Shown in pieces: positions 1 to 64,000 of a DNA stretch of 64,000 nucleotides. Below the pieces are notes generated by a model. The model saw nothing but the letters and a program-made list of their open reading frames with translations, had not been told where the DNA came from and did no database searches. How positions within the stretch are numbered: the first letter of the stretch is position 1; each line of letters starts with the position of its first letter. The stretch is from the NCBI RefSeq assembly GCF_048403405.1, contig NZ_CP183129.1. One strand, 5' to 3'. Position numbers and translations under genes: made by a program. The stretch is from Escherichia coli (GTDB lineage Bacteria > Pseudomonadota > Gammaproteobacteria > Enterobacterales > Enterobacteriaceae).

Positions 1-1
1 G

Positions 2-244
2 GGGATTTCGGCGCTTCCTGGTCTGGCAATGCCCCATGCACCCTATTCTTCGATTATTGGTATCCCGCTGGTGGAACCGGTTATACGTCGGACATTGGGG
101 ATTATTCGCCGCAAAGATGCCGTGCTTTCTCCGGCAGCTGAACGCTTTTTTGCCTTGCTGATTAATTTGTGGACTGACGATAAAGACAATTTGTGGACCA
201 ATATCGTCGAACGCCAGAGACATGCGTTACAGGAGATAGGTTAA
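2..244 (+). CDS. ybhD: 3' end of a LysR-family transcriptional regulator (ybhD-like), truncated by the window start
   Basis: In-frame ORF running off the 5' edge and ending at 244; convergent with pgl as in the K-12 ybhD-pgl arrangement; identity inferred from synteny plus a LysR-like C-terminus, not from a strong motif. Confidence 0.5.
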   Translation, partial: GISALPGLAMPHAPYSSIIGIPLVEPVIRRTLGIIRRKDAVLSPAAERFFALLINLWTDDKDNLWTNIVERQRHALQEIG

Positions 245-248
245 TACA

Positions 249-272
249 CCGGCGCAGAAGAGACTGCGCCGG
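249..272. terminator. Bidirectional stem-loop between convergent ybhD and pgl
   Basis: Perfect 9-bp inverted repeat ccggcgcag / ctgcgccgg with a 6-nt loop, sitting between two convergent stop codons. Confidence 0.5.
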
Positions 273-284
273 GTAAATCAGCGG

Positions 285-1316
<1,032 letters not shown>

Positions 1317-1434
1317 CTAAAATTAGTCGCTTTTGGCGGTGAATGCTGAATTAAAACGCAGAATTTTGTCCGATAGTGGTATCGGTGTACCATTCGCGCA
1401 GAAGAAAATTCTTAACCTTAATCTGGAATACGCC

Positions 1435-2253
1435 ATGACCACACGCGTGATTGCTCTCGACTTAGACGGCACCTTATTGACCCCGAAAAAGACCTTGCTT
1501 CCATCATCGATAGAAGCCCTGGCCCGCGCTCGCGAAGCAGGCTATCAATTAATCATCGTCACAGGTCGCCATCACGTCGCTATTCATCCTTTTTATCAGG
1601 CGCTGGCGCTGGATACACCTGCTATTTGCTGTAATGGCACCTATTTGTATGATTATCATGCAAAAACCGTGCTGGAAGCGGACCCAATGCCCGTTAATAA
1701 AGCCCTGCAACTCATTGAGATGCTGAATGAACACCACATTCACGGTCTGATGTATGTCGATGATGCAATGGTCTATGAGCACCCGACCGGGCATGTCATT
1801 CGCACGTCTAACTGGGCGCAAACCCTGCCGCCGGAACAGCGTCCGACTTTCACACAAGTCGCTTCTCTGGCTGAAACGGCGCAACAAGTTAACGCCGTAT
1901 GGAAGTTCGCCCTGACGCACGATGACCTGCCTCAATTGCAGCATTTTGGTAAGCATGTCGAACATGAACTGGGACTGGAGTGCGAATGGTCCTGGCACGA
2001 TCAGGTTGATATTGCACGCGGCGGCAACAGCAAAGGTAAACGTTTGACGAAATGGGTTGAGGCACAAGGTTGGTCGATGGAAAACGTCGTGGCATTCGGC
2101 GATAACTTTAATGATATCAGTATGCTGGAAGCCGTTGGTACAGGCGTGGCGATGGGCAACGCCGATGACGCGGTAAAAGCGCGCGCCAACATTGTGATTG
2201 GTGATAACACCACCGACAGCATTGCCCAGTTCATTTATAGCCACCTGATTTAA
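1435..2253 (+). CDS. ybhA: HAD-family sugar phosphatase (Cof-type), YbhA
   Basis: ORF opens at 1333 but the start is set at the ATG at 1435 (MTTRVIALDLDGTLL, HAD motif I DxDGT) to give the 272 aa expected for YbhA. Confidence 0.88.
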   Translation: MTTRVIALDLDGTLLTPKKTLLPSSIEALARAREAGYQLIIVTGRHHVAIHPFYQALALDTPAICCNGTYLYDYHAKTVLEADPMPVNKALQLIEMLNEHHIHGLMYVDDAMVYEHPTGHVIRTSNWAQTLPPEQRPTFTQVASLAETAQQVNAVWKFALTHDDLPQLQHFGKHVEHELGLECEWSWHDQVDIARGGNSKGKRLTKWVEAQGWSMENVVAFGDNFNDISMLEAVGTGVAMGNADDAVKARANIVIGDNTTDSIAQFIYSHLI

Positions 2254-3312
2254 TCAGGCGGTTATCGACACACTTTTAATTTGCGCGTACAGCCACAAGC
2301 CTGGTTTGATCGCCAGTTCATCCCTGGCCCACGGGCTGATACGCGCCCACAGCGTTTTACCGCCGACTTCCAGCTCCACTTCCACCTGGCCGTTGTCGTC
2401 ATAACTATTAACAACTTTTGCCCGCAATACGTTACGAATGCTGGTTTGCTGCGGCGGTTGTAAAACCAGCGAGACATCGGTAGCCTGAATGCGGATGCGT
2501 AGCGCAGCTTGCAGCGGTTCGTCCAGCTTATTGACCCACAAATGCTGATCGCCCAGCGCCAGCGCGGTCATCGCGTAATGCGGATGATGCTCAAGCACCG
2601 TCACTTTCAGAATGCTACTTTGTTGCTCTTTCGGCAGCCACGGATTCATCACGCTACTGCCCCACACTTCCTCCAGCACGCCAAAGGCTTTCACCTGACC
2701 GTTTTCCAGTACCATCACTCTGTCTGCCAGATGGAGGATCTCATCCAGCGAATGGCTGACATACAACATCGGAATGTTGATTTCCCGTGTCAGCCGTTGC
2801 AGATAAGGCAACAGTTCGCGTTTACGCGGAATATCCAGTGACGCCAGCGGTTCATCCAGCAACAGCAATTCCGGTGCTGTCAGCAAAGCCCGACCAATCG
2901 CCACGCGCTGTTTTTCGCCTCCGGACAGGCTGCCTGGTAAACGGTCAAGCAACGGTTCAATGCCTAAAAGCGCCACCAGCTTATCGAACTGATCGACCAT
3001 ACTTTTCGACATGCCGTAGCGCAGATTGCCACGCACTTTGTAATGCGGGAACAGCCGCGCATCCTGAAAAACATAGCCAACGCGACGCTTTTCTGGCGTC
3101 AGGCAGATACCTTTTTCGGCATCATTTAGTACCCGCCCATTGAGGACAATCCGCCCTTTTTGCGGGCGCGTCAGTCCACTGATGGCGTTAATCAGCGAAG
3201 TTTTTCCGGCACCGGAGACGCCAAAGATAGCAGTGATGCCATTGGCGGGCAGCGTTTCATTAATGGTCAGGCAATGGTTGCCCAACGTCTGGGAAAAATT
3301 CAGTTCCAGCAT
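2254..3312 (-). CDS. modC: Molybdate ABC transporter ATP-binding protein
   Basis: 352 aa; Walker [12 protein letters not shown] signature LSGGEKQR, C-terminal TOBE domain; synteny with modB and modA. Confidence 0.95.
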
Positions 3313-3314
3313 GA

Positions 3315-4004
3315 TTAGCGCCCCGCCCGTTCACGGCTGATTCTGGCCAGCCATTCTGAAATCAACAGGGAGATCATCGCCAGTGCAATAGAAATAATGC
3401 ACAGTCTCGCCGCGCCACTTTCCCCGCCGGGGGTCTGGATCAGGGTATACATGGCAGAAGGAATGGTTCGCGTTTCACCAGGAATGTTCGACACAAAGGT
3501 GATGGTTGCACCAAACTCACCGAGAGAACGAGCAAAAGCCAGTACCGTACCAACAATAATGCCCGGTAAGGTCAGCGGTAACGTGATAGTAAAGAAAACG
3601 CGCCAGCGCCCGGCACCCAGTGTTCTTGCGGCCTGTTCCAGTTTGATATCAACACCTTCCAGCGCCAGACGAATTGCCCGCACCATCAGCGGAAACGACA
3701 TGACGGCGGCAGCGAGAACCGCGCCGCGCCAGCTAAAGGCGAAGGTAATGCCAAACCAGTCATACAGACGTTCACCGATAAATCCGCGCCGTCCCATCGA
3801 AACTAATAATAAGTAACCGACGACCACGGGCGGTAACACCAGCGGTAGATGCAGTACGCTGTCGAGCAGAGCTTTGCCCGGAAACGTGCAACGCACCAGT
3901 AACCAGGCAAAAAAGATCCCAAACGGCAGGCTAAACAGCACAGCCAGGGAAGAAACTTTCAGGCTTAGTAAAACCGCCTGCCATTCTGGATCGGTCAGTA
4001 TCAT
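3315..4004 (-). CDS. modB: Molybdate ABC transporter permease
   Basis: 229-aa polytopic membrane ORF between modA and modC; recognised as ModB. Confidence 0.95.
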
Positions 4005-4777
4005 TACTTGGTTGTAAATCCGTAACGTTTAAAGATTTCCGCAGCCTGCGGCCCCTTCAGATAATCATAAAATGCTTTCACTGTCGCATTGTTATGCCCT
4101 TCCACAACAGCAACCGGATATTCCACTTTTTTATGTGAATCTTCCGGGAAGGTGGCAACCACTTTTACCCCTTTGCTGGCAACTGCGTCAGAACCGTAAA
4201 CAATGCCCAACGGCGCTTCATTGCGTTCGACCAACGCCAGCGCGCCACGAACATCTTCCGCCGGAGCCAGTTTCGGGGAGAGCGTATCCCATGCGCCCAG
4301 TTTTTGCAGTGCTTCTTTTGCATAAATGCCAGCGGGAACATGTTCCGGATCGCCAACCGCCAGGCGACCGCCATTCAGCAGTGAAGTCCAATTGGTTTTG
4401 CTGTCGATGGTGAAATCTTTCTGCTCGCTGGCTTTCGGTGCTACAACGACCAGGCTATTGCCGAGCAGTGTCTGACGTGTAGCTGTATCGATCGCTTTTT
4501 TATCAACCGCATAATCCATCCATTTCTGATCGGCAGAAATAAACAGATCCGCAGGCGCACCCGCTTCAATCTGACGGGCCAAAGTAGATGACGAAGCGAA
4601 AGAAGAAACCACATCCACGCCTTTCTCTTTTTTATACTGCGTAGCAATGTCCTGCATTGCGTTAGTCAGTGATGCGGCGGCGAACACCGTGATTTTCCCT
4701 TCATCTGCCAGTGCATTGCCAGCAACAGCGAAAGAGAGTGCCGCCCCGGCAAACAAGTTCAACCATTTACGAGCCAT
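4004..4777 (-). CDS. modA: Molybdate-binding periplasmic protein
   Basis: 257 aa with N-terminal signal peptide (MARKWLNLFAGAALSFAVAGNALA); recognised as ModA. Confidence 0.95.
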   Translation of the reverse strand: MARKWLNLFAGAALSFAVAGNALADEGKITVFAAASLTNAMQDIATQYKKEKGVDVVSSFASSSTLARQIEAGAPADLFISADQKWMDYAVDKKAIDTATRQTLLGNSLVVVAPKASEQKDFTIDSKTNWTSLLNGGRLAVGDPEHVPAGIYAKEALQKLGAWDTLSPKLAPAEDVRGALALVERNEAPLGIVYGSDAVASKGVKVVATFPEDSHKKVEYPVAVVEGHNNATVKAFYDYLKGPQAAEIFKRYGFTTK

Positions 4778-4796
4778 TGGTAACCCCTTAATGTAA

Positions 4797-4820
4797 CGTT
4801 ATGTAGGCGTCAATATAACG
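4797..4820 (-). promoter_or_regulatory. Candidate ModE operator in the modA promoter
   Basis: Imperfect palindrome cgttatgtaggcgtcaatataacg about 20-40 bp upstream of the modA start; resembles the TA-rich ModE operator dyad as I recall it. Confidence 0.5.
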
Positions 4821-4942
4821 GCTAACTCAGAATTTTCCCAGCAGTTATTGCTAACCTTTGTGAGGTAGATGAGAAAAAATATCGGCAGGAAAAGCAGGAA
4901 GTTGAGCAAAAGAAATGCCCGGCTAAGCGGGCATTCAGGGAA

Positions 4943-5110
<168 letters not shown>

Positions 5111-5220
5111 TCATGAGACTATTCTAACCGCTAAGCACAGAAAAGCACTCCCCTTTTGTGCGGTCAGCTTTGCGTGGCGTTCGTTTTCCGTCACAATAAG
5201 ACTTTTGCCAGGACATTGTT

Positions 5221-6009
5221 ATGCAGGCCGAAATCCTTCTCACCCTTAAGCTCCAACAAAAATTATTCGCCGACCCGCGCCGCATTTCGCTACTAAAACA
5301 CATTGCGCTTTCCGGTTCCATTAGCCAGGGAGCGAAAGATGCCGGTATCAGCTATAAAAGCGCCTGGGATGCCATTAACGAGATGAATCAGTTAAGTGAG
5401 CATATTCTGGTCGAGCGCGCAACAGGCGGTAAAGGTGGCGGCGGCGCAGTACTGACCCGCTATGGTCAGCGACTGATTCAGCTCTATGACTTACTGGCGC
5501 AAATCCAGCAAAAAGCCTTTGATGTGTTAAGTGACGATGACGCCCTGCCGCTGAACAGCCTGCTGGCCGCGATCTCACGTTTTTCACTGCAAACCAGCGC
5601 CCGTAACCAGTGGTTCGGTACCATCACCGCCCGCGATCATGATGACGTTCAACAGCATGTTGATGTCTTACTGGCTGACGGAAAAACACGCCTGAAAGTC
5701 GCAATTACCGCACAAAGCGGCGCGCGTCTGGGGCTGGATGAAGGCAAAGAAGTGTTGATATTACTAAAAGCGCCGTGGGTAGGCATTACTCAGGACGAAG
5801 CGGTCGCACAAAACGCCGACAACCAATTACCGGGTATTATTAGTCATATTGAGCGCGGCGCAGAGCAGTGCGAAGTATTAATGGCGCTACCCGACGGGCA
5901 AACACTGTGCGCCACAGTGCCGGTAAATGAAGCGACTTCTCTTCAGCAAGGACAGAATGTCACGGCCTACTTTAATGCCGACAGCGTGATTATCGCCACG
6001 CTATGCTAA
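5221..6009 (+). CDS. modE: Molybdate-responsive transcriptional regulator ModE
   Basis: 262 aa; N-terminal HTH and tandem C-terminal Mop domains; recognised as ModE; divergent from modABC. Confidence 0.95.
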   Translation: MQAEILLTLKLQQKLFADPRRISLLKHIALSGSISQGAKDAGISYKSAWDAINEMNQLSEHILVERATGGKGGGGAVLTRYGQRLIQLYDLLAQIQQKAFDVLSDDDALPLNSLLAAISRFSLQTSARNQWFGTITARDHDDVQQHVDVLLADGKTRLKVAITAQSGARLGLDEGKEVLILLKAPWVGITQDEAVAQNADNQLPGIISHIERGAEQCEVLMALPDGQTLCATVPVNEATSLQQGQNVTAYFNADSVIIATLC

Positions 6010-6076
6010 GCGTGTTGACAATTTGTTATGAAACACGTATCCCTGTCAGTAATCGCTGCACAAAATGGGATATAAA

Positions 6077-7549
6077 ATGTCATCGTTGCAAATTTTGCAA
6101 GGCACGTTTCGTCTTAGCGACACAAAAACGCTGCAATTGCCTCAGCTAACGTTAAACGCGGGTGATAGTTGGGCGTTTGTCGGTTCGAATGGAAGCGGGA
6201 AATCGGCCCTGGCCCGCGCGCTGGCGGGGGAACTTCCGCTTTTGAAAGGTGAACGGCAAAGCCAGTTTTCCCACATCACTCGTCTCTCCTTCGAGCAATT
6301 GCAAAAGCTCGTCAGCGACGAATGGCAGCGGAATAACACCGATATGCTCGGCCCTGGCGAAGATGACACCGGGCGTACCACGGCTGAAATCATTCAGGAT
6401 GAAGTAAAGGATGCACCGCGTTGTATGCAACTGGCGCAGCAGTTCGGTATTACCGCCCTCCTCGACCGACGCTTTAAATACCTTTCCACTGGCGAGACGC
6501 GAAAAACCCTGCTGTGTCAGGCGCTGATGTCGGAGCCTGACTTGTTGATTCTTGATGAGCCGTTCGATGGCCTGGATGTTGCCTCACGTCAGCAGCTGGC
6601 TGAGCTACTCGCCTCGTTACATCAGTCCGGTATTACTCTGGTACTGGTGCTCAATCGCTTCGATGAGATCCCGGAATTTGTCCAGTTTGCTGGCGTGCTG
6701 GCGGATTGTACGTTAGCGGAAACGGGCGCTAAAGAGGAACTGCTCCAGCAAGCACTCGTCGCGCAACTGGCGCATAGCGAACAGCTTGAAGGTGTACAAC
6801 TGCCGGAGCCGGATGAACCTTCAGCACGTCACGCCTTACCCGCCAACGAACCGCGCATTGTGCTGAACAATGGCGTGGTTTCTTATAACGATCGTCCCAT
6901 TCTTAATAACCTTAGCTGGCAGGTGAATCCAGGCGAGCACTGGCAAATTGTCGGGCCAAATGGCGCGGGAAAATCAACATTATTAAGCCTGATTACTGGC
7001 GATCATCCGCAAGGTTACAGCAACGATTTAACGCTTTTCGGACGACGTCGCGGCAGCGGCGAAACCATCTGGGATATCAAAAAGCATATCGGTTACGTCA
7101 GCAGTAGTTTGCATCTGGATTACCGGGTCAGCACTACCGTGCGTAATGTGATCCTTTCTGGCTATTTTGATTCGATTGGCATTTATCAGGCCGTTTCGGA
7201 TCGCCAGCAAAAACTGGTGCAGCAGTGGCTGGATATTCTCGGCATTGATAAACGCACGGCTGACGCTCCTTTCCATAGTCTTTCCTGGGGACAGCAGCGT
7301 CTGGCGCTGATTGTCCGCGCACTGGTGAAACATCCGACGTTGCTTATTCTCGATGAACCACTACAGGGGCTTGATCCACTCAATCGCCAGCTTATCCGCC
7401 GTTTTGTTGATGTGCTGATTAGCGAAGGTGAAACGCAATTGTTGTTTGTTTCGCACCACGCTGAAGATGCGCCTGCCTGTATTACCCATCGTCTTGAGTT
7501 CGTGCCGGACGGTGACTTTTATCGCTATGCGCTGACAAAAATAAACTGA
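6077..7549 (+). CDS. modF: ABC-type ATPase ModF (two ATP-binding cassettes)
   Basis: Start set at the ATG at 6077 (MSSLQILQG..., 490 aa); two Walker A motifs (GSNGSGKS, GPNGAGKS). Confidence 0.9.
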   Translation: MSSLQILQGTFRLSDTKTLQLPQLTLNAGDSWAFVGSNGSGKSALARALAGELPLLKGERQSQFSHITRLSFEQLQKLVSDEWQRNNTDMLGPGEDDTGRTTAEIIQDEVKDAPRCMQLAQQFGITALLDRRFKYLSTGETRKTLLCQALMSEPDLLILDEPFDGLDVASRQQLAELLASLHQSGITLVLVLNRFDEIPEFVQFAGVLADCTLAETGAKEELLQQALVAQLAHSEQLEGVQLPEPDEPSARHALPANEPRIVLNNGVVSYNDRPILNNLSWQVNPGEHWQIVGPNGAGKSTLLSLITGDHPQGYSNDLTLFGRRRGSGETIWDIKKHIGYVSSSLHLDYRVSTTVRNVILSGYFDSIGIYQAVSDRQQKLVQQWLDILGIDKRTADAPFHSLSWGQQRLALIVRALVKHPTLLILDEPLQGLDPLNRQLIRRFVDVLISEGETQLLFVSHHAEDAPACITHRLEFVPDGDFYRYALTKIN

Positions 7550-7716
7550 GTCGGTAATGCTGACTGTACCGGAGGCGGCCTAAGCGCCCTCTCCGGCCTA
7601 CTGTTCGACGCATCCAGGCATGAAACCGCGTCTTTTTTTCAGATAAAAAGCGCAATCATTCATAAAGCCGCTGTTTTATAATCACTTAATCGCGCATAAA
7701 AAACGGCTAAATTCCT

Positions 7717-7732
7717 GTGTAAACGATTCCAC
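7717..7732 (+). promoter_or_regulatory. gal external operator OE (GalR/GalS site)
   Basis: Exact match to the OE sequence as I recall it, GTGTAAACGATTCCAC, upstream of the gal promoters. Confidence 0.8.
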
Positions 7733-7790
7733 TAATTTATTCCATGTCACACTTTTCGCATCTTTGTTATGCTATGGTTATTTCATACCA
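7731..7790 (+). promoter_or_regulatory. gal promoter region: CRP site and overlapping P2/P1 -10 elements
   Basis: actaatttattccatgtcaca (CRP site, read on the opposite strand) followed by tttgttatgctatggttatttcatacca, the classical gal extended -10 region. Confidence 0.7.
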
Positions 7791-7810
7791 TAAGCCTAAT
7801 GGAGCGAATT

Positions 7811-8827
7811 ATGAGAGTTCTGGTTACCGGTGGTAGCGGTTACATTGGAAGTCATACCTGTGTGCAATTACTGCAAAACGGTCATGATGTCATCATTCTT
7901 GATAACCTCTGTAACAGTAAGCGCAGCGTACTGCCCGTTATCGAGCGTTTAGGCGGCAAACATCCAACGTTTGTTGAAGGCGATATCCGTAACGAAGCGT
8001 TGATGACCGAGATCCTGCACGATCACGCTATCGACACTGTGATCCACTTCGCCGGGCTGAAAGCCGTTGGCGAATCGGTACAAAAACCGCTGGAATATTA
8101 CGACAACAATGTTAACGGCACTCTGCGCCTGATTAGCGCCATGCGCGCCGCGAACGTCAAAAACTTTATTTTTAGCTCCTCCGCCACCGTTTATGGCGAT
8201 CAGCCCAAAATTCCATACGTTGAAAGCTTCCCGACCGGCACACCGCAAAGCCCTTACGGCAAAAGCAAGCTGATGGTGGAACAGATCCTCACCGATCTGC
8301 AAAAAGCCCAGCCGGACTGGAGCATTGCCCTGCTGCGCTACTTCAACCCGGTTGGCGCGCATCCGTCGGGCGATATGGGCGAAGATCCGCAAGGCATTCC
8401 GAATAACCTGATGCCATACATCGCCCAGGTTGCTGTAGGCCGTCGCGACTCGCTGGCGATTTTTGGTAACGATTATCCGACCGAAGACGGTACTGGCGTA
8501 CGCGATTACATCCACGTAATGGATCTGGCCGACGGTCACGTCGTGGCGATGGAAAAACTGGCGAACAAGCCAGGCGTACACATCTACAACCTCGGCGCTG
8601 GCGTAGGCAGCAGCGTGCTGGACGTGGTTAATGCCTTCAGCAAAGCTTGCGGCAAACCGGTTAATTATCATTTTGCACCGCGTCGCGAGGGCGACCTTCC
8701 GGCCTACTGGGCGGACGCCAGCAAAGCCGACCGTGAACTGAACTGGCGCGTGACGCGCACACTCGATGAAATGGCGCAGGACACCTGGCACTGGCAGTCA
8801 CGCCATCCACAGGGATATCCCGATTAA
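7811..8827 (+). CDS. galE: UDP-glucose 4-epimerase
   Basis: Start at ATG 7811 (MRVLVTGGSGYIGSH, Rossmann GxxGxxG), 338 aa; recognised as GalE. Confidence 0.97.
   Translation: MRVLVTGGSGYIGSHTCVQLLQNGHDVIILDNLCNSKRSVLPVIERLGGKHPTFVEGDIRNEALMTEILHDHAIDTVIHFAGLKAVGESVQKPLEYYDNNVNGTLRLISAMRAANVKNFIFSSSATVYGDQPKIPYVESFPTGTPQSPYGKSKLMVEQILTDLQKAQPDWSIALLRYFNPVGAHPSGDMGEDPQGIPNNLMPYIAQVAVGRRDSLAIFGNDYPTEDGTGVRDYIHVMDLADGHVVAMEKLANKPGVHIYNLGAGVGSSVLDVVNAFSKACGKPVNYHFAPRREGDLPAYWADASKADRELNWRVTRTLDEMAQDTWHWQSRHPQGYPD
7830..7845 (+). promoter_or_regulatory. gal internal operator OI
   Basis: Exact match to the OI sequence as I recall it, GTGGTAGCGGTTACAT, inside the 5' end of galE. Confidence 0.8.
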
Positions 8828-8836
8828 GGAACGACC

Positions 8837-9883
8837 ATGACGCAATTTAATCCCGTTGATCATCCACATCGCCGCTACAACCCGCTCACCGGGCAATGGA
8901 TTCTGGTTTCACCGCACCGCGCTAAGCGCCCCTGGCAGGGGGCGCAGGAAACGCCAGCCAAACAGGTGTTACCTGCGCACGATCCAGATTGCTTCCTCTG
9001 CGCAGGTAATGTGCGGGTGACAGGCGATAAAAACCCCGATTACACCGGGACTTACGTTTTCACTAATGACTTTGCGGCCTTGATGTCTGACACGCCAGAT
9101 GCGCCAGAAAGCAACGATCCGCTGATGCGTTGCCAGAGCGCGCGCGGTACCAGCCGGGTGATCTGCTTTTCACCGGATCACAGTAAAACGTTGCCAGAAC
9201 TCAGCGTTGCGGCATTGACGGAAATCGTCAAAACCTGGCAGGAGCAAACCGCAGAACTGGGGAAAACATACCCATGGGTGCAGGTCTTTGAAAACAAAGG
9301 TGCGGCGATGGGCTGCTCTAACCCGCATCCGCACGGACAGATTTGGGCAAATAGCTTCCTGCCTAACGAAGCTGAGCGTGAAGACCGCCTGCAAAAAGAA
9401 TATTTTGCCGAACAGAAATCACCAATGCTGGTGGATTATGTTCAGCGCGAGCTGGCAGACGGTAGCCGTACCGTTGTCGAAACCGAACACTGGTTAGCCG
9501 TTGTGCCTTACTGGGCTGCCTGGCCGTTCGAAACGCTACTGCTGCCCAAAGCCCACGTTTTGCGGATCACCGATTTGACCGACGCCCAGCGCAGCGATTT
9601 GGCGCTGGCGTTGAAAAAGCTGACCAGTCGTTATGACAACCTCTTCCAGTGCTCCTTCCCCTACTCTATGGGCTGGCACGGCGCGCCATTTAATGGCGAA
9701 GAGAATCAACACTGGCAGCTGCACGCGCACTTTTATCCGCCTCTGTTGCGCTCCGCCACCGTACGTAAATTTATGGTTGGTTATGAGATGCTGGCAGAGA
9801 CCCAGCGAGACCTGACCGCAGAACAGGCAGCAGAGCGTTTGCGCGCAGTCAGCGATATCCATTTTCGCGAATCCGGAGTGTAA
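8837..9883 (+). CDS. galT: Galactose-1-phosphate uridylyltransferase
   Basis: 348 aa; active-site HPHGQ motif present; recognised as GalT. Confidence 0.97.
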
Positions 9884-9886
9884 GAA

Positions 9887-11035
9887 ATGAGTCTGAAAGA
9901 AAAAACACAATCTCTGTTTGCCAACGCATTTGGCTACCCTGCCACTCACACCATTCAGGCGCCTGGCCGCGTGAATTTGATTGGTGAACACACCGACTAC
10001 AACGACGGTTTCGTTCTGCCCTGCGCGATTGATTATCAAACCGTGATCAGTTGTGCACCACGCGATGACCGTAAAGTTCGCGTGATGGCAGCCGATTATG
10101 AAAATCAGCTCGACGAGTTTTCCCTCGATGCGCCCATTGTCGCGCATGAAAGCTATCAATGGGCTAACTACGTTCGTGGCGTGGTGAAACATCTGCAACT
10201 GCGTAACAACAGCTTCGGCGGCGTGGACATGGTGATCAGCGGCAATGTGCCGCAGGGTGCCGGGTTAAGTTCTTCCGCTTCACTGGAAGTCGCGGTCGGA
10301 ACCGTATTGCAGCAGCTTTATCATTTGCCGCTGGACGGCGCACAAATCGCGCTTAACGGTCAGGAAGCAGAAAACCAGTTTGTTGGCTGTAACTGCGGGA
10401 TCATGGATCAGCTAATTTCCGCACTCGGCAAGAAAGATCATGCCTTGCTGATTGACTGCCGCTCACTGGGGACTAAAGCAGTTTCCATGCCGAAAGGTGT
10501 GGCTGTCGTCATCATTAACAGTAACTTCAAACGTACCCTGGTTGGCAGCGAATACAACACCCGTCGTGAACAGTGCGAAACTGGTGCGCGTTTCTTCCAG
10601 CAGCCAGCGCTGCGCGATGTCACCATTGAAGAGTTCAACGCTGTTGCGCATGAACTGGACCCAATCGTGGCGAAACGCGTGCGTCATATCCTGACTGAAA
10701 ACGCCCGCACCGTTGAAGCTGCCAGCGCGCTGGAGCAAGGCGACCTGAAACGTATGGGCGAGTTGATGGCGGAGTCTCATGCCTCTATGCGCGATGATTT
10801 CGAAATCACCGTGCCGCAAATTGACACTCTGGTAGAAATCGTCAAAGCTGTGATTGGTGACAAAGGTGGCGTACGCATGACCGGCGGCGGATTTGGCGGC
10901 TGTATCGTCGCGCTGATCCCGGAAGAGCTGGTGCCTGCCGTACAGCAAGCTGTCGCTGAACAATATGAAGCAAAAACAGGTATTAAAGAGACTTTTTACG
11001 TTTGTAAACCATCACAAGGAGCAGGACAGTGCTGA
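9887..11035 (+). CDS. galK: Galactokinase
   Basis: 382 aa; GHMP kinase motifs ([11 protein letters not shown], GGGFGGC); recognised as GalK. Confidence 0.97.
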
Positions 11036-12069
11036 ACGAAACTCCCGCACTGGCACCCGATGGTCAGCCGTACCGACTGTTAACTTTGCGTAACAACGCA
11101 GGGATGGTAGTCACGCTGATGGACTGGGGTGCGACTTTACTTTCAGCCCGTATTCCGCTTTCCGATGGCAGCGTCCGCGAGGCGCTGCTCGGCTGTGCCA
11201 GCCCGGAATGCTATCAGGATCAGGCCGCGTTTCTGGGGGCCTCTATTGGTCGTTATGCCAACCGTATCGCCAATAGCCGTTATACCTTTGACGGTGAAAC
11301 CGTGACGCTTTCGCCAAGTCAGGGCGTTAACCAGCTGCACGGCGGCCCGGAAGGGTTCGACAAACGTCGCTGGCAGATTGTGAACCAGAACGATCGTCAG
11401 GTACTGTTTGCCCTGAGTTCAGATGATGGCGATCAGGGCTTCCCGGGTAATCTCGGTGCGACGGTGCAATATCGTCTGACCGACGATAACCGTATCTCCA
11501 TTACTTATCGCGCCACAGTTGATAAACCTTGCCCGGTGAATATGACTAATCACGTCTATTTCAATCTTGACGGCGAGCAGTCTGACGTGCGCAATCACAA
11601 GTTGCAGATTCTGGCGGACGAATATCTGCCGGTTGATGAAGGCGGCATTCCGCTCGACGGCCTGAAATCTGTCGCCGGAACGTCTTTTGATTTCCGCAGC
11701 GCCAAAATCATCGCCAGTGAGTTTCTTGCCGACGACGATCAGCGCAAAGTGAAAGGTTACGATCACGCATTCTTGTTACAGGCCAAAGGCGATGGCAAGA
11801 AAGTGGCGGCGCATGTCTGGTCAGCAGATGAAAAATTGCAGCTGAAGGTCTACACCACCGCTCCGGCTCTGCAATTCTACTCCGGCAACTTCCTCGGCGG
11901 CACACCGTCGCGGGGAACCGAACCTTACGCCGACTGGCATGGACTGGCTCTGGAAAGCGAATTTCTGCCGGACAGCCCGAACCACCCTGAATGGCCGCAA
12001 CCAGACTGCTTCCTGCGTCCTGGCGAAGAGTATTCCAGCCTGACGGAATATCAGTTTATTGCTCAGTAA
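11029..12069 (+). CDS. galM: Aldose 1-epimerase (galactose mutarotase)
   Basis: 346 aa; overlaps the galK 3' end by 7 nt; recognised as GalM. Confidence 0.95.
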
Positions 12070-12271
12070 TGTTAAGCCCTCGTCATGAGGGCTTTATCCT
12101 CATATTGTTCAAATCACCAGCAAACACCGACATATTTGCAACTCAATATTCACAACAACCTTACACTGCGACACTATTTTCGCTATGGTTATGCGTAAGC
12201 ATTGCTGTTGCTTCGTCACGGCAATATAATGAGAATTATTATCATTAAAAGATGATTTGAGGAGTAAGTAT

Positions 12272-13024
12272 ATGGCTGTAACTAAGCTGGTTCTGGTTCG
12301 TCATGGCGAAAGTCAGTGGAACAAAGAAAACCGTTTCACCGGTTGGTACGACGTGGATCTGTCTGAGAAAGGCGTAAGCGAAGCAAAAGCAGCAGGTAAG
12401 CTGCTGAAAGAGGAAGGTTACAGCTTTGACTTTGCTTACACCTCTGTGCTGAAACGCGCTATTCATACCCTGTGGAATGTGCTGGACGAACTGGATCAGG
12501 CATGGCTGCCCGTTGAGAAATCCTGGAAACTGAACGAACGTCACTACGGTGCGTTGCAGGGTCTGAACAAAGCGGAAACTGCTGAAAAGTATGGCGACGA
12601 GCAGGTGAAACAGTGGCGTCGTGGTTTTGCAGTGACTCCGCCGGAACTGACTAAAGATGATGAGCGTTATCCGGGTCACGATCCACGTTACGCGAAGCTG
12701 AGCGAGAAAGAACTGCCACTGACGGAAAGCCTGGCGCTGACCATTGACCGCGTGATCCCTTACTGGAATGAAACTATTCTACCGCGTATGAAGAGCGGTG
12801 AGCGCGTAATCATCGCTGCACACGGTAACTCGTTACGTGCGCTGGTGAAATATCTTGATAACATGAGCGAAGAAGAGATTCTTGAGCTGAATATCCCGAC
12901 CGGCGTGCCGCTGGTTTATGAGTTTGACGAGAACTTCAAACCGCTGAAACGCTATTATCTGGGTAATGCTGACGAGATCGCGGCGAAAGCAGCAGCCGTT
13001 GCGAACCAGGGTAAAGCGAAGTAA
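12272..13024 (+). CDS. gpmA: 2,3-bisphosphoglycerate-dependent phosphoglycerate mutase
   Basis: Start at ATG 12272 ([17 protein letters not shown], catalytic RHGE motif), 250 aa. Confidence 0.95.
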
Positions 13025-13049
13025 ACGTCATTCGTTTAAAAATGAGAAA

Positions 13050-13076
13050 GTCGACTGCAAGTGAGTCGGCTTTTTT
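13050..13076 (+). terminator. Rho-independent terminator of gpmA
   Basis: Stem gtcgact / agtcggc (one G-U pair), 7-nt loop, followed by TTTTTTGTTT. Confidence 0.65.
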
Positions 13077-13105
13077 GTTTGTCGTTGCTAACAATGGAGC
13101 ACATT

Positions 13106-13180
13106 GCCTGATGCGACGCTGCGCGTCTTGTCAGGGCTACGGTGATTCATCGGATACGCCACTCTGACGGCGCATCCGAC
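13106..13180. repeat. REP-type palindromic elements between gpmA and aroG
   Basis: gcctgatgcgacgctgcgcgtcttgtcagggctac matches the REP consensus seen again at 48.5 kb; a second imperfect palindrome cggatacgcc...ggcgcatccg follows. Confidence 0.6.
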
Positions 13181-13189
13181 AATTAAATC

Positions 13190-14242
13190 TTACCCGCGAC
13201 GCGCTTTTACTGCATTCGCCAGTTGACGTAATAGAGCATCGGTATCTTCCCAGCCGATGCAGGCATCAGTGATGCTCTTACCGTAGGCCAGCGGCTCCCC
13301 GCTCTCGAGGCTCTGATTGCCTTCCACCAAATGGCTTTCCACCATCACGCCAATAATGGCCTTTTCGCCACCGGCAATCTGCTGGCAAACGTCAGCACAA
13401 ACATCCATCTGCTTTTTGAATTGTTTTGACGAGTTAGCATGGCTGAAATCGATCATCACCTGTGCTGGCAGGCCTGATTTGTTCAGCCCTTCTTTCACTT
13501 CAGCAACGTGCTTCGCGCTGTAGTTAGGCTCTTTACCACCGCGCAGAATGATATGGCAATCGCCGTTACCGCTGGTATTCACAATCGCCGAATGCCCCCA
13601 TTTCGTTACGGACAGGAAGCAGTGCGGCGCACCGGCGGCATTAATGGCATCGATAGCCACTTTAATCGTACCGTCGGTGCCATTTTTGAAGCCGACCGGA
13701 CAAGAAAGACCAGACGCCAGTTCGCGGTGCACCTGCGATTCCGTAGTACGTGCGCCAATTGCGCCCCAGCTCATCAGGTCAGCGAGATATTGTGGGGTGA
13801 TCATATCGAGGAATTCACCCGCCGCTGGCAGACCGCTGTCGTTAATATCAAGCAGCAATTTACGGGCGATTCGCAAACCGTCGTTGATCTGGAAGCTGTT
13901 ATCCATATGTGGATCGTTAATCAGCCCTTTCCAGCCCACCGTGGTACGCGGCTTTTCAAAATAGACGCGCATCACGATTTCCAGCTCATCTTGCAGCTCT
14001 TCACGCAGCGCCAGCAAGCGAGTGGCATACTCTTTAGCCGCGACAGGATCATGAATTGAGCACGGGCCAATCACCACCAACAGGCGATCATCATTGCCTT
14101 TCAGGATCTTATGGATCGCTTTTCGGGCATGGGCAACCGTATTCGCGGCATTTTCAGTAGCGGGGAATTTTTCCAGCAATGCGACAGGAGGAAGTAACTC
14201 TTTGATTTCTTTGATGCGTAAATCGTCGTTCTGATAATTCAT
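13190..14242 (-). CDS. aroG: Phe-sensitive DAHP synthase
   Basis: 350 aa, MNYQNDDLRIKEIKELLPP...; recognised as AroG. Confidence 0.95.
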   Translation of the reverse strand: MNYQNDDLRIKEIKELLPPVALLEKFPATENAANTVAHARKAIHKILKGNDDRLLVVIGPCSIHDPVAAKEYATRLLALREELQDELEIVMRVYFEKPRTTVGWKGLINDPHMDNSFQINDGLRIARKLLLDINDSGLPAAGEFLDMITPQYLADLMSWGAIGARTTESQVHRELASGLSCPVGFKNGTDGTIKVAIDAINAAGAPHCFLSVTKWGHSAIVNTSGNGDCHIILRGGKEPNYSAKHVAEVKEGLNKSGLPAQVMIDFSHANSSKQFKKQMDVCADVCQQIAGGEKAIIGVMVESHLVEGNQSLESGEPLAYGKSITDACIGWEDTDALLRQLANAVKARRG

Positions 14243-14312
14243 GTCTGTTCCAGTGTTGCCATACTTATCTTAGTGAATGCAATACTTCCAATCTATATCT
14301 TCCGTCAGAATG

Positions 14313-14330
14313 TGTAAACGGGGTTTTACA
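14313..14330 (-). promoter_or_regulatory. TyrR box upstream of aroG
   Basis: Perfect TGTAAA-N6-TTTACA (tgtaaacggggttttaca) about 70 bp upstream of the aroG start. Confidence 0.6.
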
Positions 14331-14557
14331 CTATGAACGGATTAATCCTGGAATTAGCAAGAAAAACGCCAGATTGTCGCGAAAAACGAGATCTCTCCTA
14401 CAATTTCTAACTGTAACTCCTTTGTTTGTTAATTATTTCAAGATTCTCTGCTGCGTTTCATAACCTGGCTGAAATCTTAAACCAATGCCTTATATTCACC
14501 TGCAAATGCACTGTTGGAAGAGGTTATCCGACATAACGACCATAACAGGAGCATCCT

Positions 14558-14938
14558 ATGAAAATGACAAAACTGGCCACACTATTTCTGACTGCCACTC
14601 TAAGCCTTGCCAGCGGTTCCGCACTGGCTGCCGATAGCGGAGCGCAAACTAATAACGGCCAGGCAAACGCCGCAGCTGATGCGGGCCAGGTAGCCCCTGA
14701 CGCCCGTGAAAATGTCGCGCCAAATAACGTCGACAATAACGGGGTAAATACCGGTTCTGGCGGCACAATGCTGCATTCGGATGGTTCTTCAATGAACAAT
14801 GACGGCATGACCAAAGATGAAGAGCACAAGAACACCATGTGCAAAGATGGTCGCTGCCCGGATATCAATAAAAAAGTCCAAACCGGTGATGGCATCAACA
14901 ATGATGTCGATACCAAAACCGACGGTACCACGCAGTAA
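14558..14938 (+). CDS. ybgS: Secreted low-complexity protein YbgS
   Basis: 126 aa with signal peptide and an N/G/D-rich sequence; recognised as YbgS by sequence and synteny. Confidence 0.85.
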
Positions 14939-15051
14939 CCCTGCGAAATAGCCAATAATGGGAGAGCGGAGTCTCTCCCTTTTAATTTTTCCCTTCTAAA
15001 AGCAGTATGATGTCATAAAGTTAAGTGAGAATAATTAAGGGATGACTCGTC

Positions 15052-15993
15052 ATGGCGCACTCACACTCACACACTTCCTCACACCTGCCAGAAGATAATA
15101 ATGCTCGTCGCTTGTTGTATGCTTTCGGCGTGACTGCCGGGTTTATGCTCGTAGAAGTCATTGGTGGTTTTCTTTCCGGTTCTCTGGCATTGCTGGCCGA
15201 TGCGGGTCATATGTTGACCGATACTGCCGCCCTGCTTTTCGCCCTACTCGCAGTGCAATTTTCCCGTCGTCCTCCCACCATTCGCCACACTTTCGGTTGG
15301 CTAAGATTGACCACGCTCGCGGCGTTTGTGAATGCCATCGCCCTGGTGGTGATTACTATTTTGATTGTCTGGGAGGCGATAGAACGCTTCCGCACTCCGC
15401 GTCCGGTCGAGGGCGGCATGATGATGGCAATTGCCGTGGCTGGGCTGCTGGCAAATATACTTTCTTTCTGGTTACTTCATCACGGCAGCGAAGAGAAAAA
15501 CCTCAACGTGCGAGCAGCGGCACTGCATGTGCTCGGGGACCTGCTGGGTTCGGTTGGGGCTATTATTGCCGCGTTGATTATTATCTGGACCGGCTGGACA
15601 CCTGCTGACCCCATTCTCTCAATACTGGTGTCGCTTCTGGTTCTGCGTAGCGCGTGGCGACTGTTGAAAGATAGCGTGAATGAATTACTTGAAGGTGCAC
15701 CGGTATCGCTGGATATCGCCGAACTGAAGCGTCGTATGTGCCGGGAAATCCCGGAAGTCCGCAATGTGCACCATGTACATGTATGGATGGTAGGCGAGAA
15801 GCCGGTGATGACGCTGCATGTGCAGGTGATCCCGCCACACGATCACGATGCCTTGTTAGATCAGATCCAACACTACCTGATGGATCACTATCAGATTGAA
15901 CACGCCACTATTCAGATGGAATATCAACCTTGTCATGGGCCAGACTGCCACCTGAATGAAGGGGTGTCTGGCCATTCACATCATCACCATTAA
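15052..15993 (+). CDS. zitB: Zn(II) efflux transporter, cation diffusion facilitator family
   Basis: 313 aa; His-rich N and C termini ([11 protein letters not shown]..., ...GHSHHHH) and CDF transmembrane core. Confidence 0.93.
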
Positions 15994-16709
15994 TGGGACA
16001 GCGCGCGTGAACCTCTTTCGCGTGCGCTGTTGATCCACATCCGGCTGCCGTTGAGGGCAATAAAGGTCAGGATGATGTACTCCAGAGACATGGCGTAAAC
16101 GCCCTGAAGTGCAAAAATAACGACGCTAATCACGTTAATAATCACCCACAACAGCCAGTTTTCCACATACTTACGCGTCATCAGAATCATTGCCACGATA
16201 GATAACACCATCATGCAGGAATCCCAGAACGGGAAAGCGTCCGGCTGTAGTTCAGGCATCGCAACCTGTAATCCTAATGCTTGCATGATCATGACTGCCA
16301 CGCGGGTCAAAAATGCAAACACCGGATTGATAAATACCGTCATCAGACCAATCGAAACAACGCAAACCGCCAACCAGCTTAGCGCCTTCGGCAATGGCAA
16401 CCAGCGAATTTTCAACTCCGCCTCGTTCTGACTGGTTTGTCGCGACCACGCATACCAGCCGTAAATATTCGCGGCAAAGAAAAACACCTGTAATAGCAGG
16501 CTGGCATACAGCTGAATCTGAAAGAAAATAATGCCAAACAATGTGACGTTGATCAGGCCAAAGAAGTAGTTGCTGATCTTCTCCAGACTGGCAAGGCCAA
16601 TACACAGCAACCCGGCGATCGTGCCTACCGCTTCGATCCATGAGAGATCATAACCGCCTGCTCCTATTGGTATATGTACCAGGATATTCTGCACACTAAA
16701 AAAATCCAT
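15990..16709 (-). CDS. pnuC: Nicotinamide riboside transporter
   Basis: 239-aa membrane protein; recognised as PnuC; convergent with and overlapping the zitB 3' end. Confidence 0.93.
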
Positions 16710-16746
16710 CTTTCCCCCAAAGCGTAACGTTACGCCTTATTATTCG

Positions 16747-17790
16747 TTATCCACGTAGTGTAGCCGCAAAATCCAGCATACGATTGAGCGGCACCAGCGC
16801 CCTCTCTCGCAGCCTTTCCTCAACATGAACCTCGTGATTGCTTCCTTCCTGTTCTAATGCCTCTGCGATGGCCTGAAGGCCATTCATGGCCATCCACGGA
16901 CAATGCGCGCAGCTGCGGCAGGTTGCACCCTCACCAGCGGTTGGTGCTTCCAGTAACTCTTTATCTGGCACCGCCTGCTGCATTTTGTAGAAAATACCCC
17001 GATCGGTTGCCACAATAAGCCTCTGATGTGGCAATGTTTTCGCAGCAGCGATCAGTTGACTGGTGGAACCGACCGCATCCGCCATCTCTACAATAGCTTG
17101 TGGTGATTCTGGATGCACCAGTATGGCAGCATCCGGGTATTCTTCTTGCAAGCGGGTTAACGCCTGAGTCTTAAATTCATCATGCACAATGCAGGCACCC
17201 TGCCAGCATAAAATGTCTGCGCCCGTCTGTTTTTGCACGTAACGCCCCAGATGTTTGTCGGGTGCCCAGATGATTTTTTCACCCAAACTATCCAGATGAT
17301 CAATAAGTTCGACGGCAATGCTTGAAGTTACCACCCAATCTGCCCGCGCTTTTACCGCAGCAGAAGTGTTGGCGTAGACGACGACAGTATGATCGGGATG
17401 GGCATCGCAAAATGCGTTAAATTCTTCAACAGGGCAGCCGAGATCCAGTGAACATTCAGCCTGAAGTGTCGGCATCAGAATTGTTTTTTCCGGACTGAGA
17501 ATTTTGGCGGTTTCTCCCATAAATCTCACCCCAGCGACTAACAACGTAGAAGCGGGATGCTTTGCACCGAAGCGCGCCATTTCCAGAGAATCAGAAATAC
17601 AGCCACCGGTTTCTTCTGCCAGTTGTTGAATTTCGGGATCGGTATAGTAATGGGCAACCATCACCGCATTACGTTCTTTTAGCAGACGTTTTATCTTCTC
17701 GCGGTAATACGCTTTTTCATCAATGCTTAACGGCGTCGGCTTCGGGGGGAAAGGATAAATCGCCGTGTCTGGATCAAACATCACGCTCAT
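16747..17790 (-). CDS. nadA: Quinolinate synthase A
   Basis: Start set at [18 protein letters not shown] (347 aa) rather than the first ATG of the ORF; recognised as NadA. Confidence 0.93.
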
Positions 17791-17861
17791 CTTACCATCT
17801 CGTTTCACAGGCTTAACGTTAAAACCGACTTAAGCGTGATATTCGCTATTATCGGCGTAAT

Positions 17862-17881
17862 TTGTTTTATATGCTAAACAA
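17862..17881 (-). promoter_or_regulatory. Candidate NadR operator upstream of nadA
   Basis: Inverted repeat ttgttt-N8-aaacaa (ttgttttatatgctaaacaa) about 80 bp upstream of nadA, resembling the NadR TGTTTA...TAAACA dyad. Confidence 0.45.
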
Positions 17882-18035
17882 GATAGTCGAATGGTGGGGA
17901 AAAGTCACTCGAATTACGTATGAGATGACGAATGCCACACTTTGCGTCTTATTCCTCCGACGTAGAGTTGTTTACGCAGCAAGCGCGGAGTATGTCATCA
18001 GGGTTAAGCATTGAAATTGAGAGATGCCTGAATAG

Positions 18036-18064
18036 CAAAAAAGCGCCTTTAGGGCGCTTTTTTA
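18036..18064 (-). terminator. Terminator of the Lys/Val tRNA operon
   Basis: aaaaaagcgcc-ttta-gggcgctttttt hairpin flanked by T/A runs on both strands. Confidence 0.65.
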
Positions 18065-18066
18065 CA

Positions 18067-18083
18067 TTGGTGGGTCGTGCAGG
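18067..18083 (-). pseudogene. 17-nt remnant of a tRNA-Lys 3' end
   Basis: tggtgggtcgtgcagga is identical to the 3' terminal 17 nt (read as reverse complement) of the intact tRNA-Lys copies, then diverges; it abuts the operon terminator. Confidence 0.5.
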
Positions 18084-18165
18084 ATGACTCGCTTCGCTCG
18101 CCCTACGGGCCGTTGCTGGCGCAACGTTATCCTTCACGCTTAACATCTGAGTTTGATGTTAAAAT

Positions 18166-18241
18166 TGGTGGGTCGTGCAGGATTCGAACCTGCGACCAAT
18201 TGATTAAAAGTCAACTGCTCTACCAACTGAGCTAACGACCC
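18166..18241 (-). tRNA. tRNA-Lys (anticodon UUU)
   Basis: 76-nt match to E. coli tRNA-Lys read on the minus strand (GGGTCGTTAGCTCAGTTGGTAGAGC...CACCA); encoded CCA. Confidence 0.95.
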
Positions 18242-18244
18242 GAG

Positions 18245-18320
18245 TGGTGGGTGATGACGGGATCGAACCGCCGACCCCCTCCTTGTAAGGGAGGTGCTCT
18301 CCCAGCTGAGCTAATCACCC
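18245..18320 (-). tRNA. tRNA-Val (anticodon UAC)
   Basis: 76-nt match to E. coli tRNA-Val (GGGTGATTAGCTCAGCTGGGAGAGC...); 3-nt spacer from the neighbouring tRNA-Lys. Confidence 0.95.
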
Positions 18321-18371
18321 GATACTGCGCTGGATACTACAAACTACTTCCACCGAACCCACCGTAATTAG

Positions 18372-18447
18372 TGGTGGGTCGTGCAGGATTCGAACCTGCG
18401 ACCAATTGATTAAAAGTCAACTGCTCTACCAACTGAGCTAACGACCC
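18372..18447 (-). tRNA. tRNA-Lys (anticodon UUU)
   Basis: Identical copy of the tRNA-Lys sequence. Confidence 0.95.
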
Positions 18448-18449
18448 GG

Positions 18450-18525
18450 TGGTGGGTGATGACGGGATCGAACCGCCGACCCCCTCCTTGTAAGGGAGGT
18501 GCTCTCCCAGCTGAGCTAATCACCC
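18450..18525 (-). tRNA. tRNA-Val (anticodon UAC)
   Basis: Identical copy of the tRNA-Val sequence; 2-nt spacer. Confidence 0.95.
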
Positions 18526-18560
18526 GATACTACGCTGGATACTACAACTAACTAGGTTAG

Positions 18561-18636
18561 TGGTGGGTCGTGCAGGATTCGAACCTGCGACCAATTGATT
18601 AAAAGTCAACTGCTCTACCAACTGAGCTAACGACCC
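18561..18636 (-). tRNA. lysT: tRNA-Lys (anticodon UUU)
   Basis: Promoter-proximal copy of tRNA-Lys in the array. Confidence 0.95.
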
Positions 18637-18800
18637 ACTTTTTCGTTGCTTTCGGTTTGTTTGATATCCCGTGGCAACGGCGGCATATATTACTGATTTC
18701 AGACTTGAGTGCAACAAAAATTTCGATGTAGATCACTCAACTGCTTATGATTCGCACGACACGACCAGAAATAATGCGACTTCTGGTCGTGTGTTATGCA

Positions 18801-19592
18801 TTACATCGCGTTCAGACGTTTTTGTGCCTGTTTAGCGCCATCAGTACCAGGGTATTTACTGATAACCTGCTGGTATACGGCTTTCGCTTTTGCGGTGTCA
18901 CCTTTGTCCTGCATGATGACACCGACTTTAAACATCGCATCTGCAGCCTTTGGCGACTTCGGATAGTTTTTTACTACCGAAGCAAAATAGTACGCCGCAT
19001 CATCTTTTTTACCCTTGTTGTAGTTTAACTGACCCAGCCAATAATTGGCGTTTGGCAGGTAAGTTGAATCAGGGTAATTTTTGATGAAATTCTGAAATGC
19101 CACCATTGCGTCATCCTGGCGGGATTTATCCTGCACCAGCGCAATTGCTGCATTGTAATCCGTGTTTGCATCGCCGCTTTTCACCGGCGCGCCAGCATTC
19201 GCAGTACCAGCATCAGCTGTCGGCGTCGTTGATGCCGCCGCACCGCTTTGATCACCGCTGGTTGATTGCGCCGCTGCACCACCGCTGCTGAGGCTATCGA
19301 TCTGCAACAGGATCTGCTTTTGCCGCTCCACGACCTGATTCAGTTGATACTGATTTTCCTGAATCTGACCACGCAGGGAATCAATATCGGATTGATTATC
19401 AGAGAGTTGTTGCTGGAGTTGGGTTAAAAGCTGGCTGTGAGCATTTGAAATACGCTCAAGTTGAGTGACGCGGTCTTCGACCGAGCCTGAGCCGACACTA
19501 CTGATTGGTGCCTGAGCAAAAGCGGCCCAGGGGGCCGCTATACCAACCAGTAACGACAGACTCAATAGTTGATGTCTGAAGTTACTGCTCAT
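18801..19592 (-). CDS. cpoB: Cell division coordinator CpoB (YbgF)
   Basis: 263 aa; signal peptide, coiled-coil and C-terminal TPR repeats; last gene of the tol-pal cluster. Confidence 0.93.
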   Translation of the reverse strand: MSSNFRHQLLSLSLLVGIAAPWAAFAQAPISSVGSGSVEDRVTQLERISNAHSQLLTQLQQQLSDNQSDIDSLRGQIQENQYQLNQVVERQKQILLQIDSLSSGGAAAQSTSGDQSGAAASTTPTADAGTANAGAPVKSGDANTDYNAAIALVQDKSRQDDAMVAFQNFIKNYPDSTYLPNANYWLGQLNYNKGKKDDAAYYFASVVKNYPKSPKAADAMFKVGVIMQDKGDTAKAKAVYQQVISKYPGTDGAKQAQKRLNAM

Positions 19593-19601
19593 GCAATTCT
19601 C

Positions 19602-20147
<546 letters not shown>

Positions 20148-20157
20148 TTAATTATTA

Positions 20158-21450
20158 TCACAGATACGGCGACCAGGCAGGGAATTTGACCTGTCCATCA
20201 GTTGCCGGAAGACGCGCTTTGAAACGCCCATCTGTAGAAACCAAATTCAGCACGGATCCCATCCCCTGAGAAGAGCTGTAGATTACCATAGTGCCGTTAG
20301 GTGCCAGACTTGGCGTTTCATCCAGGAACGTGGACGACAGAACTTGTACGCCTCCCGTTGCCAGATCTTGTTTGGCAATGTGCTGCTGCCCACCATTGGA
20401 GCTGACCATTACCATAAATTTACCGTCGCTGCTGACATCCGCATCCTGGTTCTGCGAACCTTCCCAGGTAATACGTTGTGGCGCACCGCCGTTGATATTC
20501 ACTTTATAAACCTGTGGACGACCGGCCTGGTCAGAAGTAAATGCCAGGTTCTGGCTGTCCGGGAACCAGGTCGGTTCGGTATTGTTACTGCGACCATCCG
20601 TCACCTGGCGGATCTGACCAGAAGCCAAATCCATTACGTACAGGTTCAGACTACCGGTTTTCGACAAGGCGAATGCCAGTTTGCTGCCGTCTGGCGAGAA
20701 TGCAGGTGCACCGTTGTGACGCGGGAATGAAGCCACCTGACGTACAGCGCCATTTGCCAGCGTTTGGATGACCAGCGCGGAACGACCGCTTTCGAAGGTC
20801 ACATAAGCCAGTTTAGAACCGTCTGGTGACCACGCCGGAGACATCAGCGGCTGCGGTGAACGGTGAACGACAAACTGGTTGTAACCGTCATAGTCAGATA
20901 CGCGCAGTTCATACGGGAACTGACCGCCGTTGGTCTGAACAACGTAGGCAATACGGGTACGGAACGCACCTTTAATGCCGGTCAGTTTTTCAAACACTTC
21001 ATCACTGGCGGTATGACCAGCATAACGCAGCCACTGCTTGTTCACTTTGTACGAGTTCTGAGCAAGTACAGTACCCGGTGCGCCGCCAGTGTCAACAAGT
21101 TGATAAGCAACATTGTAAGAACCATCCGGATTCGGAGTGACCTGACCGACAACTACAGCGTCAATGCCCAGTGCGGACCATGCAGCTGGTTGTACTTCCT
21201 GCGCACTACCCGGCTGCTGTGGCAGACGAGCGCGATCTAACGGATTAAATTTACCGCTGTTACGCAAGTCAGCAGCAACGATGCCGCCAATATCTTCAGG
21301 TGCCGCACCAGGACCCGCCCACTGGAAAGGAACAACACCAATAGGACGACCGGAATCTACACCGCTGTCGATCACAATGCGGACTTCAGCATGCAGAACT
21401 GATGCCCACAGTATGAGAAAACCAAATGCTACTCGTAATGCCTGCTTCAT
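20158..21450 (-). CDS. tolB: Tol-Pal system periplasmic protein TolB
   Basis: About 430 aa beta-propeller protein; recognised as TolB. Confidence 0.95.
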
Positions 21451-21582
21451 CATATCTCCCTTATCTGGACCGATGGCCCACGATAATTTAGCAGAATGTT
21501 AACAAACTAAAATACACAAAACTACCAGAACCCCGTGGCAACCGGTGCCTGATGTTGACCGTCGGAACAGTCAACATCGCGA

Positions 21583-22848
21583 TTACGGTTTGAAGTCCAA
21601 TGGCGCGTTTTTGAACACTTCATATACTGCCTGGCTTGGTGGTTTCGGGATCTTCGCAAGTTTAGCTGCTGCCAACGCAGCCTGACAAAGTGCGGGATCG
21701 CCACCTTCAGGTTTGATATCCAGTAACATACCATCGGGTGCCAGTTTTATGCGCAGCGTACAGGTTTTGCCTGCATAGGACGATGCGTCATAGAACTTAC
21801 TTTCGATAGCAGATTTAATCTGCCCGGCATAGTTATTGATATCGGCCCCTGATGCGCCATTGTTTTTAGTATTACCACTCCCGGCTGGCGAAGCATTGTT
21901 CCCTTTCGCCCCTCCCCCCGTTTTCGGTGCATTCTTACCAGAGCTTAGCTCACCGAAAATATCATCTGCCTCTGCGGCAGCTTTTGCTGCAGCGGCTTTT
22001 TCAGCTGCTGCTTTTGCAGCTGCCGCTTTTTTGTCTGCGGCGGCTTTTTCTGCCGCTGCTTTCTTATCAGCTGCTGCCTTTTCAGCAGCCGCTTTTTCTG
22101 CTGCTTTTTTGTCGGCTGCAGCTTTCTCTGCTGCCGCTTTCTTATCAGCTGCAGCCTTTTCAGCAGCCGCTTTCTTCTCAGCTTCTGCTTTGGCTTTTTC
22201 AGCAGCTTCAGTTGCCGCTTTCTTTCTTGCTTCAGCTGCAGCTGCTTCTGCCGCTTCCGCTTTCTTCTTCAGTGCCGCCGCGGCTGCCTCGACTTTTTTC
22301 TGCGCTTCGGCTGCGGCTTTGGCGGCTTCTGCTTCTGCTTTTTTCTTCGCGTCTGCAGCCGCTTTCTTCGCAGCTTCTTCCGCAGCTTTAGCATCCGCTT
22401 CGGCCTTCGCTTTAGCATCTGCCGCCGCTTTCGCTGCCGCTTCTTCCGCTTGCTTCTGCTTTAACTCGGCCTGTTTTGCGGCTTCTTCAGCCTGCTTTTT
22501 CTGTTCCTGAGCAGCTAACCGCTCTTTCTCAAGTTGCTTCAGGCGTTCCTGTTCAGCCGCTTGTTTCTCACGCAGTTCTTCAGCAGCCTGCTGTTCCTTC
22601 ATCTTGCGCTGCTCATCAGAACGCTTCGCGCTTGATTCCTGGCTTTGCATGCGTTTGTACTGCTCAACTACCGCACCTGAATCAACCATGACAGCGTCGA
22701 TGGATGAACCACCGCCGCCTCCGGCTGAAGCTTCTATATTCTCATCGAACGAACTCCAGATCAGCGCCGCAAATAAGATGACATGCAGCACTGCTGAAAT
22801 AATTATCGCCCGCTTGAGCTTGTCGTTTTGTTCGGTTGCCTTTGACAC
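21583..22848 (-). CDS. tolA: Tol-Pal system protein TolA
   Basis: 421 aa; N-terminal TM anchor, long Ala/Lys/Glu-rich helical domain II, C-terminal domain III. Confidence 0.93.
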   Translation of the reverse strand: MSKATEQNDKLKRAIIISAVLHVILFAALIWSSFDENIEASAGGGGGSSIDAVMVDSGAVVEQYKRMQSQESSAKRSDEQRKMKEQQAAEELREKQAAEQERLKQLEKERLAAQEQKKQAEEAAKQAELKQKQAEEAAAKAAADAKAKAEADAKAAEEAAKKAAADAKKKAEAEAAKAAAEAQKKVEAAAAALKKKAEAAEAAAAEARKKAATEAAEKAKAEAEKKAAAEKAAADKKAAAEKAAADKKAAEKAAAEKAAADKKAAAEKAAADKKAAAAKAAAEKAAAAKAAAEADDIFGELSSGKNAPKTGGGAKGNNASPAGSGNTKNNGASGADINNYAGQIKSAIESKFYDASSYAGKTCTLRIKLAPDGMLLDIKPEGGDPALCQAALAAAKLAKIPKPPSQAVYEVFKNAPLDFKP

Positions 22849-22912
22849 TCTCGGTTTCCAAAAACTGTTCGCCTGTTACCCGCTCTCTTTCAAGCAAGGG
22901 AAACGCAGATGT

Positions 22913-23341
22913 TTAGATAGGCTGCGTCATTAAACCAACCGATTTCACACCCGCACTATGTAACAAGTTCAGTGCTTTAATTATTTCATCGTAAGGCACA
23001 TCTTTTGCGCCACCGATCAGAAAGACCGTTTTCGGGTTGGCCTTGAAACGGCTGGACACTTCCGCCACCACCTGCTCTGGTGGCAAACGCTCCAGGCGAT
23101 CTTTCTCAACCACCACGGTGTACTGACCAATACCAGACACTTCAACAATCACTGGCGGATTATCGTTACTGCTAACCGCCTGTGATTCAGTAGCGTCTGG
23201 CAGATCGACCTCCACGCTCTGGGTGATGATGGGCGCTGTCGCCATAAAGATCAGCAACAGCACCAGCAGTACGTCCAGCAACGGTACAATGTTGATTTCG
23301 GACTTGAGATCGCGACGACCTCGTCCACGCGCTCTGGCCAT
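22913..23341 (-). CDS. tolR: Tol-Pal system protein TolR
   Basis: 142 aa, ExbD/TolR family. Confidence 0.95.
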   Translation of the reverse strand: MARARGRGRRDLKSEINIVPLLDVLLVLLLIFMATAPIITQSVEVDLPDATESQAVSSNDNPPVIVEVSGIGQYTVVVEKDRLERLPPEQVVAEVSSRFKANPKTVFLIGGAKDVPYDEIIKALNLLHSAGVKSVGLMTQPI

Positions 23342-23344
23342 GGC

Positions 23345-24438
<1,094 letters not shown>

Positions 24439-24587
24439 TTTACATCCCGGTAATGCAACAAAAGTTAGAGCTTTTAAACGCTGCTACTATACGCGCGCGA
24501 TTGAGGTTTGGGAATGAGGGCAAGTTAAGGGAGCGTAAAAATTTATGGGCCTGGAGCGGCCCATAATTTTTTAAAGAGAATTCTGAT

Positions 24588-24881
24588 TTAAAAGAAGAAG
24601 AAAATCAGCCCGACAATGAGAACAATATCAGCAAGCAATGGGCAAAAAATCCCTTGCCAAAGAACCGTCTGCGGACGAAAGCCCACGCCGTGAATCACAC
24701 CAGCACAGACGGCCCACATCAGCAATAAACCATGCCAGATTTCCAGTTCACTGGTCTTCGCGGCGAAACGTGATGGGTCCCAAAACATACATCCGGCTAA
24801 CAGAAGCGCCATCACGAAGGAAAGCGCCCGCAGGGGGCGCTTGTCCATTACCGCATACAAGGTTGCGATAATCTTACTCAT
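24588..24881 (-). CDS. ybgE: Small membrane protein YbgE (cyd operon)
   Basis: 97 aa hydrophobic ORF downstream of cydX. Confidence 0.85.
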   Translation of the reverse strand: MSKIIATLYAVMDKRPLRALSFVMALLLAGCMFWDPSRFAAKTSELEIWHGLLLMWAVCAGVIHGVGFRPQTVLWQGIFCPLLADIVLIVGLIFFFF

Positions 24882-24994
24882 CAGATGTCTTCTTGACCGG
24901 CTTTGCCTGATTCGACGTGCTCAAGCGCCAGCGCGGTGATTACCCCAAACGAACAGGCAAGAAGCGTTCCCAGAATCCATGCGAAATACCACAT
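24881..24994 (-). CDS. cydX: Cytochrome bd-I accessory subunit CydX (37 aa)
   Basis: Hand-translated MWYFAWILGTLLACSFGVITALALEHVESGKAGQEDI; its stop overlaps the ybgE start; below the ORF-track cut-off. Confidence 0.85.
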   Translation of the reverse strand: MWYFAWILGTLLACSFGVITALALEHVESGKAGQEDI

Positions 24995-25008
24995 TTTTAG
25001 CTCCTTAC

Positions 25009-26148
25009 TTAGTACAGAGAGTGGGTGTTACGTTCAATATCTTCTTTGGTGATACGACCGAACATTTTCCAGTAACACCAGGCGGTGTAGAGCAGAATGA
25101 TCGGTACCAGAACCACCGCAACCCAGGTCATGACGTTAAGCGTCAGCTGGCTGGAAGTTGCATCCCACATTGTCAGACTTGCGTTCATCATGGTGCTGGA
25201 CGGCATCACAAACGGGAACATTGCGATACCGGCTGTCAGGATGATGCAGGCCAGCGTCAGGGAGGAGAACACAAACGCCCACGCGGCTTTATCCATACGT
25301 GCAGTCAGGATGGTCAGCAGCGGCAGAACCACACCCAGTGCCGGAATAGCCCACAGAATTGGCGTGTTGTTGAAGTTAACCAGCCATGCGCCAGCTTCAC
25401 GAACCACTTCTTTATTCAGTGGGTTAGAGGCTGCGTAATGGTCCATTGTCGATTTCACGACATAACCATCGATACCGTACATCACCCATACGCCAGCCAG
25501 TGCGAAACAGACCAGTGTCACCAGTGCCGCCACCTGAGCCGTTGCACGGGTACGCAGGTGCAGTTCGCCCACGGTACGCATTTGCAGATAGGTTGCGCCC
25601 TGAGTAATGATCATCCCTACGCTCACCACGCCTGCCAGCAGGCCGAACGGGTTAAGCAGCTGGAAGAAGTTACCGGTGTAGTACAGACGCAGATATTCAT
25701 CAACGTTGAACGGTACGCCCTGCAACAGGTTACCGAACGCTACACCAATCACCAGCGGCGGAACGAAGCTACCAATGAAGATGCCCCAGTCCCACATGTT
25801 ACGCCAGCGGGTTTCTTCAATCTTGGAGCGGTAGTCAAAACCGACCGGACGGAAGAACAAAGACGCCAGCACGAGGATCATCGCCACATAGAATCCGGAG
25901 AACGCAGCGGCATAGACCATCGGCCAGGCAGCAAACAGAGCGCCGCCCGCGGTGATAAGCCAAACCTGGTTACCGTCCCAGTGTGGTGCGATGGAGTTAA
26001 TCATAATTCGACGCTCGGTGTCGTTACGACCGAGGAAACGGGTGAGCATGCCCACCCCCATGTCGAAACCGTCAGTGACTGCAAAACCAATCAGCAGAAC
26101 GCCAACCAGCAGCCACCAGATAAAACGCAATACTTCATAATCGATCAT
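25009..26148 (-). CDS. cydB: Cytochrome bd-I ubiquinol oxidase subunit II
   Basis: 379 aa; recognised as CydB. Confidence 0.96.
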   Translation of the reverse strand: MIDYEVLRFIWWLLVGVLLIGFAVTDGFDMGVGMLTRFLGRNDTERRIMINSIAPHWDGNQVWLITAGGALFAAWPMVYAAAFSGFYVAMILVLASLFFRPVGFDYRSKIEETRWRNMWDWGIFIGSFVPPLVIGVAFGNLLQGVPFNVDEYLRLYYTGNFFQLLNPFGLLAGVVSVGMIITQGATYLQMRTVGELHLRTRATAQVAALVTLVCFALAGVWVMYGIDGYVVKSTMDHYAASNPLNKEVVREAGAWLVNFNNTPILWAIPALGVVLPLLTILTARMDKAAWAFVFSSLTLACIILTAGIAMFPFVMPSSTMMNASLTMWDATSSQLTLNVMTWVAVVLVPIILLYTAWCYWKMFGRITKEDIERNTHSLY

Positions 26149-26163
26149 TTGACGACTCCTGTC

Positions 26164-27732
26164 TTAGCGTGCCGGCTGAGTAGTCGTGGAAGACTGCTCA
26201 AAGTGATAGCGACCGGTTTTCAGGCTGCTTGGGCCGAGGCGTGCAAACTTGAACATTAAGAACAATTCTGCCACCAGGAACAGGGTATACAGGCCGCAAA
26301 TCAGCACCATTGAGAAGATGAGATCGCCTGCGGTCAGTGACGAGTTCGCCACAGCTGTCGGCAGCACTTCACCGATAGCCCACGGTTGGCGGCCATATTC
26401 AGCCACGAACCAGCCCGCTTCTACAGCAATCCACGGCAGCGGAATACCATACAGCGCGGCGCGCAGCAGCCATTTTTTCTCGCCAATGCGGTTGCGGATG
26501 ACACTCCAGAAAGAGAGCGCGATGATTGCCAGCAGCAGGAAGCCACACGCCACCATGATACGGAACGCGAAGTACAGCGGCGCTACACGCGGAATGGAGT
26601 CTTTGGTTGCCTGTTGAATCTGCGCTTCAGTCGCATCAGCCACGTTTGGCGTATAGCGTTTCAGCAGCAGACCGTAACCGAGGTCTTTCTTCATGCTATT
26701 GAACTGGTCACGAACCGCCTGGTCGGTAGAACCAGAACGCAGTTGTTCGAGCAGAGAGTACGCCTTCATCCCGTTACGAATGCGTTCTTCATGCTGCACC
26801 ATCAGTTCTTTCAGGCCGATAACTGGAGTATCCACGGAACGCGTTGCAATGATGCCCAGCGCGTAAGGGATCTGGATCGCAAATTTGTTCGTCTCCTCTT
26901 CCTGATCAGGAATGCCGAACAGAGTAAAGGCAGCAGGCGCAGGTTGCGTTTCCCACTCGGCTTCAATAGCAGCCAGTTTGGTTTTCTGCACGTCGCCCAT
27001 TTCGTAACCAGATTCATCACCCAGAACAATAACAGACAGAACGGCAGCCATACCGAAGCTGGCAGCGATAGCAAAGGAGCGTTTAGCGAAGGCGAAGTCA
27101 CGACCTTTCAGCATATACCATGCGCTGATACCGAGGATGAACATCGCGCCAGTCACATAACCAGACGCTACAGTGTGAACGAATTTCACCTGAGCAACCG
27201 GGTTAAGCACCAGCTCGGAGAAGCTCACCATCTCCATACGCATAGTTTCAAAGTTGAAATCGGACGCGATTGGGTTTTGCATCCAGCCGTTCGCAACCAG
27301 AATCCACAGTGCGGACAGGTTTGAACCGAGCGCCACCAGCCAGGTGACACACATATGCTGAACTTTACCCAGACGATCCCAACCGAAGAAGAACAGACCT
27401 ACAAAGGTGGATTCGAGGAAGAAGGCCATCAGACCTTCGATTGCCAGCGGCGCACCGAAGATATCCCCTACATAGTGGGAATAGTAAGACCAGTTAGTCC
27501 CGAACTGGAACTCCATAGTCAGACCGGTAGCCACACCCAGAGCGAAGTTGATACCAAACAACTTGCCCCAGAACTTGGTCATATCTTTATAAATCTGTTT
27601 GCCGGAAAGGACGTAGACCGTTTCCATAATGGCCAGCAGGAACGCCATACCGAGCGTCAGTGGCACAAAAAGGAAGTGGTACATCGCGGTCAAGGCAAAC
27701 TGTAAGCGCGACAGTTCGACTATATCTAACAT
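26164..27732 (-). CDS. cydA: Cytochrome bd-I ubiquinol oxidase subunit I
   Basis: Start at the second Met ([20 protein letters not shown]..., 522 aa); recognised as CydA. Confidence 0.96.
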
Positions 27733-28069
27733 CATGACTCCTTGCTCATCGCATGAAGACTCCGAGAGTGAACCCCGTTAGAAAGGGTCACACGCATGCC
27801 CCAATACAAAATTATTTGCTCGCCTCTATCGTTGCCATTTCATCAAAAGAGGAAAAGACAATGATAAAAAAGTTACAAATATGTTAATGAATAAACCAAA
27901 TTGATCCCGTAATTATATTACGCCGCAAAATCCTTACAATAAACAGGTTTTTATTGAGCAAATTTGCATTTTTCGACAGTGATCAATTTATAGCGAAATT
28001 GTCACGATCTCACCAATTTGATCTACGACAATTTATCGTGTTTTGCAGATTTTTTTCAAGAATTAAAAA

Positions 28070-28083
28070 TTGATTTATATCAA
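28070..28083 (-). promoter_or_regulatory. Candidate FNR site in the cydA upstream region
   Basis: Perfect TTGAT-N4-ATCAA (ttgatttatatcaa) about 340 bp upstream of cydA; a weaker half-site match ttgatctacgacaa lies at 28018-28031. Confidence 0.55.
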
Positions 28084-28537
28084 AACCAACCAAATATGTT
28101 AATTATGTATAAACCATAGATCATTGGTGATTTTATTGTTAATTTATTGTGAAATATTTATGCAACACAATTATTACAATGAAAAGGTATAGATAAAAAA
28201 CCAGTGTTTTATTTAACAGAACCGCCTTATCCACTTTTTATAATACCAATTGATTAGATTAGCCAATTTGTTGCTATTTTACATAACATATTTTTATCAA
28301 AGTTAATTGATTGTTGCGTTTATGAGCACCGGCCGTAAGCCCGTTATGTTATTGTTTCATTAGTAATAATCACTTAAATGTATCGATGAAACAGGTATGA
28401 CTTAGCGGGAGTGATTGTTTCTGAGTGAACAGAGACCACTTTCGCCTGATAAATGAAAAATGAGCGATTTTTGCAAGTTAGTTTTTCTATAGCCGAGTAC
28501 GCTCAGCGCCTCGCTTGATTACAATGAGGTTGCTGCT

Positions 28538-29482
28538 ATGAGTCCTGATAATATCAGTTCTGCTGTCAATCGCTTCTCAGGTTGGCCATCTAATGATCCT
28601 CTAAAAACAGATAAAGAATCAATGACATCACCCATGACTGTGCAGGTAATAAAGATGATTGCCGCCATCCTTGACCCACATCGGATAGTCGTTGGAATCG
28701 ATACACTTTATACAACGCAGCGCGAAACATTTACCTCAGAGAGTCAACAGCTCATTGAATCAGCATTGCAAACACTTCATGTGATGAATTTAAATAACCT
28801 GGAAACAAATCTCGATGAGGAAGGTCACTATCTGGCTTTTGGATATAACGTTGACACTCCTGACAGAATAACCGTTTCTGCTTATAATGAAAAAAAGCCT
28901 GGCTGCTATGGCCAATGTCTTTTAATACAGGATGACGAAACAGACTTATTTAACCTGATAAAAGTTAAAATTTTTGAAGCCAGGCATAATTATGTCGCTC
29001 AATTGATGAGCGATCCGGAATTTATGTTCAAATTTAGTTATAGCGCTCAACAAAATAGATTAGAACCTCATCTTCTGGTTCCCACTTATTTCCCTCTAAA
29101 AACAAACGAACCGGTTACGCAAGAGGATGTACTGTTACTTTATCGTTTCTTTAAAATGGATGGTGATTTTAATATATTAACATCAGATGAATACATGAGT
29201 ATCATGACACCTCTGATGAAGTGTGAGCGCAGCATCCACGACCACAACAGGTATGTGACGGGCAAAGATACCCTTCTTCTGGACTATCCTCCTTCTGGTA
29301 ACCAGATATATTTCCATATTTTTCCTGACGAATCAGCAACACTAGTCCTTTATTTTTCAAACAATGACATTGAATGTTTCGTCTTTGAAAGAGATATTCC
29401 GAGCCAGTATCGCTTTTTCAAAATGTTTACCAATCTGGCACTGGTTATTGATCAGTTAACCGATGCCAATCAAATACTTTAA
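28538..29482 (+). CDS. Hypothetical protein, 314 aa, no recognisable domain; in an AT-rich block
   Basis: Long ORF in a visibly AT-rich region; polar Ser/Pro/Asn-rich N-terminus (MSPDNISSAVNRFSGWPSNDP), no signal peptide or TM segment seen; plausible purine-rich RBS-like stretch upstream (aatgaggttgctgctATG). Confidence 0.6.
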   Translation: MSPDNISSAVNRFSGWPSNDPLKTDKESMTSPMTVQVIKMIAAILDPHRIVVGIDTLYTTQRETFTSESQQLIESALQTLHVMNLNNLETNLDEEGHYLAFGYNVDTPDRITVSAYNEKKPGCYGQCLLIQDDETDLFNLIKVKIFEARHNYVAQLMSDPEFMFKFSYSAQQNRLEPHLLVPTYFPLKTNEPVTQEDVLLLYRFFKMDGDFNILTSDEYMSIMTPLMKCERSIHDHNRYVTGKDTLLLDYPPSGNQIYFHIFPDESATLVLYFSNNDIECFVFERDIPSQYRFFKMFTNLALVIDQLTDANQIL

Positions 29483-29562
29483 TTTTTATATATTCCCTGT
29501 GGCAAATATTGCTAAACAATGCCCGGGGATTAATTTTTATTACTCACGGAAAGATTTAAATA

Positions 29563-29985
29563 ATGATCCCATCTCAAATCTCTTTCAACACCCTTCCTGT
29601 CAATGCAACATACGCTTCAGAGACAACAGTTGACACACAAAAATTCTCTGACATCCTCTACTCAGCGGGGTGTTCCCTAAAGGATCTGGCTTATTTGAGC
29701 AGATGTCTGGCATCAATACATCCGACTATCGCCAAAAACATTTATGAAACAGAAAATCTCAGCGATCAAAAATTACTACATATTGATTGCCGTAGTACAA
29801 ATGAAATCAAGATAAATATCTTTTTTGGTCAACAACGAGAAGGATTAATTGAAATTAGTTCTGACACAGTCATTTTTTCGATACTGTCTTCATTGATTGA
29901 CTCCACCATTTCTAAATTTCAACACCAAAACCCCGTTAACGGTTCTGTAAATCCTGACCTATTGTATGAGGATTATACTGATTAA
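29563..29985 (+). CDS. Hypothetical protein, 140 aa, acidic, no recognisable domain
   Basis: ORF 80 bp downstream of the 314-aa ORF on the same strand; by my count about 17 Asp+Glu against about 9 Lys+Arg; same AT-rich context. Confidence 0.5.
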   Translation: MIPSQISFNTLPVNATYASETTVDTQKFSDILYSAGCSLKDLAYLSRCLASIHPTIAKNIYETENLSDQKLLHIDCRSTNEIKINIFFGQQREGLIEISSDTVIFSILSSLIDSTISKFQHQNPVNGSVNPDLLYEDYTD

Positions 29986-30532
29986 ATCCCTCCTGTCGCG
30001 AAAAATGGCCTGCGTTATTGCCAGACGTAATAAAACTTTTGATTAACGTTTCTCGTACTGGTAGCACCTTCATGTACTTTTCTTTTTTACGAAAAATCAA
30101 AAGAGCTAACAAAGGTCATAATTCGCATGAATCATTAATTATTTGTTATTTTCAACATTATTTTTACATTAAGCAGAGATGAATTGCAGTGAAATTCGAC
30201 TTAACTTTTATGAAATGCATTTACTCATGGCTAAAGCCACGTCACAAAAATGCAAATTAGAAGTAGATCACAAATATCTCAATACATCAAATCAAGTTAA
30301 TTTTAAAAATTTAATATTCATGACATTAGTTGACATAACACACTGAATTATAATGAGAATTTGAAAACACACTTTAAACAATCATTTCCCGAAAGACATT
30401 TTGAAAATAGATCAATTGCAACATTACGGTCAGATAAAGACACTCCTGTGATATTAAACCTGTGCCGTTATGAACGGCCATAAATACGACGTGTGTAACT
30501 TATTTTACTCTCTGTCTTACAAAGGATTACCC

Positions 30533-30982
30533 ATGAAGAAAGCAACACTTGTGATTGGCGTTATTGGCGCGGACTGCCATGCAGTAGGCAATAAAGTTCT
30601 GGACCGCGTTTTTAGCAACCATGGCTTCAGAGTCATTAATCTGGGCGTAATGGTCAGCCAGGACGAATATATTGATGCTGCCATTGAAACTGGTGCTGAC
30701 GCGATTGTCGTCTCCTCTATCTATGGGCATGGCGATATCGATTGTCTGGGCATGCGCGAACGCTGCATTGAGCGTGGGCTGGGTAACATCCTGCTCTATG
30801 TGGGCGGTAACCTGGTGGTCGGAAAACATGACTTCGCTGACGTGGAAACCAAGTTCAAAGAGATGGGATTTGATCGCGTCTTTGCCCCAAGTCATGACTT
30901 AGAAGATGTTTGTCAGCTGATGGCCCACGATATCAACCAACGTCATGACGTTGATACTCGCATTCTTGAAGAGGCAATCTGA
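30533..30982 (+). CDS. mamA: Glutamate mutase sigma (S) subunit, B12-binding component
   Basis: Start set at [21 protein letters not shown] (good RBS aaaggattacccATG); carries the cobalamin His-ligand motif DxHxxG (DCHAVG); close resemblance to clostridial GlmS/MutS as I recall them. Confidence 0.9.
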
Positions 30983-32370
30983 TGCAAATCGTCTCTGTCG
31001 ATATTGGATCGACGTGGACCAAAGCAGCCCTCTTCGCCCGGGAGGGGGACGCGTTAACGTTGGTTAACCACGTACTGACCCCAACCACCACCCATCATCT
31101 GGCGAAGGGTTTTTTCTCCAGCCTGAACCTGGTGTTAAACGTAGATAATGCCCTCCCCCTGTTTAACAACGGTGAGGTTGCATTGAAGTATTCCTCCTCT
31201 GCCAAAGGTGGGCTGGCGGTTGCCGCAATGGGGTTGGTGCCATCTATCACCCTGGAAACCGCGAAAGTAACCGCTCACTCTGCGGGGGCTAAAATTGCGC
31301 AATATTACGCCTACAAGCTGAACCGCCGTGATATCCAGGCACTGGAAGAAACGCAGCCCGATATTCTCTTGTTCACCGGCGGCACCGACGGCGGAGAAGA
31401 AAGCTACGGCCTGAATAACGCCCGTGTGCTGGCAGAATCCAAACTCGACTGCGCCATTATTTATGCCGGAAACCGGGATATTCAGGACGAGGTGCAGGAG
31501 ATCCTAGGGCATAAAGACCTGACCATCGTCGACAACGTTCTGCCCGATCTTGACCATCCGAACCCTTTAGCTGCACGCCAGGCTATCTGCGACATATTCC
31601 TTAAACGCATCGTTAAAGGGAAAGGGCTGGATGTCATTGTTGATAAAACAGGCGAAGAACCAATGCCGACACCATGGACGGTCTTTGAACTGGTTAAGGC
31701 AATCAGTAACGTCGATCACAGCTGGAAAGAGTTCATGCTTATCGACATGGGCGGCGCAACCACCGATGTCTATTCAGCCTGTGCCAACACGCTCTCGCCC
31801 GACACCGTTTTACACGGCGTACCGGAACCCTTCGTGAAACGGACGGTGGAAGGCGATCTGGGAATGCGCGTCTCGGCAATGGTGGTTGGTGAAAGTGCGA
31901 AAGAGTTAGTCAATGTGAATTTTGCTCAGCAACCCGCACAGCTGGACGCTTTTTATCATTACCTCCGTCATCTAGTCGCTCATCCCGACTACTTACCCGC
32001 GAATGTAGAAGAAAAATATTTCGATACCGTCCTGGCCGGACTGTGTGTGGGTTATGCCACCGAAAGACATGCGGGCACCAAAAAAGAGGTCTGCACCTGC
32101 GTCGGCAATGTCGATTTACAGATGGGACGTGACCTGACAACCGTGCGTAAAGTCGTCGGATCCGGCGGATGGCTCTCGCGTGCCAGTCAGTTCGATATGC
32201 ATCACTGGTTGAAATACCGCGAGTTAAACGACGACGGTAAACGCATTCTCTTACCGACCGAATTTGAATATTACCGCGATTCCCGGGGGCTATTACCACT
32301 GCTGGCAAACGTCGCCAGAGTCGATCCGCTGGCCGCCGCGCGCACCAGTATTCAATGCTTAACCCTATAA
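30982..32370 (+). CDS. glmL: Glutamate mutase-associated L component (MutL/GlmL-like, putative reactivating chaperone)
   Basis: 462-aa ORF whose ATG overlaps the S-subunit stop (ATGA); sits between S and E as in clostridial mutS-mutL-mutE; N-terminus [18 protein letters not shown] is an ASKHA-type phosphate-1 motif. Confidence 0.75.
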   Translation: MQIVSVDIGSTWTKAALFAREGDALTLVNHVLTPTTTHHLAKGFFSSLNLVLNVDNALPLFNNGEVALKYSSSAKGGLAVAAMGLVPSITLETAKVTAHSAGAKIAQYYAYKLNRRDIQALEETQPDILLFTGGTDGGEESYGLNNARVLAESKLDCAIIYAGNRDIQDEVQEILGHKDLTIVDNVLPDLDHPNPLAARQAICDIFLKRIVKGKGLDVIVDKTGEEPMPTPWTVFELVKAISNVDHSWKEFMLIDMGGATTDVYSACANTLSPDTVLHGVPEPFVKRTVEGDLGMRVSAMVVGESAKELVNVNFAQQPAQLDAFYHYLRHLVAHPDYLPANVEEKYFDTVLAGLCVGYATERHAGTKKEVCTCVGNVDLQMGRDLTTVRKVVGSGGWLSRASQFDMHHWLKYRELNDDGKRILLPTEFEYYRDSRGLLPLLANVARVDPLAAARTSIQCLTL

Positions 32371-32388
32371 CAATTAAGGCTGCAATCA

Positions 32389-33834
32389 ATGGAACTTCGA
32401 AATAAGAAATTAACCCATGACGAATTCATGACCGAGCGGCAACAGGTACTGAAAACCTGGGAAACCGGCAAGGATGTTGAAAACTTTGAAGATGGCGTTA
32501 AATACCAACAAACCATTCCTGAGCATAAACGCTTCTCTCTTGTGCTGTTGAAAGCAGACAAGGAAGGTAAAACCCTTAGCCAACCGCGCGCAGGTGTGGC
32601 GCTGATGGACGAACACATCGAACTACTGAAAACACTACAAGAAGAGTGCGATCTGCTGCCGAGCACTATCGATGCATATACCCGTCTGAATCGGTACGAA
32701 GAAGCGGCTGTAGGGATTAAAAAATCCATCGAAGCCGGAACCTCTAAACTGAACGGTTTACCGGTCGTTAACCACGGCGTCGCAGCTTGCCGTCGCCTCA
32801 CCGAAACTTTGCAAAAACCGCTACAGATCCGCCACGGCACGCCAGATGCGCGTCTGCTGGCTGAAATCTCGATGTCCAGCGGCTTTACCAGTTATGAAGG
32901 CGGCGGCATTTCCTACAATATTCCGTATGCCAAGCGCGTAACGCTGGAAAAATCGATCCGCGACTGGCAGTACTGCGACCGTTTAATGGGGATGTATGAA
33001 GAACACGGGATCCGCATCAACCGCGAACCGTTTGGCCCACTAACGGGTACGCTGATCCCGCCGTTTATCTCGCACTCTATCGCGATAATCGAAGGCTTGC
33101 TGGCGCTGGAACAGGGTGTGAAATCTATCACCGTTGGTTATGGACAGGTCGGCAGCCTGACGCAGGATGTTGCGGCGATCCAGTCTCTGCGTGAACTTGC
33201 ACACGAATATTTTCAGAGCTATGGCTATACCGACTATGAATTAAGTACCGTGTTTCACCAGTGGATGGGCGGCTTTCCGGAAGACGAATCGAAAGCGTTC
33301 GCTATTATCTCCTGGGGCGCAGCCGTCGCGGGGATGTCTGGTGCCACCAAAGTCATCACCAAAAGTCCGCACGAAGCCTGGGGTATCCCGACTGCCGCTG
33401 CCAACATTCAGGGGCTGAAAGCCTCCCGCCAGATGCTCAACATGGTCAACGAGCAGAAATTCCCGCCGTGCCCTGCGGTTGAACTGGAAATTGAACTGAT
33501 TAAGAGCGAGGTTCGCGCGGTACTGAATAAAGTGTTCGAACTGGGTAATGGTGATATTGCGCGCGGTACGGTGCTGGCATTTGAAGCGGGCGTACTGGAT
33601 GTGCCGTTTGCGCCAGCCGCCTGCAACGCGGGCAAAATTCTTCCGGTCCGTGACAACACCGGCGCGATACGCGTACTGGAAGCCGGAGCCGTTCCATTGC
33701 CAAAAGATATTCTCGACCTCCACCACGATTACGTTGCGGAACGCGCACGCTTTGAAGGACGCCAACCGACATTCCAGATGGTTGTAGATGACATCAATGC
33801 TGTATCCCACAGTAAATTAATAGGAAGACCATAA
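32389..33834 (+). CDS. glmE: Glutamate mutase epsilon (E) catalytic subunit
   Basis: 481 aa; MELRNKKLTHDEF..., QPRAGVALMDEHIELL, LPSTIDAYTR, NGLPVVNHGV and GGGISYNIPYAK closely parallel clostridial GlmE/MutE as I recall it. Confidence 0.9.
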   Translation: MELRNKKLTHDEFMTERQQVLKTWETGKDVENFEDGVKYQQTIPEHKRFSLVLLKADKEGKTLSQPRAGVALMDEHIELLKTLQEECDLLPSTIDAYTRLNRYEEAAVGIKKSIEAGTSKLNGLPVVNHGVAACRRLTETLQKPLQIRHGTPDARLLAEISMSSGFTSYEGGGISYNIPYAKRVTLEKSIRDWQYCDRLMGMYEEHGIRINREPFGPLTGTLIPPFISHSIAIIEGLLALEQGVKSITVGYGQVGSLTQDVAAIQSLRELAHEYFQSYGYTDYELSTVFHQWMGGFPEDESKAFAIISWGAAVAGMSGATKVITKSPHEAWGIPTAAANIQGLKASRQMLNMVNEQKFPPCPAVELEIELIKSEVRAVLNKVFELGNGDIARGTVLAFEAGVLDVPFAPAACNAGKILPVRDNTGAIRVLEAGAVPLPKDILDLHHDYVAERARFEGRQPTFQMVVDDINAVSHSKLIGRP

Positions 33835-35075
33835 TGAAAATAAAACAGGCTCTGTTCACCGCTGGCTACTCCTCATTCTATTTCGATGACCAGCAGGCGA
33901 TAAAAAACGGAGCGGGTCACGACGGTTTTTTTTATACCGGGGAGCCGGTAACACAGGGGTTTAACGCCGTTCGTCAGGCCGGGGAGTGCGTATCGGTACA
34001 GTTGATTCTGGAAAACGGCGCGGTCGCCGTAGGTGACTGTGCTGCCGTACAGTATTCCGGGGCAGGTGGTCGCGATCCACTGTTCCTCGCAGAGCACTTT
34101 ATTCCGTTCCTCAACGACCATATCAAGCCATTACTGGTAGGCCGCGATGTGGATGCTTTCCTGCCGAATGCCCGTTTCTTCGACAAATTGCGTATTGACG
34201 GCAACTTGCTGCATACCGCCGTGCGCTACGGATTATCACAGGCGCTGCTTGATGCTACCGCGCTGGCAACCGGCCGTCTGAAAACTGAAGTGGTCTGTGA
34301 TGAATGGCAGTTGCCACGCGTGGCGGAATCCATTCCATTATTTGGTCAGAGCGGCGACGATCGATATATCGCCGTCGATAAGATGATCCTTAAGGGCATC
34401 GACGTGCTGCCCCATGCGCTGATTAATAACGTCGAAGAGAAGCTGGGCTTTAAAGGTGAAAAACTGCGCGAATATGTCCGCTGGCTGTCGGATCGTATTC
34501 TGAGCAAGCGCACCAGCGCACGCTACCACCCTACCCTGCACATCGATGTATACGGCACTATCGGTCTGATCTTCGATATGGATCCGCTTCGCTGTGCGCA
34601 ATACATCGCCAGCCTGGAAAAAGAAGCGCAAGGCCTGCCGCTCTACATTGAAGGGCCGGTCGATGCTGGTAACAAGCCCGATCAAATTCGCCTGCTGACC
34701 GCGATTACCAAAGAGCTGACACGCCTCGGTTCCGGCGTGAAAATTGTGGCCGATGAATGGTGTAACACCTACCAGGATATTGTTGATTTCACAGATGCCG
34801 CCAGTTGCCACATGGTGCAAATCAAAACCCCGGATCTGGGCAGTATTCACAACATCGTCGATGCGGTTCTTTACTGCAACAGCCACAGCATGGAAGCGTA
34901 CCAGGGCGGCACCTGCAATGAAACTGATGTCAGTGCCCGCACCTGTGTCCACGTCGCCCTTGCCGCTCGCCCTATGCGTATGCTGGTAAAGCCAGGGATG
35001 GGCTTTGACGAAGGCCTCGATATCGTCTTCAACGAAATGAATCGTACTATCGCGCTGTTGCAGGCTAAGGATTAA
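33834..35075 (+). CDS. mal: 3-Methylaspartate ammonia-lyase (enolase superfamily)
   Basis: 413 aa; ATG overlaps the glmE stop; DCAAVQYSGAGGRDPLF, QSGDDRY, LPHALINNVEEKLG, HMVQIKTPDLG and GGTCNET match MAL as I recall it. Confidence 0.93.
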   Translation: MKIKQALFTAGYSSFYFDDQQAIKNGAGHDGFFYTGEPVTQGFNAVRQAGECVSVQLILENGAVAVGDCAAVQYSGAGGRDPLFLAEHFIPFLNDHIKPLLVGRDVDAFLPNARFFDKLRIDGNLLHTAVRYGLSQALLDATALATGRLKTEVVCDEWQLPRVAESIPLFGQSGDDRYIAVDKMILKGIDVLPHALINNVEEKLGFKGEKLREYVRWLSDRILSKRTSARYHPTLHIDVYGTIGLIFDMDPLRCAQYIASLEKEAQGLPLYIEGPVDAGNKPDQIRLLTAITKELTRLGSGVKIVADEWCNTYQDIVDFTDAASCHMVQIKTPDLGSIHNIVDAVLYCNSHSMEAYQGGTCNETDVSARTCVHVALAARPMRMLVKPGMGFDEGLDIVFNEMNRTIALLQAKD

Positions 35076-35078
35076 CAA

Positions 35079-36449
35079 ATGGCTCGTTCTTTTAAAGTCT
35101 TATCGCCAACGGCAATCCTCGGGTATGGATTCCCGGAAGAGAGCTTCCGTAAAGCGATGGCAGAATCGCCCGATCTGATCGCCGTTGATGCAGGCTCTTC
35201 CGATCCTGGCCCCCACTACCTCGGGGCGGGCAAACCGTTTACCGATCGCGCAGGGGTCAAGCGCGATCTGCGCTATATGATCACCGCAGGCGTGCAAAAT
35301 AATATACCGGTGGTGATCGGAACGGCTGGCGGTTCTGGTGCCGCACCACACCTGGAGTGGTGCCGAGAAATAATTCATGAGATTGCCCAGGAAGAGCACC
35401 TCTCGTTCTCAATGGCGCTGATCCCGGCAGACGTTGACAAAGCCATCGTCCACCAGGCGCTGGATAACGGCAAAATCACGGCGCTGGAGTTTGTCCCGCC
35501 GTTAACCCACGACGCGATTGACGAAAGTACGTATATCGTTGCGCAAATGGGCATCGAACCCTTCCAGCGGGCGCTGAAAGAAGGCGCGCAAGTGGTGCTG
35601 GGCGGGCGCGCTTACGACCCGGCCTGCTTTGCTGCGCTTCCGATCATGCAAGGCTTTGATGAAGGTCTGGCGCTGCATTGTGGGAAAATCCTTGAATGCG
35701 CGGCAATCGCCGCAACGCCCGGCTCAGGCTCTGACTGTGCGATGGGCATCATTGATGACAACGGCTTTACGCTGAAGACATTTAATCCGAAGCGTAAATT
35801 TACCGAAACGTCAGCGGCTGCACACACACTGTATGAGAAATCCGATCCCTACTTCCTGCCTGGACCTGGCGGCGTGTTGAACCTGAAAGGCTGCACATTT
35901 AAAGCGGTCAATGACAGCGAAGTGTACGTCAGCGGTTCTAAGCATGAAGAAACGCCGTATGCCCTGAAACTGGAAGGTGCGCGACGAGTGGGCTTCCGCT
36001 GTCTGACCATCGCAGGAACGCGCGACCCGATCATGATCGCCGGGATCGATAAAATCATCGATGAAGTCAAAACCAGCGTTTCGCGTAACCTGTCGCTCGA
36101 CGATGACAGCATTCGCATCAATTTCCACCTGTACGGCAAAAACGGGGTGATGGGAGACCATGAACCGATGCAAACTGCCGGGCATGAGCTGGGGATTGTC
36201 CTTGATGTAGTTGCACCGACCCAGGAAATTGCCAACAGCGTTTGCTCGCTGGTGCGCTCTACCATGCTGCACTACGGCTATGAAAACCGCATCGCTACCG
36301 CAGGTAATCTGGCGTTCCCGTTCTCCCCTTCTGATATCCAGGGCGGGCCGGTATACGAATTTTCCATATATCACCTGATTGAAGCCAACGACGCTCTGCG
36401 TTTTGATTTCCATATTGAACAGGTGACGCCAGAAGGAGTTCAGGCATGA
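35079..36449 (+). CDS. Uncharacterised protein, probably DUF1446 / AtuA-like family
   Basis: 456-aa ORF starting 4 nt after the MAL stop; family assignment is from memory of AtuA-like N-terminal features and is not verified. Confidence 0.5.
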   Translation: MARSFKVLSPTAILGYGFPEESFRKAMAESPDLIAVDAGSSDPGPHYLGAGKPFTDRAGVKRDLRYMITAGVQNNIPVVIGTAGGSGAAPHLEWCREIIHEIAQEEHLSFSMALIPADVDKAIVHQALDNGKITALEFVPPLTHDAIDESTYIVAQMGIEPFQRALKEGAQVVLGGRAYDPACFAALPIMQGFDEGLALHCGKILECAAIAATPGSGSDCAMGIIDDNGFTLKTFNPKRKFTETSAAAHTLYEKSDPYFLPGPGGVLNLKGCTFKAVNDSEVYVSGSKHEETPYALKLEGARRVGFRCLTIAGTRDPIMIAGIDKIIDEVKTSVSRNLSLDDDSIRINFHLYGKNGVMGDHEPMQTAGHELGIVLDVVAPTQEIANSVCSLVRSTMLHYGYENRIATAGNLAFPFSPSDIQGGPVYEFSIYHLIEANDALRFDFHIEQVTPEGVQA

Positions 36450-36763
36450 AACAGTCAATTGTCTCACTGGCGCAAGTCATTCGTTCGAAAAATGCCGGAC
36501 CTTACGAACTGGTTTTAGATATTTTATTTAAAACCAAAGAAAACTATGAGCGTGTCAAATCATCAGGGCAATTAACCCCAGAACTGATCGCGCGCTTATA
36601 TCATGTTGAACCTGACTTTATTCATCGTATTGTCTGGTTTGATCCTTCTAACGCAGTAAAAATCGTCATGCCACGAGATATTATCTCCGGGAATGTAGGT
36701 GACAATGATGTCTATGGTGCACAGCAACATGCACCTTTATTAAATATGAGTTTCGATTTGTAA
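36446..36763 (+). CDS. Small uncharacterised protein, possibly DUF4387, coupled to the upstream ORF
   Basis: 105-aa ORF whose ATG overlaps the upstream stop (ATGA); family name is a tentative recollection. Confidence 0.45.
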   Translation: MKQSIVSLAQVIRSKNAGPYELVLDILFKTKENYERVKSSGQLTPELIARLYHVEPDFIHRIVWFDPSNAVKIVMPRDIISGNVGDNDVYGAQQHAPLLNMSFDL

Positions 36764-36846
36764 AAATCCGAATACTTTTAGCCAACTGACATCCCGTCAC
36801 TTATTGCAGTTCAACACTTCAGCTATTTGTAAGGTTGTAATAGCAG

Positions 36847-36878
36847 GTAGATGCCTGAATCTCTATTCGGGCATCTAC
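36847..36878 (+). terminator. Intra-operon stem-loop (possible partial terminator or attenuator)
   Basis: 9-bp perfect stem gtagatgcc / ggcatctac with a 14-nt loop, followed by a U-rich but interrupted tract (ttctcctgattctgattt); lies between the small coupled ORF and the transporter. Confidence 0.4.
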
Positions 36879-36923
36879 TTCTCCTGATTCTGATTTATCG
36901 CCGTGCACCTGATGGAGGAAAAA

Positions 36924-38204
36924 ATGAAGAAAATAAGTTTAACCACGATGATTCTTTTGGCGCTGGTACTTGGAATGATTATCGGCGTAGTGCTCAATAA
37001 CACTGCTTCACCGGAAACCGAAAAACTCTATGCGCAAGAAATATCGATATTCACGACGATTTTCTTACGACTGATAAAAATGATTATCGCTCCGTTAGTG
37101 GTCTCTACCCTGGTGGTAGGTATAGCTAAAATGGGCGATGCCAAAGCCCTTGGTCGTATTTTTTCTAAAACACTCTTTTTATTTATTTGCGCCTCATTGC
37201 TGTCAATTGCCTTAGGCTTGATAACAGTAAATTTCTTCATGCCAGGCACAGGAATTAATTTTGTTGCACACGGAGCCGAAACCACCGGAGTGGTCGCGTC
37301 AGAACCCTTTACGCTAAAAGTATTTATTTCGCATGCTTTCCCCACCAGCATTGTCGATGCCATGGCGCACAATGAAATTTTGCAAATCGTGGTGTTCTCA
37401 ATTTTCCTCGGCTGTAGCCTGACGGCGATTGGCGAGAAAGGCAGCGCCATCGTTCACGCCTTAGATTCGCTGGCACATGCCATGTTAAAGCTCACTGGCT
37501 ACGTCATGCTCTTCGCTCCCCTGACCGTATTCGCTGCTATTTCAGCATTGATTGCTGAACGAGGACTGGCAGTTATGGTGAGCGCCGGGATCTTTATGGG
37601 TGAATTTTATTTCACCATGTTATTACTTTGGGTGCTGCTTATCGGTCTGGCCATCGTTTATGTTGGCCCCTGCATCAGACGCCTGACCCGCGCCCTTTCG
37701 GAACCCGCCCTGCTGGCATTTACCACATCCAGTTCTGAAGCGGCTTTTCCGGGAACGCTTGAAAAACTGGAGCAATTTGGCGTTTCCCCCAAAATTGCCA
37801 GCTTTGTCTTACCCATTGGCTACTCATTTAATCTTGTTGGATCAATGGCCTACTGCTCCTTCGCCACAGTTTTCATCGCCCAGGCCTGCAATATCCATTT
37901 ATCCATCGGTGAGCAAATCACCATGCTGTTGATCCTGATGTTGACCTCGAAAGGAATGGCTGGCGTACCACGCGCCTCAATGGTGGTTATCGCCGCCACG
38001 CTCAACCAGTTCAATATTCCGGAAGCGGGGCTGATCTTGCTGATGGGCGTTGATCCGTTCCTTGATATGGGGCGTTCCGCGACAAACGTCATGAGCAACG
38101 CAATGGGCGCTGCGATGGTGAGTCGGTGGGAAGGCGAACATTTCGGCGAGGGTTGTCGGGGTAAAGCATTAAAACCCAATGAATCGAACGTTGCTCTGCC
38201 CTGA
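36924..38204 (+). CDS. Dicarboxylate/amino acid:cation symporter (DAACS family; GltP/DctA-like)
   Basis: Start at MKKISLTTMILL with RBS ggagg 5 nt upstream; about 426-aa polytopic protein; LRLIKMIIAPLV and surrounding TM pattern typical of DctA/GltP family carriers. Confidence 0.8.
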   Translation: MKKISLTTMILLALVLGMIIGVVLNNTASPETEKLYAQEISIFTTIFLRLIKMIIAPLVVSTLVVGIAKMGDAKALGRIFSKTLFLFICASLLSIALGLITVNFFMPGTGINFVAHGAETTGVVASEPFTLKVFISHAFPTSIVDAMAHNEILQIVVFSIFLGCSLTAIGEKGSAIVHALDSLAHAMLKLTGYVMLFAPLTVFAAISALIAERGLAVMVSAGIFMGEFYFTMLLLWVLLIGLAIVYVGPCIRRLTRALSEPALLAFTTSSSEAAFPGTLEKLEQFGVSPKIASFVLPIGYSFNLVGSMAYCSFATVFIAQACNIHLSIGEQITMLLILMLTSKGMAGVPRASMVVIAATLNQFNIPEAGLILLMGVDPFLDMGRSATNVMSNAMGAAMVSRWEGEHFGEGCRGKALKPNESNVALP

Positions 38205-38311
38205 GGGGGATCTTAAGCAATCAGAAGCCAATGACTACGCATTTTTATAAGCCGGATCATGAAGTTAGACGGCAATTAAGTAAAACTAACGTTTAAGGTG
38301 AAAAGTGAAAT

Positions 38312-39964
38312 ATGTCCAAACCATTTATCTGGCAAGAACCGTTTCTACAAAATAAAGACGGTACAGAATATACATTAATTAGCGATCAACATATTACAGT
38401 AACGGAATTAGACGGCGAAGAAGTAATAAAAATCGCTCCTGAAGCATTAACGCTGCTTGCCCGGCAGGCATTTTATGAAGCCTCTTTTTTCTTACGTTCC
38501 GCTCATTTGCAACAGGTCGCCAGCATTCTTAACGATCCGCAGGCCAGTAGTAATGATAAATACGTTGCGTTGCAGTTATTACGTAATGCTGAAGTCTCAG
38601 CAAAAGGGGTATTACCCAACTGTCAGGATACCGGCACCGCAACTATTGTTGCCAGTAAAGGGCAACAGATATGGACGGGAGGTAACGACGCTGAAGCCTT
38701 AAGCAAAGGCATTTACAGTACTTTCCAGGAAAATAACCTGCGCTTTTCACAAAATGCGCCGCTGGATATGTACACCGAAGTCAATACGCAAACCAATCTC
38801 CCGGCGCAGATTGATATCAGCGCTGTCGCTGGTGATGAGTACCATTTTCTCTGTATTAATAAAGGGGGCGGCTCTGCCAATAAAGCCGCGCTTTATCAGG
38901 AAACCAAATCCTTATTGCAACCAGAAAAACTGACCGCATTTTTAATCGAAAAAATGAAATCGCTGGGCACCGCTGCCTGCCCGCCTTACCACATCGCCTT
39001 TGTCGTCGGAGGGCTTTCAGCCGATCAAACCTTAAAAGTTGCCAAGCTGGCCTCAACGAAATATTACGACAATTTGCCCACCAGCGGAAACGAGCAAGGA
39101 CAAGCATTCCGTGATATTGAGCTGGAAAAAGTATTGCTCGAGGCCAGTCAGCAATTTGGTATTGGTGCGCAATTTGGAGGTAAATATTTCGCTCATGATA
39201 TTCGCGTCATTCGTCTGCCGCGTCACGGTGGCTCCTGCCCGATAGCTATGGCGCTCTCCTGTTCTGCCGATCGCAATATCAAAGCAAAAATTAACAAGCA
39301 CGGTATCTGGCTGGAAAAACTCGAACACAATCCGGGGCAATATATTCCAGCCTCACTGCGGGAAGAAAATCACGCGCAACATGTACAACTGGATCTAAAC
39401 CGTCCGTTGCGTGACGTGATGCAGGATCTCGCCAGATTACCGGTAGGCACCCGCGTGTCGTTAAGTGGTCCCATCGTAGTGGCACGCGATATCGCCCACG
39501 CCAAAATAAAAGCGCGGCTGGATAACGCCGAACCGATGCCGGATTACCTGAAGCATCATATTGTCTATTACGCTGGCCCGGCGAAAACACCGGAGAACAT
39601 GGCCTGCGGTTCACTGGGTCCAACCACGGGCGGTCGAATGGACGGTTATGTCGATACCTTCCAGGCGGCTGGCGGCAGTCTGGTGATGTTATCGAAAGGT
39701 AACCGCAGCCAGCAGGTCACCGATGCCTGTCACAAACATGGTGGCTTCAATCTGGGTAGTATTGGCGGTGCAGCTGCGTTACTGGCGCAAGAATATGTCA
39801 AAAGTCTGCGTTGCCTGGAATACCCGGAGCTGGGTATGGAAGCGGTGTGGATGATGGAAGTGGAAAATCTGCCCGCATTCATCCTGGTAGATGATAAAGG
39901 CAATAATTTCTTTAGTCAGTTTGAGCAGCAACACCGCTGCGCCAGTTGCCCTGCGGGACATTAA
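38312..39964 (+). CDS. fumD: Class I fumarate hydratase-type hydratase, probable mesaconase (FumD-like)
   Basis: 550 aa, same size class as FumA/FumB; N-terminal [22 protein letters not shown]... and [10 protein letters not shown] ([4Fe-4S] hydro-lyase signature region) recognised. Confidence 0.85.
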
Positions 39965-39973
39965 GGAAAATGA

Positions 39974-40576
39974 ATGGAAGCGCGAATTTCAACTGAACGG
40001 CATGTGCAGCGCCAGCAGAAATTGAAGGAACAGGTCGATACGCGCGTCGCGGCGGCGATAGAGAAAAAAGGGATTTTGATTGTTTTCACCGGCAATGGCA
40101 AAGGGAAATCCACTGCCGCGTTTGGTACTGTGACGCGCGCGGTGGGTCATGGCAAAACGGTGGGGGTTGCGCAGTACATCAAGGGGCAATGGGACAACGG
40201 CGAATACAACCTTCTCCAGCCGCTGGGGGTTGAGTTTCATATTATGGGAACCGGTTTTACCTGGGAGACACAGAACCGGCAAGCGGATATCGACGCGGCG
40301 AAAGAGGTCTGGTCGGAAAGCAAACGGATGCTGGCTGACAAGCGTTACGACTTAGTGGTGCTTGATGAGCTGACCTATATGCTGGCTTACCATTATCTGG
40401 ACACCGAAGAAGTGATCGCTTCTCTGCAAAACCGCCCGGCACAACAAAGTGTCATTGTCACCGGACGCGGTTGCCACAGTCAGATATTAAAAATGGCGGA
40501 TACGGTCAGCGAAATCCGCCCCGTCAAACATGCTTTTGATAACGGCATTCAGGCGCAGCCGGGTATCGACTGGTAA
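39974..40576 (+). CDS. Cob(I)yrinic acid a,c-diamide / cob(I)alamin adenosyltransferase (CobA/BtuR family)
   Basis: 200 aa; P-loop GNGKGKST; near-colinear with E. coli BtuR as I recall it (IIVFTGNGKGKTTAAFG...GFTWETQNR...VVLDELTYM...VKHAFD). Confidence 0.88.
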   Translation: MEARISTERHVQRQQKLKEQVDTRVAAAIEKKGILIVFTGNGKGKSTAAFGTVTRAVGHGKTVGVAQYIKGQWDNGEYNLLQPLGVEFHIMGTGFTWETQNRQADIDAAKEVWSESKRMLADKRYDLVVLDELTYMLAYHYLDTEEVIASLQNRPAQQSVIVTGRGCHSQILKMADTVSEIRPVKHAFDNGIQAQPGIDW

Positions 40577-40579
40577 TAA

Positions 40580-40606
40580 CTGCGCCTGGCATCCCGCCAG
40601 GCGCAG
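40580..40606. terminator. Bidirectional terminator between the adenosyltransferase gene and the convergent LysR gene
   Basis: Perfect 11-bp inverted repeat ctgcgcctggc / gccaggcgcag with a 5-nt loop, flanked by A/T; abuts both stop codons. Confidence 0.7.
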
Positions 40607-40609
40607 GTT

Positions 40610-41515
40610 TTACATCTCCTGCGGTACGACCGATTTCGCCAGCAACCATTCACGAAATTGCTGCAAGTGCGGCGAGTCAGACTTCTCTTCCTGCCACGTC
40701 ATAATAAAACGATTACCGGTACGAATAGGCACATCACAGGGAATCACCATATCGCCACTATCCAAATCATGTTGAATAGCGAACCGTGGTAACAGCGCCA
40801 CGCCGAGATTAGAGCGCACGGCGGCAATCAGCATTGAAAGCAAATCGAAACGTGGTCCGTTATTGACCAGCGGACTGCTAACGCCAGATAAAGCAAACCA
40901 CTCTTCCCAGCCAGTAATACGGGTGCTTTGATGCAGAAGTGGTAACTCAGTAAGCAGTTCTGCCACTGACAGTTTTTGATCGGACATTGCAAGCAAACTG
41001 CCGCTGCATACCGGCAAAATCTCCTCATCAAAGAGATATTCTACTTCCGCCCAGGGCGCGCAAAAATTTTCGCGCATAATGACAGCATCGTACTCCCGAT
41101 TAAGAAAATCGCCGTTATTAGCTAAAGAATGAATATTAACAATAATATCGGGATGTAACTTTGTGAATTCATGTAAATTTGGGATTAACCAGTGGGTACT
41201 AAAAGTAGGATTAACGGCAAGTTCAATAACCTGAACCGTAGGCTGCCAGGTCATAATGGTATTGGTATCGCGTTCCAGCTTATTTAATGTTTCTTTTACT
41301 ATCCCCAGGTAATACTTCCCTGCATCATTAAGAAAAATACGTTTTTTAGAGTGTGAAAATAACGGAGTATGTAAAAATTCCTCCAGCGCACTCACTTGTC
41401 TGAATACAGCACTTTGGGTTAACGCTAACTCCTCTGCCGCTCTGGTATAACTTTCATGACGTGCGACGACCTCAAAAGTCACCAGCAGCTCCGTTTTAGG
41501 TATTTTTCCTCGCAT
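40610..41515 (-). CDS. LysR-type transcriptional regulator
   Basis: 301 aa; N-terminal HTH (ESYTRAAEELALTQSAVFRQVSALEE) and LysR substrate-binding domain. Confidence 0.88.
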   Translation of the reverse strand: MRGKIPKTELLVTFEVVARHESYTRAAEELALTQSAVFRQVSALEEFLHTPLFSHSKKRIFLNDAGKYYLGIVKETLNKLERDTNTIMTWQPTVQVIELAVNPTFSTHWLIPNLHEFTKLHPDIIVNIHSLANNGDFLNREYDAVIMRENFCAPWAEVEYLFDEEILPVCSGSLLAMSDQKLSVAELLTELPLLHQSTRITGWEEWFALSGVSSPLVNNGPRFDLLSMLIAAVRSNLGVALLPRFAIQHDLDSGDMVIPCDVPIRTGNRFIMTWQEEKSDSPHLQQFREWLLAKSVVPQEM

Positions 41516-41554
41516 AATGCCGTCCCTTAAAAATAGTTTAAACCATCAAAAATA

Positions 41555-41576
41555 CATTACTTATTACGAAGTAATG
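41555..41576 (-). promoter_or_regulatory. Dyad-symmetric site upstream of the LysR gene (candidate autoregulatory operator)
   Basis: Perfect inverted repeat cattactt-attacg-aagtaatg centred about 50 bp upstream of the LysR start codon, in AT-rich DNA. Confidence 0.4.
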
Positions 41577-42080
41577 GTAACCAAAGCAGCAATAAATAAT
41601 TTATAAGAATCATGATTGACATTTATAACCCAGTAAGCCTGGCGTGACAAATATCTTAATCAGATAATAATAATCCGAAAAGCACAGCGCCTTTCGAATT
41701 ATCCGGAATCACATTAAGTGAAAATTATTAAATTGATATCATTTATCATATCTGTGGATATTATGATAAACAATCAACAAAGATTTTATTTTTGATTTAT
41801 AGCATATCCCTCTAAGAATTTTTGCGATGCTGCAATATCCGGGTAAAGACCCGATCCTGGCTGACAAATGGCACGACTTGACGATAAGCGGTGAACATCG
41901 CTTTTGTTGATTTACTTAACGCTACGGTCAAACGCTGGGAAGCCAGTGCATCAGGTAACGATTCGAAATTCGCCGTCGTTCTTATTCGTGGCTTGCGGTC
42001 GGTTGCGGCAATCCACAGTGGCTGTGGTCATGCAGTCAAGCCAGCGGTCAGATTTCGACCGTGGTTAACATTTAAGGCAT

Positions 42081-42179
42081 AAAAAAGGCCATCATACGAT
42101 GGCCAACCATGTCGAAACCGACAGCCCTTCGCCATTCCTGTAGAGGGAAGCGGCGAGGGCTATTTCTTATTACAGATAT
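42081..42179 (-). ncRNA. sdhX: Probable SdhX (RybD)-type sRNA from the sucD 3' UTR, with intrinsic terminator
   Basis: Directly downstream of the sucD stop; ends in hairpin ggccatcgtatgatggcc followed by a T run (read on the minus strand); K-12 has an sRNA at this position; the 5' boundary is undefined because it is a processing product. Confidence 0.55.
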
Positions 42180-43049
42180 TTATTTCAGAACAGTTTTCAG
42201 TGCTTCACCGATATCCGCCAGGCTGCGAACGGTTTTCACGCCTGCGGCTTCCAGAGCAGCGAATTTCTCATCCGCAGTCCCTTTTCCACCGGCAATGATC
42301 GCACCCGCGTGGCCCATACGTTTGCCTTTCGGCGCAGTCACACCAGCGATGTAACCCACAACAGGCTTGGTAACGTGCTCTTTGATGTACGCAGCCGCTT
42401 CTTCTTCAGCGCTACCGCCGATCTCACCGATCATCACGATCGCTTCGGTCTGCGGATCTTTTTCGAACATTTCGAGGATGTCGATAAAGTTAGAGCCAGG
42501 GATCGGGTCGCCGCCGATACCAACACAGGTCGACTGACCGAAACCGTAATCCGTGGTCTGTTTCACCGCTTCATAGGTCAGTGTACCGGAACGGGAAACG
42601 ATACCCACTTTACCCGGTTTGTGAATGTGACCAGGCTGGATACCGATTTTGCATTCACCCGGAGTGATAACGCCTGGGCAGTTCGGGCCGATCATGCGAA
42701 CGCCCGCTTCATCCAGTTTCACCTTCACGGTCAGCATATCCAGCGTCGGGATGCCTTCAGTGATGGTGATAATCAGTTTGATGCCTGCATCAATAGCTTC
42801 CAGAATGGAGTCTTTGCAGAACGGTGCTGGTACGTAGATAACAGAAGCGGTAGCGCCAGTAGCAGCAACAGCTTCACGCACGGTGTTGAACACCGGCAGG
42901 CCGAGGTGGGTGGTGCCGCCTTTACCTGGGGTTACGCCGCCAACCATTTTAGTGCCGTATGCAATGGCCTGTTCTGAGTGGAAAGTCCCCTGGCTACCGG
43001 TAAAGCCCTGGCAGATAACCTTGGTGTTTTTATCAATTAAAATGGACAT
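42180..43049 (-). CDS. sucD: Succinyl-CoA synthetase alpha subunit
   Basis: 289 aa, [24 protein letters not shown]...; recognised as SucD. Confidence 0.97.
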
Positions 43050-44215
43050 TATTTCCCCTCCACTGCGGCAACAACCTGCTGAGCTGCATCCGTCAGACCT
43101 TTTGCTGCAATAATATTCAGGCCGCTGTCAGCCAGTTTCTTCGCGCCGAGTTCGGCGTTGTTACCTTCCAGACGTACCACGACCGGTACGTTAACACCCA
43201 CTTCCGCTACCGCGCCGATGATACCGTCAGCGATCAGGTCGCAACGAACGATACCGCCGAAGATGTTAACCAGAACGGCTTTCACTTTGTCGTCAGAGAG
43301 GATGATTTTGAACGCTTCGGTTACACGTTCTTTGGTTGCGCCGCCGCCAACGTCAAGGAAGTTAGCTGGTTCGCCGCCGTGCAGTTTAACGATGTCCATC
43401 GTACCCATCGCCAGACCTGCGCCGTTAACCATACAACCGATGTTACCGTCCAGCGCAACGTAGTTCAGTTCCCACTGTGCAGCCTGTGCTTCACGTGGAT
43501 CTTCCTGCGACTGGTCACGCATTTCGCGCAGATCAGGCTGGCGGAACAGTGCGTTGCCATCAGCGCCCAGTTTGCCGTCGAGGCAAATCAGATCGCCCTG
43601 TTTGGTGATGACCAGCGGGTTGATTTCGATCAGCGCCAGGTCGCGCTCCAGGAAAATGGTCGCCAGGCCCATGAAGATTTTGGTGAACTGCTGAACCAGT
43701 TTACCTTCCAGACCCAGTTTGAACGCCAGCTCGCGTCCCTGATACGGCATCGGGCCAGTCAGCGGATCAAGCGCAACTTTGTGGATCAGGTGCGGAGTTT
43801 CTTCCGCCACTTTTTCGATTTCCACGCCGCCTTCGGTGGAGGCCATAAAGACCACACGACGGGAACTACGGTCAACAACGGCACCGAGATACAGCTCTTT
43901 AGCGATATCGGTCGCTGCTTCAACCAGAATCTGGTTAACCGGTTGGCCATTGGCATCTGTTTGATACGTTACCAGACGCTTGCCCAGCCAGTTTTCTGCA
44001 AAAGCACGGATGTCTTCTTTGCTGTTTACAACTTTCACACCGCCCGCTTTACCGCGGCCACCAGCGTGAACCTGACATTTCACTACCCACGGACCGGCAC
44101 CGATTTTTGAAGCGGCTTCTTCTGCTTCGCGCGGAGTAGTACAGGCATAACCCACCGGTGCTGGTAAGCCATAGCGGGCAAAAAGTTGTTTTGCCTGATA
44201 TTCATGTAAGTTCAT
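43049..44215 (-). CDS. sucC: Succinyl-CoA synthetase beta subunit
   Basis: 388 aa, [18 protein letters not shown]...; 1-nt overlap with sucD. Confidence 0.97.
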
Positions 44216-44255
44216 GTGTTCTGTCCATCCTTCAGTAATCGTTATCTTTTAAACC

Positions 44256-44286
44256 GTAGACCGACACCCTATCCACGTCGGTCTAC
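44256..44286 (-). other. Intercistronic stem-loop in the sucB-sucC spacer
   Basis: Perfect 10-bp inverted repeat gtagaccgac / gtcggtctac with an 11-nt loop, inside the 93-bp sucB-sucC spacer. Confidence 0.5.
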
Positions 44287-44308
44287 AGTGCAGGTGAAGC
44301 TTAAACTA

Positions 44309-45526
44309 CTACACGTCCAGCAGCAGACGCGTCGGATCTTCCAGCAACTCTTTGATCGTTACCAGGAAGCCCACGGATTCGCGACCATCGATCAGACGGT
44401 GATCGTAGGACAGCGCCAGGTACATCATCGGCAGGATCTCAACCTGACCATTCACCGCCATCGGACGATCTTTGATAGCGTGCATACCCAGAATTGCGCT
44501 CTGCGGCGGGTTGATGATCGGCGTAGACATCAGGGAACCGAACACACCACCGTTGGTGATGGTGAAGTTACCACCGGTCAGATCTTCAACCGTCAGCTTG
44601 CCGTCACGGCCTTTAACTGCCAGCTCTTTGATTTTCTTCTCGATGTCTGCCATGCCTAGGGTATCGACATCACGCAGTACCGGCGTCACCAGGCCGCGCG
44701 GCGTAGAAACCGCCATGCTGACGTCGAAATAGTTGTGGTAAACCACATCATCGCCGTCGATAGACGCGTTCACTTCCGGGTAACGTTTCAGGGCTTCAAC
44801 CACCGCTTTCACGTAGAAGGACATAAAGCCCAGACGAATACCGTGACGTTTTTCAAACGCTTCACCGTACTGCTTACGCAGATCCATAATCGGCTTCATG
44901 TTGACTTCGTTGAACGTGGTCAGCATAGCGGTGGAGTTTTTCGCTTCCAGCAGACGCTCTGCCACACGCTTACGCAGGCGAGTCATCGGGACACGTTTTT
45001 CGCTACGTGCAGCCAGAGCCGGTTGCGCCGCCGGAGCAGCCGCTGCCGGAGCAGACTCTTTCGCCGGGGCTTTCGCCAGATGTTTTTCCACATCTTCACG
45101 AGTCAGACGACCACCCACACCGGTGCCTTTAATGGCGCTGGCGTCGAGGTTGTGTTCAGCCAGCAGGCGACGGATCGCCGGGCTTAACGCATCGTTGTTT
45201 TGCTCTTCCAGAGACGCCTGCTGGCGTTGCGCCGGAGTGGACGCTTTCTCTTCAGATTTGGCGCTGGTTTCTTTACCGGCGCTGTTGCCTTCACGCAGGC
45301 GACCAAGGATCTGACGAGACGTTACCGTTGTACCTTCATCTTCCAGAACCGCATCCAGAATGCCGTCTGCTGATGCCGGTACTTCCAGTACCACTTTGTC
45401 AGTTTCGATTTCTACCAGCACTTCATCACGTACGACTGCGTCGCCGGGTTTTTTATGCCAGGTTGCGACGGTGGCATCGGCTACGGATTCAGGCAGGTCA
45501 GGGACCAGAATATCTACGCTACTCAT
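44309..45526 (-). CDS. sucB: Dihydrolipoyllysine-residue succinyltransferase (E2o)
   Basis: 405 aa; lipoyl domain, Ala/Pro-rich linker, catalytic domain; recognised as SucB. Confidence 0.97.
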
Positions 45527-45540
45527 TGTGTATCCTTTAT

Positions 45541-48342
45541 TTATTCGACGTTCAGCGCGTCATTAACCAGATCTTGTTGCTGTTTCTGGTGAACGGACAT
45601 ATACCCTACCGCCGGAGAGGCGGAGGCCGGGCGGCCTGCATAACGCAGAGAAGCCCCAAACGGAATCACTTCACGGAAATGATGCTGGCTGCAGTACCAT
45701 GCGCCCTGGTTGAGCGGCTCTTCCTGGCACCAGACAAAATCCTTGACGTGAGCAAACTGCTGCAACACTTCCTGCATCGCTTTATGCGGGAACGGGTAGA
45801 GTTGCTCGATACGCACAATGGCGACATCGTGTTGATTGTTCTTACGGCGTTGTTCCAACAGGTCGTAATAAACCTTACCAGAACACATCACTACGCGCTT
45901 CACACCCTTCGGATCAAGCTCGTCGATTTCACCAATGGCAGGCAGGAAGGTGCCGTTCGCCAGTTCTTCGAGGCTGGAAACCGCCAGCGGATGACGCAGC
46001 AGGGATTTCGGCGACATCACGACCAGCGGACGACGCATCCCGCGCAGCGCCTGACGACGCAGCATGTGGTAAACCTGTGCCGGGGTAGACGGTACGCACA
46101 CCTGCATGTTTTGCTCAGCACAAAGTTGCAGATAACGTTCCAGACGCGCGGAGGAGTGCTCCGGCCCCTGCCCTTCGTAACCGTGCGGCAGCAACATCAC
46201 CAGACCACACATCCGGCCCCATTTCTGTTCGCCAGAGGAGATGAACTGGTCGATAACCACCTGAGCACCGTTAGCGAAGTCACCGAACTGTGCTTCCCAG
46301 ATAGTCAGAGTGCGTGGTTCTGCGGTGGCATAACCGTATTCAAACGCCAGCACGGCTTCTTCTGACAGTACGGAGTCCCAGACACGAAACGCGCCCTGAC
46401 CGTTATGGATGTGTTGCAGCGGCGTGTAAGTGGAACCGTTAGACTGGTTGTGGATCACCGCGTGGCGGTGGAAGAAGGTACCGCGACCGGAGTCTTCACC
46501 CGACAGGCGAACCGGAATGCCTTCGTCAACCAGCGTGGCGTAAGCGAGGTTTTCCGCGCCGCCCCAGTCGAACAGTTTCTCACCAGCTGCCATCGCCTGG
46601 CGATCGCCATAAATCTTGGCAACGCGAGACTGCATTTCAACTGCTTCCGGCACCGTGCTGATGCGTTTAGCCAGTTCCTGCAGGCGCTTCATCTCAACTT
46701 TGTTCGGGTACTCTTCGTCCCATTCGTGGTTGAGGTACGGCGACCAGGTGAAAGAGTGCATGTTCATCGGACGCCACTCTGCCACTACGCAATCGCCAGC
46801 ATCCAGCGCATCGCGGTACAGGTTAACCATCTCGGTGGCATCTTCGAGCGTCGCCACTTTTTCTTGCTCCAGCTTGTCAGCGTAGATTTTGCGCGGCGTC
46901 GGATGTTTTTTGATTTTCTGATACATCAGCGGCTGGGTTGCGCTCGGCTCGTCGGCTTCGTTGTGGCCATGACGGCGGTAGCACACCAGGTCGATGAAGA
47001 CATCACGTTTAAAGGTGTTACGGAAATCGAGCGCCAGACGGGTCACAAAGGCAACGGCTTCCGGATCATCCGCGTTAACGTGGAAAATCGGTGCCTGAAC
47101 CATCTTACCGATATCAGTACAGTACGGCGTCGAACGGGCATCCAGCGGGTTAGAGGTGGTGAAGCCAACCTGGTTGTTGATAACGATACGTACCGTACCG
47201 CCAACTTCATAGCCACGCGCTTTCGACATGTTCAGGGTTTCCTGAACCACGCCCTGCCCGGTCACTGCGGCGTCACCGTGGATGGTAATTGGCAGCACTT
47301 TGTTGCTGCTCGGCTCATCAAGTCTGTCCAGACGGGCACGAACAGAACCGATAACGACCGGGCTTACAATCTCAAGGTGAGACGGGTTAAACGCCAGCGC
47401 CAGGTGTACCAGGCCGCCATCGGTCTGGAAGTCAGACGAGAAGCCCATGTGGTATTTCACGTCACCCGTGCCGAGGTGTTCTTTATGTTTACCGGCAAAC
47501 TCGTCGAACAAGTCTTGCGGTTTTTTACCCAGCACGTTCACCAGCACGTTCAGACGACCACGGTGCGCCATCCCAAGAACCACTTCGCGGGTGCCGCTGT
47601 TGCCAGCGTGGCGGATCATCTCTTTAAGCATCGGGATTAACGCGTCACCGCCTTCCAGCGAGAAGCGTTTTGCACCAGGGAATTTTGCACCGAGGTAACG
47701 TTCAAGGCCTTCAGCGGCGGTCAGTTCGCTTAAGAAGCGTTTTTTCTCTTCGCTATTGAAAGTCGCGCGACCAGACTCGATACGCTGTTGGATCCAGCGT
47801 TTTTCTTCGGTGCTGGTAATATGCATATACTCGGCGCCAATCGGGCCGCAGTAGGTTTGCTTGAGTGCTTCCAGCAGTTCGCCGAGTTTCATGGTTTCTT
47901 TGCCGCTGGCAAATGAACCGACGTTGAAGGTCTCCTGGAAGTCTGCTTCGGTCAGATCGTGGAAAGACGGATCCAGATCGGCCACTTTATCTTGCTGCCA
48001 CAGTCCCAGCGGATCGAGATTCGCATGCTGGTGACCACGGAAGCGGTATGCGTTAATGAGCTGCAGGACTTTAACCTGCTTCACATTGGTGTCAGGGTCG
48101 GAGATCGTTGAAGAGTAACGTGAAGCGTCTTTCGCCAGGCGGCGGAAATATTCACGCGTTTGAGAGTGGAATTGATCCGGTTTGACTCCCGTACCAGGTA
48201 ACTGCTGGAACGTCGAACGCCAGTTAGCGTCAACCGAGTCAGGATCGGTTAAGAAGTCTTCATAGAGCTGTTCTATCCAGCTCTGGTTTGCGCCAGAGAG
48301 GTAAGAAGAGTCCAACCAGGCTTTCAAAGCGCTGTTCTGCAT
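45541..48342 (-). CDS. sucA: 2-Oxoglutarate dehydrogenase E1 component
   Basis: 933 aa, [30 protein letters not shown]...; recognised as SucA. Confidence 0.97.
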
Positions 48343-48503
48343 CGTGATCCCTTAAGCATCTTTTTTATGCTTACTTCGCCGTGGATACTACCACGCACAG
48401 TGATGTGCGTGCCGGGGTTCACTTGCGAGCTCTTGTCTACGTAGTGGCTCGCGAAGGAACCTTTAAAAACTGTCTTAGTGTCAGGGGCAGTTTTTAAAGA
48501 TTT

Positions 48504-48690
48504 CCTGCATTTCTTTTGTAGGCCGGATAAGGCATTCACGCCGCATCCGGCGCTGTTTGCCTGATGCGACGCTTGCGCGTCTTATCAGGCCTACGATTTC
48601 TGCATTTCTTTTGTAGGCCGGATAAGGCGTTCACGCCGCATCCGGCACTGGTTGCCTGATGCGACGCTTGTGCGTCTTATCAGGCCTGGG
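48504..48690. repeat. Two tandem BIME-type units (paired REP palindromes) in the sdhB-sucA spacer
   Basis: About 93-bp unit ...tttgtaggccggataaggcRttcacgccgcatccggcRctgKttgcctgatgcgacgcttgYgcgtcttatcaggcc... occurs twice in direct tandem with 4 substitutions; each unit holds two inverted REP sequences. Confidence 0.8.
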
Positions 48691-48691
48691 T

Positions 48692-49408
48692 TTACGCATT
48701 ACGCTGCAACAACATCGACTTGATATGGCCGATGGCGCGCGTCGGGTTCAGCCCCTTCGGACATACACTGACGCAGTTCATGATGCTGTGACAGCGGAAT
48801 ACACTGAATGCATCGCTCAAACCGTCGAGGCGGCTGTCAGTCTCGGTATCACGGCTATCGATCAGGAAACGATATGCCGCTAACAAGCCTGCCGGGCCGA
48901 TAAACTTATCGGGATTCCACCAGAAAGACGGACAAGAGGTTGAACAACATGCGCAGAGAATACATTCATACAACCCGTCGAGTTTTTCGCGCTGCTCTGG
49001 CATCTGTAAATGCTCGCGAGCTGGCGGATTTTGTCCATTATTCAACAGGTAAGGCTTAATTTTCTCATATTGCGCATAGAATTGTCCCATGTCTACCACC
49101 AAATCGCGGATCACCGGTAAACCTGGCAGCGGGCGAATCACAATCTTCTTGCCTGGCTGGTTGAGTGCCGAAATCGGGGTAATACAGGCCAGACCATTCT
49201 TGCCGTTCATGTTCAGACCGTCGGAACCGCACACACCTTCACGGCAGGAGCGGCGGAACGACAGGCTGGGATCTTTCTCTTTCAGCTGGATAAGCGCATC
49301 CAGCAGCATCATGTCACGACCTTCTTCCGCTTCCAGGGTGTAATCCTGCATACGCGGAGCATCATCAACATCCGGGTTATAGCGATAAATTGAAAACTCG
49401 AGTCTCAT
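48692..49408 (-). CDS. sdhB: Succinate dehydrogenase iron-sulfur subunit
   Basis: 238 aa; Cys clusters for the three Fe-S centres; recognised as SdhB. Confidence 0.97.
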   Translation of the reverse strand: MRLEFSIYRYNPDVDDAPRMQDYTLEAEEGRDMMLLDALIQLKEKDPSLSFRRSCREGVCGSDGLNMNGKNGLACITPISALNQPGKKIVIRPLPGLPVIRDLVVDMGQFYAQYEKIKPYLLNNGQNPPAREHLQMPEQREKLDGLYECILCACCSTSCPSFWWNPDKFIGPAGLLAAYRFLIDSRDTETDSRLDGLSDAFSVFRCHSIMNCVSVCPKGLNPTRAIGHIKSMLLQRNA

Positions 49409-49423
49409 TTTCCTGTCTCCGCA

Positions 49424-51190
49424 TTAGTAAGTACGAATCTTCGGCGGGAATGCCGGGCGCAGTTTCGGTTCCATGTTGACGCTTCGGCGCGTCATGGATT
49501 CCGACTCAGGCAGATACAGGGAGTGGCACAGCCAGTTTTCATCATCACGATCCGGGAAGTCGAAGCGGCTATGCGCGCCACGGCTTTCGGTACGGAAGTT
49601 GGCAGAAACAGCCGTTGCATACGCCGTTTCCATCAGGTTATCCAGTTCCAGGCACTCAACACGCTGGGTGTTGAACTCGCTGGAAGTGTCATCCAGACGG
49701 GCATTTTTCAGACGCTCACGGATCACTTTCAACTGCTCAAGCCCTTTCGCCATCGCATCACCTTCACGGAAGACCGAGAAGTTATGCTGCATACATTCTT
49801 GCAGTGCTTTACGGATCGCCACCGGATCTTCACCGTTACGGTTGTTGTTCCAGCGGTTCAGGCGATCCAGAGACGCTTCTACATCAGACTCGCTGGCATC
49901 GCGCAGTGCGCCCTGCTCGGCTATAGACTCTTGCAGATGCAGACCCGCTGCGCGACCAAAGACCACCAGGTCCAGCAGCGAGTTGCCGCCCAGACGGTTA
50001 GCGCCGTGTACCGATACACAAGCGATTTCACCAACGGCAAACAGCCCCGGAACAACCACATCTTCGCCTTTCTCGTTCACCGTCAGCGCCTGACCGGTCA
50101 CTTTGGTCGGAATACCGCCCATCATGTAGTGACAGGTTGGGATAACCGGAATCGGCTCTTTCACCGGATCAACGTGAGCGAAGGTACGGGAAAGCTCCAG
50201 GATACCCGGCAGACGGGATTCAAGAACTTCTTTACCCAGGTGGTCGAGTTTCAGTTTCGCGTGTGGCCCCCACGGACCATCACAGCCGCGACCTTCACGG
50301 ATTTCGATCATGATGGAACGCGCCACCACATCACGGCCCGCCAGGTCTTTGGCGTTCGGCGCATAACGCTCCATAAAGCGTTCGCCATGTTTGTTCAGCA
50401 GATAACCGCCTTCACCACGGCAACCTTCGGTGACCAGTACGCCCGCACCGGCAATACCGGTCGGGTGGAACTGCCACATTTCCATATCCTGCACCGGTAC
50501 GCCTGCACGGATAGCCATGCCGACACCGTCGCCAGTGTTAATGTGGGCGTTGGTAGTGGACTGATAAATACGCCCTGCCCCGCCAGTCGCCAGCACGGTA
50601 GCGCGGGCTTTGAAATAAACCACTTCACCAGTTTCGATGCACAGTGCGGTACAACCGACCACCGCGCCATCCTGGTTTTTCACCAGATCCAGCGCATACC
50701 ACTCGGAGAAAATGGTGGTGTGGTTTTTCAGGTTCTGCTGATAAAGGGTGTGCAACAGTGCGTGACCGGTACGGTCAGCTGCCGCCGCAGTGCGTGCCGC
50801 CTGCTCGCCGCCGAAGTTTTTCGACTGGCCGCCAAACGGACGTTGATAGATACGACCATCATCAAGGCGCGAGAACGGCAGGCCCATGTGTTCGAGCTCC
50901 AGAATCGCTTCCGGCCCGGTTTTACACATATATTCAATCGCGTCCTGGTCACCGATATAGTCCGACCCTTTTACGGTATCGTACATATGCCATTCCCAGT
51001 TATCTTCATGGGTATTACCCAGCGCAACGGTAATGCCGCCTTGCGCAGAAACGGTATGGGAACGGGTCGGGAAGACTTTAGAGAGCAGCGCACAGGTCTG
51101 ACCGCTCTGGGAAATTTGCAGCGCCGCGCGCATACCTGCGCCGCCGGCACCAATCACAACTGCATCAAATTCTCTGACTGGCAATTTCAT
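49424..51190 (-). CDS. sdhA: Succinate dehydrogenase flavoprotein subunit
   Basis: Start set at [24 protein letters not shown] (588 aa, FAD-binding GxGxxG). Confidence 0.97.
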
Positions 51191-51537
51191 CACACACCCC
51201 ACACCACAACGAATCCATAAATCACGTAAACCACCAGTGCAACGACAATCACCAGTTGCAGCATCAGGCGCAAAGCCAGCGGTTTAACGTAGTCGGTCAA
51301 CACCTGCCACATGCCGATCCAGGCATGGATCAAGATAGAAAACAGCGCCAGCAGGGTGAACACTTTGGTGAACGCAGAGGCGAAGAAACCAATCCAGACT
51401 TCATATGTCAGCTCGCCACTGGTAGCGAAAAAACCGACCATATAAATGATGTAGAGCGTCAGGACGATAGCGGTAGCGCGAACGAGGATGAAATCATGTA
51501 CGCCATTGCGTCCTAATGCGGAGGCGTTGCTTACCAT
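51190..51537 (-). CDS. sdhD: Succinate dehydrogenase membrane anchor subunit
   Basis: 115 aa hydrophobic ORF; recognised as SdhD. Confidence 0.95.
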
Positions 51538-51920
51538 ACGAGGACTCCTGCGAGAAGTGAAAGCACGACAGTAATAACAAAGGAGATTTTGGCGGAGCGT
51601 TTACCCGCTTCGAATGTTTCTTCCAGATAGCCAAAATCCATCATCATGTGGCGAATACCTACGACGACGTGATACGCCAGAGCGGTAAGGATGCCCCACA
51701 TGATAAATTTGACGAAGAAGCTGCCCATAATCGCAGAAGCTTGCTCGAAACCTTCAGGGGAAGAGAGGCTGGTACCCAGAAGCCACAGCAGGATGCCCAC
51801 TGCAACAAAGGTGATCACACCGGAAACGCGATGGAGAATGGACGCTATCGCCGTGACGGGGAACCGGATGGTCTGTAGGTCCAGATTAACAGGTCTTTGT
51901 TTTTTCACATTTCTTATCAT
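51531..51920 (-). CDS. sdhC: Succinate dehydrogenase cytochrome b556 subunit
   Basis: Start set at [15 protein letters not shown] (129 aa); overlaps the sdhD start region. Confidence 0.93.
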
Positions 51921-52628
51921 GAATAACGCCCACATGCTGTTCTTATTATTCCCTGGGGACTACGGGCACAGAGGTTAACTTTCTGTTACCTGGAGACGTC
52001 GGGATTTCCTTCCTCCGGTCTGCTTGCGGGTCAGACAGCGTCCTTTCTATAACTGCGCGTCATGCAAAACACTGCTTCCAGATGCGAAAACGACACGTTA
52101 CAACGCTGGGTGGCTCGGGATTGCAGGGTGTTCCGGAGACCTGGCGGCAGTATAGGCTGTTCACAAAATCATTACAATTAACCTACATATAGTTTGTCGG
52201 GTTTTATCCTGAACAGTGATCCAGGTCACGATAACAACATTTATTTAATTTTTAATCATCTAATTTGACAATCATTCAACAAAGTTGTTACAAACATTAC
52301 CAGGAAAAGCATATAATGCGTAAAAGTTATGAAGTCGGTATTTCACCTAAGATTAACTTATGTAACAGTGTGGAAGTATTGACCAATTCATTCGGGACAG
52401 TTATTAGTGGTAGACAAGTTTAATAATTCGGATTGCTAAGTACTTGATTCGCCATTTATTCGTCATCAATGGATCCTTTACCTGCAAGCGCCCAGAGCTC
52501 TGTACCCAGGTTTTCCCCTCTTTCACAGAGCGGCGAGCCAAATAACAAACGGGTAAAGCCAGGTTGATGTGCGAAGGCAAATTTAAGTTCCGGCAGTCTT
52601 ACGCAATAAGGCGCTAAGGAGACCTTAA
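51921..52628. promoter_or_regulatory. Divergent gltA / sdhCDAB-sucABCD control region
   Basis: 708-bp non-coding spacer between the divergent gltA and sdhC starts, AT-rich in its centre; individual sites not mapped here. Confidence 0.6.
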
Positions 52629-53912
52629 ATGGCTGATACAAAAGCAAAACTCACCCTCAACGGGGACACAGCTGTTGAACTGGATGTGCTGAAAGGCACG
52701 CTGGGTCAAGATGTTATTGATATCCGTACTCTCGGTTCAAAAGGTGTGTTCACCTTTGACCCTGGCTTCACTTCAACCGCATCCTGCGAATCTAAAATTA
52801 CTTTTATTGATGGTGATGAAGGTATTTTGCTGCACCGCGGTTTCCCGATCGATCAGCTGGCGACCGATTCTAACTACCTGGAAGTTTGTTACATCCTGCT
52901 GAATGGTGAAAAACCGACTCAGGAACAGTATGACGAATTTAAAACTACGGTGACCCGTCATACCATGATCCACGAGCAGATTACCCGTCTGTTCCATGCT
53001 TTCCGTCGCGACTCGCATCCAATGGCAGTCATGTGTGGTATTACCGGCGCGCTGGCGGCGTTCTATCACGACTCGCTGGATGTTAACAATCCTCGTCATC
53101 GTGAAATTGCCGCGTTCCGCCTGCTGTCGAAAATGCCGACTATGGCCGCGATGTGTTACAAGTATTCCATTGGTCAGCCATTTGTTTACCCGCGCAACGA
53201 TCTCTCCTATGCCGGTAACTTCCTGAATATGATGTTCTCCACGCCGTGCGAACCGTATGAAGTTAATCCGATTCTGGAACGTGCTATGGACCGTATTTTG
53301 ATCCTGCACGCTGACCATGAACAGAACGCCTCCACCTCCACCGTGCGTACCGCTGGCTCTTCGGGGGCGAACCCGTTTGCCTGTATCGCAGCAGGTATTG
53401 CTTCACTGTGGGGACCTGCGCACGGTGGTGCTAACGAAGCGGCGCTGAAAATGCTGGAAGAAATCAGCTCCGTTAAACACATTCCGGAATTTGTTCGTCG
53501 TGCGAAAGACAAAAATGACTCTTTCCGCCTGATGGGCTTCGGGCACCGCGTGTACAAAAATTACGACCCGCGCGCCACCGTAATGCGTGAAACCTGCCAT
53601 GAAGTGCTGAAAGAGCTGGGTACCAAAGATGACCTGCTGGAAGTGGCTATGGAGCTGGAAAACATCGCGCTGAACGACCCGTACTTTATCGAGAAGAAAC
53701 TCTATCCGAACGTCGATTTCTACTCTGGTATCATCCTGAAAGCGATGGGTATTCCGTCTTCTATGTTCACCGTGATCTTCGCTATGGCACGCACCGTTGG
53801 CTGGATCGCCCACTGGAGCGAAATGCACAGTGACGGTATGAAGATTGCCCGTCCGCGTCAACTGTATACAGGATATGAAAAACGCGACTTTAAAAGCGAC
53901 ATCAAGCGTTAA
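52629..53912 (+). CDS. gltA: Citrate synthase (type II)
   Basis: 427 aa, [36 protein letters not shown]...; recognised as GltA. Confidence 0.97.
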
Positions 53913-53941
53913 TGGTTGATTGCTAAGCCGTTTACTTTCCG

Positions 53942-53972
53942 GACCCGCCTTTAATAGAGCGGGTTCTTTTTT
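53942..53972 (+). terminator. Rho-independent terminator of gltA
   Basis: Stem gacccgc / gcgggtt with loop ctttaataga, followed by CTTTTTTAT. Confidence 0.7.
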
Positions 53973-54301
53973 ATATGGCTGAACATAATAAATTGTAAAA
54001 ATTAAACCAGATGCAAATACCCATTAATAAGGTGAAAAAATGTGACAAGTCACATACTGAGCAGAATGATAAGTTTATTTTTATACTTTCATGCCGGTAG
54101 CATTGTTAACCCAATGAAAATTATGCATATCCATCCCACCCCATCTTTCATCTCATTAAACAATAAATTTATGCACTCAATTATTCCATTCTTTATATAA
54201 CAAGCTTTTTAATATTGTTAAATAAAACCAAATACATTCAACTGTCAGTTAATATATTCTTGCCTCGCAACACTCTATCTCATTATTTAAAGGACTCAGC
54301 T

Positions 54302-54868
54302 ATGTTTAAAGGACAAAAAACATTGGCCGCACTGGCCGTATCTCTGCTGTTCACTGCACCTGTTTATGCGGCTGATGAAGGATCCGGTGAAATTCACTTT
54401 AAAGGTGAAGTTATTGAAGCACCGTGTGAAATACATCAGGATGATATTGATAAAGAAGTTGAACTCGGTCAGGTGACCACCAGCCACATTAATCAGTCGC
54501 ATCACAGCGATGCCGTTGCTGTCGACCTGCGCTTAGTCAACTGCGATCTGGAAAACTCCAACAACGGTTCCGGCGGCAAGATTTCTAAAGTTGCAGTCAC
54601 CTTTGACAGCTCAGCGAAAACCACCGGCGCAGATCCGATTCTCAACAACACCAGCACGGGTGAAGCGACCGGTGTCGGCGTGCGTTTAATGAATAAAGAT
54701 CAAAGCAATATCGTTTTAGGCACCGCTACTCCAGATATCGACCTGGCACCAACCTCCAGCGAACAAACGTTAAATTTCTTTGCGTGGATGGAACAAATTG
54801 ATCAGGCTACGCCCGTAACACCAGGCGCAGTTACGGCGAATGCGACCTACGTACTGGATTATAAATAA
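54302..54868 (+). CDS. ybgD: Fimbrial major subunit (type 1 / Sfm-like), YbgD
   Basis: Start set at MFKGQKTLAALAVSLLFTAPVYA (signal peptide; RBS aaaggactcagctATG), 188 aa; fimbrial subunit fold inferred from similarity to FimA-like proteins. Confidence 0.88.
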   Translation: MFKGQKTLAALAVSLLFTAPVYAADEGSGEIHFKGEVIEAPCEIHQDDIDKEVELGQVTTSHINQSHHSDAVAVDLRLVNCDLENSNNGSGGKISKVAVTFDSSAKTTGADPILNNTSTGEATGVGVRLMNKDQSNIVLGTATPDIDLAPTSSEQTLNFFAWMEQIDQATPVTPGAVTANATYVLDYK

Positions 54869-54918
54869 GTATCACTTTGGCGGCGTCATCGCCGCCTTTC
54901 TTCAAATATTTATCAGGT

Positions 54919-57378
54919 ATGGACACCGTGAATATTTATCGACTCTCTTTTATATCCTGTCTGGTCATGGCGATGCCTTGCGCATTGGCGGTCGAATTCA
55001 ATCTGAATGTTCTCGATAAATCAATGCGCGACCGCATTGATATTTCATTATTAAAGGAAAAAGGAGTCATTGCTCCCGGTGAATATTTTGTTAGCGTTGC
55101 GGTGAATAACAACCAAATCAGTAATGGGCAAAAAATCAACTGGCAAAAAAAGGGGGACAAAACCATTCCATGCATCAATGATTCACTGGTCGATAAATTT
55201 GGTTTAAAACCAGATATCCGTCAGTCCTTGCCACAGATAGATCGGTGTATTGATTTCAGTTCCCGACCTGAAATGCTCTTCAATTTCGATCAAGCCAATC
55301 AGCAACTGAATATCACTATTCCACAAGCCTGGCTGGCGTGGCACTCAGATAACTGGACTCCCCCCTCAACATGGAAAGAAGGTGTCGCCGGCGTCCTGAT
55401 GGACTACAACCTGTTTGCTAGCAGCTACCGCCCACAGGATGGTAGCAACAGCACTAACCTGAACGCCTATGGAACAGCCGGAATTAACGCGGGAGCATGG
55501 CGTTTACGCAGTGATTACCAATTGAATCAGACCGATAGCGATGATAACCATGAACAGTCAGGCGAAATATCACGCACCTATCTTTTTCGTCCATTACCGC
55601 AATTAGGTTCAAAATTAACCCTTGGTGAAACGGATTTCAGTTCCAATATTTTCGACGGCTTTTCTTATACCGGCGCGGCACTGGCAAGTGACGATCGGAT
55701 GTTACCGTGGGAGCTACGCGGCTACGCCCCACAAATCAGCGGCATTGCACAAACCAACGCCACCGTCACCGTGAGTCACTCAGGGCGAGTTATTTACCAG
55801 AAAAAAGTCCCACCAGGTCCGTTTATCATTGATGACCTTAATCAGTCCGTCCAGGGTACGTTGGATGTCAAAGTGACGGAAGAAGATGGTCGGGTGAACA
55901 ATTTCCAGGTTTCGGCAGCATCGACTCCCTTCCTGACTCGCCAGGGACAGGTTCGCTATAAATTGGCCGCGGGTCAGCCACGGCCCTCCATGTCACATCA
56001 AACTGAAAATGAAACCTTTTTTAGCAATGAAGTTTCCTGGGGGATGCTGTCAAATACCTCGCTGTACGGCGGCCTGCTGATTTCGGGTGACGACTACCAT
56101 TCTGCCGCAATGGGTATCGGGCAAAATATGCTCTGGCTTGGTGCATTGTCGTTTGATGTCACCTGGGCCAGTAGTCAGTTTGATACTCAGCAGGACGAGC
56201 GGGGCTTAAGTTACCGCTTTAATTACAGCAAACAAGTGGATGCCACTAACAGCACGATTTCGCTCGCCGCTTATCGCTTCTCAGATCGTCATTTTCACAG
56301 CTACGCCAACTATCTGGATCACAAATACAACGACAACGATGCGCAGGACGAAAAACAGACGATCAGCTTATCCGTGGGGCAACCGATTACCCCACTGAAC
56401 TTCAATCTGTACGCCAACCTGCTGCATCAAACCTGGTGGAATGCAGACGCCTCCACGACCGCCAACATCACGGCGGGTTTTAATGTTGATATTGGTAACT
56501 GGAGAGATATCTCGATCTCGACGTCATTCAATACAACCCATTACGAAGATAAAGATCGCGACAATCAGATTTACCTGTCGATTTCGCTCCCCTTCGGTAA
56601 CGGGGGGCGGGTCGGTTATGACATGCAAAACAGTAATCACAGCACCACGCACCGCATGTCGTGGAATGATACGTTAGATGAACGTAATAGCTGGGGCATG
56701 TCTACCGGACTGCAATCCGACCGTCCGGATAATGGAGCCCAGGTGAGCGGTAACTATCAGCACCTGAGTTCAGCGGGTGAGTGGGATATTTCTGGTACCT
56801 ATGCCGCCAATGATTACAGTTCCGTCAGCAGCAGCTGGAGCGGTTCTTTCACGGCAACTCAATATGGTGCAGCGTTCCATCGTCGCAGCTCCACCAATGA
56901 ACCACGTCTGATGGTCAGTACCGATGGCGTGGCAGATATTCCGGTTCAGGGCAATCTCGACTACACCAACCATTTTGGCATTGCGGTGGTGCCGTTGATT
57001 TCCAGTTATCAGCCTTCCACCGTGTCGGTGAACATGAATGATTTACCCGACGGCGTAACAGTGGCAGATAACGTTATCAAAGAAACGTGGATTGAAGGCG
57101 CGATAGGTTACAAATCGCTGGCTTCCCGTTCCGGTAAAGACGTTAACGTCATCATTCGCAACGCCAGCGGTCAGTTCCCTCCCCTCGGTGCGGATATCCG
57201 CCAGGATGATAGCGGCATTAGCGTGGGGATGGTTGGCGAGGAAGGACATGCCTGGTTAAGTGGAGTCGCTGAAAATCAACAATTTACCGTGGTCTGGGGT
57301 GATAGCCAGCGTTGCTCGATCCATCTTCCTGAACATATGGAAGACACCGCAAATCGCCTGATTTTACCTTGTCATTAA
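54919..57378 (+). CDS. ybgQ: Fimbrial outer-membrane usher, YbgQ
   Basis: About 819-aa ORF with typical usher N-terminus; start ambiguous (ATG 54919 or GTG 54928; the ORF opens at 54877). Confidence 0.85.
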   Translation: MDTVNIYRLSFISCLVMAMPCALAVEFNLNVLDKSMRDRIDISLLKEKGVIAPGEYFVSVAVNNNQISNGQKINWQKKGDKTIPCINDSLVDKFGLKPDIRQSLPQIDRCIDFSSRPEMLFNFDQANQQLNITIPQAWLAWHSDNWTPPSTWKEGVAGVLMDYNLFASSYRPQDGSNSTNLNAYGTAGINAGAWRLRSDYQLNQTDSDDNHEQSGEISRTYLFRPLPQLGSKLTLGETDFSSNIFDGFSYTGAALASDDRMLPWELRGYAPQISGIAQTNATVTVSHSGRVIYQKKVPPGPFIIDDLNQSVQGTLDVKVTEEDGRVNNFQVSAASTPFLTRQGQVRYKLAAGQPRPSMSHQTENETFFSNEVSWGMLSNTSLYGGLLISGDDYHSAAMGIGQNMLWLGALSFDVTWASSQFDTQQDERGLSYRFNYSKQVDATNSTISLAAYRFSDRHFHSYANYLDHKYNDNDAQDEKQTISLSVGQPITPLNFNLYANLLHQTWWNADASTTANITAGFNVDIGNWRDISISTSFNTTHYEDKDRDNQIYLSISLPFGNGGRVGYDMQNSNHSTTHRMSWNDTLDERNSWGMSTGLQSDRPDNGAQVSGNYQHLSSAGEWDISGTYAANDYSSVSSSWSGSFTATQYGAAFHRRSSTNEPRLMVSTDGVADIPVQGNLDYTNHFGIAVVPLISSYQPSTVSVNMNDLPDGVTVADNVIKETWIEGAIGYKSLASRSGKDVNVIIRNASGQFPPLGADIRQDDSGISVGMVGEEGHAWLSGVAENQQFTVVWGDSQRCSIHLPEHMEDTANRLILPCH

Positions 57379-57393
57379 TTAAGGAAATGAAAA

Positions 57394-58125
57394 ATGACAT
57401 TTATGAAAGGACTTCCCCTTTTGTTGTTGATTGCCAGTCTGTGCAGCTACGCTGCGCTACAACCCGATCGCACTCGCATTGTGTTTAACGCTAATGATAA
57501 AGCCACCAGCCTACGAGTGGATAATCGTAGCGATAAACTCCCCTACCTCGCTTATTCCTGGCTCGAAAATGAAAAAGGGGAGAAAAGCGACGATCTTCTG
57601 GTCGCCCTGCCACCGATACAACGTCTGGAACCGAAAGCAACAACGCAGGTGCGGATAGTCAAGCAAGCCTCGACCGCGAAATTACCGGGCGATCGCGAAA
57701 CGCTATTTTTCTACAATATGCGTGAAATTCCTCCCTCCCCAGAAAAAAACAGCGGCCATGCCGTTCTGCAGGTCGCCATCCAGAGTCGTATCAAGGTGTT
57801 CTGGAGACCGTCCGCGTTACGCAAGAAAGCAGGAGAAAAAGTCGAGCTACAGTTACAAGTCAGCCAGCAGGGCAATCAACTTAACTTAAAAAACCCGACC
57901 GGCTATTACCTGACAATCGCCTACTTGGGACGAAATGAGCAAGCTGTTCTCCCGGGCTTCAAAACCGTGATGGTTGCGCCTTTTAGTACAGTAATTACAA
58001 ACACCGGAAGTTATAGCGGCAGTCAGTTTTATCTCGGTTATATGGATGATTACGGCGCGTTACGCATGACGACGCTCAATTGCAACGGACATTGCCGTTT
58101 ACAAGCAGTGGAGGCGAAGAAATGA
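57394..58125 (+). CDS. ybgP: Fimbrial periplasmic chaperone (PapD-like), YbgP
   Basis: 243 aa with signal peptide; recognised as a PapD/FimC-family chaperone. Confidence 0.9.
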
Positions 58126-59183
58126 GTACTGGCAAAGGATTGTTGCTCGTCATCTGTCTGTTATTTCTGCCATTGAAGTCTGCGCTAGCGCTGAACTGCT
58201 ATTTTGGTACTTCCGGCGGAACGGTAGAAAAATCGGAAGCGATTCAACCCTTTGCTGTGCCAGGTAATGCCAAACCCGGCGATAAGATCTGGGAATCTGA
58301 CGATATTAAAATTCCCGTCTATTGTGACAACAATACCAACGGCAACTTTGAAAGCGAACATGTCTACGCATGGGTAAACCCCTACCCGGGGGTACAGGAT
58401 CGTTATTATCAACTCGGCGTGACATACAATGGTGTCGATTACGATGCCAGTCTGGGGAAAAGCCGCATCGACACCAACCAGTGTATCGACAGTAAGAACA
58501 TTAACATTTATACCCCTGAGCAGATTATCGCGATGGGCTGGCAGAACAAAATATGCTCGGGTGACCCCGCTAATATTCACATGTCGCGAACCTTTCTTGC
58601 TCGTATGCGGTTATACGTTAAGATTCGCGAAATACCGCCGCATGATTATCAAAGTACGCTTAGCGACTACATCGTCGTGCAATTTGATGGTGCCGGTAGC
58701 GTTAACGAAGACCCTACCGCCCAAAACCTGAAATACCATATTACTGGTCTGGAAAACATTCGTGTACTGGATTGCAGCGTCAATTTTTCTATTTCACCAG
58801 AAACACAGGTGATTGATTTTGGTAAATTTAACCTGCTGGATATTCGCCGCCACACAATGTCGAAAACATTCAGTATTAAGACGACAAAATCACAAAATGA
58901 CCAGTGCACCGACGGATTTAAGGTCAGCTCTTCGTTTTATACCGAAGAAACATTGATTGAAGAGGATAAAGCACTGCTGATTGGTAATGGACTGAAGCTA
59001 CGTTTGCTGGATGAAAATTCTTCACCCTATACTTTCAACAAATACAGCGAATATGCTGATTTCACCAGCGATATGCTGATCTACGAAAAAACCTATACGG
59101 CTGAACTTTCGTCCATTCCCGGCACCCCCATCGAAGCGGGTCCCTTCGATACAGTGGTGCTTTTTAAGATTAACTATAACTAA
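58122..59183 (+). CDS. ybgO: Fimbrial minor subunit / putative tip adhesin, YbgO
   Basis: Start set at [23 protein letters not shown] (353 aa); ATG overlaps the chaperone stop. Confidence 0.85.
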
Positions 59184-59335
59184 TTTATCATGATGCCCTT
59201 TGCAGTCAGTAAAGGGCATCTCTTTCAGAAAATTGCTGATTTTCCCCTTTTCCTTGATTGCTGTTATTTTTTCCTGGCCCGGCTTTCTTTATGCTGTATC
59301 GATACACCAAAGAGAAAATAATGAGGGAGCGAAGG

Positions 59336-60382
59336 ATGCCAGTTTTGCAGTGGGGAATGTTATGTGTGCTCTCACTTCTCCTTTCTATTGGTTTCCTCGC
59401 GGTTCATCTCCCGGCGGCGCTATTACTTGGGCCGATGATCGCCGGGATCATCTTTAGTATGCGCGGAATTACTCTGCAACTTCCCCGCTCCGCTTTTCTC
59501 GCCGCCCAGGCCATTCTTGGCTGCATGATTGCGCAAAACCTCACTGGTTCGATTCTCACCACGCTGGCCGTCAACTGGCCGATCGTGCTTACAATTTTAC
59601 TGGTGACGCTGCTTTCCAGCGCCATTGTTGGGTGGCTACTGGTGCGCTATAGCTCATTACCAGGAAATACTGGTGCCTGGGGTTCTTCTCCTGGCGGCGC
59701 GGCGGCAATGGTCGCTATGGCGCAAGATTACGGCGCAGATATTCGCCTGGTGGCGTTTATGCAATATCTGCGAGTGCTGTTCGTCGCAGGGGCCGCTGTT
59801 CTGGTCACCCGCATGATGCTGGGCGATAACGCTGAAGCGGTTAACCAGCAGATCGTCTGGTTTCCGCCAGTGAGCATTAATCTCCTGCTTACGATTTTGC
59901 TCGCGGTCGTTGCCGGTACAGTGGGATGCCTGCTGCGTCTTCCTTCCGGCACGATGCTCATCCCGATGCTGGCGGGCGCAGTGCTCCAGTCTGGTCAGCT
60001 CATCACCATCGAACTACCGGAATGGCTGCTGGCGATGGCGTATATGGCAATTGGTTGGCGGATTGGTCTTGGTTTCGATAAACAAATATTACTGCGGGCA
60101 TTGCGCCCACTGCCACAAATCCTGCTGTCGATTTTTGCTCTGCTGGCTATTTGTGCGGGTATGGCGTGGGGACTGACCCGATTTATGCACATTGATTTTA
60201 TGACTGCCTACCTCGCCACCAGCCCCGGCGGGCTTGATACCGTGGCGGTCATCGCCGCAGGGAGCAATGCCGATATGGCGCTCATTATGGCGATGCAAAC
60301 CCTGCGCCTGTTCAGTATTTTGCTGACGGGACCTGCCATTGCGCGGTTTATTTCAACCTATGCGCCGAAACGTACGGCCTAG
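59336..60382 (+). CDS. abrB: AbrB-family membrane protein (putative regulator/transporter)
   Basis: Start set at [16 protein letters not shown] (348 aa) rather than the ORF's first ATG; polytopic membrane protein with internal duplication. Confidence 0.85.
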
Positions 60383-61170
60383 TGCTGACAGCCAGGGCAC
60401 CAGTAAAACGGGCGAGATGACAGCGTGGTTTTCTCAATGATGCTGCCACAGCGTTCACACGGTTCGCCATCACGATGAAAAACCTTAAAGCGAAACAACG
60501 CCCCATGATGTTTATTCTCATCCACCTGCCCCCGCGTAGCGTAAGAAAGTCGAGGAATATCCAGTAACGCGTCTGCGAGTGCATCCAGTTGCGCCGCACT
60601 GAGATCTTTCGCTTTACGATTGCCGGTTAACCCCACCTGCCAGAGGATCTCCACCCGCAAATAATTGCCAAGTCCTGCCAGAAACGCCTGATCGAGCAGT
60701 AATCCAGCAAACTGACGGTTACGAAAGCGCGGCGACAATAATCGTTCCTTTACCACCTCTGGCGTCAGATTCGGATCCAGCACATCTGGACCAACGCGTT
60801 GTAAAAACGGATGCGTGGTCAGTTGTTCCGGGGTCAACATCTCAATATCCGAGGCGCTATAAAGCAGAATGGTTTTGTCAGCCGTTTGCAGTTTTACCCG
60901 CAATACTCGCGTGGTCTGCGGCTCTTCGCCGGTTTCAACCACGCGCCAGACGCCGTAAAGCTGATTATGGCTGTAGAGCGTTAAGTCGTTGGAAAAATGA
61001 GTTAACAACGCCTTACCACGCGTTTCCACATGGGTAACGTGTTGACCGATAAGTCGTGATTGATAAGATTTTAACTGCGGGAAGGCAAACCAGACATCAG
61101 TTAGTGGTTTGCCTTTGATCGCCGCCTCCAGGTTATCCGCTGCACGGCGGATCTCCGGGCCTTCAGGCAT
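60379..61170 (-). CDS. nei: Endonuclease VIII (DNA glycosylase / AP lyase)
   Basis: 263 aa; N-terminal MPEGPEIRR (catalytic Pro2/Glu3) and C-terminal zinc finger CxxC...CxxC. Confidence 0.96.
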
Positions 61171-61205
61171 GGTGATATCCTTTTTTCATTCTTTATTAAG
61201 CGGGG

Positions 61206-61940
61206 TTATGCTGCGACAACAATCCCCTTTTCGGCAAATGTAGAGCGTAGTCGGCGGGCGAACGCCAGTGCGTGCTCGCCATCGCCATGCAGGCAGACCG
61301 TTTGCGCCGTGACCGTTGCCCATTCGCCGGTGATGCTTTTGACTCTGCCGTGTTGCACCATCTCCAACGTTTGCTCCAGCGCCTGTTCTTCGTTTTCAAT
61401 CAACGCGCCTGGCTGGCTTCGCGGCACCAGCGAACCGTCTGCCTGATAACCGCGATCGGCAAACACTTCCTCGCGCGTTGTCAGGCCATATTGCTTGCCT
61501 GCACGAATCAGCTCGCTTCCTGCCAGCCCGACGAGAATCAATGCCGGATCGCAAGCGTATACCGCTCTGGCGATGGCGTCTGCCAGTTGTGCCTCTTTCG
61601 CCGCCTGGTTGTATAACATGCCGTGCGGTTTGACATGACACATTACGCCGCCTTGCGCACGGGTAATCGCTGCCAGCGCGCCAATTTGATACAGCGTCTG
61701 GGCGTAAACGGTTTCTGGCGGCAGCTGCATGGCGCTGCGACCAAAATTTTCCCTGTCGGGAAAACTCGGATGAGCGCCAATCGCAACACCATTTTTTATT
61801 GCTTCACGCACGCAAGCCTGCATGGTTTGCGCATCGCCTGCATGAAATCCACAGGCAATATTGGCAGAGGAAACCAGCGTTAATAGCTCTGCATCGCTGG
61901 CATAGCCTTCGCCCAGATCGGCGTTCAGGTCAATTTTCAT
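61206..61940 (-). CDS. pxpA: 5-Oxoprolinase subunit A (LamB/YcsF family), YbgL
   Basis: 244 aa, [12 protein letters not shown]...; recognised as YbgL/PxpA. Confidence 0.93.
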
Positions 61941-62862
61941 TGTGCAGCCGCCACGCTAATTGTTCGAAATAACGTTGCTGATCTTGCCGTGCTTTCAGTG
62001 CTTCTTCCAGTGAACACTGGACAAAATGAATCGGCTGACCGAGCGGAATTTGCGCCAGATGGTACATATCAGCCTCGATGATACAGGCAATACGCGGATA
62101 ACCACCGGTGGTCTGTGCGTCGTTCAGCAACACAATCGGCTGCCCGTTATGCGGCACCTGCACCACGCCCGGTAACAAACCGTGAGATAACAGTTCGCGA
62201 TCGGTGGTACGTTTTAAAATTTGCCCCTGTAAGCGATAGCCCATTCGGTTACTTTGCGAGCTAAGCTGCCAGGGCGAACGCCAGAATGCATCCTGCGAGG
62301 CGCGATCGAACTCATGATATTCCGGCCCCGGCAAGGCGCGAATGCGGTTGCCCCACAGCAGCTGTTTAACGCCCTGCGCTTCCATAAAATCACGCTTCGC
62401 TTTGCCCATCGGGAGTCGGTCACCATCCTTCAGTAAACGGCCTTCCAGCCCGCCAATCCCTACTTTGAGATCGGTGCTGCATGACCCCATTACCGGCGGA
62501 ACATCAATACCACCCGCGACCGCCAGATAACTGCGCATCCCGTGCTGCGGGCGTTTAAGCGTTAAACGCTGGCCTGCTTTCATCGGCAATCGCCAGCCAG
62601 TCCAGACGGCATTATCATCCAGCCGCGCTTCGCAACCTGCCCCCGTCAGGGCAAACCAACCATCAGTTTCGAACTCTACCGTTAACTGACCGAGCGTGAT
62701 CTCCAGCGCGGGGGCATTGGCGTCATTACCCACCAGCAGGTTAGCAATGCGTAACGCAGGCATATCCAGTGCGCCGCAGTGGCTGATACCCGACTGGCGA
62801 AAACCGTGACGACCGCCATCCTGCACAGTGGTATACATGCCCGCACGAATAATCTTCAGCAT
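61930..62862 (-). CDS. pxpC: 5-Oxoprolinase subunit C, YbgK
   Basis: 310 aa; overlaps both neighbours (operon pxpB-pxpC-pxpA). Confidence 0.92.
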
Positions 62863-63512
62863 ACTCCCTCCTTCTGCGGTACAAAGCGCACGCTGTCTCC
62901 CGGACGTAATAAGATGGGTTCGTCACGCGCCGGATCAAACAGGCTGAGTGAGGTATGACCAATCAACTGCCAGCCACCCGGCGTTGCCAGCGGATAAACA
63001 CCAGTCTGCGGCCCGCCGATCCCGACAGAACCTGCCGGAACGAGCAAGCGCGGTTCAGCGCGCCGTGGCGTATGTAGTTGTTCCGGCAAACTCCCGAGAT
63101 ACGGGAAGCCCGGTTGAAAACCTAAAAACCAGACCACGTATTCCACGGAGGAGTGCAATTCAACAACCTGTTTCTCACTCAACCCACAATGCGCCGCGAC
63201 CACCGCCAAATCCGGTCCGCCTGCGCCACCGTAAACCACCGGAATTTCAATAAAACGAGACTCCGGCTCCAGCGCCTCACTCTCCTCCCACCAGCGTTGC
63301 AAACGCTCAATGGCATCCAGCGCCAGCGACTCAGGATTACGTAAAATCACCGTGATATTGTTCATGCCGGGAATGGCTTCAACCACATTCGGCATATCCA
63401 CCAGACGCTGTGCCAGTCGCCAGATCCGTTTCTGGCTAGCCAGCGTCACCGGCGGTTCCAGCTCCAGCACTACCGCCGTTTCACCTATCAGATAACAACG
63501 CGCTCGTTGCAC
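62856..63512 (-). CDS. pxpB: 5-Oxoprolinase subunit B, YbgJ
   Basis: 218 aa; recognised as YbgJ/PxpB. Confidence 0.92.
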
Positions 63513-63534
63513 TTTCGATCCCTCTGATTATTCG

Positions 63535-64000
63535 TTATGCAGGATTAGGAATATCAATAAAGGTCACATCAAGATCGGTATTTTCATTCAGCCACTCGCT
63601 CAATGCGCGAATACCACCGCGTTCAGTGGCATGGTGACCCGCAGCATAAAAATGCAATCCCTGCTCGCGGGCTGAATGAATGGTCTGTTCAGAAACTTCG
63701 CCAGTAATAAAAGCATCCACGCCAAAACGCGCGGCGCTATCGATAAAACTCTGCCCGCCGCCCGTGCACCAGGCGACGCGCTGAACCACCTCAGGTCCGG
63801 TATCGCCACACCATAACGGCTTACGTCCCAGACGCGCTTCAATCCAGGAAGCCAGCTCCAGTCCCGGCACAGGCATGGTCAGCTCGCCCCACGGCACCAA
63901 CGGCTCAATTTCGCCCATGACCGTGATCCCCAGTAACGCCGCCAGCTGTGCGTTATTGCCCAACTCAGGATGTGCGTCAAGCGGCAAATGCCAGCCATAC
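63535..64000 (-). CDS. ybgI: Nif3-family metal-binding protein YbgI, C-terminal part (N-terminus beyond window end)
   Basis: Minus-strand ORF running off the 3' edge of the window; C-terminal sequence recognised as YbgI. Confidence 0.85.
   Translation of the reverse strand, partial: YGWHLPLDAHPELGNNAQLAALLGITVMGEIEPLVPWGELTMPVPGLELASWIEARLGRKPLWCGDTGPEVVQRVAWCTGGGQSFIDSAARFGVDAFITGEVSEQTIHSAREQGLHFYAAGHHATERGGIRALSEWLNENTDLDVTFIDIPNPA

Follow-up and report, generated by a model that had tools for sequence, protein, structure and literature searches.

SdhX (RybD) is an Hfq-dependent sRNA that comes from the 3'UTR of sdhCDAB-sucABCD (Miyakoshi et al. 2019, PMC6393394). That paper defines the SdhX seed (UUCGACAUGGU), the G62 numbering, and a 38-nt form, reports that the core CGACAU pairs with the first codons of ackA, and cites complementary work on E. 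coli from the Gottesman group. SdhX is released by RNase E cleavage at the 3' end of sdhCDAB-sucABCD mRNA and, together with Hfq, represses ackA; katG and fdoG are further targets in E. coli. A glutamate-fermentation cluster with FumD, CobA, and an LTTR has been described in E. coli O157:H7 (Kronen & Berg 2015, PMC4682846); in its account of the metabolic genes, the LysR–sucD spacer and hut–rtcB remnants go unmentioned. An intact module of histidine-utilisation-like (hut-like) genes plus rtcB is present, by RefSeq annotation, in E. coli WP2-W18-ESBL-08, 2016C-3878, and 2020CK-00188.

The locus analysed here lies in a 64,000-nucleotide stretch of E. coli DNA (contig NZ_CP183129.1), which we call the window. 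As far as the metabolic genes covered by PMC4682846 go, the window carries the O157:H7 cluster, with glmS, glmL, glmE, mal, DUF1446/AtuA, gltP-like, fumD, cobO, and LysR genes. According to the annotation of a 100%-identical locus (L001), the entire sucD–cydA variable region, at about 28374-42079, is this methylaspartate/mesaconate glutamate-fermentation island. The island holds two hypotheticals and a DUF4387 gene besides the genes just named, the gltP-like one being a symporter; on the cydA side, core homology ends near 28373. At the sucD side, a 664-bp spacer (41516-42179) is flanked by two minus-strand genes. One is the LysR-family regulator of the island (40610..41515), an ORF with the Pfam domains HTH_1 and LysR_substrate. 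The other is sucD, for the succinyl-CoA ligase alpha subunit (42180..43049, stop codon 42180-42182), an ORF that is also annotated in L001 and is 97.8% identical to K-12 sucD, with every difference synonymous. The spacer occurs at 98-100% identity in 835 of the 5,426 complete E. coli genomes, O157:H7 included, whose spacer is 98.8% identical to that of the window. We consider it very probable that this spacer is composed of an intact SdhX, a non-functional hut–rtcB deletion scar, and an AT-rich LysR upstream spacer.

The full 99-nt form of SdhX occupies 42081..42179 on the minus strand, directly after the sucD stop codon. In a minus-strand alignment with K-12 and three other arrangements of the locus, the window did not differ from K-12 at any position between the sucD stop codon and the last base of the U-run, over 99 nt. 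The identical part includes the E. coli-specific segment that pairs with katG, the G62 (counted after the stop codon, numbering of PMC6393394) at which the equivalent of the 38-nt SdhX2 form starts (42118→42081), the seed with its CGACAU core (42116→42106), read from the sequence just 5' of the terminator, and the U6 terminator itself. The Rho-independent terminator, which serves both sdhCDAB-sucABCD and SdhX, lies at 42081..42104 on the minus strand, with the stem-loop at 42104..42087 and the U6 tail at 42086..42081. The terminator scan gave the hairpin GGCCATCGTATGATGGCC followed by TTTTTT, with a 7-bp stem, five GC pairs, and a 4-nt loop. The first-pass annotation of this DNA had reported a hairpin with a U-run retained after sucD, had read it as part of an SdhX/RybD-like 3'UTR sRNA, and had proposed a comparison with K-12. 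The hairpin and U-run were found at 42104..42081, and the comparison gave 100% identity over the 3'UTR, U-run included, with the published seed and terminator in place.

Folding of the 102-nt sucD 3'UTR region resulted in -42.1 kcal/mol (z = -5.0 vs shuffles). The SdhX segment was matched in 5,425 of the 5,426 complete E. coli genomes, and its terminator was invariant in five of five aligned arrangements. SdhX is on the same strand as sucD, directly after the stop, and requires no intervening promoter. Rfam 15, run on 40500-43200 at E ≤ 1, returned no match, SdhX included; a K-12-identical sequence would equally give none, so this null result says nothing against SdhX, and Rfam 15 evidently holds no sensitive SdhX model. 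Judged by its sequence, the RNA in the window is the already known, characterised sRNA in unaltered form, and its expression, RNase E processing, Hfq binding, and repression of ackA may be presumed for the window strain. A natural variant was seen in E. coli S87 (L005, 8001-8099), with a 7-nt deletion (GAATGGC) and three substitutions; the deletion falls in the upstream E. coli-specific part, and the seed and terminator stem are kept.

Beyond SdhX, about 260 bp had been singled out as not AT-rich, and the GC content bore this out, with 0.475-0.49 across 41800-42199 against 0.275-0.34 across 41500-41899. The step at about 41800 coincides with the stop codon of a HAL gene remnant (41786-41788) and thus marks the edge between intergenic and former coding DNA. 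In WP2-W18-ESBL-08 (L003), the gene order is LysR–HAL/PAL/TAL ammonia-lyase–hutG–hutI–hutD–permease–hutU–rtcB-family–sucD, and a word-7 blastn of 41400-42300 against this locus resolved four collinear pieces. The first (41400-41922; L003 1760-2283, 89%) comprises the LysR 5' end, the LysR–HAL spacer, and the last 137 nt of HAL. Its HAL part, at 41786..41922 on the minus strand, is the C-terminal remnant (aa 511-556 plus the stop; blastn and tblastn). The second (41917..41978, minus strand; L003 2626-2687, 87%) is an interior remnant of the same hutH-like gene (Pfam Lyase_aromatic), aa 378-397. A 3-nt filler, TTC, occupies 41979..41981 at the HAL–rtcB deletion junction. The third piece, at 41982..42046 on the plus strand, is an interior remnant of rtcB (about aa 376-397), and its positions 41982-42038 are 91-93% identical to 11769-11825 of L003 and 13233-13289 of L006 (E. 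coli GMF065). The fourth (42041-42300; L003 12001-12261, 98%) comprises the last 42 nt of rtcB, SdhX, and sucD. In it, 42041..42082 on the plus strand holds the last 13 codons of rtcB and the shared TAA at 42080-42082 (aa 453-465 of a 465-aa protein), with which the interior rtcB piece is out of frame. This end is about 95-98% identical in DNA to intact rtcB ends (97.7% vs L003 from 12001), and its stop codon overlaps the SdhX U-run on the opposite strand.

By tblastn, HAL aa 511-538 were placed at 41925-41842 (82%), aa 539-557 at 41842-41786 (100%), and aa 378-397 at 41976-41917 (90% over 20 aa), whereas RtcB aa 376-398 fell at 41983-42051 (78%) and aa 451-466 at 42035-42082 (87.5%). In DNA, the two HAL pieces (41786-41922 and 41917-41978) are 86-87% identical to the L003 HAL gene, and the tail is about 97% identical to that of 2020CK-00188 (L016). 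The intact genes encode genuine family members, with 412.7 bits for Lyase_aromatic (PF00221, the domain starting at residue 34) and 319.2 bits for RtcB (PF01139). About 66 of the 556 HAL codons are left, with a frameshift at about 41841 and no intact catalytic-domain frame, and about 35 of the 465 rtcB codons are left in two different frames, neither intact; the leftover ORFs of the scar gave no Pfam match. These matches identify the normal-GC 260 bp as broken leftovers of a HAL/hutH-like gene and rtcB. The remnant DNA is an ordinary pseudogene or deletion scar beside a known sRNA, and nothing in it points to a new kind of element. Two features of the intact L003 module were also recorded: its HAL (2146-3816) begins with a hydrophobic stretch resembling a signal peptide (MKGLIRRVTVTVVLWSVCSIAMAKS), which would be unusual in a cytoplasmic histidine ammonia-lyase, and an rtcB RNA-ligase paralogue adjoins its hut cluster.

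The first-pass annotation had taken the 260 bp for residual sequence at a rearrangement breakpoint. This held in so far as the DNA is remnant coding sequence; the proposed identity did not hold. Under that proposal, the island would have replaced mngRAB and left the segment behind as a piece of the K-12-type neighbour (mngR or the sucD–mngR spacer). In K-12, mngR is indeed convergent with sucD, and its stop codon lies 6 nt from the SdhX U-run. However, K-12 DNA similarity ends at 42073-42079 by megablast and word-7 blastn, with none to the left of 42073-42077, and the comparison of 41820-42180 with the K-12 sucD–mngR spacer gave no similarity for 41820-42072. The K-12 MngR protein, run by tblastn against 41500-42200 in six frames, reached a best E of 1.2, and every stretch is explained by HAL or rtcB instead. 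The only possible mngR-side vestige is TAAGGCA at 42073..42079, compared with TAAGCAC in K-12 (the mngR stop and the following nt); at most these 7 nt may be mngR-side sequence. An mngR origin of 41820-42072 was therefore refuted at the DNA and protein levels, and we give the proposal as a whole next to no chance of being correct.

The view of mngRAB as a displaced locus also fails on gene content. In E. coli GMF065 (L006, 10614-20083), the order is island–LysR–rtcB–mngB–mngA–mngR–sucD. Since the island and mngRAB occur together in this strain, they are not alternatives, and mngRAB was not simply displaced. Three ends were compared: that of rtcB in L006 (GTTTAAGGGGTAA), that of mngR in K-12 (CGATAAGCACAAAAAAGG), and the one shared by L003 and the window (GTTTAAGGCATAAAAAAGG). 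The comparison suggests a deletion at a TAAG microhomology as the cause of the mngBAR loss; such a deletion would have fused the rtcB end to the few bases past the mngR stop. The GMF065 locus also differs upstream of LysR, where its match to the window stops at 41533, 18 nt before the ATG, and gives way to an unrelated spacer of 463 bp, so that at least two unrelated versions of the LysR promoter region exist.

The junction had been said to abut the sRNA, and the variable region does start right past the SdhX terminator. K-12 (mngR), HH45 (TPR-repeat gene), WP2-W18-ESBL-08 (rtcB), and the window diverge 1-7 nt past the U-run, at 42073-42079. The arrangements were counted with about 300-400 bp abutting the SdhX terminator per type, and together they account for essentially all 5,426 genomes. 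The mngR tail adjoins the terminator in 3,884 genomes, the scar spacer in 835, the TPR gene tail in 547, and the full hut–rtcB module in 144, plus a few disrupted copies. These four arrangements (mngR, TPR gene, rtcB, and scar) join the conserved core at most 7 nt from the U-run in 5,425 genomes. One disrupted neighbourhood was seen in E. coli DSM 101139 (L007, 1-9000), where a Mu-like transposable prophage with Mor, Gam, gp16, a transposase-like integrase, and ExeA/MuB-like genes sits inside hutD and truncates the hut cluster beside rtcB–sucD. The K-12 sucB–sucC spacer (L002, 8192-8386) carries about 195 bp of extra DNA that is absent at 44265-44278 of the window. It resembles window 48517-48687 (75-82%) and is probably a REP/BIME-type repeat.

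Relative to L003, the scar is separated from the intact module by four deletions, which amount to about 9.6 kb of the ~10.2-kb module, with direct repeats of 6-7 nt at two junctions. The deletion inside HAL is 348 bp long and in frame, between CTAAYGC direct repeats (microhomology). The deletion from HAL to rtcB, of 9,081 bp replaced by the 3 nt TTC, removed hutG, hutI, hutD, the permease gene, hutU, and most of HAL and rtcB. Two deletions lie inside rtcB, one of 13 bp and one of 160 bp between CCAGCG direct repeats. We infer that the direction was deletion from an intact ancestor and that the mechanism was microhomology-mediated. Accounting for all pieces, the proposed course is as follows. 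The scar would derive from a ~10-kb histidine-utilisation-like plus rtcB module that sits between LysR and sucD in other E. coli. An earlier TAAG-mediated loss of mngBAR would have brought the rtcB stop up to the SdhX terminator, and the AT-rich LysR upstream spacer would once have lain between LysR and the HAL gene. Deletions of 348 bp, 9,081 bp, 13 bp, and 160 bp would have left two HAL fragments on the minus strand and two rtcB fragments on the plus strand, ordered and oriented as in the original module, with a later 1-nt frameshift in the sub-lineage of the window.

This frameshift is a 1-nt deletion, GGGG→GGG at about 41841, that shifts the frame of the HAL tail. M11957 and O157:H7 SS52 have GGGG, and the exact 3-G version was found in only 72 genomes, compared with 737 with four G. 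In most genomes with the scar, the fused HAL fragments still form an open frame of 84 aa, sometimes called by PGAP as the 'hypothetical protein' WP_001309348.1. The frame could have stayed open through the chance of the 348-bp deletion being in frame, or through something else. On the plus strand, the 63-aa ORF mentioned in the first-pass annotation is present at 41891..42082 with a GTG start. It is a chimeric frame across the scar, in which only the last 13 codons and the stop are in the rtcB frame and the remainder is antisense HAL and out-of-frame rtcB. With this chimeric frame and no Pfam match to any domain, it was rejected as a gene. A plus-strand terminator-like site (41886-41903) and two sites resembling promoters were put down to chance, their counts being equal or nearly equal to the shuffle expectation.

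The E. whittamii Sa2BVA5 locus (L012, 4100-5071) carries an independent LysR–sucD scar of the hut–rtcB module with different breakpoints, which retains the final 312 nt of HAL, 134 nt of hutU, and the final ~115 nt of rtcB. The module was thus lost more than once in the genus. These data also bear on whether the segment is functional and kept by selection, as a small protein (84-aa or 63-aa) or as a cis element or sRNA that aids SdhX termination or LysR regulation. The 98-100% conservation of the scar in 835 genomes from diverse hosts, the in-frame 348-bp deletion with PGAP calling the 84-aa protein in some strains, and the last 42 nt of rtcB being kept wherever rtcB adjoins SdhX all speak for such a role. 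However, the 84-aa ORF is frameshifted in the window and 71 other genomes, and the conservation is not above that of the flanking genes of the same genomes. The segment gave no Pfam domain, no Rfam match, and no promoter-like site pointing into it beyond chance. E. whittamii keeps different pieces, and in the K-12 and TPR arrangements, which have no scar DNA, SdhX is still identical. We consider a selected function highly improbable and retain the reading as a non-functional deletion scar; more speculatively, the 84-aa HAL-fragment fusion may be an expressed micro-protein.

The junction-bearing segment 41917-42040 is at least 99% identical in 826 genomes, which points to a single origin of the deletion architecture. 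In sequence, the scar is far more divergent than its flanks. Between the window and L003, LysR differs by 0.66%, cobO by 0.33%, and sucD by 1.15%, with third codon positions of the flanking genes differing by 1-3.4%, whereas 41516-42040 differs by 9-13%. Across the LysR–HAL spacer and HAL tail, identity of the window was 86.5% with L003 and 87.7% with E. whittamii, compared with 94.3% between those two, so that the window is the outgroup to L003 plus E. whittamii. The LysR gene shows the opposite topology, with 99.3% identity within E. coli and 86% to E. whittamii. Plain neutral decay was rejected as the cause of the 9-13% divergence; the flanks differ by only 0.3-1.2%, and for the left part of the scar there is an intact allele with 97% identity. 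A deep second haplotype fits better.

The allele in question is that of 2020CK-00188, whose intact module is 96.9% identical to window 41400-41922. In sliding windows across the hut–rtcB module, its identity to L003 alternates between blocks of ~100% and of 84-92%, a pattern that marks this module as a mosaic of two deep haplotypes made by recombination. Based on these comparisons, we conclude that two deep hut–rtcB haplotypes exist and that the scar came from the second, presumably with its interior pieces included. Among the 5,426 complete E. coli genomes, a search for an intact module fully of this second type (type B) yielded none that covers the interior fragments, with top matches of 87% for HAL and 93% for rtcB. 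Identity of the interior HAL and rtcB fragments to intact E. coli genes thus reached only 87-93%, and the exact ancestor allele was not found. The deletion-scar reading needs the deep second haplotype as an extra assumption, given the 9-13% divergence of the scar against 0.3-1.2% in the flanks, and the mosaic in 2020CK-00188 supports that assumption.

The same divergence could mean that the scar was already degraded on arrival, having come in along with the methylaspartate island or been acquired from another Escherichia lineage by recombination. The opposite patterns of scar and LysR identities to L003 and E. whittamii, the sharp shifts in divergence at the LysR start codon and at 42041, and the mosaic haplotypes in 2020CK-00188 are consistent with such an import. 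Nevertheless, E. coli itself has an intact module that is partly type B, and a GTDB species-level scan with the HAL protein gave only six loci and no donor species. An import would alter only the place of the deletions and not the identity of the DNA. We regard an import as possible, though on the doubtful side, and keep the hut–rtcB deletion scar as the preferred reading. A broader claim, that the SdhX terminator is a hard boundary and possibly a hotspot of structural variation and that the scar is the main surviving trace of a second, ~13%-diverged hut–rtcB haplotype formerly segregating in Escherichia, has in our judgement a slim chance of being right.

The remaining part of the spacer, 41516..41785, is an AT-rich LysR–HAL intergenic segment (GC 0.275-0.34) that is collinear in strains with the intact hut module, namely with L003 1876-2145 (86.7%) and L016 (about 97%). 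It presumably contains the promoter/operator region of the LysR-type regulator. Two perfect dyads were noted in it, CATTACTT-N6-AAGTAATG at 41555-41576, 40-61 nt upstream of the LysR ATG, and TTTATCATA-N11-TATGATAAA at 41742-41770, in the AT-rich LysR upstream spacer. Both are candidate LysR-type (T-N11-A-like) operators, and their conservation in L003 is imperfect.

For annotation, the sucD–LysR spacer of the O157:H7 type should be labelled as sdhX plus hutH-like and rtcB pseudogene fragments, and not as a 'hypothetical protein'. The sucD–cydA interval can be seen as a modular variable region (island, hut, rtcB, mngBAR, and TPR gene) trimmed per lineage, in which the methylaspartate island did not simply replace mngRAB and SdhX is kept nucleotide-identical regardless of the DNA past its terminator. 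The scar is a handy lineage marker, with 835 of 5,426 genomes carrying it and 72 the extra frameshift. The sharp terminator-defined boundary and the divergent haplotype preserved only as a scar are mildly notable and carry little general biological weight.

Compared with the described systems, the SdhX of the window shows no difference from that of K-12 in the RNA itself, and only the DNA past the U-run differs. The first base there is A in the window and G in K-12, followed by rtcB-derived sequence in the former and mngR in the latter. Compared with the intact hut-like plus rtcB module, the scar has the same LysR–sucD site, gene order, orientation, and overlap of the rtcB stop with the U-run, whereas about 9.6 kb of the ~10.2 kb is absent and no gene is whole. 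Unlike ordinary scars, it consists of pieces of a divergent haplotype without a fully intact copy in 5,426 complete genomes. In its collinear fragments, direct repeats, G-run frameshift, and independent loss in a sister species, it resembles the ordinary scars of illegitimate recombination, and both SdhX and the gene-decay scar beside it are of already known kinds.

Follow-up and report, generated by a model that had tools for sequence, protein, structure and literature searches.

The sucB-sucC spacer of Escherichia coli contains a strong stem-loop inside a highly transcribed operon, sdhCDAB-sucABCD, and the question is what this structure is and what it does there. It was examined in a stretch of 64,000 nucleotides (contig NZ_CP183129.1; below, the window). 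Both neighbouring genes are on the minus strand: sucB (odhB) occupies 44309..45526 with its TAG stop codon at 44309..44311, and sucC occupies 43049..44215 with the ATG start at 44213..44215 (gene names are those of the RefSeq annotation beneath identical E. coli matches). The spacer is exactly 44216-44308, i.e. 93 nt. sucB ends in tandem in-frame stops, GTG TAG TAG (44306-44311; second TAG at 44306-44308). An 801-nt stretch at this locus was 100% identical to E. coli strain 2012C-4221, and both spacer flanks were found in 5425 of 5426 complete E. coli genomes, some of which matched as two pieces.

An initial annotation of the window had placed a perfect 10-bp inverted repeat in this spacer. 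This was borne out by coordinates, folding and shuffles. The arms GTAGACCGAC / GTCGGTCTAC lie at 44256-44265 / 44277-44286 and are separated by 11 nt; on the transcribed (minus) strand the order is CACUGUAGACCGAC-GUGGAUAGGGU-GUCGGUCUACGG. RNA folding of the minus strand yielded a helix of 15 bp in which spacer positions 20-34 are paired with 42-56. Its 5' strand, ACUGUAGACCGACGU, runs over 44275..44289 (perfect core GUAGACCGAC, 44277-44286), its 3' strand, GUGUCGGUCUACGGU, over 44253..44267 (perfect core GUCGGUCUAC, 44256-44265), and the loop GGAUAGG over 44268..44274, all on the minus strand; the loop has 11 nt when the perfect core alone is counted. The only irregularities in the helix are terminal G.U pairs. 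The hairpin alone has a dG of -20.9 kcal/mol and the whole spacer a minimum free energy (MFE) of -27.1 (z = -3.26). With native flanks the ten core pairs form with a probability of 1.0. When the spacer was shuffled 5000 times with dinucleotides preserved, just 3 shuffles contained a perfect hairpin of at least 10 bp. The within-species variants that were sampled all fall into the loop or the adjoining inner wobble pairs; the stem was invariant in them, i.e. it offered no covariation. The tail past the helix reads UUAAAAGAU and is devoid of a U-tract, and a consensus scan of the spacer region returned neither a promoter-like nor a terminator-like site (0). In this respect the annotation, which had noted the missing U-tract and argued against a terminator, was correct. 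A search of 43900-44700 with the Rfam 15 covariance models, including suc-associated motifs, detected no family at E <= 10 other than a chance match to SNORD43 (E = 9.5).

The comparison of genomes identified the stem-loop as one allele, short and without a BIME, of a REP/BIME-2 locus known to be polymorphic; the annotation had recognised neither the REP/BIME identity nor the polymorphism. The 93-nt hairpin allele is carried by 3396 of the 5426 genomes (2559 identical across 51 nt, 837 with 1-2 differences). K-12-type long alleles were present in 1991 genomes at a coverage of at least 80%, roughly 1100 of them with 365 nt and 800 with 274 nt, and other alleles, including a 261-nt type, in a few dozen. 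The locus is dimorphic: 63% of the genomes have the short form and ~37% a long one, and copy-number classes exist in addition. In the long alleles 168-272 extra nt of REP repeats are located between the two arms, i.e. the array sits at the position of the loop. The spacer of K-12 MG1655 has 274 nt, and in the alignment both arms are present, CACTGTAGACCG at left and TCGGTCTACGGTTTAAAAG at right. The K-12 array begins with the unit GTAGACCGGATAAGGC...CCGGC, followed by GCCTGATGCGACGC...CTTATCAGGCCTAC and GTAGGTCGGATAAGGCG...CATCCGAC; next is a second y-type unit, and the last, degenerate unit ends with TTCGGTCTAC. One more 91-nt REP pair in strains 163, D4 and YSP8-1 results in a spacer of 365 nt. 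As expected of dispersed REP DNA, the K-12 insert had a median of 8 other matching places per genome.

How are the short and long alleles related? A simple deletion from the K-12 allele was considered as the origin of the short allele and rejected because the loop sequence ACGTGGATAGGGTG is absent from K-12. E. albertii failed as an outgroup for polarity. The blood isolate E. coli MS20659 (L090, 251-511) has a 261-nt spacer nearly identical to that of E. albertii (L009), and the two have in common a 14-nt deletion in the fourth REP as well as their substitutions. By sequence, this likeness would imply either recombination between the species or a polymorphism that is shared and very old. As an E. 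albertii-type allele circulates within E. coli, both events are conceivable. The single-hairpin architecture in other genera suggests that a single REP-type hairpin may be the older state and that the BIME-2 array may have filled the loop later; against a firm polarity, the E. albertii-type allele in E. coli demonstrates that alleles cross species boundaries or persist across them.

The helix itself is common to all alleles. In the K-12 spacer an outer helix of 15 bp, ACUGUAGACCGGAUA / UAUUCGGUCUACGGU, closes the entire BIME-2 in the MFE as well as in the centroid structure (MFE -107.8, z -6.5). The shared core, GUAGACCG/CGGUCUAC, had a pair probability of ~1.0 in the partition functions of the 93-, 261-, 274- and 365-nt alleles and of E. 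albertii. Inward of these shared 8 bp the short allele continues with A-U, C-G, G.U and U.G, and the long alleles with G.U, A-U, U-A and A-U. The sucB stop and this frame helix are 19 nt apart, the helix and the sucC AUG 37 nt, and neither distance differs among the four E. coli allele classes or in E. albertii. A rule reportedly set out by Liang, Rudd and Deutscher in 2015 concerns a REP within ~15 nt of a stop codon; because the hairpin starts 19 nt past the stop, the rule would not cover it. For the long alleles the thermodynamic prediction may overstate the frame helix in vivo, since it can form only after the whole array has been transcribed and the local REP hairpins fold first.

Is the hairpin then a REP? 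A conserved GTAG tetranucleotide at the hairpin foot is a criterion for REPs (PMC3333891). Here GTAG opens the 5' arm and CTAC closes the 3' arm, i.e. GTAG is present on both strands. REPs are, however, imperfect palindromes, and the stem core here is perfect. The stem mismatch is needed for TnpA_REP, and perfecting the palindrome abolishes binding and cleavage (Ton-Hoang et al.). Local alignments to the y and z2 REPs of K-12 were no better than those of shuffles (p = 0.47-0.73), and a canonical REP identity was rejected on these grounds. A match was confined to the outer 8-9 nt, which resemble the array's two outermost units, both degenerate, in K-12 (p = 0.02 and 0.004): the outer GUAGACCG of the 5' strand recurs in the first REP of that BIME-2 allele and CGGUCUAC of the 3' strand in its last, degenerate REP. 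Nor is the dyad a dispersed repeat. It had no second copy within the 64-kb window and, across 5425 genomes, a median of 1 location per genome. Because of the perfect palindrome, the single copy and the lack of similarity to y and z2 units beyond the outer 8-9 nt, we designate the hairpin REP-derived, or REP-site-associated, and not a REP.

The known systems at and beyond this locus provide a frame for this assignment. BIME-2 elements, which are built of alternating y and z2 units in tandem with short linkers, vary in copy number among strains at a given locus (PMC3333891). Such an arrangement is absent from the window and present in the 261-, 274- and 365-nt alleles. The BIME-2 between sucB and sucC of K-12 has been documented (Espeli and Boccard, 1997, as cited by Sutormin et al., 2019, PMC6379681), and gyrase cleaves the K-12 allele strongly in vivo (PMC6379681). 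The window allele shares with it the locus, the flanks, the outer arms (GUAGACCG / CGGUCUAC), the frame helix and the distances to stop and AUG; it differs in that y and z2 units are missing and that an 11-nt loop replaces the 168-272 extra nt. Presumably, judged by what its sequence lacks, the window allele has neither the gyrase site nor the REP-associated 3' end which is found within the K-12 array (762937, see below). REPs inside operons can be functional as well. The malE-malF REP, an example ascribed to Newbury and colleagues in 1987, is said to be an intra-operon mRNA stabiliser. More generally, REPs and hairpins inside operons have been described as dual elements, partial terminators and stabilisers of the upstream mRNA (bioRxiv 10.64898/2026.03.23.713779; PMC5927463; PMC8577784; PMC11925234). 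The sucB-sucC hairpin resembles the malE-malF REP and REP325 in yjdMN (bioRxiv 10.64898/2026.03.23.713779) as a GC-rich extragenic hairpin with a GTAG foot between co-transcribed neighbours, without a U-tract and with an RNA 3' end a few nt downstream, which at our locus was mapped in the K-12 allele. It departs from them in its single copy, in its perfect core and in the lack of a significant resemblance to y or z2 units.

A mapped 3' end bears on the role of the helix. In Term-seq data of MG1655 (LB, OD 0.4) a 3' end of class "orphan" was reported at 762981 (+) with 1569 reads (Adams et al., 2021, PMC7815308, Supplementary file 1). This coordinate corresponds to position 482 of the K-12 locus (L001), and the RNA ends with ...UCGGUCUACGGUUUAAA-3'. 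Counted from the last paired base of the frame helix the end is 5 nt further downstream, and counted from CUAC 8 nt; from the foot of the helix onward the window is identical to K-12. Transcript ends near the dyad, one of the checks proposed with the annotation, were thus substantiated in K-12, 5 nt past the same helix foot in identical sequence. By equivalence with 762981 the short allele is predicted to have an RNA 3' end at 44248 (minus strand, spacer position 61, ...CUACGGUUUAAA-3'), i.e. an end at ...CUACGGUUUAA(A), window 44248 +/- 3, would be expected from sequence. The 762981 end is modest and appears on one of the three Term-seq condition sheets (PMC7815308). On a second sheet, which from the order of the tabs is probably LB OD 2.0, the 3' end is instead at 762937 (L001 position 438), 9 nt past the fourth, internal y-type REP. 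The third sheet contains no 3' end in the K-12 spacer. The shift from 762981 to 762937 suggests a condition-dependent choice among hairpins, a choice that is impossible in the short allele. No Rho-termination region was called in the K-12 spacer, and EHEC 3'-end tables have no entry for sucB or sucC.

Structurally, the hairpin is reminiscent of an intrinsic terminator, with a stable GC-rich stem and, in K-12, a 3' end 5-8 nt beyond. It differs from one in that the tail GGUUUAAAAG is without a U-tract and matches no terminator pattern and in that the downstream genes need read-through. RNase III substrates have about two helical turns, roughly 20 bp or more, and the helix of 15 bp falls short of this. 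In the passages covered of an RNase III survey, the site listed for this operon lies 5' of sucA, and the sucB-sucC interval has none. On account of the short helix and of the known site upstream of sucA, RNase III processing is unlikely. Of the RNA processing or stability element envisaged by the annotation, a role in 3'-end formation or stability is the part best supported, by the K-12 3' end; the processing part is not upheld as far as RNase III is concerned. In a survey of mRNA decay sucB/sucC was not among the pairs with an at least 2-fold differential decay (Dar and Sorek; the operon was included; K-12, exponential phase only).

We then asked how far the hairpin extends among relatives. 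A scan of a genome collection furnished 80 loci, and the sucB-sucC spacer was extracted from 37 Enterobacterales, 38 including the window. A local hairpin with a dG of -13 kcal/mol or lower was present in 38/38 spacers; 30 of the 38 beat at least 95% of their shuffles (median z -3.0). The conservation across Enterobacteriaceae considered in the annotation accordingly holds for the presence of a hairpin, but not for the dyad sequence, which is not kept outside Escherichia. This turnover between genera also disfavours a sequence-specific protein-binding site, the other function that had been put forward. In several Enterobacteriaceae the flanks are retained (UCACCUG 5' of the hairpin, GAUAACGAUUAC..GAAGGAUGGA 3' of it), and the hairpin between them is a different, REP-like one. 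The arms are GTAGGCCT..AGGCCTAC in Citrobacter, CAGACCGGATG..CATCCTGTCTG in Enterobacter BIGb0383, GTAGGCCGGAGGG..CCCTCCGGC in Pseudocitrobacter, GGCCGGATG..CATCCGGC in Superficieibacter and CCCGCGGGCC..GGCCCGCGGG in Pluralibacter. More distant genera have unrelated GC-rich hairpins, most of which begin within ~25 nt of the sucB stop. The heptamer UCACCUG (44291..44297, minus strand) adjoins the hairpin on its 5' side and, despite the differing hairpins, is shared by Escherichia, Citrobacter, Pluralibacter, Pseudocitrobacter, Enterobacter and Superficieibacter. As TCACCTG (44291-44297) it resembles the 3' end of 16S rRNA (GAUCACCUCC). RNAalifold with positional homologues from 8 genera recovered just 5 pairs with a covariation term of ~0, which is uninformative because the hairpins of different genera do not align.

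Downstream of the fast-changing hairpin block a second block, CUGAAGGAUGGA (44224..44235, minus strand), is conserved in the 3' third of the spacer. It holds the sucC Shine-Dalgarno sequence GAAGGA (44228-44233), which is covered by the longer form CUGAAGGAUGGA(C/U)AGAAC, and the conservation continues through the sucC start at 44213-44215. The seed of Spot 42 (nt ~18-35) is predicted to pair with this block at about -23 kcal/mol in E. coli, and similar pairing (~-19 to -27 kcal/mol overall) is predicted in Citrobacter, Enterobacter, Pantoea, Serratia, Yersinia and Providencia. The predictions used the seed region only; duplexes with full-length Spot 42 gave meaningless end-to-end pairing. The predicted pairing covers the Shine-Dalgarno sequence ~17 nt downstream of the helix and would explain why the 3' block is conserved beside a rapidly changing hairpin. 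Miyakoshi et al. (PMC6393394) cite an experimental validation of pairing between Spot 42 and the sucC 5' end; they also report that in Salmonella SucD is repressed relative to SucB on glucose. Sequestration of the sucC Shine-Dalgarno sequence by the hairpin was rejected: deletion or disruption of the hairpin in silico left its accessibility essentially unchanged. A hairpin upstream of a Spot 42-targeted ribosome-binding site is also known from the gal operon, with a hairpin at the end of galT and Spot 42 acting at the start of galK (PMC8577784, PMC11925234). In the model for that operon, cleavage or termination downstream followed by 3' trimming back to the hairpin generates polarity (PMC8577784, PMC11925234). 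Unlike in gal, the mechanistic steps at sucB-sucC are drawn by analogy only.

Taken together, the REP-derived frame hairpin probably defines or protects an mRNA 3' end after sucB, as an exonuclease barrier and/or as a weak attenuator, and most transcription would still proceed to sucCD. In the sdhCDAB-sucABCD mRNA the helix would fold 19 nt past the sucB stop and act as a 3'-end-defining structure. Its substrates would be transcripts that are weakly terminated at the helix or cut downstream, e.g. near the Spot 42-targeted sucC ribosome-binding site; by analogy with gal, it is plausible that this block is the source of cleavage or termination products which are trimmed to the hairpin. 3'-to-5' exonucleases would trim back and stall a few nt past the helix. 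An mRNA ending after sucAB would thereby be protected, and most polymerases would read through into sucCD. This proposal starts from what was established directly, namely the helix, the allele structure, the retention of the helix in all alleles and the mapped K-12 3' end at its foot. From there we infer that the same 3' end is formed in the short allele, that stalled exonucleases and/or weak attenuation produce it and that the ratio of sucAB to sucCD is modulated in this way.

Alternatively, the hairpin could be a neutral relic of REP/BIME dynamics, the residual or original state of a REP-occupied site without a BIME-2 array; it would survive because it does no harm, and a 3' end at its foot would be incidental and of no regulatory importance. 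More broadly, the sucB-sucC hairpins could reflect repeated colonisation by selfish REPs and not selection for function. The high frequency of both alleles (63% vs 37%) and the copy-number classes suggest a weak constraint on content. The known strain-to-strain variation of BIME-2 copy number (PMC3333891), the REP-like GTAG/CTAC feet, the complete turnover of the hairpin sequence between genera and the absence of sucB/sucC from the pairs with an at least 2-fold differential decay in K-12 are consistent with this. Yet a relic hardly explains why the frame helix and its exact distances are kept in four E. coli allele classes and E. albertii, why a strong hairpin is found in 38/38 Enterobacterales spacers and why a measurable 3' end is located at the helix foot in K-12. 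We regard neutrality as possible, though doubtful. A different, selective reading is rather unlikely in our view, namely that the frame helix is a selected 'clamp' which renders the spacer tolerant of REP traffic, so that the 63/37 dimorphism mainly toggles a strong gyrase site. A 15-bp helix that closes 0, 2 or 3 BIME units would then keep the foot for the 3' end and the 19-nt and 37-nt distances constant. If true, lineages would differ in the local control of supercoiling and in the sucAB:sucCD balance at unchanged coding and promoter sequences.

The remaining explanations assign the hairpin a single, defined activity. As a strict transcription attenuator it would terminate polymerase, weakly intrinsically or with Rho, and fewer polymerases would reach sucCD. 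The K-12 3' end 8 nt past CUAC is at a distance typical of hairpin-dependent termination, attenuation by REP325 is partly Rho-dependent (bioRxiv 10.64898/2026.03.23.713779), and internal terminators with read-through have been described in this operon (Conway et al.). Against this, the tail GGUUUAAAAG has just three U and fits no terminator pattern, no Rho-termination region was called in the spacer, and sucCD has no promoter of its own there, so that most transcription must read through. Strict attenuation appears improbable. Even less probable is a site which acts at the DNA level on supercoiling or regulation of the operon, as a cruciform or by binding gyrase or a transcription factor. Extrusion of a cruciform, or binding of a dimer, is conceivable for a perfect 10-bp dyad, and the K-12 allele is strongly cleaved by gyrase in vivo (PMC6379681); but the y-type REPs of BIME-2, the preferred target of gyrase, are missing from the short allele, the dyad differs in sequence from genus to genus, and the element sits between two cistrons of a highly transcribed operon with no promoter nearby. 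Least probable of all is an endonuclease processing site that splits the sucAB and sucCD halves, by RNase III in the stem or by RNase E beside it. The AU-rich UUUAAAAGAUAA past the helix resembles a single-stranded RNase E substrate; for RNase III, however, the 15-bp helix is shorter than typical substrates, and the operon's documented site is 5' of sucA, with none listed for the sucB-sucC spacer.

A role of the hairpin at the mRNA 3' end after sucB, as favoured above, would be a small biological surprise as the long allele was already known and the proposed mechanism is established. The allele distribution has practical consequences. At this position of a central metabolic operon K-12 is unlike two-thirds of the sequenced E. 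coli, among them O157:H7, ATCC 25922 and ST131-type strains, and caution is called for when K-12 transcript and gyrase maps are applied to other strains at sucB-sucC. On the other hand, the alleles share flanks and frame helix and differ solely in their repeat cargo. The series constitutes a natural experiment on what REP/BIME elements contribute to 3'-end protection, attenuation and gyrase recruitment.

Several minor observations were made alongside. A canonical REP/BIME cluster with four y/z-type REPs is located in the sdhB-sucA spacer of the window at 48518-48689; its signatures CTTATCCGGCCTAC / CTTATCAGGCCTAC gave 6 matches versus 0.44 expected. In K-12 the sdhB-sucA spacer is home to the known RNase III site and to an internal terminator upstream of sucA. 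About 9 other distinct perfect hairpins of at least 10 bp were counted in the window (16 seeds versus ~1.5 seeds expected in shuffles), at positions including 18759-18792, 40573-40613, 18037-18063, 48461-48499 and 61082-61115. One of them is a perfect dyad of 12 bp, ACACGACCAGAA/TTCTGGTCGTGT; another, of 18 nt, lies between convergent ORFs that end near 40576 and 40610. Finally, one plasmid was among the matches to the hairpin query, and sucC sequence was met on a 76-kb E. coli plasmid, NZ_CP195869.1: a fragment at 11653-11760 has 98% identity to a stretch that begins ~380 nt inside sucC (query 692-801) and is annotated as an ATP-grasp domain protein.

Follow-up and report, generated by a model that had tools for sequence, protein, structure and literature searches.

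The spacer between sdhB and sucA in the Escherichia coli window analysed here (the window being the whole stretch of 64,000 nucleotides) contains an array that is, judged by its sequence, a textbook BIME-2, the Y/Z2 family of repetitive extragenic palindromes (REPs) of E. coli. The best explanation as a whole, which is very probably correct, is a BIME-2 array of two tandem 95-bp units that modulates the mRNA of the operon and is dispensable. The array is one of several alleles at a locus where the number of units varies between 0 and 5 and where the Z2-Y-Z1 form of K-12 also occurs. It is real but ordinary, as both the kind of element and the locus are already known; REPs at the sdhB-sucA locus have been noted since the K-12 sequence was determined.

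The sdhCDAB-sucABCD operon lies on the minus strand of the window, with sdhB as the open reading frame at 48692-49408 and sucA as that at 45541-48342, both on the minus strand, and the spacer between them spans 48343-48691 (349 bp). The names sdhB and sucA were taken from the RefSeq annotation of genomes identical across a 549-bp region, 48243-48791; an assembly artefact was ruled out by the 100% identity of this region in independent complete RefSeq genomes. A repeat search found two direct repeats at 48502-48592 and 48597-48687, 91 nt each, 95% identical and 95 nt apart from start to start, and Tandem Repeats Finder reported 48499-48687 with period 95, 2.0 copies, 94% matches, 1% indels and a score of 343. 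Each 95-bp unit is composed of one Y-type and one Z2-type REP, inverted relative to each other and seen as two imperfect palindromes per unit, GCCGGATAAGGC..GCCGCATCCGGC and GCCTGATGCGACGC..GCGTCTTATCAGGC (inverted repeats I6-I9). On the mRNA strand the order is Z2 - 7 nt - Y - 18 nt - Z2 - 7 nt - Y, and the first REP stem begins 7 nt downstream of the sdhB stop codon. The features of the spacer, together with a REP elsewhere in the window, are as follows.

48692-48694, minus strand: stop codon (TAA) of sdhB, from the open reading frame 48692-49408, the sequence and the annotation in identical genomes
48654-48689, minus strand: Z2-type REP number 1, nearest to sdhB, with 3 mismatches to the Z2 consensus
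48647-48653, minus strand: S-type 7-nt linker of unit 1, from the sequence and the Rfam alignment
48613-48646, minus strand: Y-type REP number 1, an exact match to the Y consensus and the Y half of the naRNA4 match
48595-48612, minus strand: inter-unit linker GATTTCTGCATTTCTTTT, a copy of the flank 48499-48517
48559-48594, minus strand: Z2-type REP number 2 with the GTAG foot intact, exactly the Z2 consensus (naRNA4, 79.6 bits)
48552-48558, minus strand: 7-nt short linker of unit 2, from the sequence
48518-48551, minus strand: Y-type REP number 2, nearest to sucA, in register with Y number 1 with one substitution (naRNA4 model)
48499-48517, minus strand: original flank, co-duplicated into the inter-unit linker, from sequence comparison, folds and other spacers
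48455-48506, minus strand: AU-rich, conserved leader hairpin of sucA, its stem about 18 bp long, from inverted repeat I4, folds and cross-genus spacers
48343-48454, minus strand: rest of the conserved sucA 5' leader, from the fold and a 12-sequence alignment
48425-48452, 48392-48411 and 48353-48373, minus strand: leader hairpins, from the fold
48348-48353, minus strand: Shine-Dalgarno sequence AAGGGA of sucA, from the sequence
13106-13140, plus strand: slightly degenerate Z2-type REP (Z2 half of naRNA4, 33.1 bits, E = 3.5e-4)

The repeat searches bear out the initial annotation, which had described two head-to-tail BIME units, each an inverted REP pair, in the sdhB-sucA spacer. Its figure of about 95% identity between the units also stood (94-95%), but the unit length of about 93 bp has to be replaced by a period of 95 bp. 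The interval assigned to the element, 48343-48691, does contain the repeat, but the repeat itself occupies only 48499-48689, and the remaining 156 bp (48343-48498) are the sucA leader. Z2 number 1, the Z2 half of the naRNA4 model match of 86.8 bits, is predicted to fold as a 12-bp hairpin at 48654-48685. Its foot reads CCCAGG instead of CGTAGG, so that the GTAG tetranucleotide is lost there; the GTAG/CTAC foot is present in Z2 number 2 and in both Y REPs. No repeat_region features are given for the spacer in the K-12 RefSeq record. Two small open reading frames, 48324-48539 (minus strand, 71 aa) and 48659-48883 (plus strand, 74 aa), cross the REP palindromes and are unannotated in the RefSeq genomes inspected; they were rejected as genes.

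The REPs were typed by core-motif searches and by an Rfam model, and they match the Y and Z2 consensus sequences with 0-3 mismatches. The family palindrome of about 35 bp was recognised independently by the Rfam model RF02564 (naRNA4), which at full length matches the two units on the plus strand with 86.8 and 79.6 bits (gathering score 59.5); on the minus strand, along which the operon is read, it gives 53.7 and 46.7 bits, under this threshold. The palindromes are extragenic, lying 3' of the sdhB stop codon and 5' of the sucA start codon. The feature is far beyond chance, the z-score of its RNA fold being -10.2, and the palindromes are not unique to the locus: the whole spacer used as a query was found at a median of at least 37 places per genome, in 5,425 of 5,426 E. 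coli genomes. BIME-2 elements consist of z2 and y REPs in inverse orientation, with a short linker, in tandem and with a strain-variable copy number (Ton-Hoang et al., PMC3333891), and every one of these sequence-level properties was found in the array, including tandem conservation within the locus and variation of copy number among strains. The label BIME given earlier was therefore right and can be refined to BIME-2 (Y and Z2 with a short linker), not BIME-1. BIME-1 resembles the array in its inverted REPs, but it is built of Y and Z1 with a long L linker containing an IHF site, whereas the window has neither a Z1 REP nor a long L linker; furthermore, BIME-1 elements are single copies (PMC3333891).

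The model RF02564 was built on the 77-nt Y-l-Z2 unit of REP325, an array found between yjdM and yjdN that is composed of six such units with identical spacers between them (PMC4550694). The array shares with REP325 and with the sucB-sucC BIME-2 the alternation of Y and Z2, the short linker, the identical inter-unit spacers, the strain-variable number of copies and the role of IS1397 target. It has only two units, in contrast to the six of REP325, and its intra-pair linker is 7 nt long against 13 nt for the 'l' linker of REP325 (6 nt shorter in the Rfam alignment). From other BIME-2 elements it differs in that the first Z2 is without the GTAG foot and in that the inter-unit spacer is a duplicated, locus-specific flank.

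The origin of the array can be read from this inter-unit spacer. The linker 48595-48612 and the flank 48499-48517 agree at 18 of 19 positions and differ by one indel. Read on the mRNA strand, the flank is TGCAGGAAATC, which is largely kept in the REP-free E. coli alleles and in the other genera examined, with single-base variants of the TGCAGGAAA(T/C)C flank in some of those genera. Such retention marks the flank as sequence of the locus rather than a generic BIME motif. A 45-nt probe for tandem units, spanning the Y-linker-Z2 junction, was found in 1,376 genomes at a median of one place and a maximum of four places per genome, all of them chromosomal, and the one example checked was located in the sdhB-sucA spacer. 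Since the linker is a copy of the local flank and the junction occurs at no more than four places per genome, a Z2-Y-flank unit was duplicated in tandem in place. Thus the array grew where it stands, and the duplicated unit includes 18-19 nt of local flank. The number of copies would then change by unequal recombination or slippage between the 95-bp direct repeats, or by recombination promoted by TnpA(REP), which has been proposed for BIMEs (PMC3333891).

Variation among E. coli strains was measured by a search with 400 bp of sucA joined to 400 bp of sdhB, the spacer being omitted, so that the match span gave the spacer length; 5,425 of 5,426 complete genomes were matched. The distribution of lengths was taken from an evenly spaced sample of 60 genomes, and the anatomy behind each length was read from representative examples.

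Spacer of 199-203 bp, 19 of 60 genomes: no REP, only a small hairpin GCCGGGGAAATCCCCCGGC
Spacer of 300-301 bp, 24 of 60 genomes: Z2-Y-Z1, the K-12 form, an 'atypical BIME'
Spacer of 311 bp, 1 of 60 genomes: Z2-Y-Z1
Spacer of 349 bp, 4 of 60 genomes: two units
Spacer of 360-361 bp, 6 of 60 genomes: two units
Spacer of 455-456 bp, 3 of 60 genomes: three units
Spacer of 550 bp, 2 of 60 genomes: four units
Split match, 1 of 60 genomes: strain SK0832, with an IS1397 insertion

The 11-bp differences between 349 and 360 bp and between 300 and 311 bp reside in two leader hairpins, outside the BIME. A census with allele-specific junction probes against the 5,426 complete E. coli genomes gave the following classes.

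REP-free allele: 1,761 genomes (32.5%)
Z1-bearing K-12 type (Z2-Y-Z1): 2,255 genomes (41.6%)
Two or more tandem units (2-5): 1,376 genomes (25.4%)

The K-12 type was counted with a probe across the Z1-flank junction, which was found at one place in each of its 2,255 genomes; a probe with the whole Z1 REP was unspecific and matched 5,405 genomes. The tandem junctions number 1,828 in the 1,376 genomes, and the maximum of four junctions per genome indicates up to five units. The exact junction variant of the window is present in 290 genomes. Among haplotypes 99.8-100% identical to the flanks of the window, spacers of 349, 455/456 and 550 bp and REP-free spacers of 200 bp are intermixed, which indicates that the number of units changes on short evolutionary scales. 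The strain-to-strain length variation that the initial annotation had proposed, with a comparison of spacers as the way to check it, was confirmed by these counts, the sampled lengths ranging from 199 to 550 bp.

In strain SK0832, IS1397 was found in the loop of the first (sdhB-proximal) Z2, with a CAA target duplication (L007:3401-5196). IS1397 is known for its specific insertion into the palindromic units of BIMEs (references 10-11 of PMC3333891). The insertion in SK0832 probably uncouples sucABCD from the sdh promoter.

A second spacer of the operon was also compared. The sucB-sucC spacer of the window (44216-44308) has about 93 bp and a non-REP hairpin, GTAGACCGAC..GTCGGTCTAC; in strain 118UI, whose 549-bp region 48243-48791 is identical to that of the window, the sucB-sucC spacer has 274 bp and four Y/Z2 REPs (L010:4793-5066). 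In K-12 the sucB-sucC BIME-2 is a strong gyrase site (PMC6379681). The difference between the window and 118UI points to a second BIME-2 presence/absence polymorphism in the same operon, varying independently of the first.

The ancestral state was approached with a cross-species set, collected by a degenerate pattern for the first sucA codons and comprising 20 loci, one genome per species, of which 16 span the spacer. Directly 3' of sdhB, GCCGGGGAAG.GATTCCCCGG was found in Salmonella enterica arizonae and diarizonae, in several Citrobacter and in the E. coli 0-unit allele. This small GC hairpin, common to REP-free E. coli, Salmonella and Citrobacter, shows that the REP-free allele is ancestral and that its hairpin gave way to the BIME. 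At the same position a Y-like and Z1-like pair of its own was found in some Citrobacter, and four Z2-Y units in E. albertii; in Kluyvera, Phytobacter and Kosakonia the position is taken by repeats of the CCCTCTCCC..GGGAGAGGG type, unrelated to the REP array. The site just 3' of the sdhB stop codon thus took up repeats more than once.

The sucA leader beside the array is of another nature. The BIME does not include the AU-rich hairpin at 48455-48506, whose base is overlapped by the flank 48499-48517. The stem of this hairpin, GGAAATCTTTAAAAACTG..CAGTTTTTAAAGGTTCC, is near-invariant in the Escherichia, Salmonella, Citrobacter, Kluyvera, Phytobacter and Kosakonia sequences examined (a comparison that includes spacers L015, L016, L025, L026 and L027), and its apex varies from about 10 nt in S. 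arizonae and 14 nt in E. coli to a hairpin-forming insert of up to about 150 nt elsewhere. A search of 48455-48506 against Rfam gave no family match. In the alignment of 12 leader sequences, from Escherichia and six other enterobacterial genera, 35 pairs were predicted, 6 of which are maintained by compensating substitutions, as in GCGAGC/GCTCGC versus GCGGAC/GTCCGC. Two leader haplotypes were found in E. coli, which differ by compensated hairpins and by the 11-nt loop expansion that gives spacers of 349 versus 360 bp.

A very strong structure is predicted for the RNA of the spacer (minimum free energy -147.7 kcal/mol, z = -10.2). Single REP hairpins are predicted with 12 bp and -21 to -22 kcal/mol, pairings of neighbouring REPs as interrupted duplexes of about 30 bp with -46 to -47.5 kcal/mol, and pairing of Y REP with Y REP in the ensemble with 26 expected base pairs; these folds give several competing pairings and ignore co-transcriptional folding and ribosomes. 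On this modelling, REP duplexes as long as these could plausibly be cut by RNase III.

For K-12, a 10-kb read-through mRNA has been reported, and both termination and an additional promoter have been placed in the sdhB-sucA interval (PMC6393394, PMC4161252). A mechanism was proposed from K-12 data and REP biology, in which the whole sdhCDAB-sucABCD operon would be transcribed through the array on the minus strand and the REPs in the mRNA would fold as stable 12-bp hairpins or pair with their neighbours over about 30 bp. These structures would serve as RNase III substrates, splitting the 10-kb read-through mRNA into sdh and suc halves; they would stop 3' exonucleases, thereby protecting the upstream sdhCDAB fragment; and, being 7 nt from the sdhB stop codon, they may impede terminating ribosomes. 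With regard to the last step, REPs that follow a stop codon at a distance below 16 nt were reported to reduce the translation of the gene before them (PMC12306157, citing Liang et al. 2015). Modulation of mRNA processing and stability is most likely the effect of the array, by analogy with these systems, and an effect on local DNA topology or gyrase binding is possible. Gyrase cleaves BIME-2 in vivo, with a preference for Y REPs and independently of transcription (PMC6379681), and by the same analogy the Y REPs of the array are likely gyrase sites on the DNA.

The nearest known system is the K-12 cluster itself, which occupies the same locus, has the same first Z2-Y pair and the same downstream leader as the window, and belongs to an operon that is read through and processed (PMC5371410, PMC9731577, PMC6393394). 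It differs in its 300-bp spacer with one Z2-Y pair and a Z1, whereas the allele of the window has two Z2-Y pairs and no Z1. RNase III processing is the activity documented for the K-12 spacer (PMC5371410, PMC9731577), a point that the initial annotation had left out. RNA-seq of an rnc mutant gave 758515 as a sensitive position (PMC5371410); mapped onto the K-12 spacer, it falls at nt 110, within the Z1 REP. In addition, three RNase III sites are reported for K-12 upstream of the GlnZ site (PMC9731577). Since the K-12 site in the Z1 REP is absent from the two-unit allele, the cleavage pattern is not directly transferable to the window. The AU-rich hairpin at 48455-48506 is an alternative candidate for an RNase III substrate, outside the BIME.

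A role of the array as stabiliser or partial terminator, which the initial annotation had raised, is one that we infer. In 1987, Newbury and co-workers reportedly described REP mRNA stabilisers in intercistronic spacers, of the malE-malF type. There, too, the hairpins separate, within one transcript, cistrons that have to yield different amounts of product, and the hairpins of the window are predicted to be stable. By this comparison, the upstream sdh segment may be stabilised at sdhB-sucA. About a third of E. coli genomes do without the element, so that it is non-essential and any role must be modulatory. Nearly all genomes share flanking genes of at least 99% identity; with 32% of the genomes REP-free between near-identical genes, any effect of the array would be small or compensated.

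Of the other readings, that of an array without cellular function, selfish or neutral repeat DNA in an insertion-tolerant spacer, deserves the most weight, doubtful as it is. It is favoured by the absence of the array from 32% of the genomes, by a copy number ranging from 0 to 5, by the other repeats that Kluyvera, Phytobacter, Kosakonia and some Citrobacter carry at the same position, by the IS1397 insertion in the array and by the likewise polymorphic presence of the BIME-2 in the sucB-sucC spacer of the same operon. A transcribed element is not physically inert, however, as is indicated by the RNase III sensitivity of the K-12 REP cluster and by the very strongly structured RNA. The sole difference between this reading and an array that modulates the mRNA is whether the effects matter for fitness. 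It is improbable by comparison that the array acts mainly on transcription, attenuating or terminating it so as to uncouple sdhCDAB from sucABCD, with more units giving less read-through. BIME-associated attenuation is said to have been described by Espeli and co-workers in 2001. In favour of it, K-12 RNA-seq gave an internal terminator with partial read-through and a secondary promoter (PMC4161252, PMC6393394). On the other hand, no intrinsic terminator (GC-rich hairpin followed by a U-run) was found in 48200-48800 on either strand, and 3' ends at REPs are commonly stalls of exonucleases, not termination sites. The 0-unit allele, moreover, has a GC hairpin at the same place, which argues that a 3' end there is independent of the BIME.

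The Rfam matches themselves could be taken for genes, the units encoding a naRNA4-like nucleoid-associated sRNA on the plus strand, antisense to the operon, that bridges DNA cruciforms with HU. This is very improbable. Both units do exceed the RF02564 gathering score on that strand, and according to Qian et al. (PMC4550694) REPs are for the most part transcribed and HU-mediated condensation requires an RNA of two hairpins, Y and Z2. The model, however, represents one Y-l-Z2 repeat unit, so that any BIME-2 copy matches it. The known transcription is on the minus strand, where both scores fall below the threshold, no promoter-like site was found in 48200-48800 on either strand, nor a terminator-like one, and a third of E. 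coli genomes have no unit at the locus. Sub-threshold scores on the transcribed strand and the lack of promoter and terminator indicate that the matches reflect the repeat family and not an sRNA gene. In E. coli spacers, naRNA4 matches are better read as BIME-2 units than as sRNA genes.

Beyond annotation the finding matters little. Results obtained on the K-12 sucA leader, with its 300-bp spacer and Z2-Y-Z1, are not automatically valid for the 58% of sequenced strains that are REP-free or tandem. The locus offers a natural allelic series, from 0 to 5 units and with the Z1 form, for the effects of REP arrays on operon mRNA. It is conceivable, though a long shot, that the number of units (0, Z2-Y-Z1 or 2-5) is a lineage-specific dial of the expression of succinate dehydrogenase relative to 2-oxoglutarate dehydrogenase, the unit number acting through RNase III processing, 3'-end protection and stalling at the termination codon. 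In that case the copy number of a repeat would give E. coli lineages heritable differences in the stoichiometry of the TCA cycle, and the sucB-sucC BIME-2 of the same operon would work independently as a second dial. A large tuning of sdh/suc expression by the number of units between lineages is unlikely.

Elsewhere in the window, a REP related to those of the array lies between the convergent genes aroG and gpmA. The initial annotation had given a single REP at 13106-13180 in this place; the related REP is there, but it occupies only 13106-13140 and is followed by a second, very degenerate palindrome. The latter, TCGGATACGCC..GGCGCATCCGA at 13141-13180, adjoins the Z2-like REP and is possibly what is left of a Y REP; the pair would then be a decayed BIME rather than a single REP. 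The other Rfam matches at gathering level are all on the minus strand, at 19563-19701 and 18068-18636, and comprise the CpoB/ybgF thermometer (142 bits), five tRNA genes and an RtT element, which are ordinary for this region of E. coli.

Follow-up and report, generated by a model that had tools for sequence, protein, structure and literature searches.

Gene content of the locus

The stretch of 64,000 nucleotides from Escherichia coli that was analysed here (the window) carries, directly downstream of gltA, the complete operon of the Ybg fimbria, ybgDQPO (Table 1). The gltA stop codon ends at position 53912 (gltA 52629-53912), and the region 53913-59183 begins at the next base and closes with the ybgO stop. 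This is a known E. coli fimbrial operon and not a novel one; what is notable is its divergence from K-12 and O157, which is far above that of its neighbours. The human blood isolate E. coli GN02461 matches the window at 100% identity, and the gene coordinates are those of the PGAP annotation in the identical record NZ_CP095533.1. The strains 4621 and MS 69-1 also carry the operon in identical form.

Table 1. Genes and sequence features of the ybg locus, with positions in the window
Feature	Position	Strand	Description
gltA-ybgD spacer	53913-54301	+	AT-rich, presumed promoter/regulatory region
gltA intrinsic terminator	53941-53972	+	stem GGACCCGCC/GGCGGGTTC, then T run
ybgD	54302-54868	+	major pilin, 188 aa, signal peptide 1-23
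pilin-usher hairpin	54879-54903	+	GGCGGCG-TCAT-CGCCGCC, then TTTCTTC
ybgQ	54919-57378	+	outer-membrane usher, 819 aa
ybgP	57394-58125	+	periplasmic PapD-like chaperone, 243 aa
ybgO	58122-59183	+	two-domain tip adhesin, 353 aa
hairpin downstream of ybgO	59192-59220	+	12-bp stem GATGCCCTTTGC-AGTCA-GTAAAGGGCATC

An earlier note on this DNA had described a complete fimbrial operon next to gltA with four intact genes. The gene identities and their order are correct according to the open reading frames, the Pfam domains and the comparison with K-12. None of the four genes contains an internal stop, and the protein lengths are close to those of K-12 (here/K-12: YbgD 188/188, YbgQ 819/818, YbgP 243/242 and YbgO 353/353 aa). 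The comparison with K-12, proposed in the note as a search for hidden defects, revealed neither frameshifts nor premature stops, and the K-12 allele itself proved to be a different, minority allele. The start-stop overlap of the chaperone and tip genes is real and consists of the ATGA at 58122-58125, with GGAGG just upstream. The signal peptides assigned to the subunit, chaperone and tip protein were also found, but the usher, which the note had left out, has one too: N-termini resembling signal peptides and ending in A-x-A are present in all four proteins (VYA/A, ALA/V, SYA/A and ALA/L). The GC content of the coding genes ranges from 44.5 to 49%, lowest in ybgO, and is equal to or a little under the 50.7% of the window.

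Structural proteins and classification

The pilin YbgD matches the Pfam family Fimbrial with 105.5 bits, and among solved structures it is closest to FimA and PapA (E = 1e-16). YbgD alleles vary in the middle of the protein, but not in the N-terminal segment or the C-terminal strand. The segment ADEGSGEIHFKGEVIEAPCEIH, which directly follows the signal peptide and is unchanged in four alleles, is the putative donor strand. YbgQ contains all three usher domains, PapC_N (119 bits), Usher (624 bits) and PapC_C (50 bits), and aligns end to end with PapC (residues 1-805 of 809) at 527 bits, compared to 277 bits for FimD. The chaperone YbgP consists of PapD_N and PapD_C, has PapD as its best solved relative (E = 9e-49) and scores 169 bits against PapD versus 98 against FimC. 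In the alignment to PapD, the cleft motifs DRTR (Arg8) and IKVFWRP (Lys112) correspond to DRTR and IKLFYRP of PapD, and the C-terminal CNGxC cysteine pair is conserved.

These usher and chaperone bit scores, together with the assignment in the literature (PMC5216030, PMC4578781), place Ybg in the pi (Pap-like) clade of Nuccio and Baumler, as far as can be judged by sequence similarity. A classification as a gamma4 fimbria was considered and dropped, since both the comparison with PDB chains and the literature point to pi. Ybg has been described as a "core-associated" pi-class fimbria in E. coli (PMC3559732, PMC5216030, PMC4578781), and the assembly of YbgQ has been measured in vivo (PMC11014939).

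YbgO is composed of a signal peptide (residues 1-23), a receptor-binding domain (about 24-217) and a pilin domain (about 218-353). Two solved chains, 9rx0 and 9rww, align with residues 24 to 217/222 (E = 1e-130), and both constructs begin precisely at YbgO residue 24. A literature search found no paper for the PDB entries 9RX0, 9RWW, 9RWU and 9RWE and none on the structure of YbgO. The C-terminal part (218-353) reaches 24.0 bits for the Fimbrial domain, just below the Pfam cut-off of 25.6 bits. An AlphaFold model built from 10 Escherichia and Superficieibacter sequences was unusable (pLDDT 48.7), and the prediction was rerun with 51 homologues, giving a pLDDT of 88.9. The best Foldseek matches of this model are nearly all two-domain chaperone-usher tip adhesins (CupB6, LpfD, FimH, CsuE, PapG and CfaE). 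YbgO therefore has the architecture of a two-domain tip adhesin, with a receptor-binding domain and a pilin domain that is predicted to lack a donor strand. With an usher, a PapD-like chaperone, a pilin and such an adhesin, the operon contains the components of a classical chaperone-usher system, for which fibre assembly and adhesion can be predicted by analogy.

Compared with the Ybg operon of K-12 (b0719-b0716), the locus between gltA and abrB, the four-gene order, the protein lengths (within one codon), the ATGA overlap, the pilin-usher hairpin and the AT-rich leader are shared. The sequences differ, with identities to K-12 of 79% for YbgD, 87% for YbgP, 96% for YbgQ, 97.5% for YbgO and 67% for the leader; YbgD is 72% identical to that of O157. 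P (Pap) pili of uropathogenic E. coli, the pi prototype, provide the best solved usher and chaperone homologues and resemble Ybg in the residues of the chaperone cleft, the cysteine pair at the C-terminus of the chaperone, the two-domain adhesin (PapG) and a hairpin after the major-subunit gene. Unlike Pap, Ybg is minimal, having no PapH terminator, no PapK, PapE or PapF adaptors, no PapJ and no papI/papB regulators; its leader lacks GATC, its genes are ordered pilin-usher-chaperone-adhesin, and the receptor domain of YbgO has no sequence match to PapG. Type 1 fimbriae (fimAICDFGH) share the assembly pathway, the FimA-like pilin and the FimH-like architecture of the adhesin, but differ in the usher clade, the fimB/fimE recombinase genes, the invertible fimS element and the FimF/FimG adaptors, of which the latter three have no counterpart in Ybg.

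By homology to these systems, all four products would be exported by Sec, and YbgP would bind YbgD and YbgO in the periplasm through donor-strand complementation. YbgQ would form the outer-membrane pore. YbgO, in which the receptor-binding domain takes the place of the N-terminal donor strand, would enter first and become the tip, and YbgD, polymerising below it through donor-strand exchange, would make up the shaft.

Upstream region, hairpins and expression

The strongly AT-rich region of about 390 bp that had been noted upstream of the operon measures 389 bp and has a GC content of 31.9%, with a minimum of 30.0% over 300 bp; a GC content this low occurs in only 1.1% of 389-bp segments. Such AT-rich regulatory DNA is a feature of H-NS-silenced cryptic fimbrial operons. 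The block ACCCGCC...GGCGGGT followed by a T run, which is part of the gltA terminator (-15.6 kcal/mol, z = -2.6), is kept in the Escherichia alleles with an adjacent gltA, and the remaining spacer is not conserved. Transcription of gltA presumably ends at this terminator and is thereby kept apart from the regulatory region of ybg; transcription of the operon would start downstream of the terminator within the AT-rich spacer. A sigma-70 scan of the leader gave one weak match (54042-54070), with fewer matches than in shuffled sequence, and the alignment of seven leader alleles, with a mean column identity of 58%, contains no conserved -35/-10 elements. For this reason, no promoter is claimed.

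Two known switching mechanisms were considered and ruled out. Phase variation of the Pap type through Dam and Lrp is not expected, since there are no GATC sites in 53913-54301 and no papI/papB-like ORFs between gltA and ybgD. An invertible switch of the Fim type is likewise not supported because recombinase genes are missing and the inverted repeats found in the leader are weak, namely imperfect AT-rich ones with 75-81% complementarity and none convincing as a switch.

The pilin-usher hairpin was found by the terminator scan and is unusually stable (-16.1 kcal/mol, z = -4.1, equalled by none of 200 shuffles). In eight aligned sequences, five of the seven stem pairs are invariant. The sixth is kept in all eight, with one two-sided change (C-G to U-A) and one G-U wobble, and the seventh, loop-closing pair is broken in three. 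Putatively, this hairpin acts as a partial terminator or stabilises the mRNA and thereby sets the ratio of pilin to usher; it would probably result in more mRNA for the pilin than for the usher, chaperone and adhesin. It may stabilise the mRNA instead of terminating transcription, since the tail downstream of it is not T-rich in E. albertii and Superficieibacter. The hairpin downstream of ybgO (-22.6 kcal/mol, z = -4.0, also with 0 of 200 shuffles equal) likely marks the end of the operon transcript; its tail, TCTTTC, is only weakly T-rich, and this hairpin was not among the terminators called by the pattern scan. An Rfam search gave no match in the ybg region. Translation of the chaperone and adhesin would be coupled via the ATGA overlap.

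The ybg operon of K-12 has been called cryptic and silenced by H-NS, in a general statement on K-12 fimbriae (PMC3559732, citing Korea 2010). Judging from K-12, expression of the operon in laboratory culture is probably low. Regulation and silencing in K-12 may not carry over to the window, however, because the leaders are only 67% identical. Ybg expressed from K-12 is cited as promoting adhesion (Korea 2010, via PMC6033998 and PMC8249706), and elevated levels of ybg transcripts were found in STEC associated with HUS (PMC6033998).

Distribution and loss

The arrangement gltA-ybgDQPO-(abrB)-nei is found in E. coli, E. whittamii, E. albertii, Escherichia sp. E1V33 and Superficieibacter electus; counted by lineage, synteny extends to three other Escherichia species or clades besides E. 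coli, plus E. albertii and Superficieibacter. In a survey of 5,426 complete genomes, ybgD had a match in 4,185, with a coverage of at least 80% in 4,174, and no detectable ybgD was present in approximately 1,240. The earlier note's statement that the intactness of the locus varies by lineage is borne out by a deletion in PM06121, where a 3' remnant of ybgO alone remains, by the complete absence of the operon in WB61, by a split usher gene in the E. whittamii representative and by a ybgO pseudogene in Shigella flexneri (PMC6854044).

Divergence and allelic types

Compared with K-12, dS amounts to 1.56 in ybgD, 0.77 in ybgP, 0.50 in ybgO and 0.25 in ybgQ, whereas it is only 0.08-0.12 in the flanking genes. 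Against O157, all four genes reach values of 1.4-2.0. For scale, flanking genes of E. coli and E. albertii differ by a dS of 0.58-0.68, as against 1.56 for ybgD between the window and K-12. Throughout, dN/dS is low (0.03-0.12 in all four genes, compared with K-12, O157 and six other alleles), which indicates that the operon is kept by selection and is not decaying. The value for ybgO against K-12 is 0.031, and its protein is nearly invariant although the nucleotides diverge by 9%.

The divergence from K-12 sets in and ends sharply, at the gltA stop and shortly before abrB, and forms a mosaic: identity is 98-99% in the 5' part of ybgQ and only 64-68% in the adjoining ybgD. The distribution of ybgD identities is strongly multimodal and nearly empty between 80 and 95%. 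The gene falls into three discrete types, of which the type of the window accounts for about 67% of carriers and that of K-12 for a minority of about 22%. In the window, the commonest of the three YbgD types is part of a rare mosaic haplotype. O157 and Escherichia sp. E1V33, a cryptic species, share 98-100% identity across the operon (about 6.3 kb), and their flanks diverge at species level. The ybg locus is a hotspot of recombination and allelic replacement bounded by gltA and abrB.

Taken together, an intact pi-class Ybg operon with Pap/Fim-like assembly, probably poor laboratory expression, purifying selection and a mosaic haplotype in a recombination hotspot is the reading to which we assign a probability of roughly 0.88.

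It could be argued that the operon is a silent relic, intact here by chance and heading for the decay seen in the deleted and disrupted lineages. Loss is indeed common, as shown by the genomes without detectable ybgD and by the remnant, absence, split usher and pseudogene described above, and the source cited for K-12 terms its operon cryptic (PMC3559732). Such a relic would not be expected to retain a low dN/dS in four genes at divergences of dS up to about 2, a YbgO protein 97.5% identical to that of K-12 and the same locus throughout the genus Escherichia, which makes this explanation very unlikely. A recent lineage-specific genomic island, foreign to the ancestral Escherichia DNA, would account for the AT-rich leading edge, the high divergence from other E. 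coli and the presence/absence polymorphism. It is nevertheless hardly credible given the position and gene order common to five taxa, the lack of any integrase, tRNA or IS gene or flanking direct repeats in 53913-59335, and a coding GC content close to that of the window. Insertion as an island was rejected on the basis of synteny, and allelic replacement by homologous recombination is supported instead.

Higher dS values are typical of poorly expressed genes. The divergence from K-12 and O157 could therefore stem from a local increase in mutation rate or from relaxed constraint on codons, requiring neither old alleles nor recombination, and the GC3 of the ybg genes (0.46-0.53), below that of gltA (0.56) and abrB (0.61), fits this idea. 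However, the neighbouring genes nei and pxpA, which are poorly expressed as well, have a dS of only 0.08-0.12, and neither the sharp edges, the mosaic, the nearly empty identity range nor the operon shared by O157 and E1V33 within species-divergent flanks would be expected from it, so that we regard it as highly improbable.

Implications

With its discrete types and with alleles shared between species, the locus is a candidate for balancing selection on a "cryptic" adhesin. Tentatively, and at somewhat less than even odds, this could be a long-lived trans-species balanced polymorphism, in which at least three pilin haplotype classes predate the splits of the Escherichia species, are under purifying selection and are exchanged among lineages of E. 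coli and its sister species through homologous recombination, with gltA and abrB as the limits. If this were the case, the supposedly cryptic fimbria would have to be expressed often enough in nature for frequency-dependent selection by immunity or phage, with a varying shaft and a constant adhesin. Strong purifying selection on the four genes, the near-invariant adhesin and the variable shaft suggest that Ybg fimbriae are used in nature. A search for the YbgO receptor therefore appears worthwhile, especially since structures of the binding domain exist.

For the window itself, the value of these results is modest, as it contains an annotated, previously described and intact operon. K-12 is a poor reference for ybg because it carries a minority pilin type, and SNP- or GWAS-style mapping to the K-12 ybg genes will make a replaced allele look like "high variant density" (compare PMC12547504).

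Gene content and intactness

In the ORF listing, gltA (52629-53912) is followed by a 389-bp gap and four co-directional ORFs up to 59183, with abrB (59336-60382) and then nei, opposite strand, as 3' neighbours of the operon. The earlier note had described the ybg genes as intact, with a start-stop overlap between chaperone and tip gene and signal peptides on subunit, chaperone and tip protein. No internal stops were found, all lengths equal those of K-12 within one codon, and the comparison with K-12, named beforehand as the check on intactness, uncovered no hidden frameshifts. The overlap was located as an ATGA, and signal-peptide-like N-termini are present on all four products, usher included. 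Both the observation and its interpretation hold.

Features of the ybg region, with protein identity and dS relative to K-12
Feature	Position	Description	Support	Identity	dS
gltA terminator	53941-53972	hairpin, then T run			
ybgD	54302-54868	fimbrial protein, 188 aa	PGAP; Pfam Fimbrial	79%	1.56
pilin-usher hairpin	54879-54903	GGCGGCG-TCAT-CGCCGCC, then TTTCTTC; between ybgD and ybgQ			
ybgQ	54919-57378	usher, 819 aa	PGAP; Pfam PapC_N+Usher+PapC_C	96%	0.25
ybgP	57394-58125	chaperone, 243 aa	PGAP; Pfam PapD_N+PapD_C	87%	0.77
ybgP/ybgO overlap	58122-58125	ATGA, GGAGG upstream; listed as translational coupling			
ybgO	58122-59183	fimbrial protein, 353 aa	PGAP; sub-threshold Pfam Fimbrial, residues 218-353 only	97.5%	0.50
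operon-end hairpin	59192-59220	12-bp			
gltA, abrB, nei, pxpA		flanks		96-100%	0.08-0.12

The operon itself was already known. Ybg is a 'core-associated' chaperone-usher fimbria with a single locus in nearly all E. coli, many strains having a copy that is not intact; undamaged copies are found mostly in commensal and diarrhoeagenic strains, and also in the phylogroup D UPEC UMN026 (Wurpel et al. 2013, PMC3559732). The ybg region of E. coli GN02461 (NZ_CP095533.1; human blood, USA) is 100% identical to the window, from which this strain differs by one base (61577) across 11.3 kb. Since the window operon shares 98.6% identity with its counterpart in PCN033, a strain of phylogroup D (PMC4578781), GN02461 probably belongs to phylogroup D.

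Divergent haplotypes in E. coli

The divergence from K-12 is strikingly uneven, and the genes are undamaged. A sliding-window comparison bounds the divergent block exactly at the gltA stop on the left and near 59240 on the right. Inside it the sequence is mosaic, with the 5' part of ybgQ 98-99% identical to K-12 and the adjoining ybgD 64-68%. Compared with O157, dS reaches 1.4-2.0 in all four ybg genes. Judged from the coding sequences, the operon is selectively maintained, and its decay is argued against by a dN/dS of only 0.03-0.12 throughout.

Among 5,426 complete genomes, 4,762 gave a match to any part of the region, and in 4,155 the match covered at least 80% of it. Only seven reached at least 99% identity to the window region, six of them essentially identical. 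Taken by itself, ybgD shows a multimodal distribution: 2,808 genomes have at least 95% identity to the window, 42 fall at 80-95% and 1,335 at 60-80%, and therefore the window carries the majority pilin type. K-12-type genomes (74% identity) make up about 926 of the last group and O157-type genomes (71%) about 411, a split drawn from whole-operon identity bands. K-12 ybg is an atypical reference allele. Loss variants include a deletion sparing the last 130 ybgO codons and complete absence, which bears out the remark that intactness varies between lineages.

Occurrence in other species and origin of the haplotypes

When GTDB species representatives were scanned with a YbgO alignment, the operon turned up at six loci (E. 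coli E69, Escherichia sp. E1V33, 'E. coli' SCPM-O-B-8794, E. whittamii, E. albertii and Superficieibacter electus), in all six at the gltA/nei position. YbgO has homologues at about 60% identity in Enterobacter, Citrobacter, Salmonella and Kluyvera, and a paralogue at 37% in E. coli. In E. albertii (L011, 742-3386) and 'E. coli' SCPM-O-B-8794 (L009, 525-3214), three extra genes lie directly upstream of ybgD, where E. coli has gltA, encoding a Zn-dependent dehydrogenase, an RraA-like protein and a GntR/FadR-family regulator. The junction between gltA and ybgD thus varies in its own right. In the E. whittamii Sa2BVA5 locus (L010, 1847-4289), ybgQ is broken into two overlapping ORFs (239 and 632 aa), which reflects either a pseudogene with a frameshift or a mistake in the assembly, the genome being a draft.

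The ybg gene trees disagree with the flank trees. O157 Ybg proteins share 97-99.5% identity with their counterparts in E1V33, which is a cryptic Escherichia species, and a block of about 6.3 kb (approximately 2400-8700 of the O157:H7 Z1504 locus), spanning the gltA 3' end, the operon and the abrB 5' half, is 98-100% identical between the two, with flanks at 85-97%. This is a clean whole-operon exchange between species, in either direction. Between E. coli and E. albertii the flanks have a dS of 0.58-0.68, well under the ybgD value of 1.56 between two E. coli alleles; therefore, the allele classes appear to predate the species splits or to have come from outside the genus. Balancing selection is a tentative explanation for the haplotype pattern, to which we would give about one chance in three. 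Published work reflects this pattern only in part, as 'high variant density in ybgP' (PMC12547504); what is added here are discrete, deeply diverged haplotypes exchanged between species.

Leader and transcript elements

The region upstream of ybgD is AT-rich, as had been noted: its GC content is 31.9% compared to 50.7% window-wide, within the lowest 1.1% of same-size windows. The gltA terminator is the sole well-conserved stretch of this spacer across alleles, and leader identity to K-12 is 67%. In many genomes with the window-type ybgD, the alignment starts only at query base 233-298 (operon match list, rows H10-H17); therefore, the distal part of this leader (53913-54301 in full) has its own variants, independent of pilin type. 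A promoter scan and the alignment of leader alleles placed no promoter in the spacer with confidence. The spacer contains no GATC sites and is flanked by no regulator or recombinase genes, so Pap-type and Fim-type phase switches are unsupported. Many chaperone-usher operons of commensal E. coli have been called cryptic and repressed by H-NS (Korea 2010, as cited in PMC3559732), and raised ybg transcript levels are reported in HUS-associated STEC (PMC6033998).

The pilin-usher hairpin (-16.1 kcal/mol, z = -4.1) was found in every allele and species examined. Across an eight-sequence alignment, five stem pairs never vary and a sixth is preserved throughout, once via a two-sided change. By analogy with papA/fimA, we infer a partial terminator or mRNA stabiliser, which would lift pilin output relative to the assembly proteins. 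The operon-end hairpin probably terminates the transcript.

Protein identities

YbgD is a FimA/PapA-like pilin. YbgQ aligned end to end with PapC and is nearer to it (527 bits) than to FimD (277 bits), and the nearest relative of YbgP is PapD (E = 9e-49), whose Arg8 and Lys112 cleft motifs and C-terminal cysteine pair it shares. These matches fit the literature, which places ybg in the pi clade (PMC5216030, PMC4578781). YbgQ relies on the TAM for its assembly (PMC11014939).

YbgO residues 24-217/222 match the solved chains 9rx0 and 9rww (E = 1e-130); therefore, its receptor-binding domain has already been crystallised. The two entries cover residues 24-222 (window 58191-58787), and the predicted cleavage after Ala23 corresponds to the start residue of the crystallised constructs. 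Related adhesin domains are covered by 9RWU/9RWV and 9RWE; no publications on these YbgO-related entries were found in the literature searched. The Foldseek PDB set comprised releases up to 2026-04-08, with 9RX0, 9RWW, 9RWU/9RWV and 9RWE absent. The best PDB matches of the YbgO AlphaFold model (51 sequences, pLDDT 88.9) were almost all two-domain tip adhesins, namely CupB6, LpfD, FimH, CsuE, PapG and CfaE. Together with the solved-domain match, the model supports the earlier reading of YbgO as a tip protein. K-12 ybg, once expressed, promotes adhesion, as relayed in PMC6033998 and PMC8249706.

Other features of the window

Between sucD and cydA lies a roughly 13-kb block (28538-41515; AT-rich edges 27701-30640 and 41391-41940) coding for a LysR regulator, cobO, a class I fumarate hydratase, a dicarboxylate symporter, AtuA/DUF4387 proteins, methylaspartate ammonia-lyase and methylaspartate mutase (glmS/E/L). 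It looks like a mesaconate-pathway glutamate fermentation module; K-12 presumably carries other genes, mngRAB, at this site. Rfam matches at 48521-48686 and 19563-19701 comprise two tandem naRNA4 (REP-type) elements and a cpoB/ybgF intercistronic RNA thermometer, both usual in this stretch of the E. coli chromosome.
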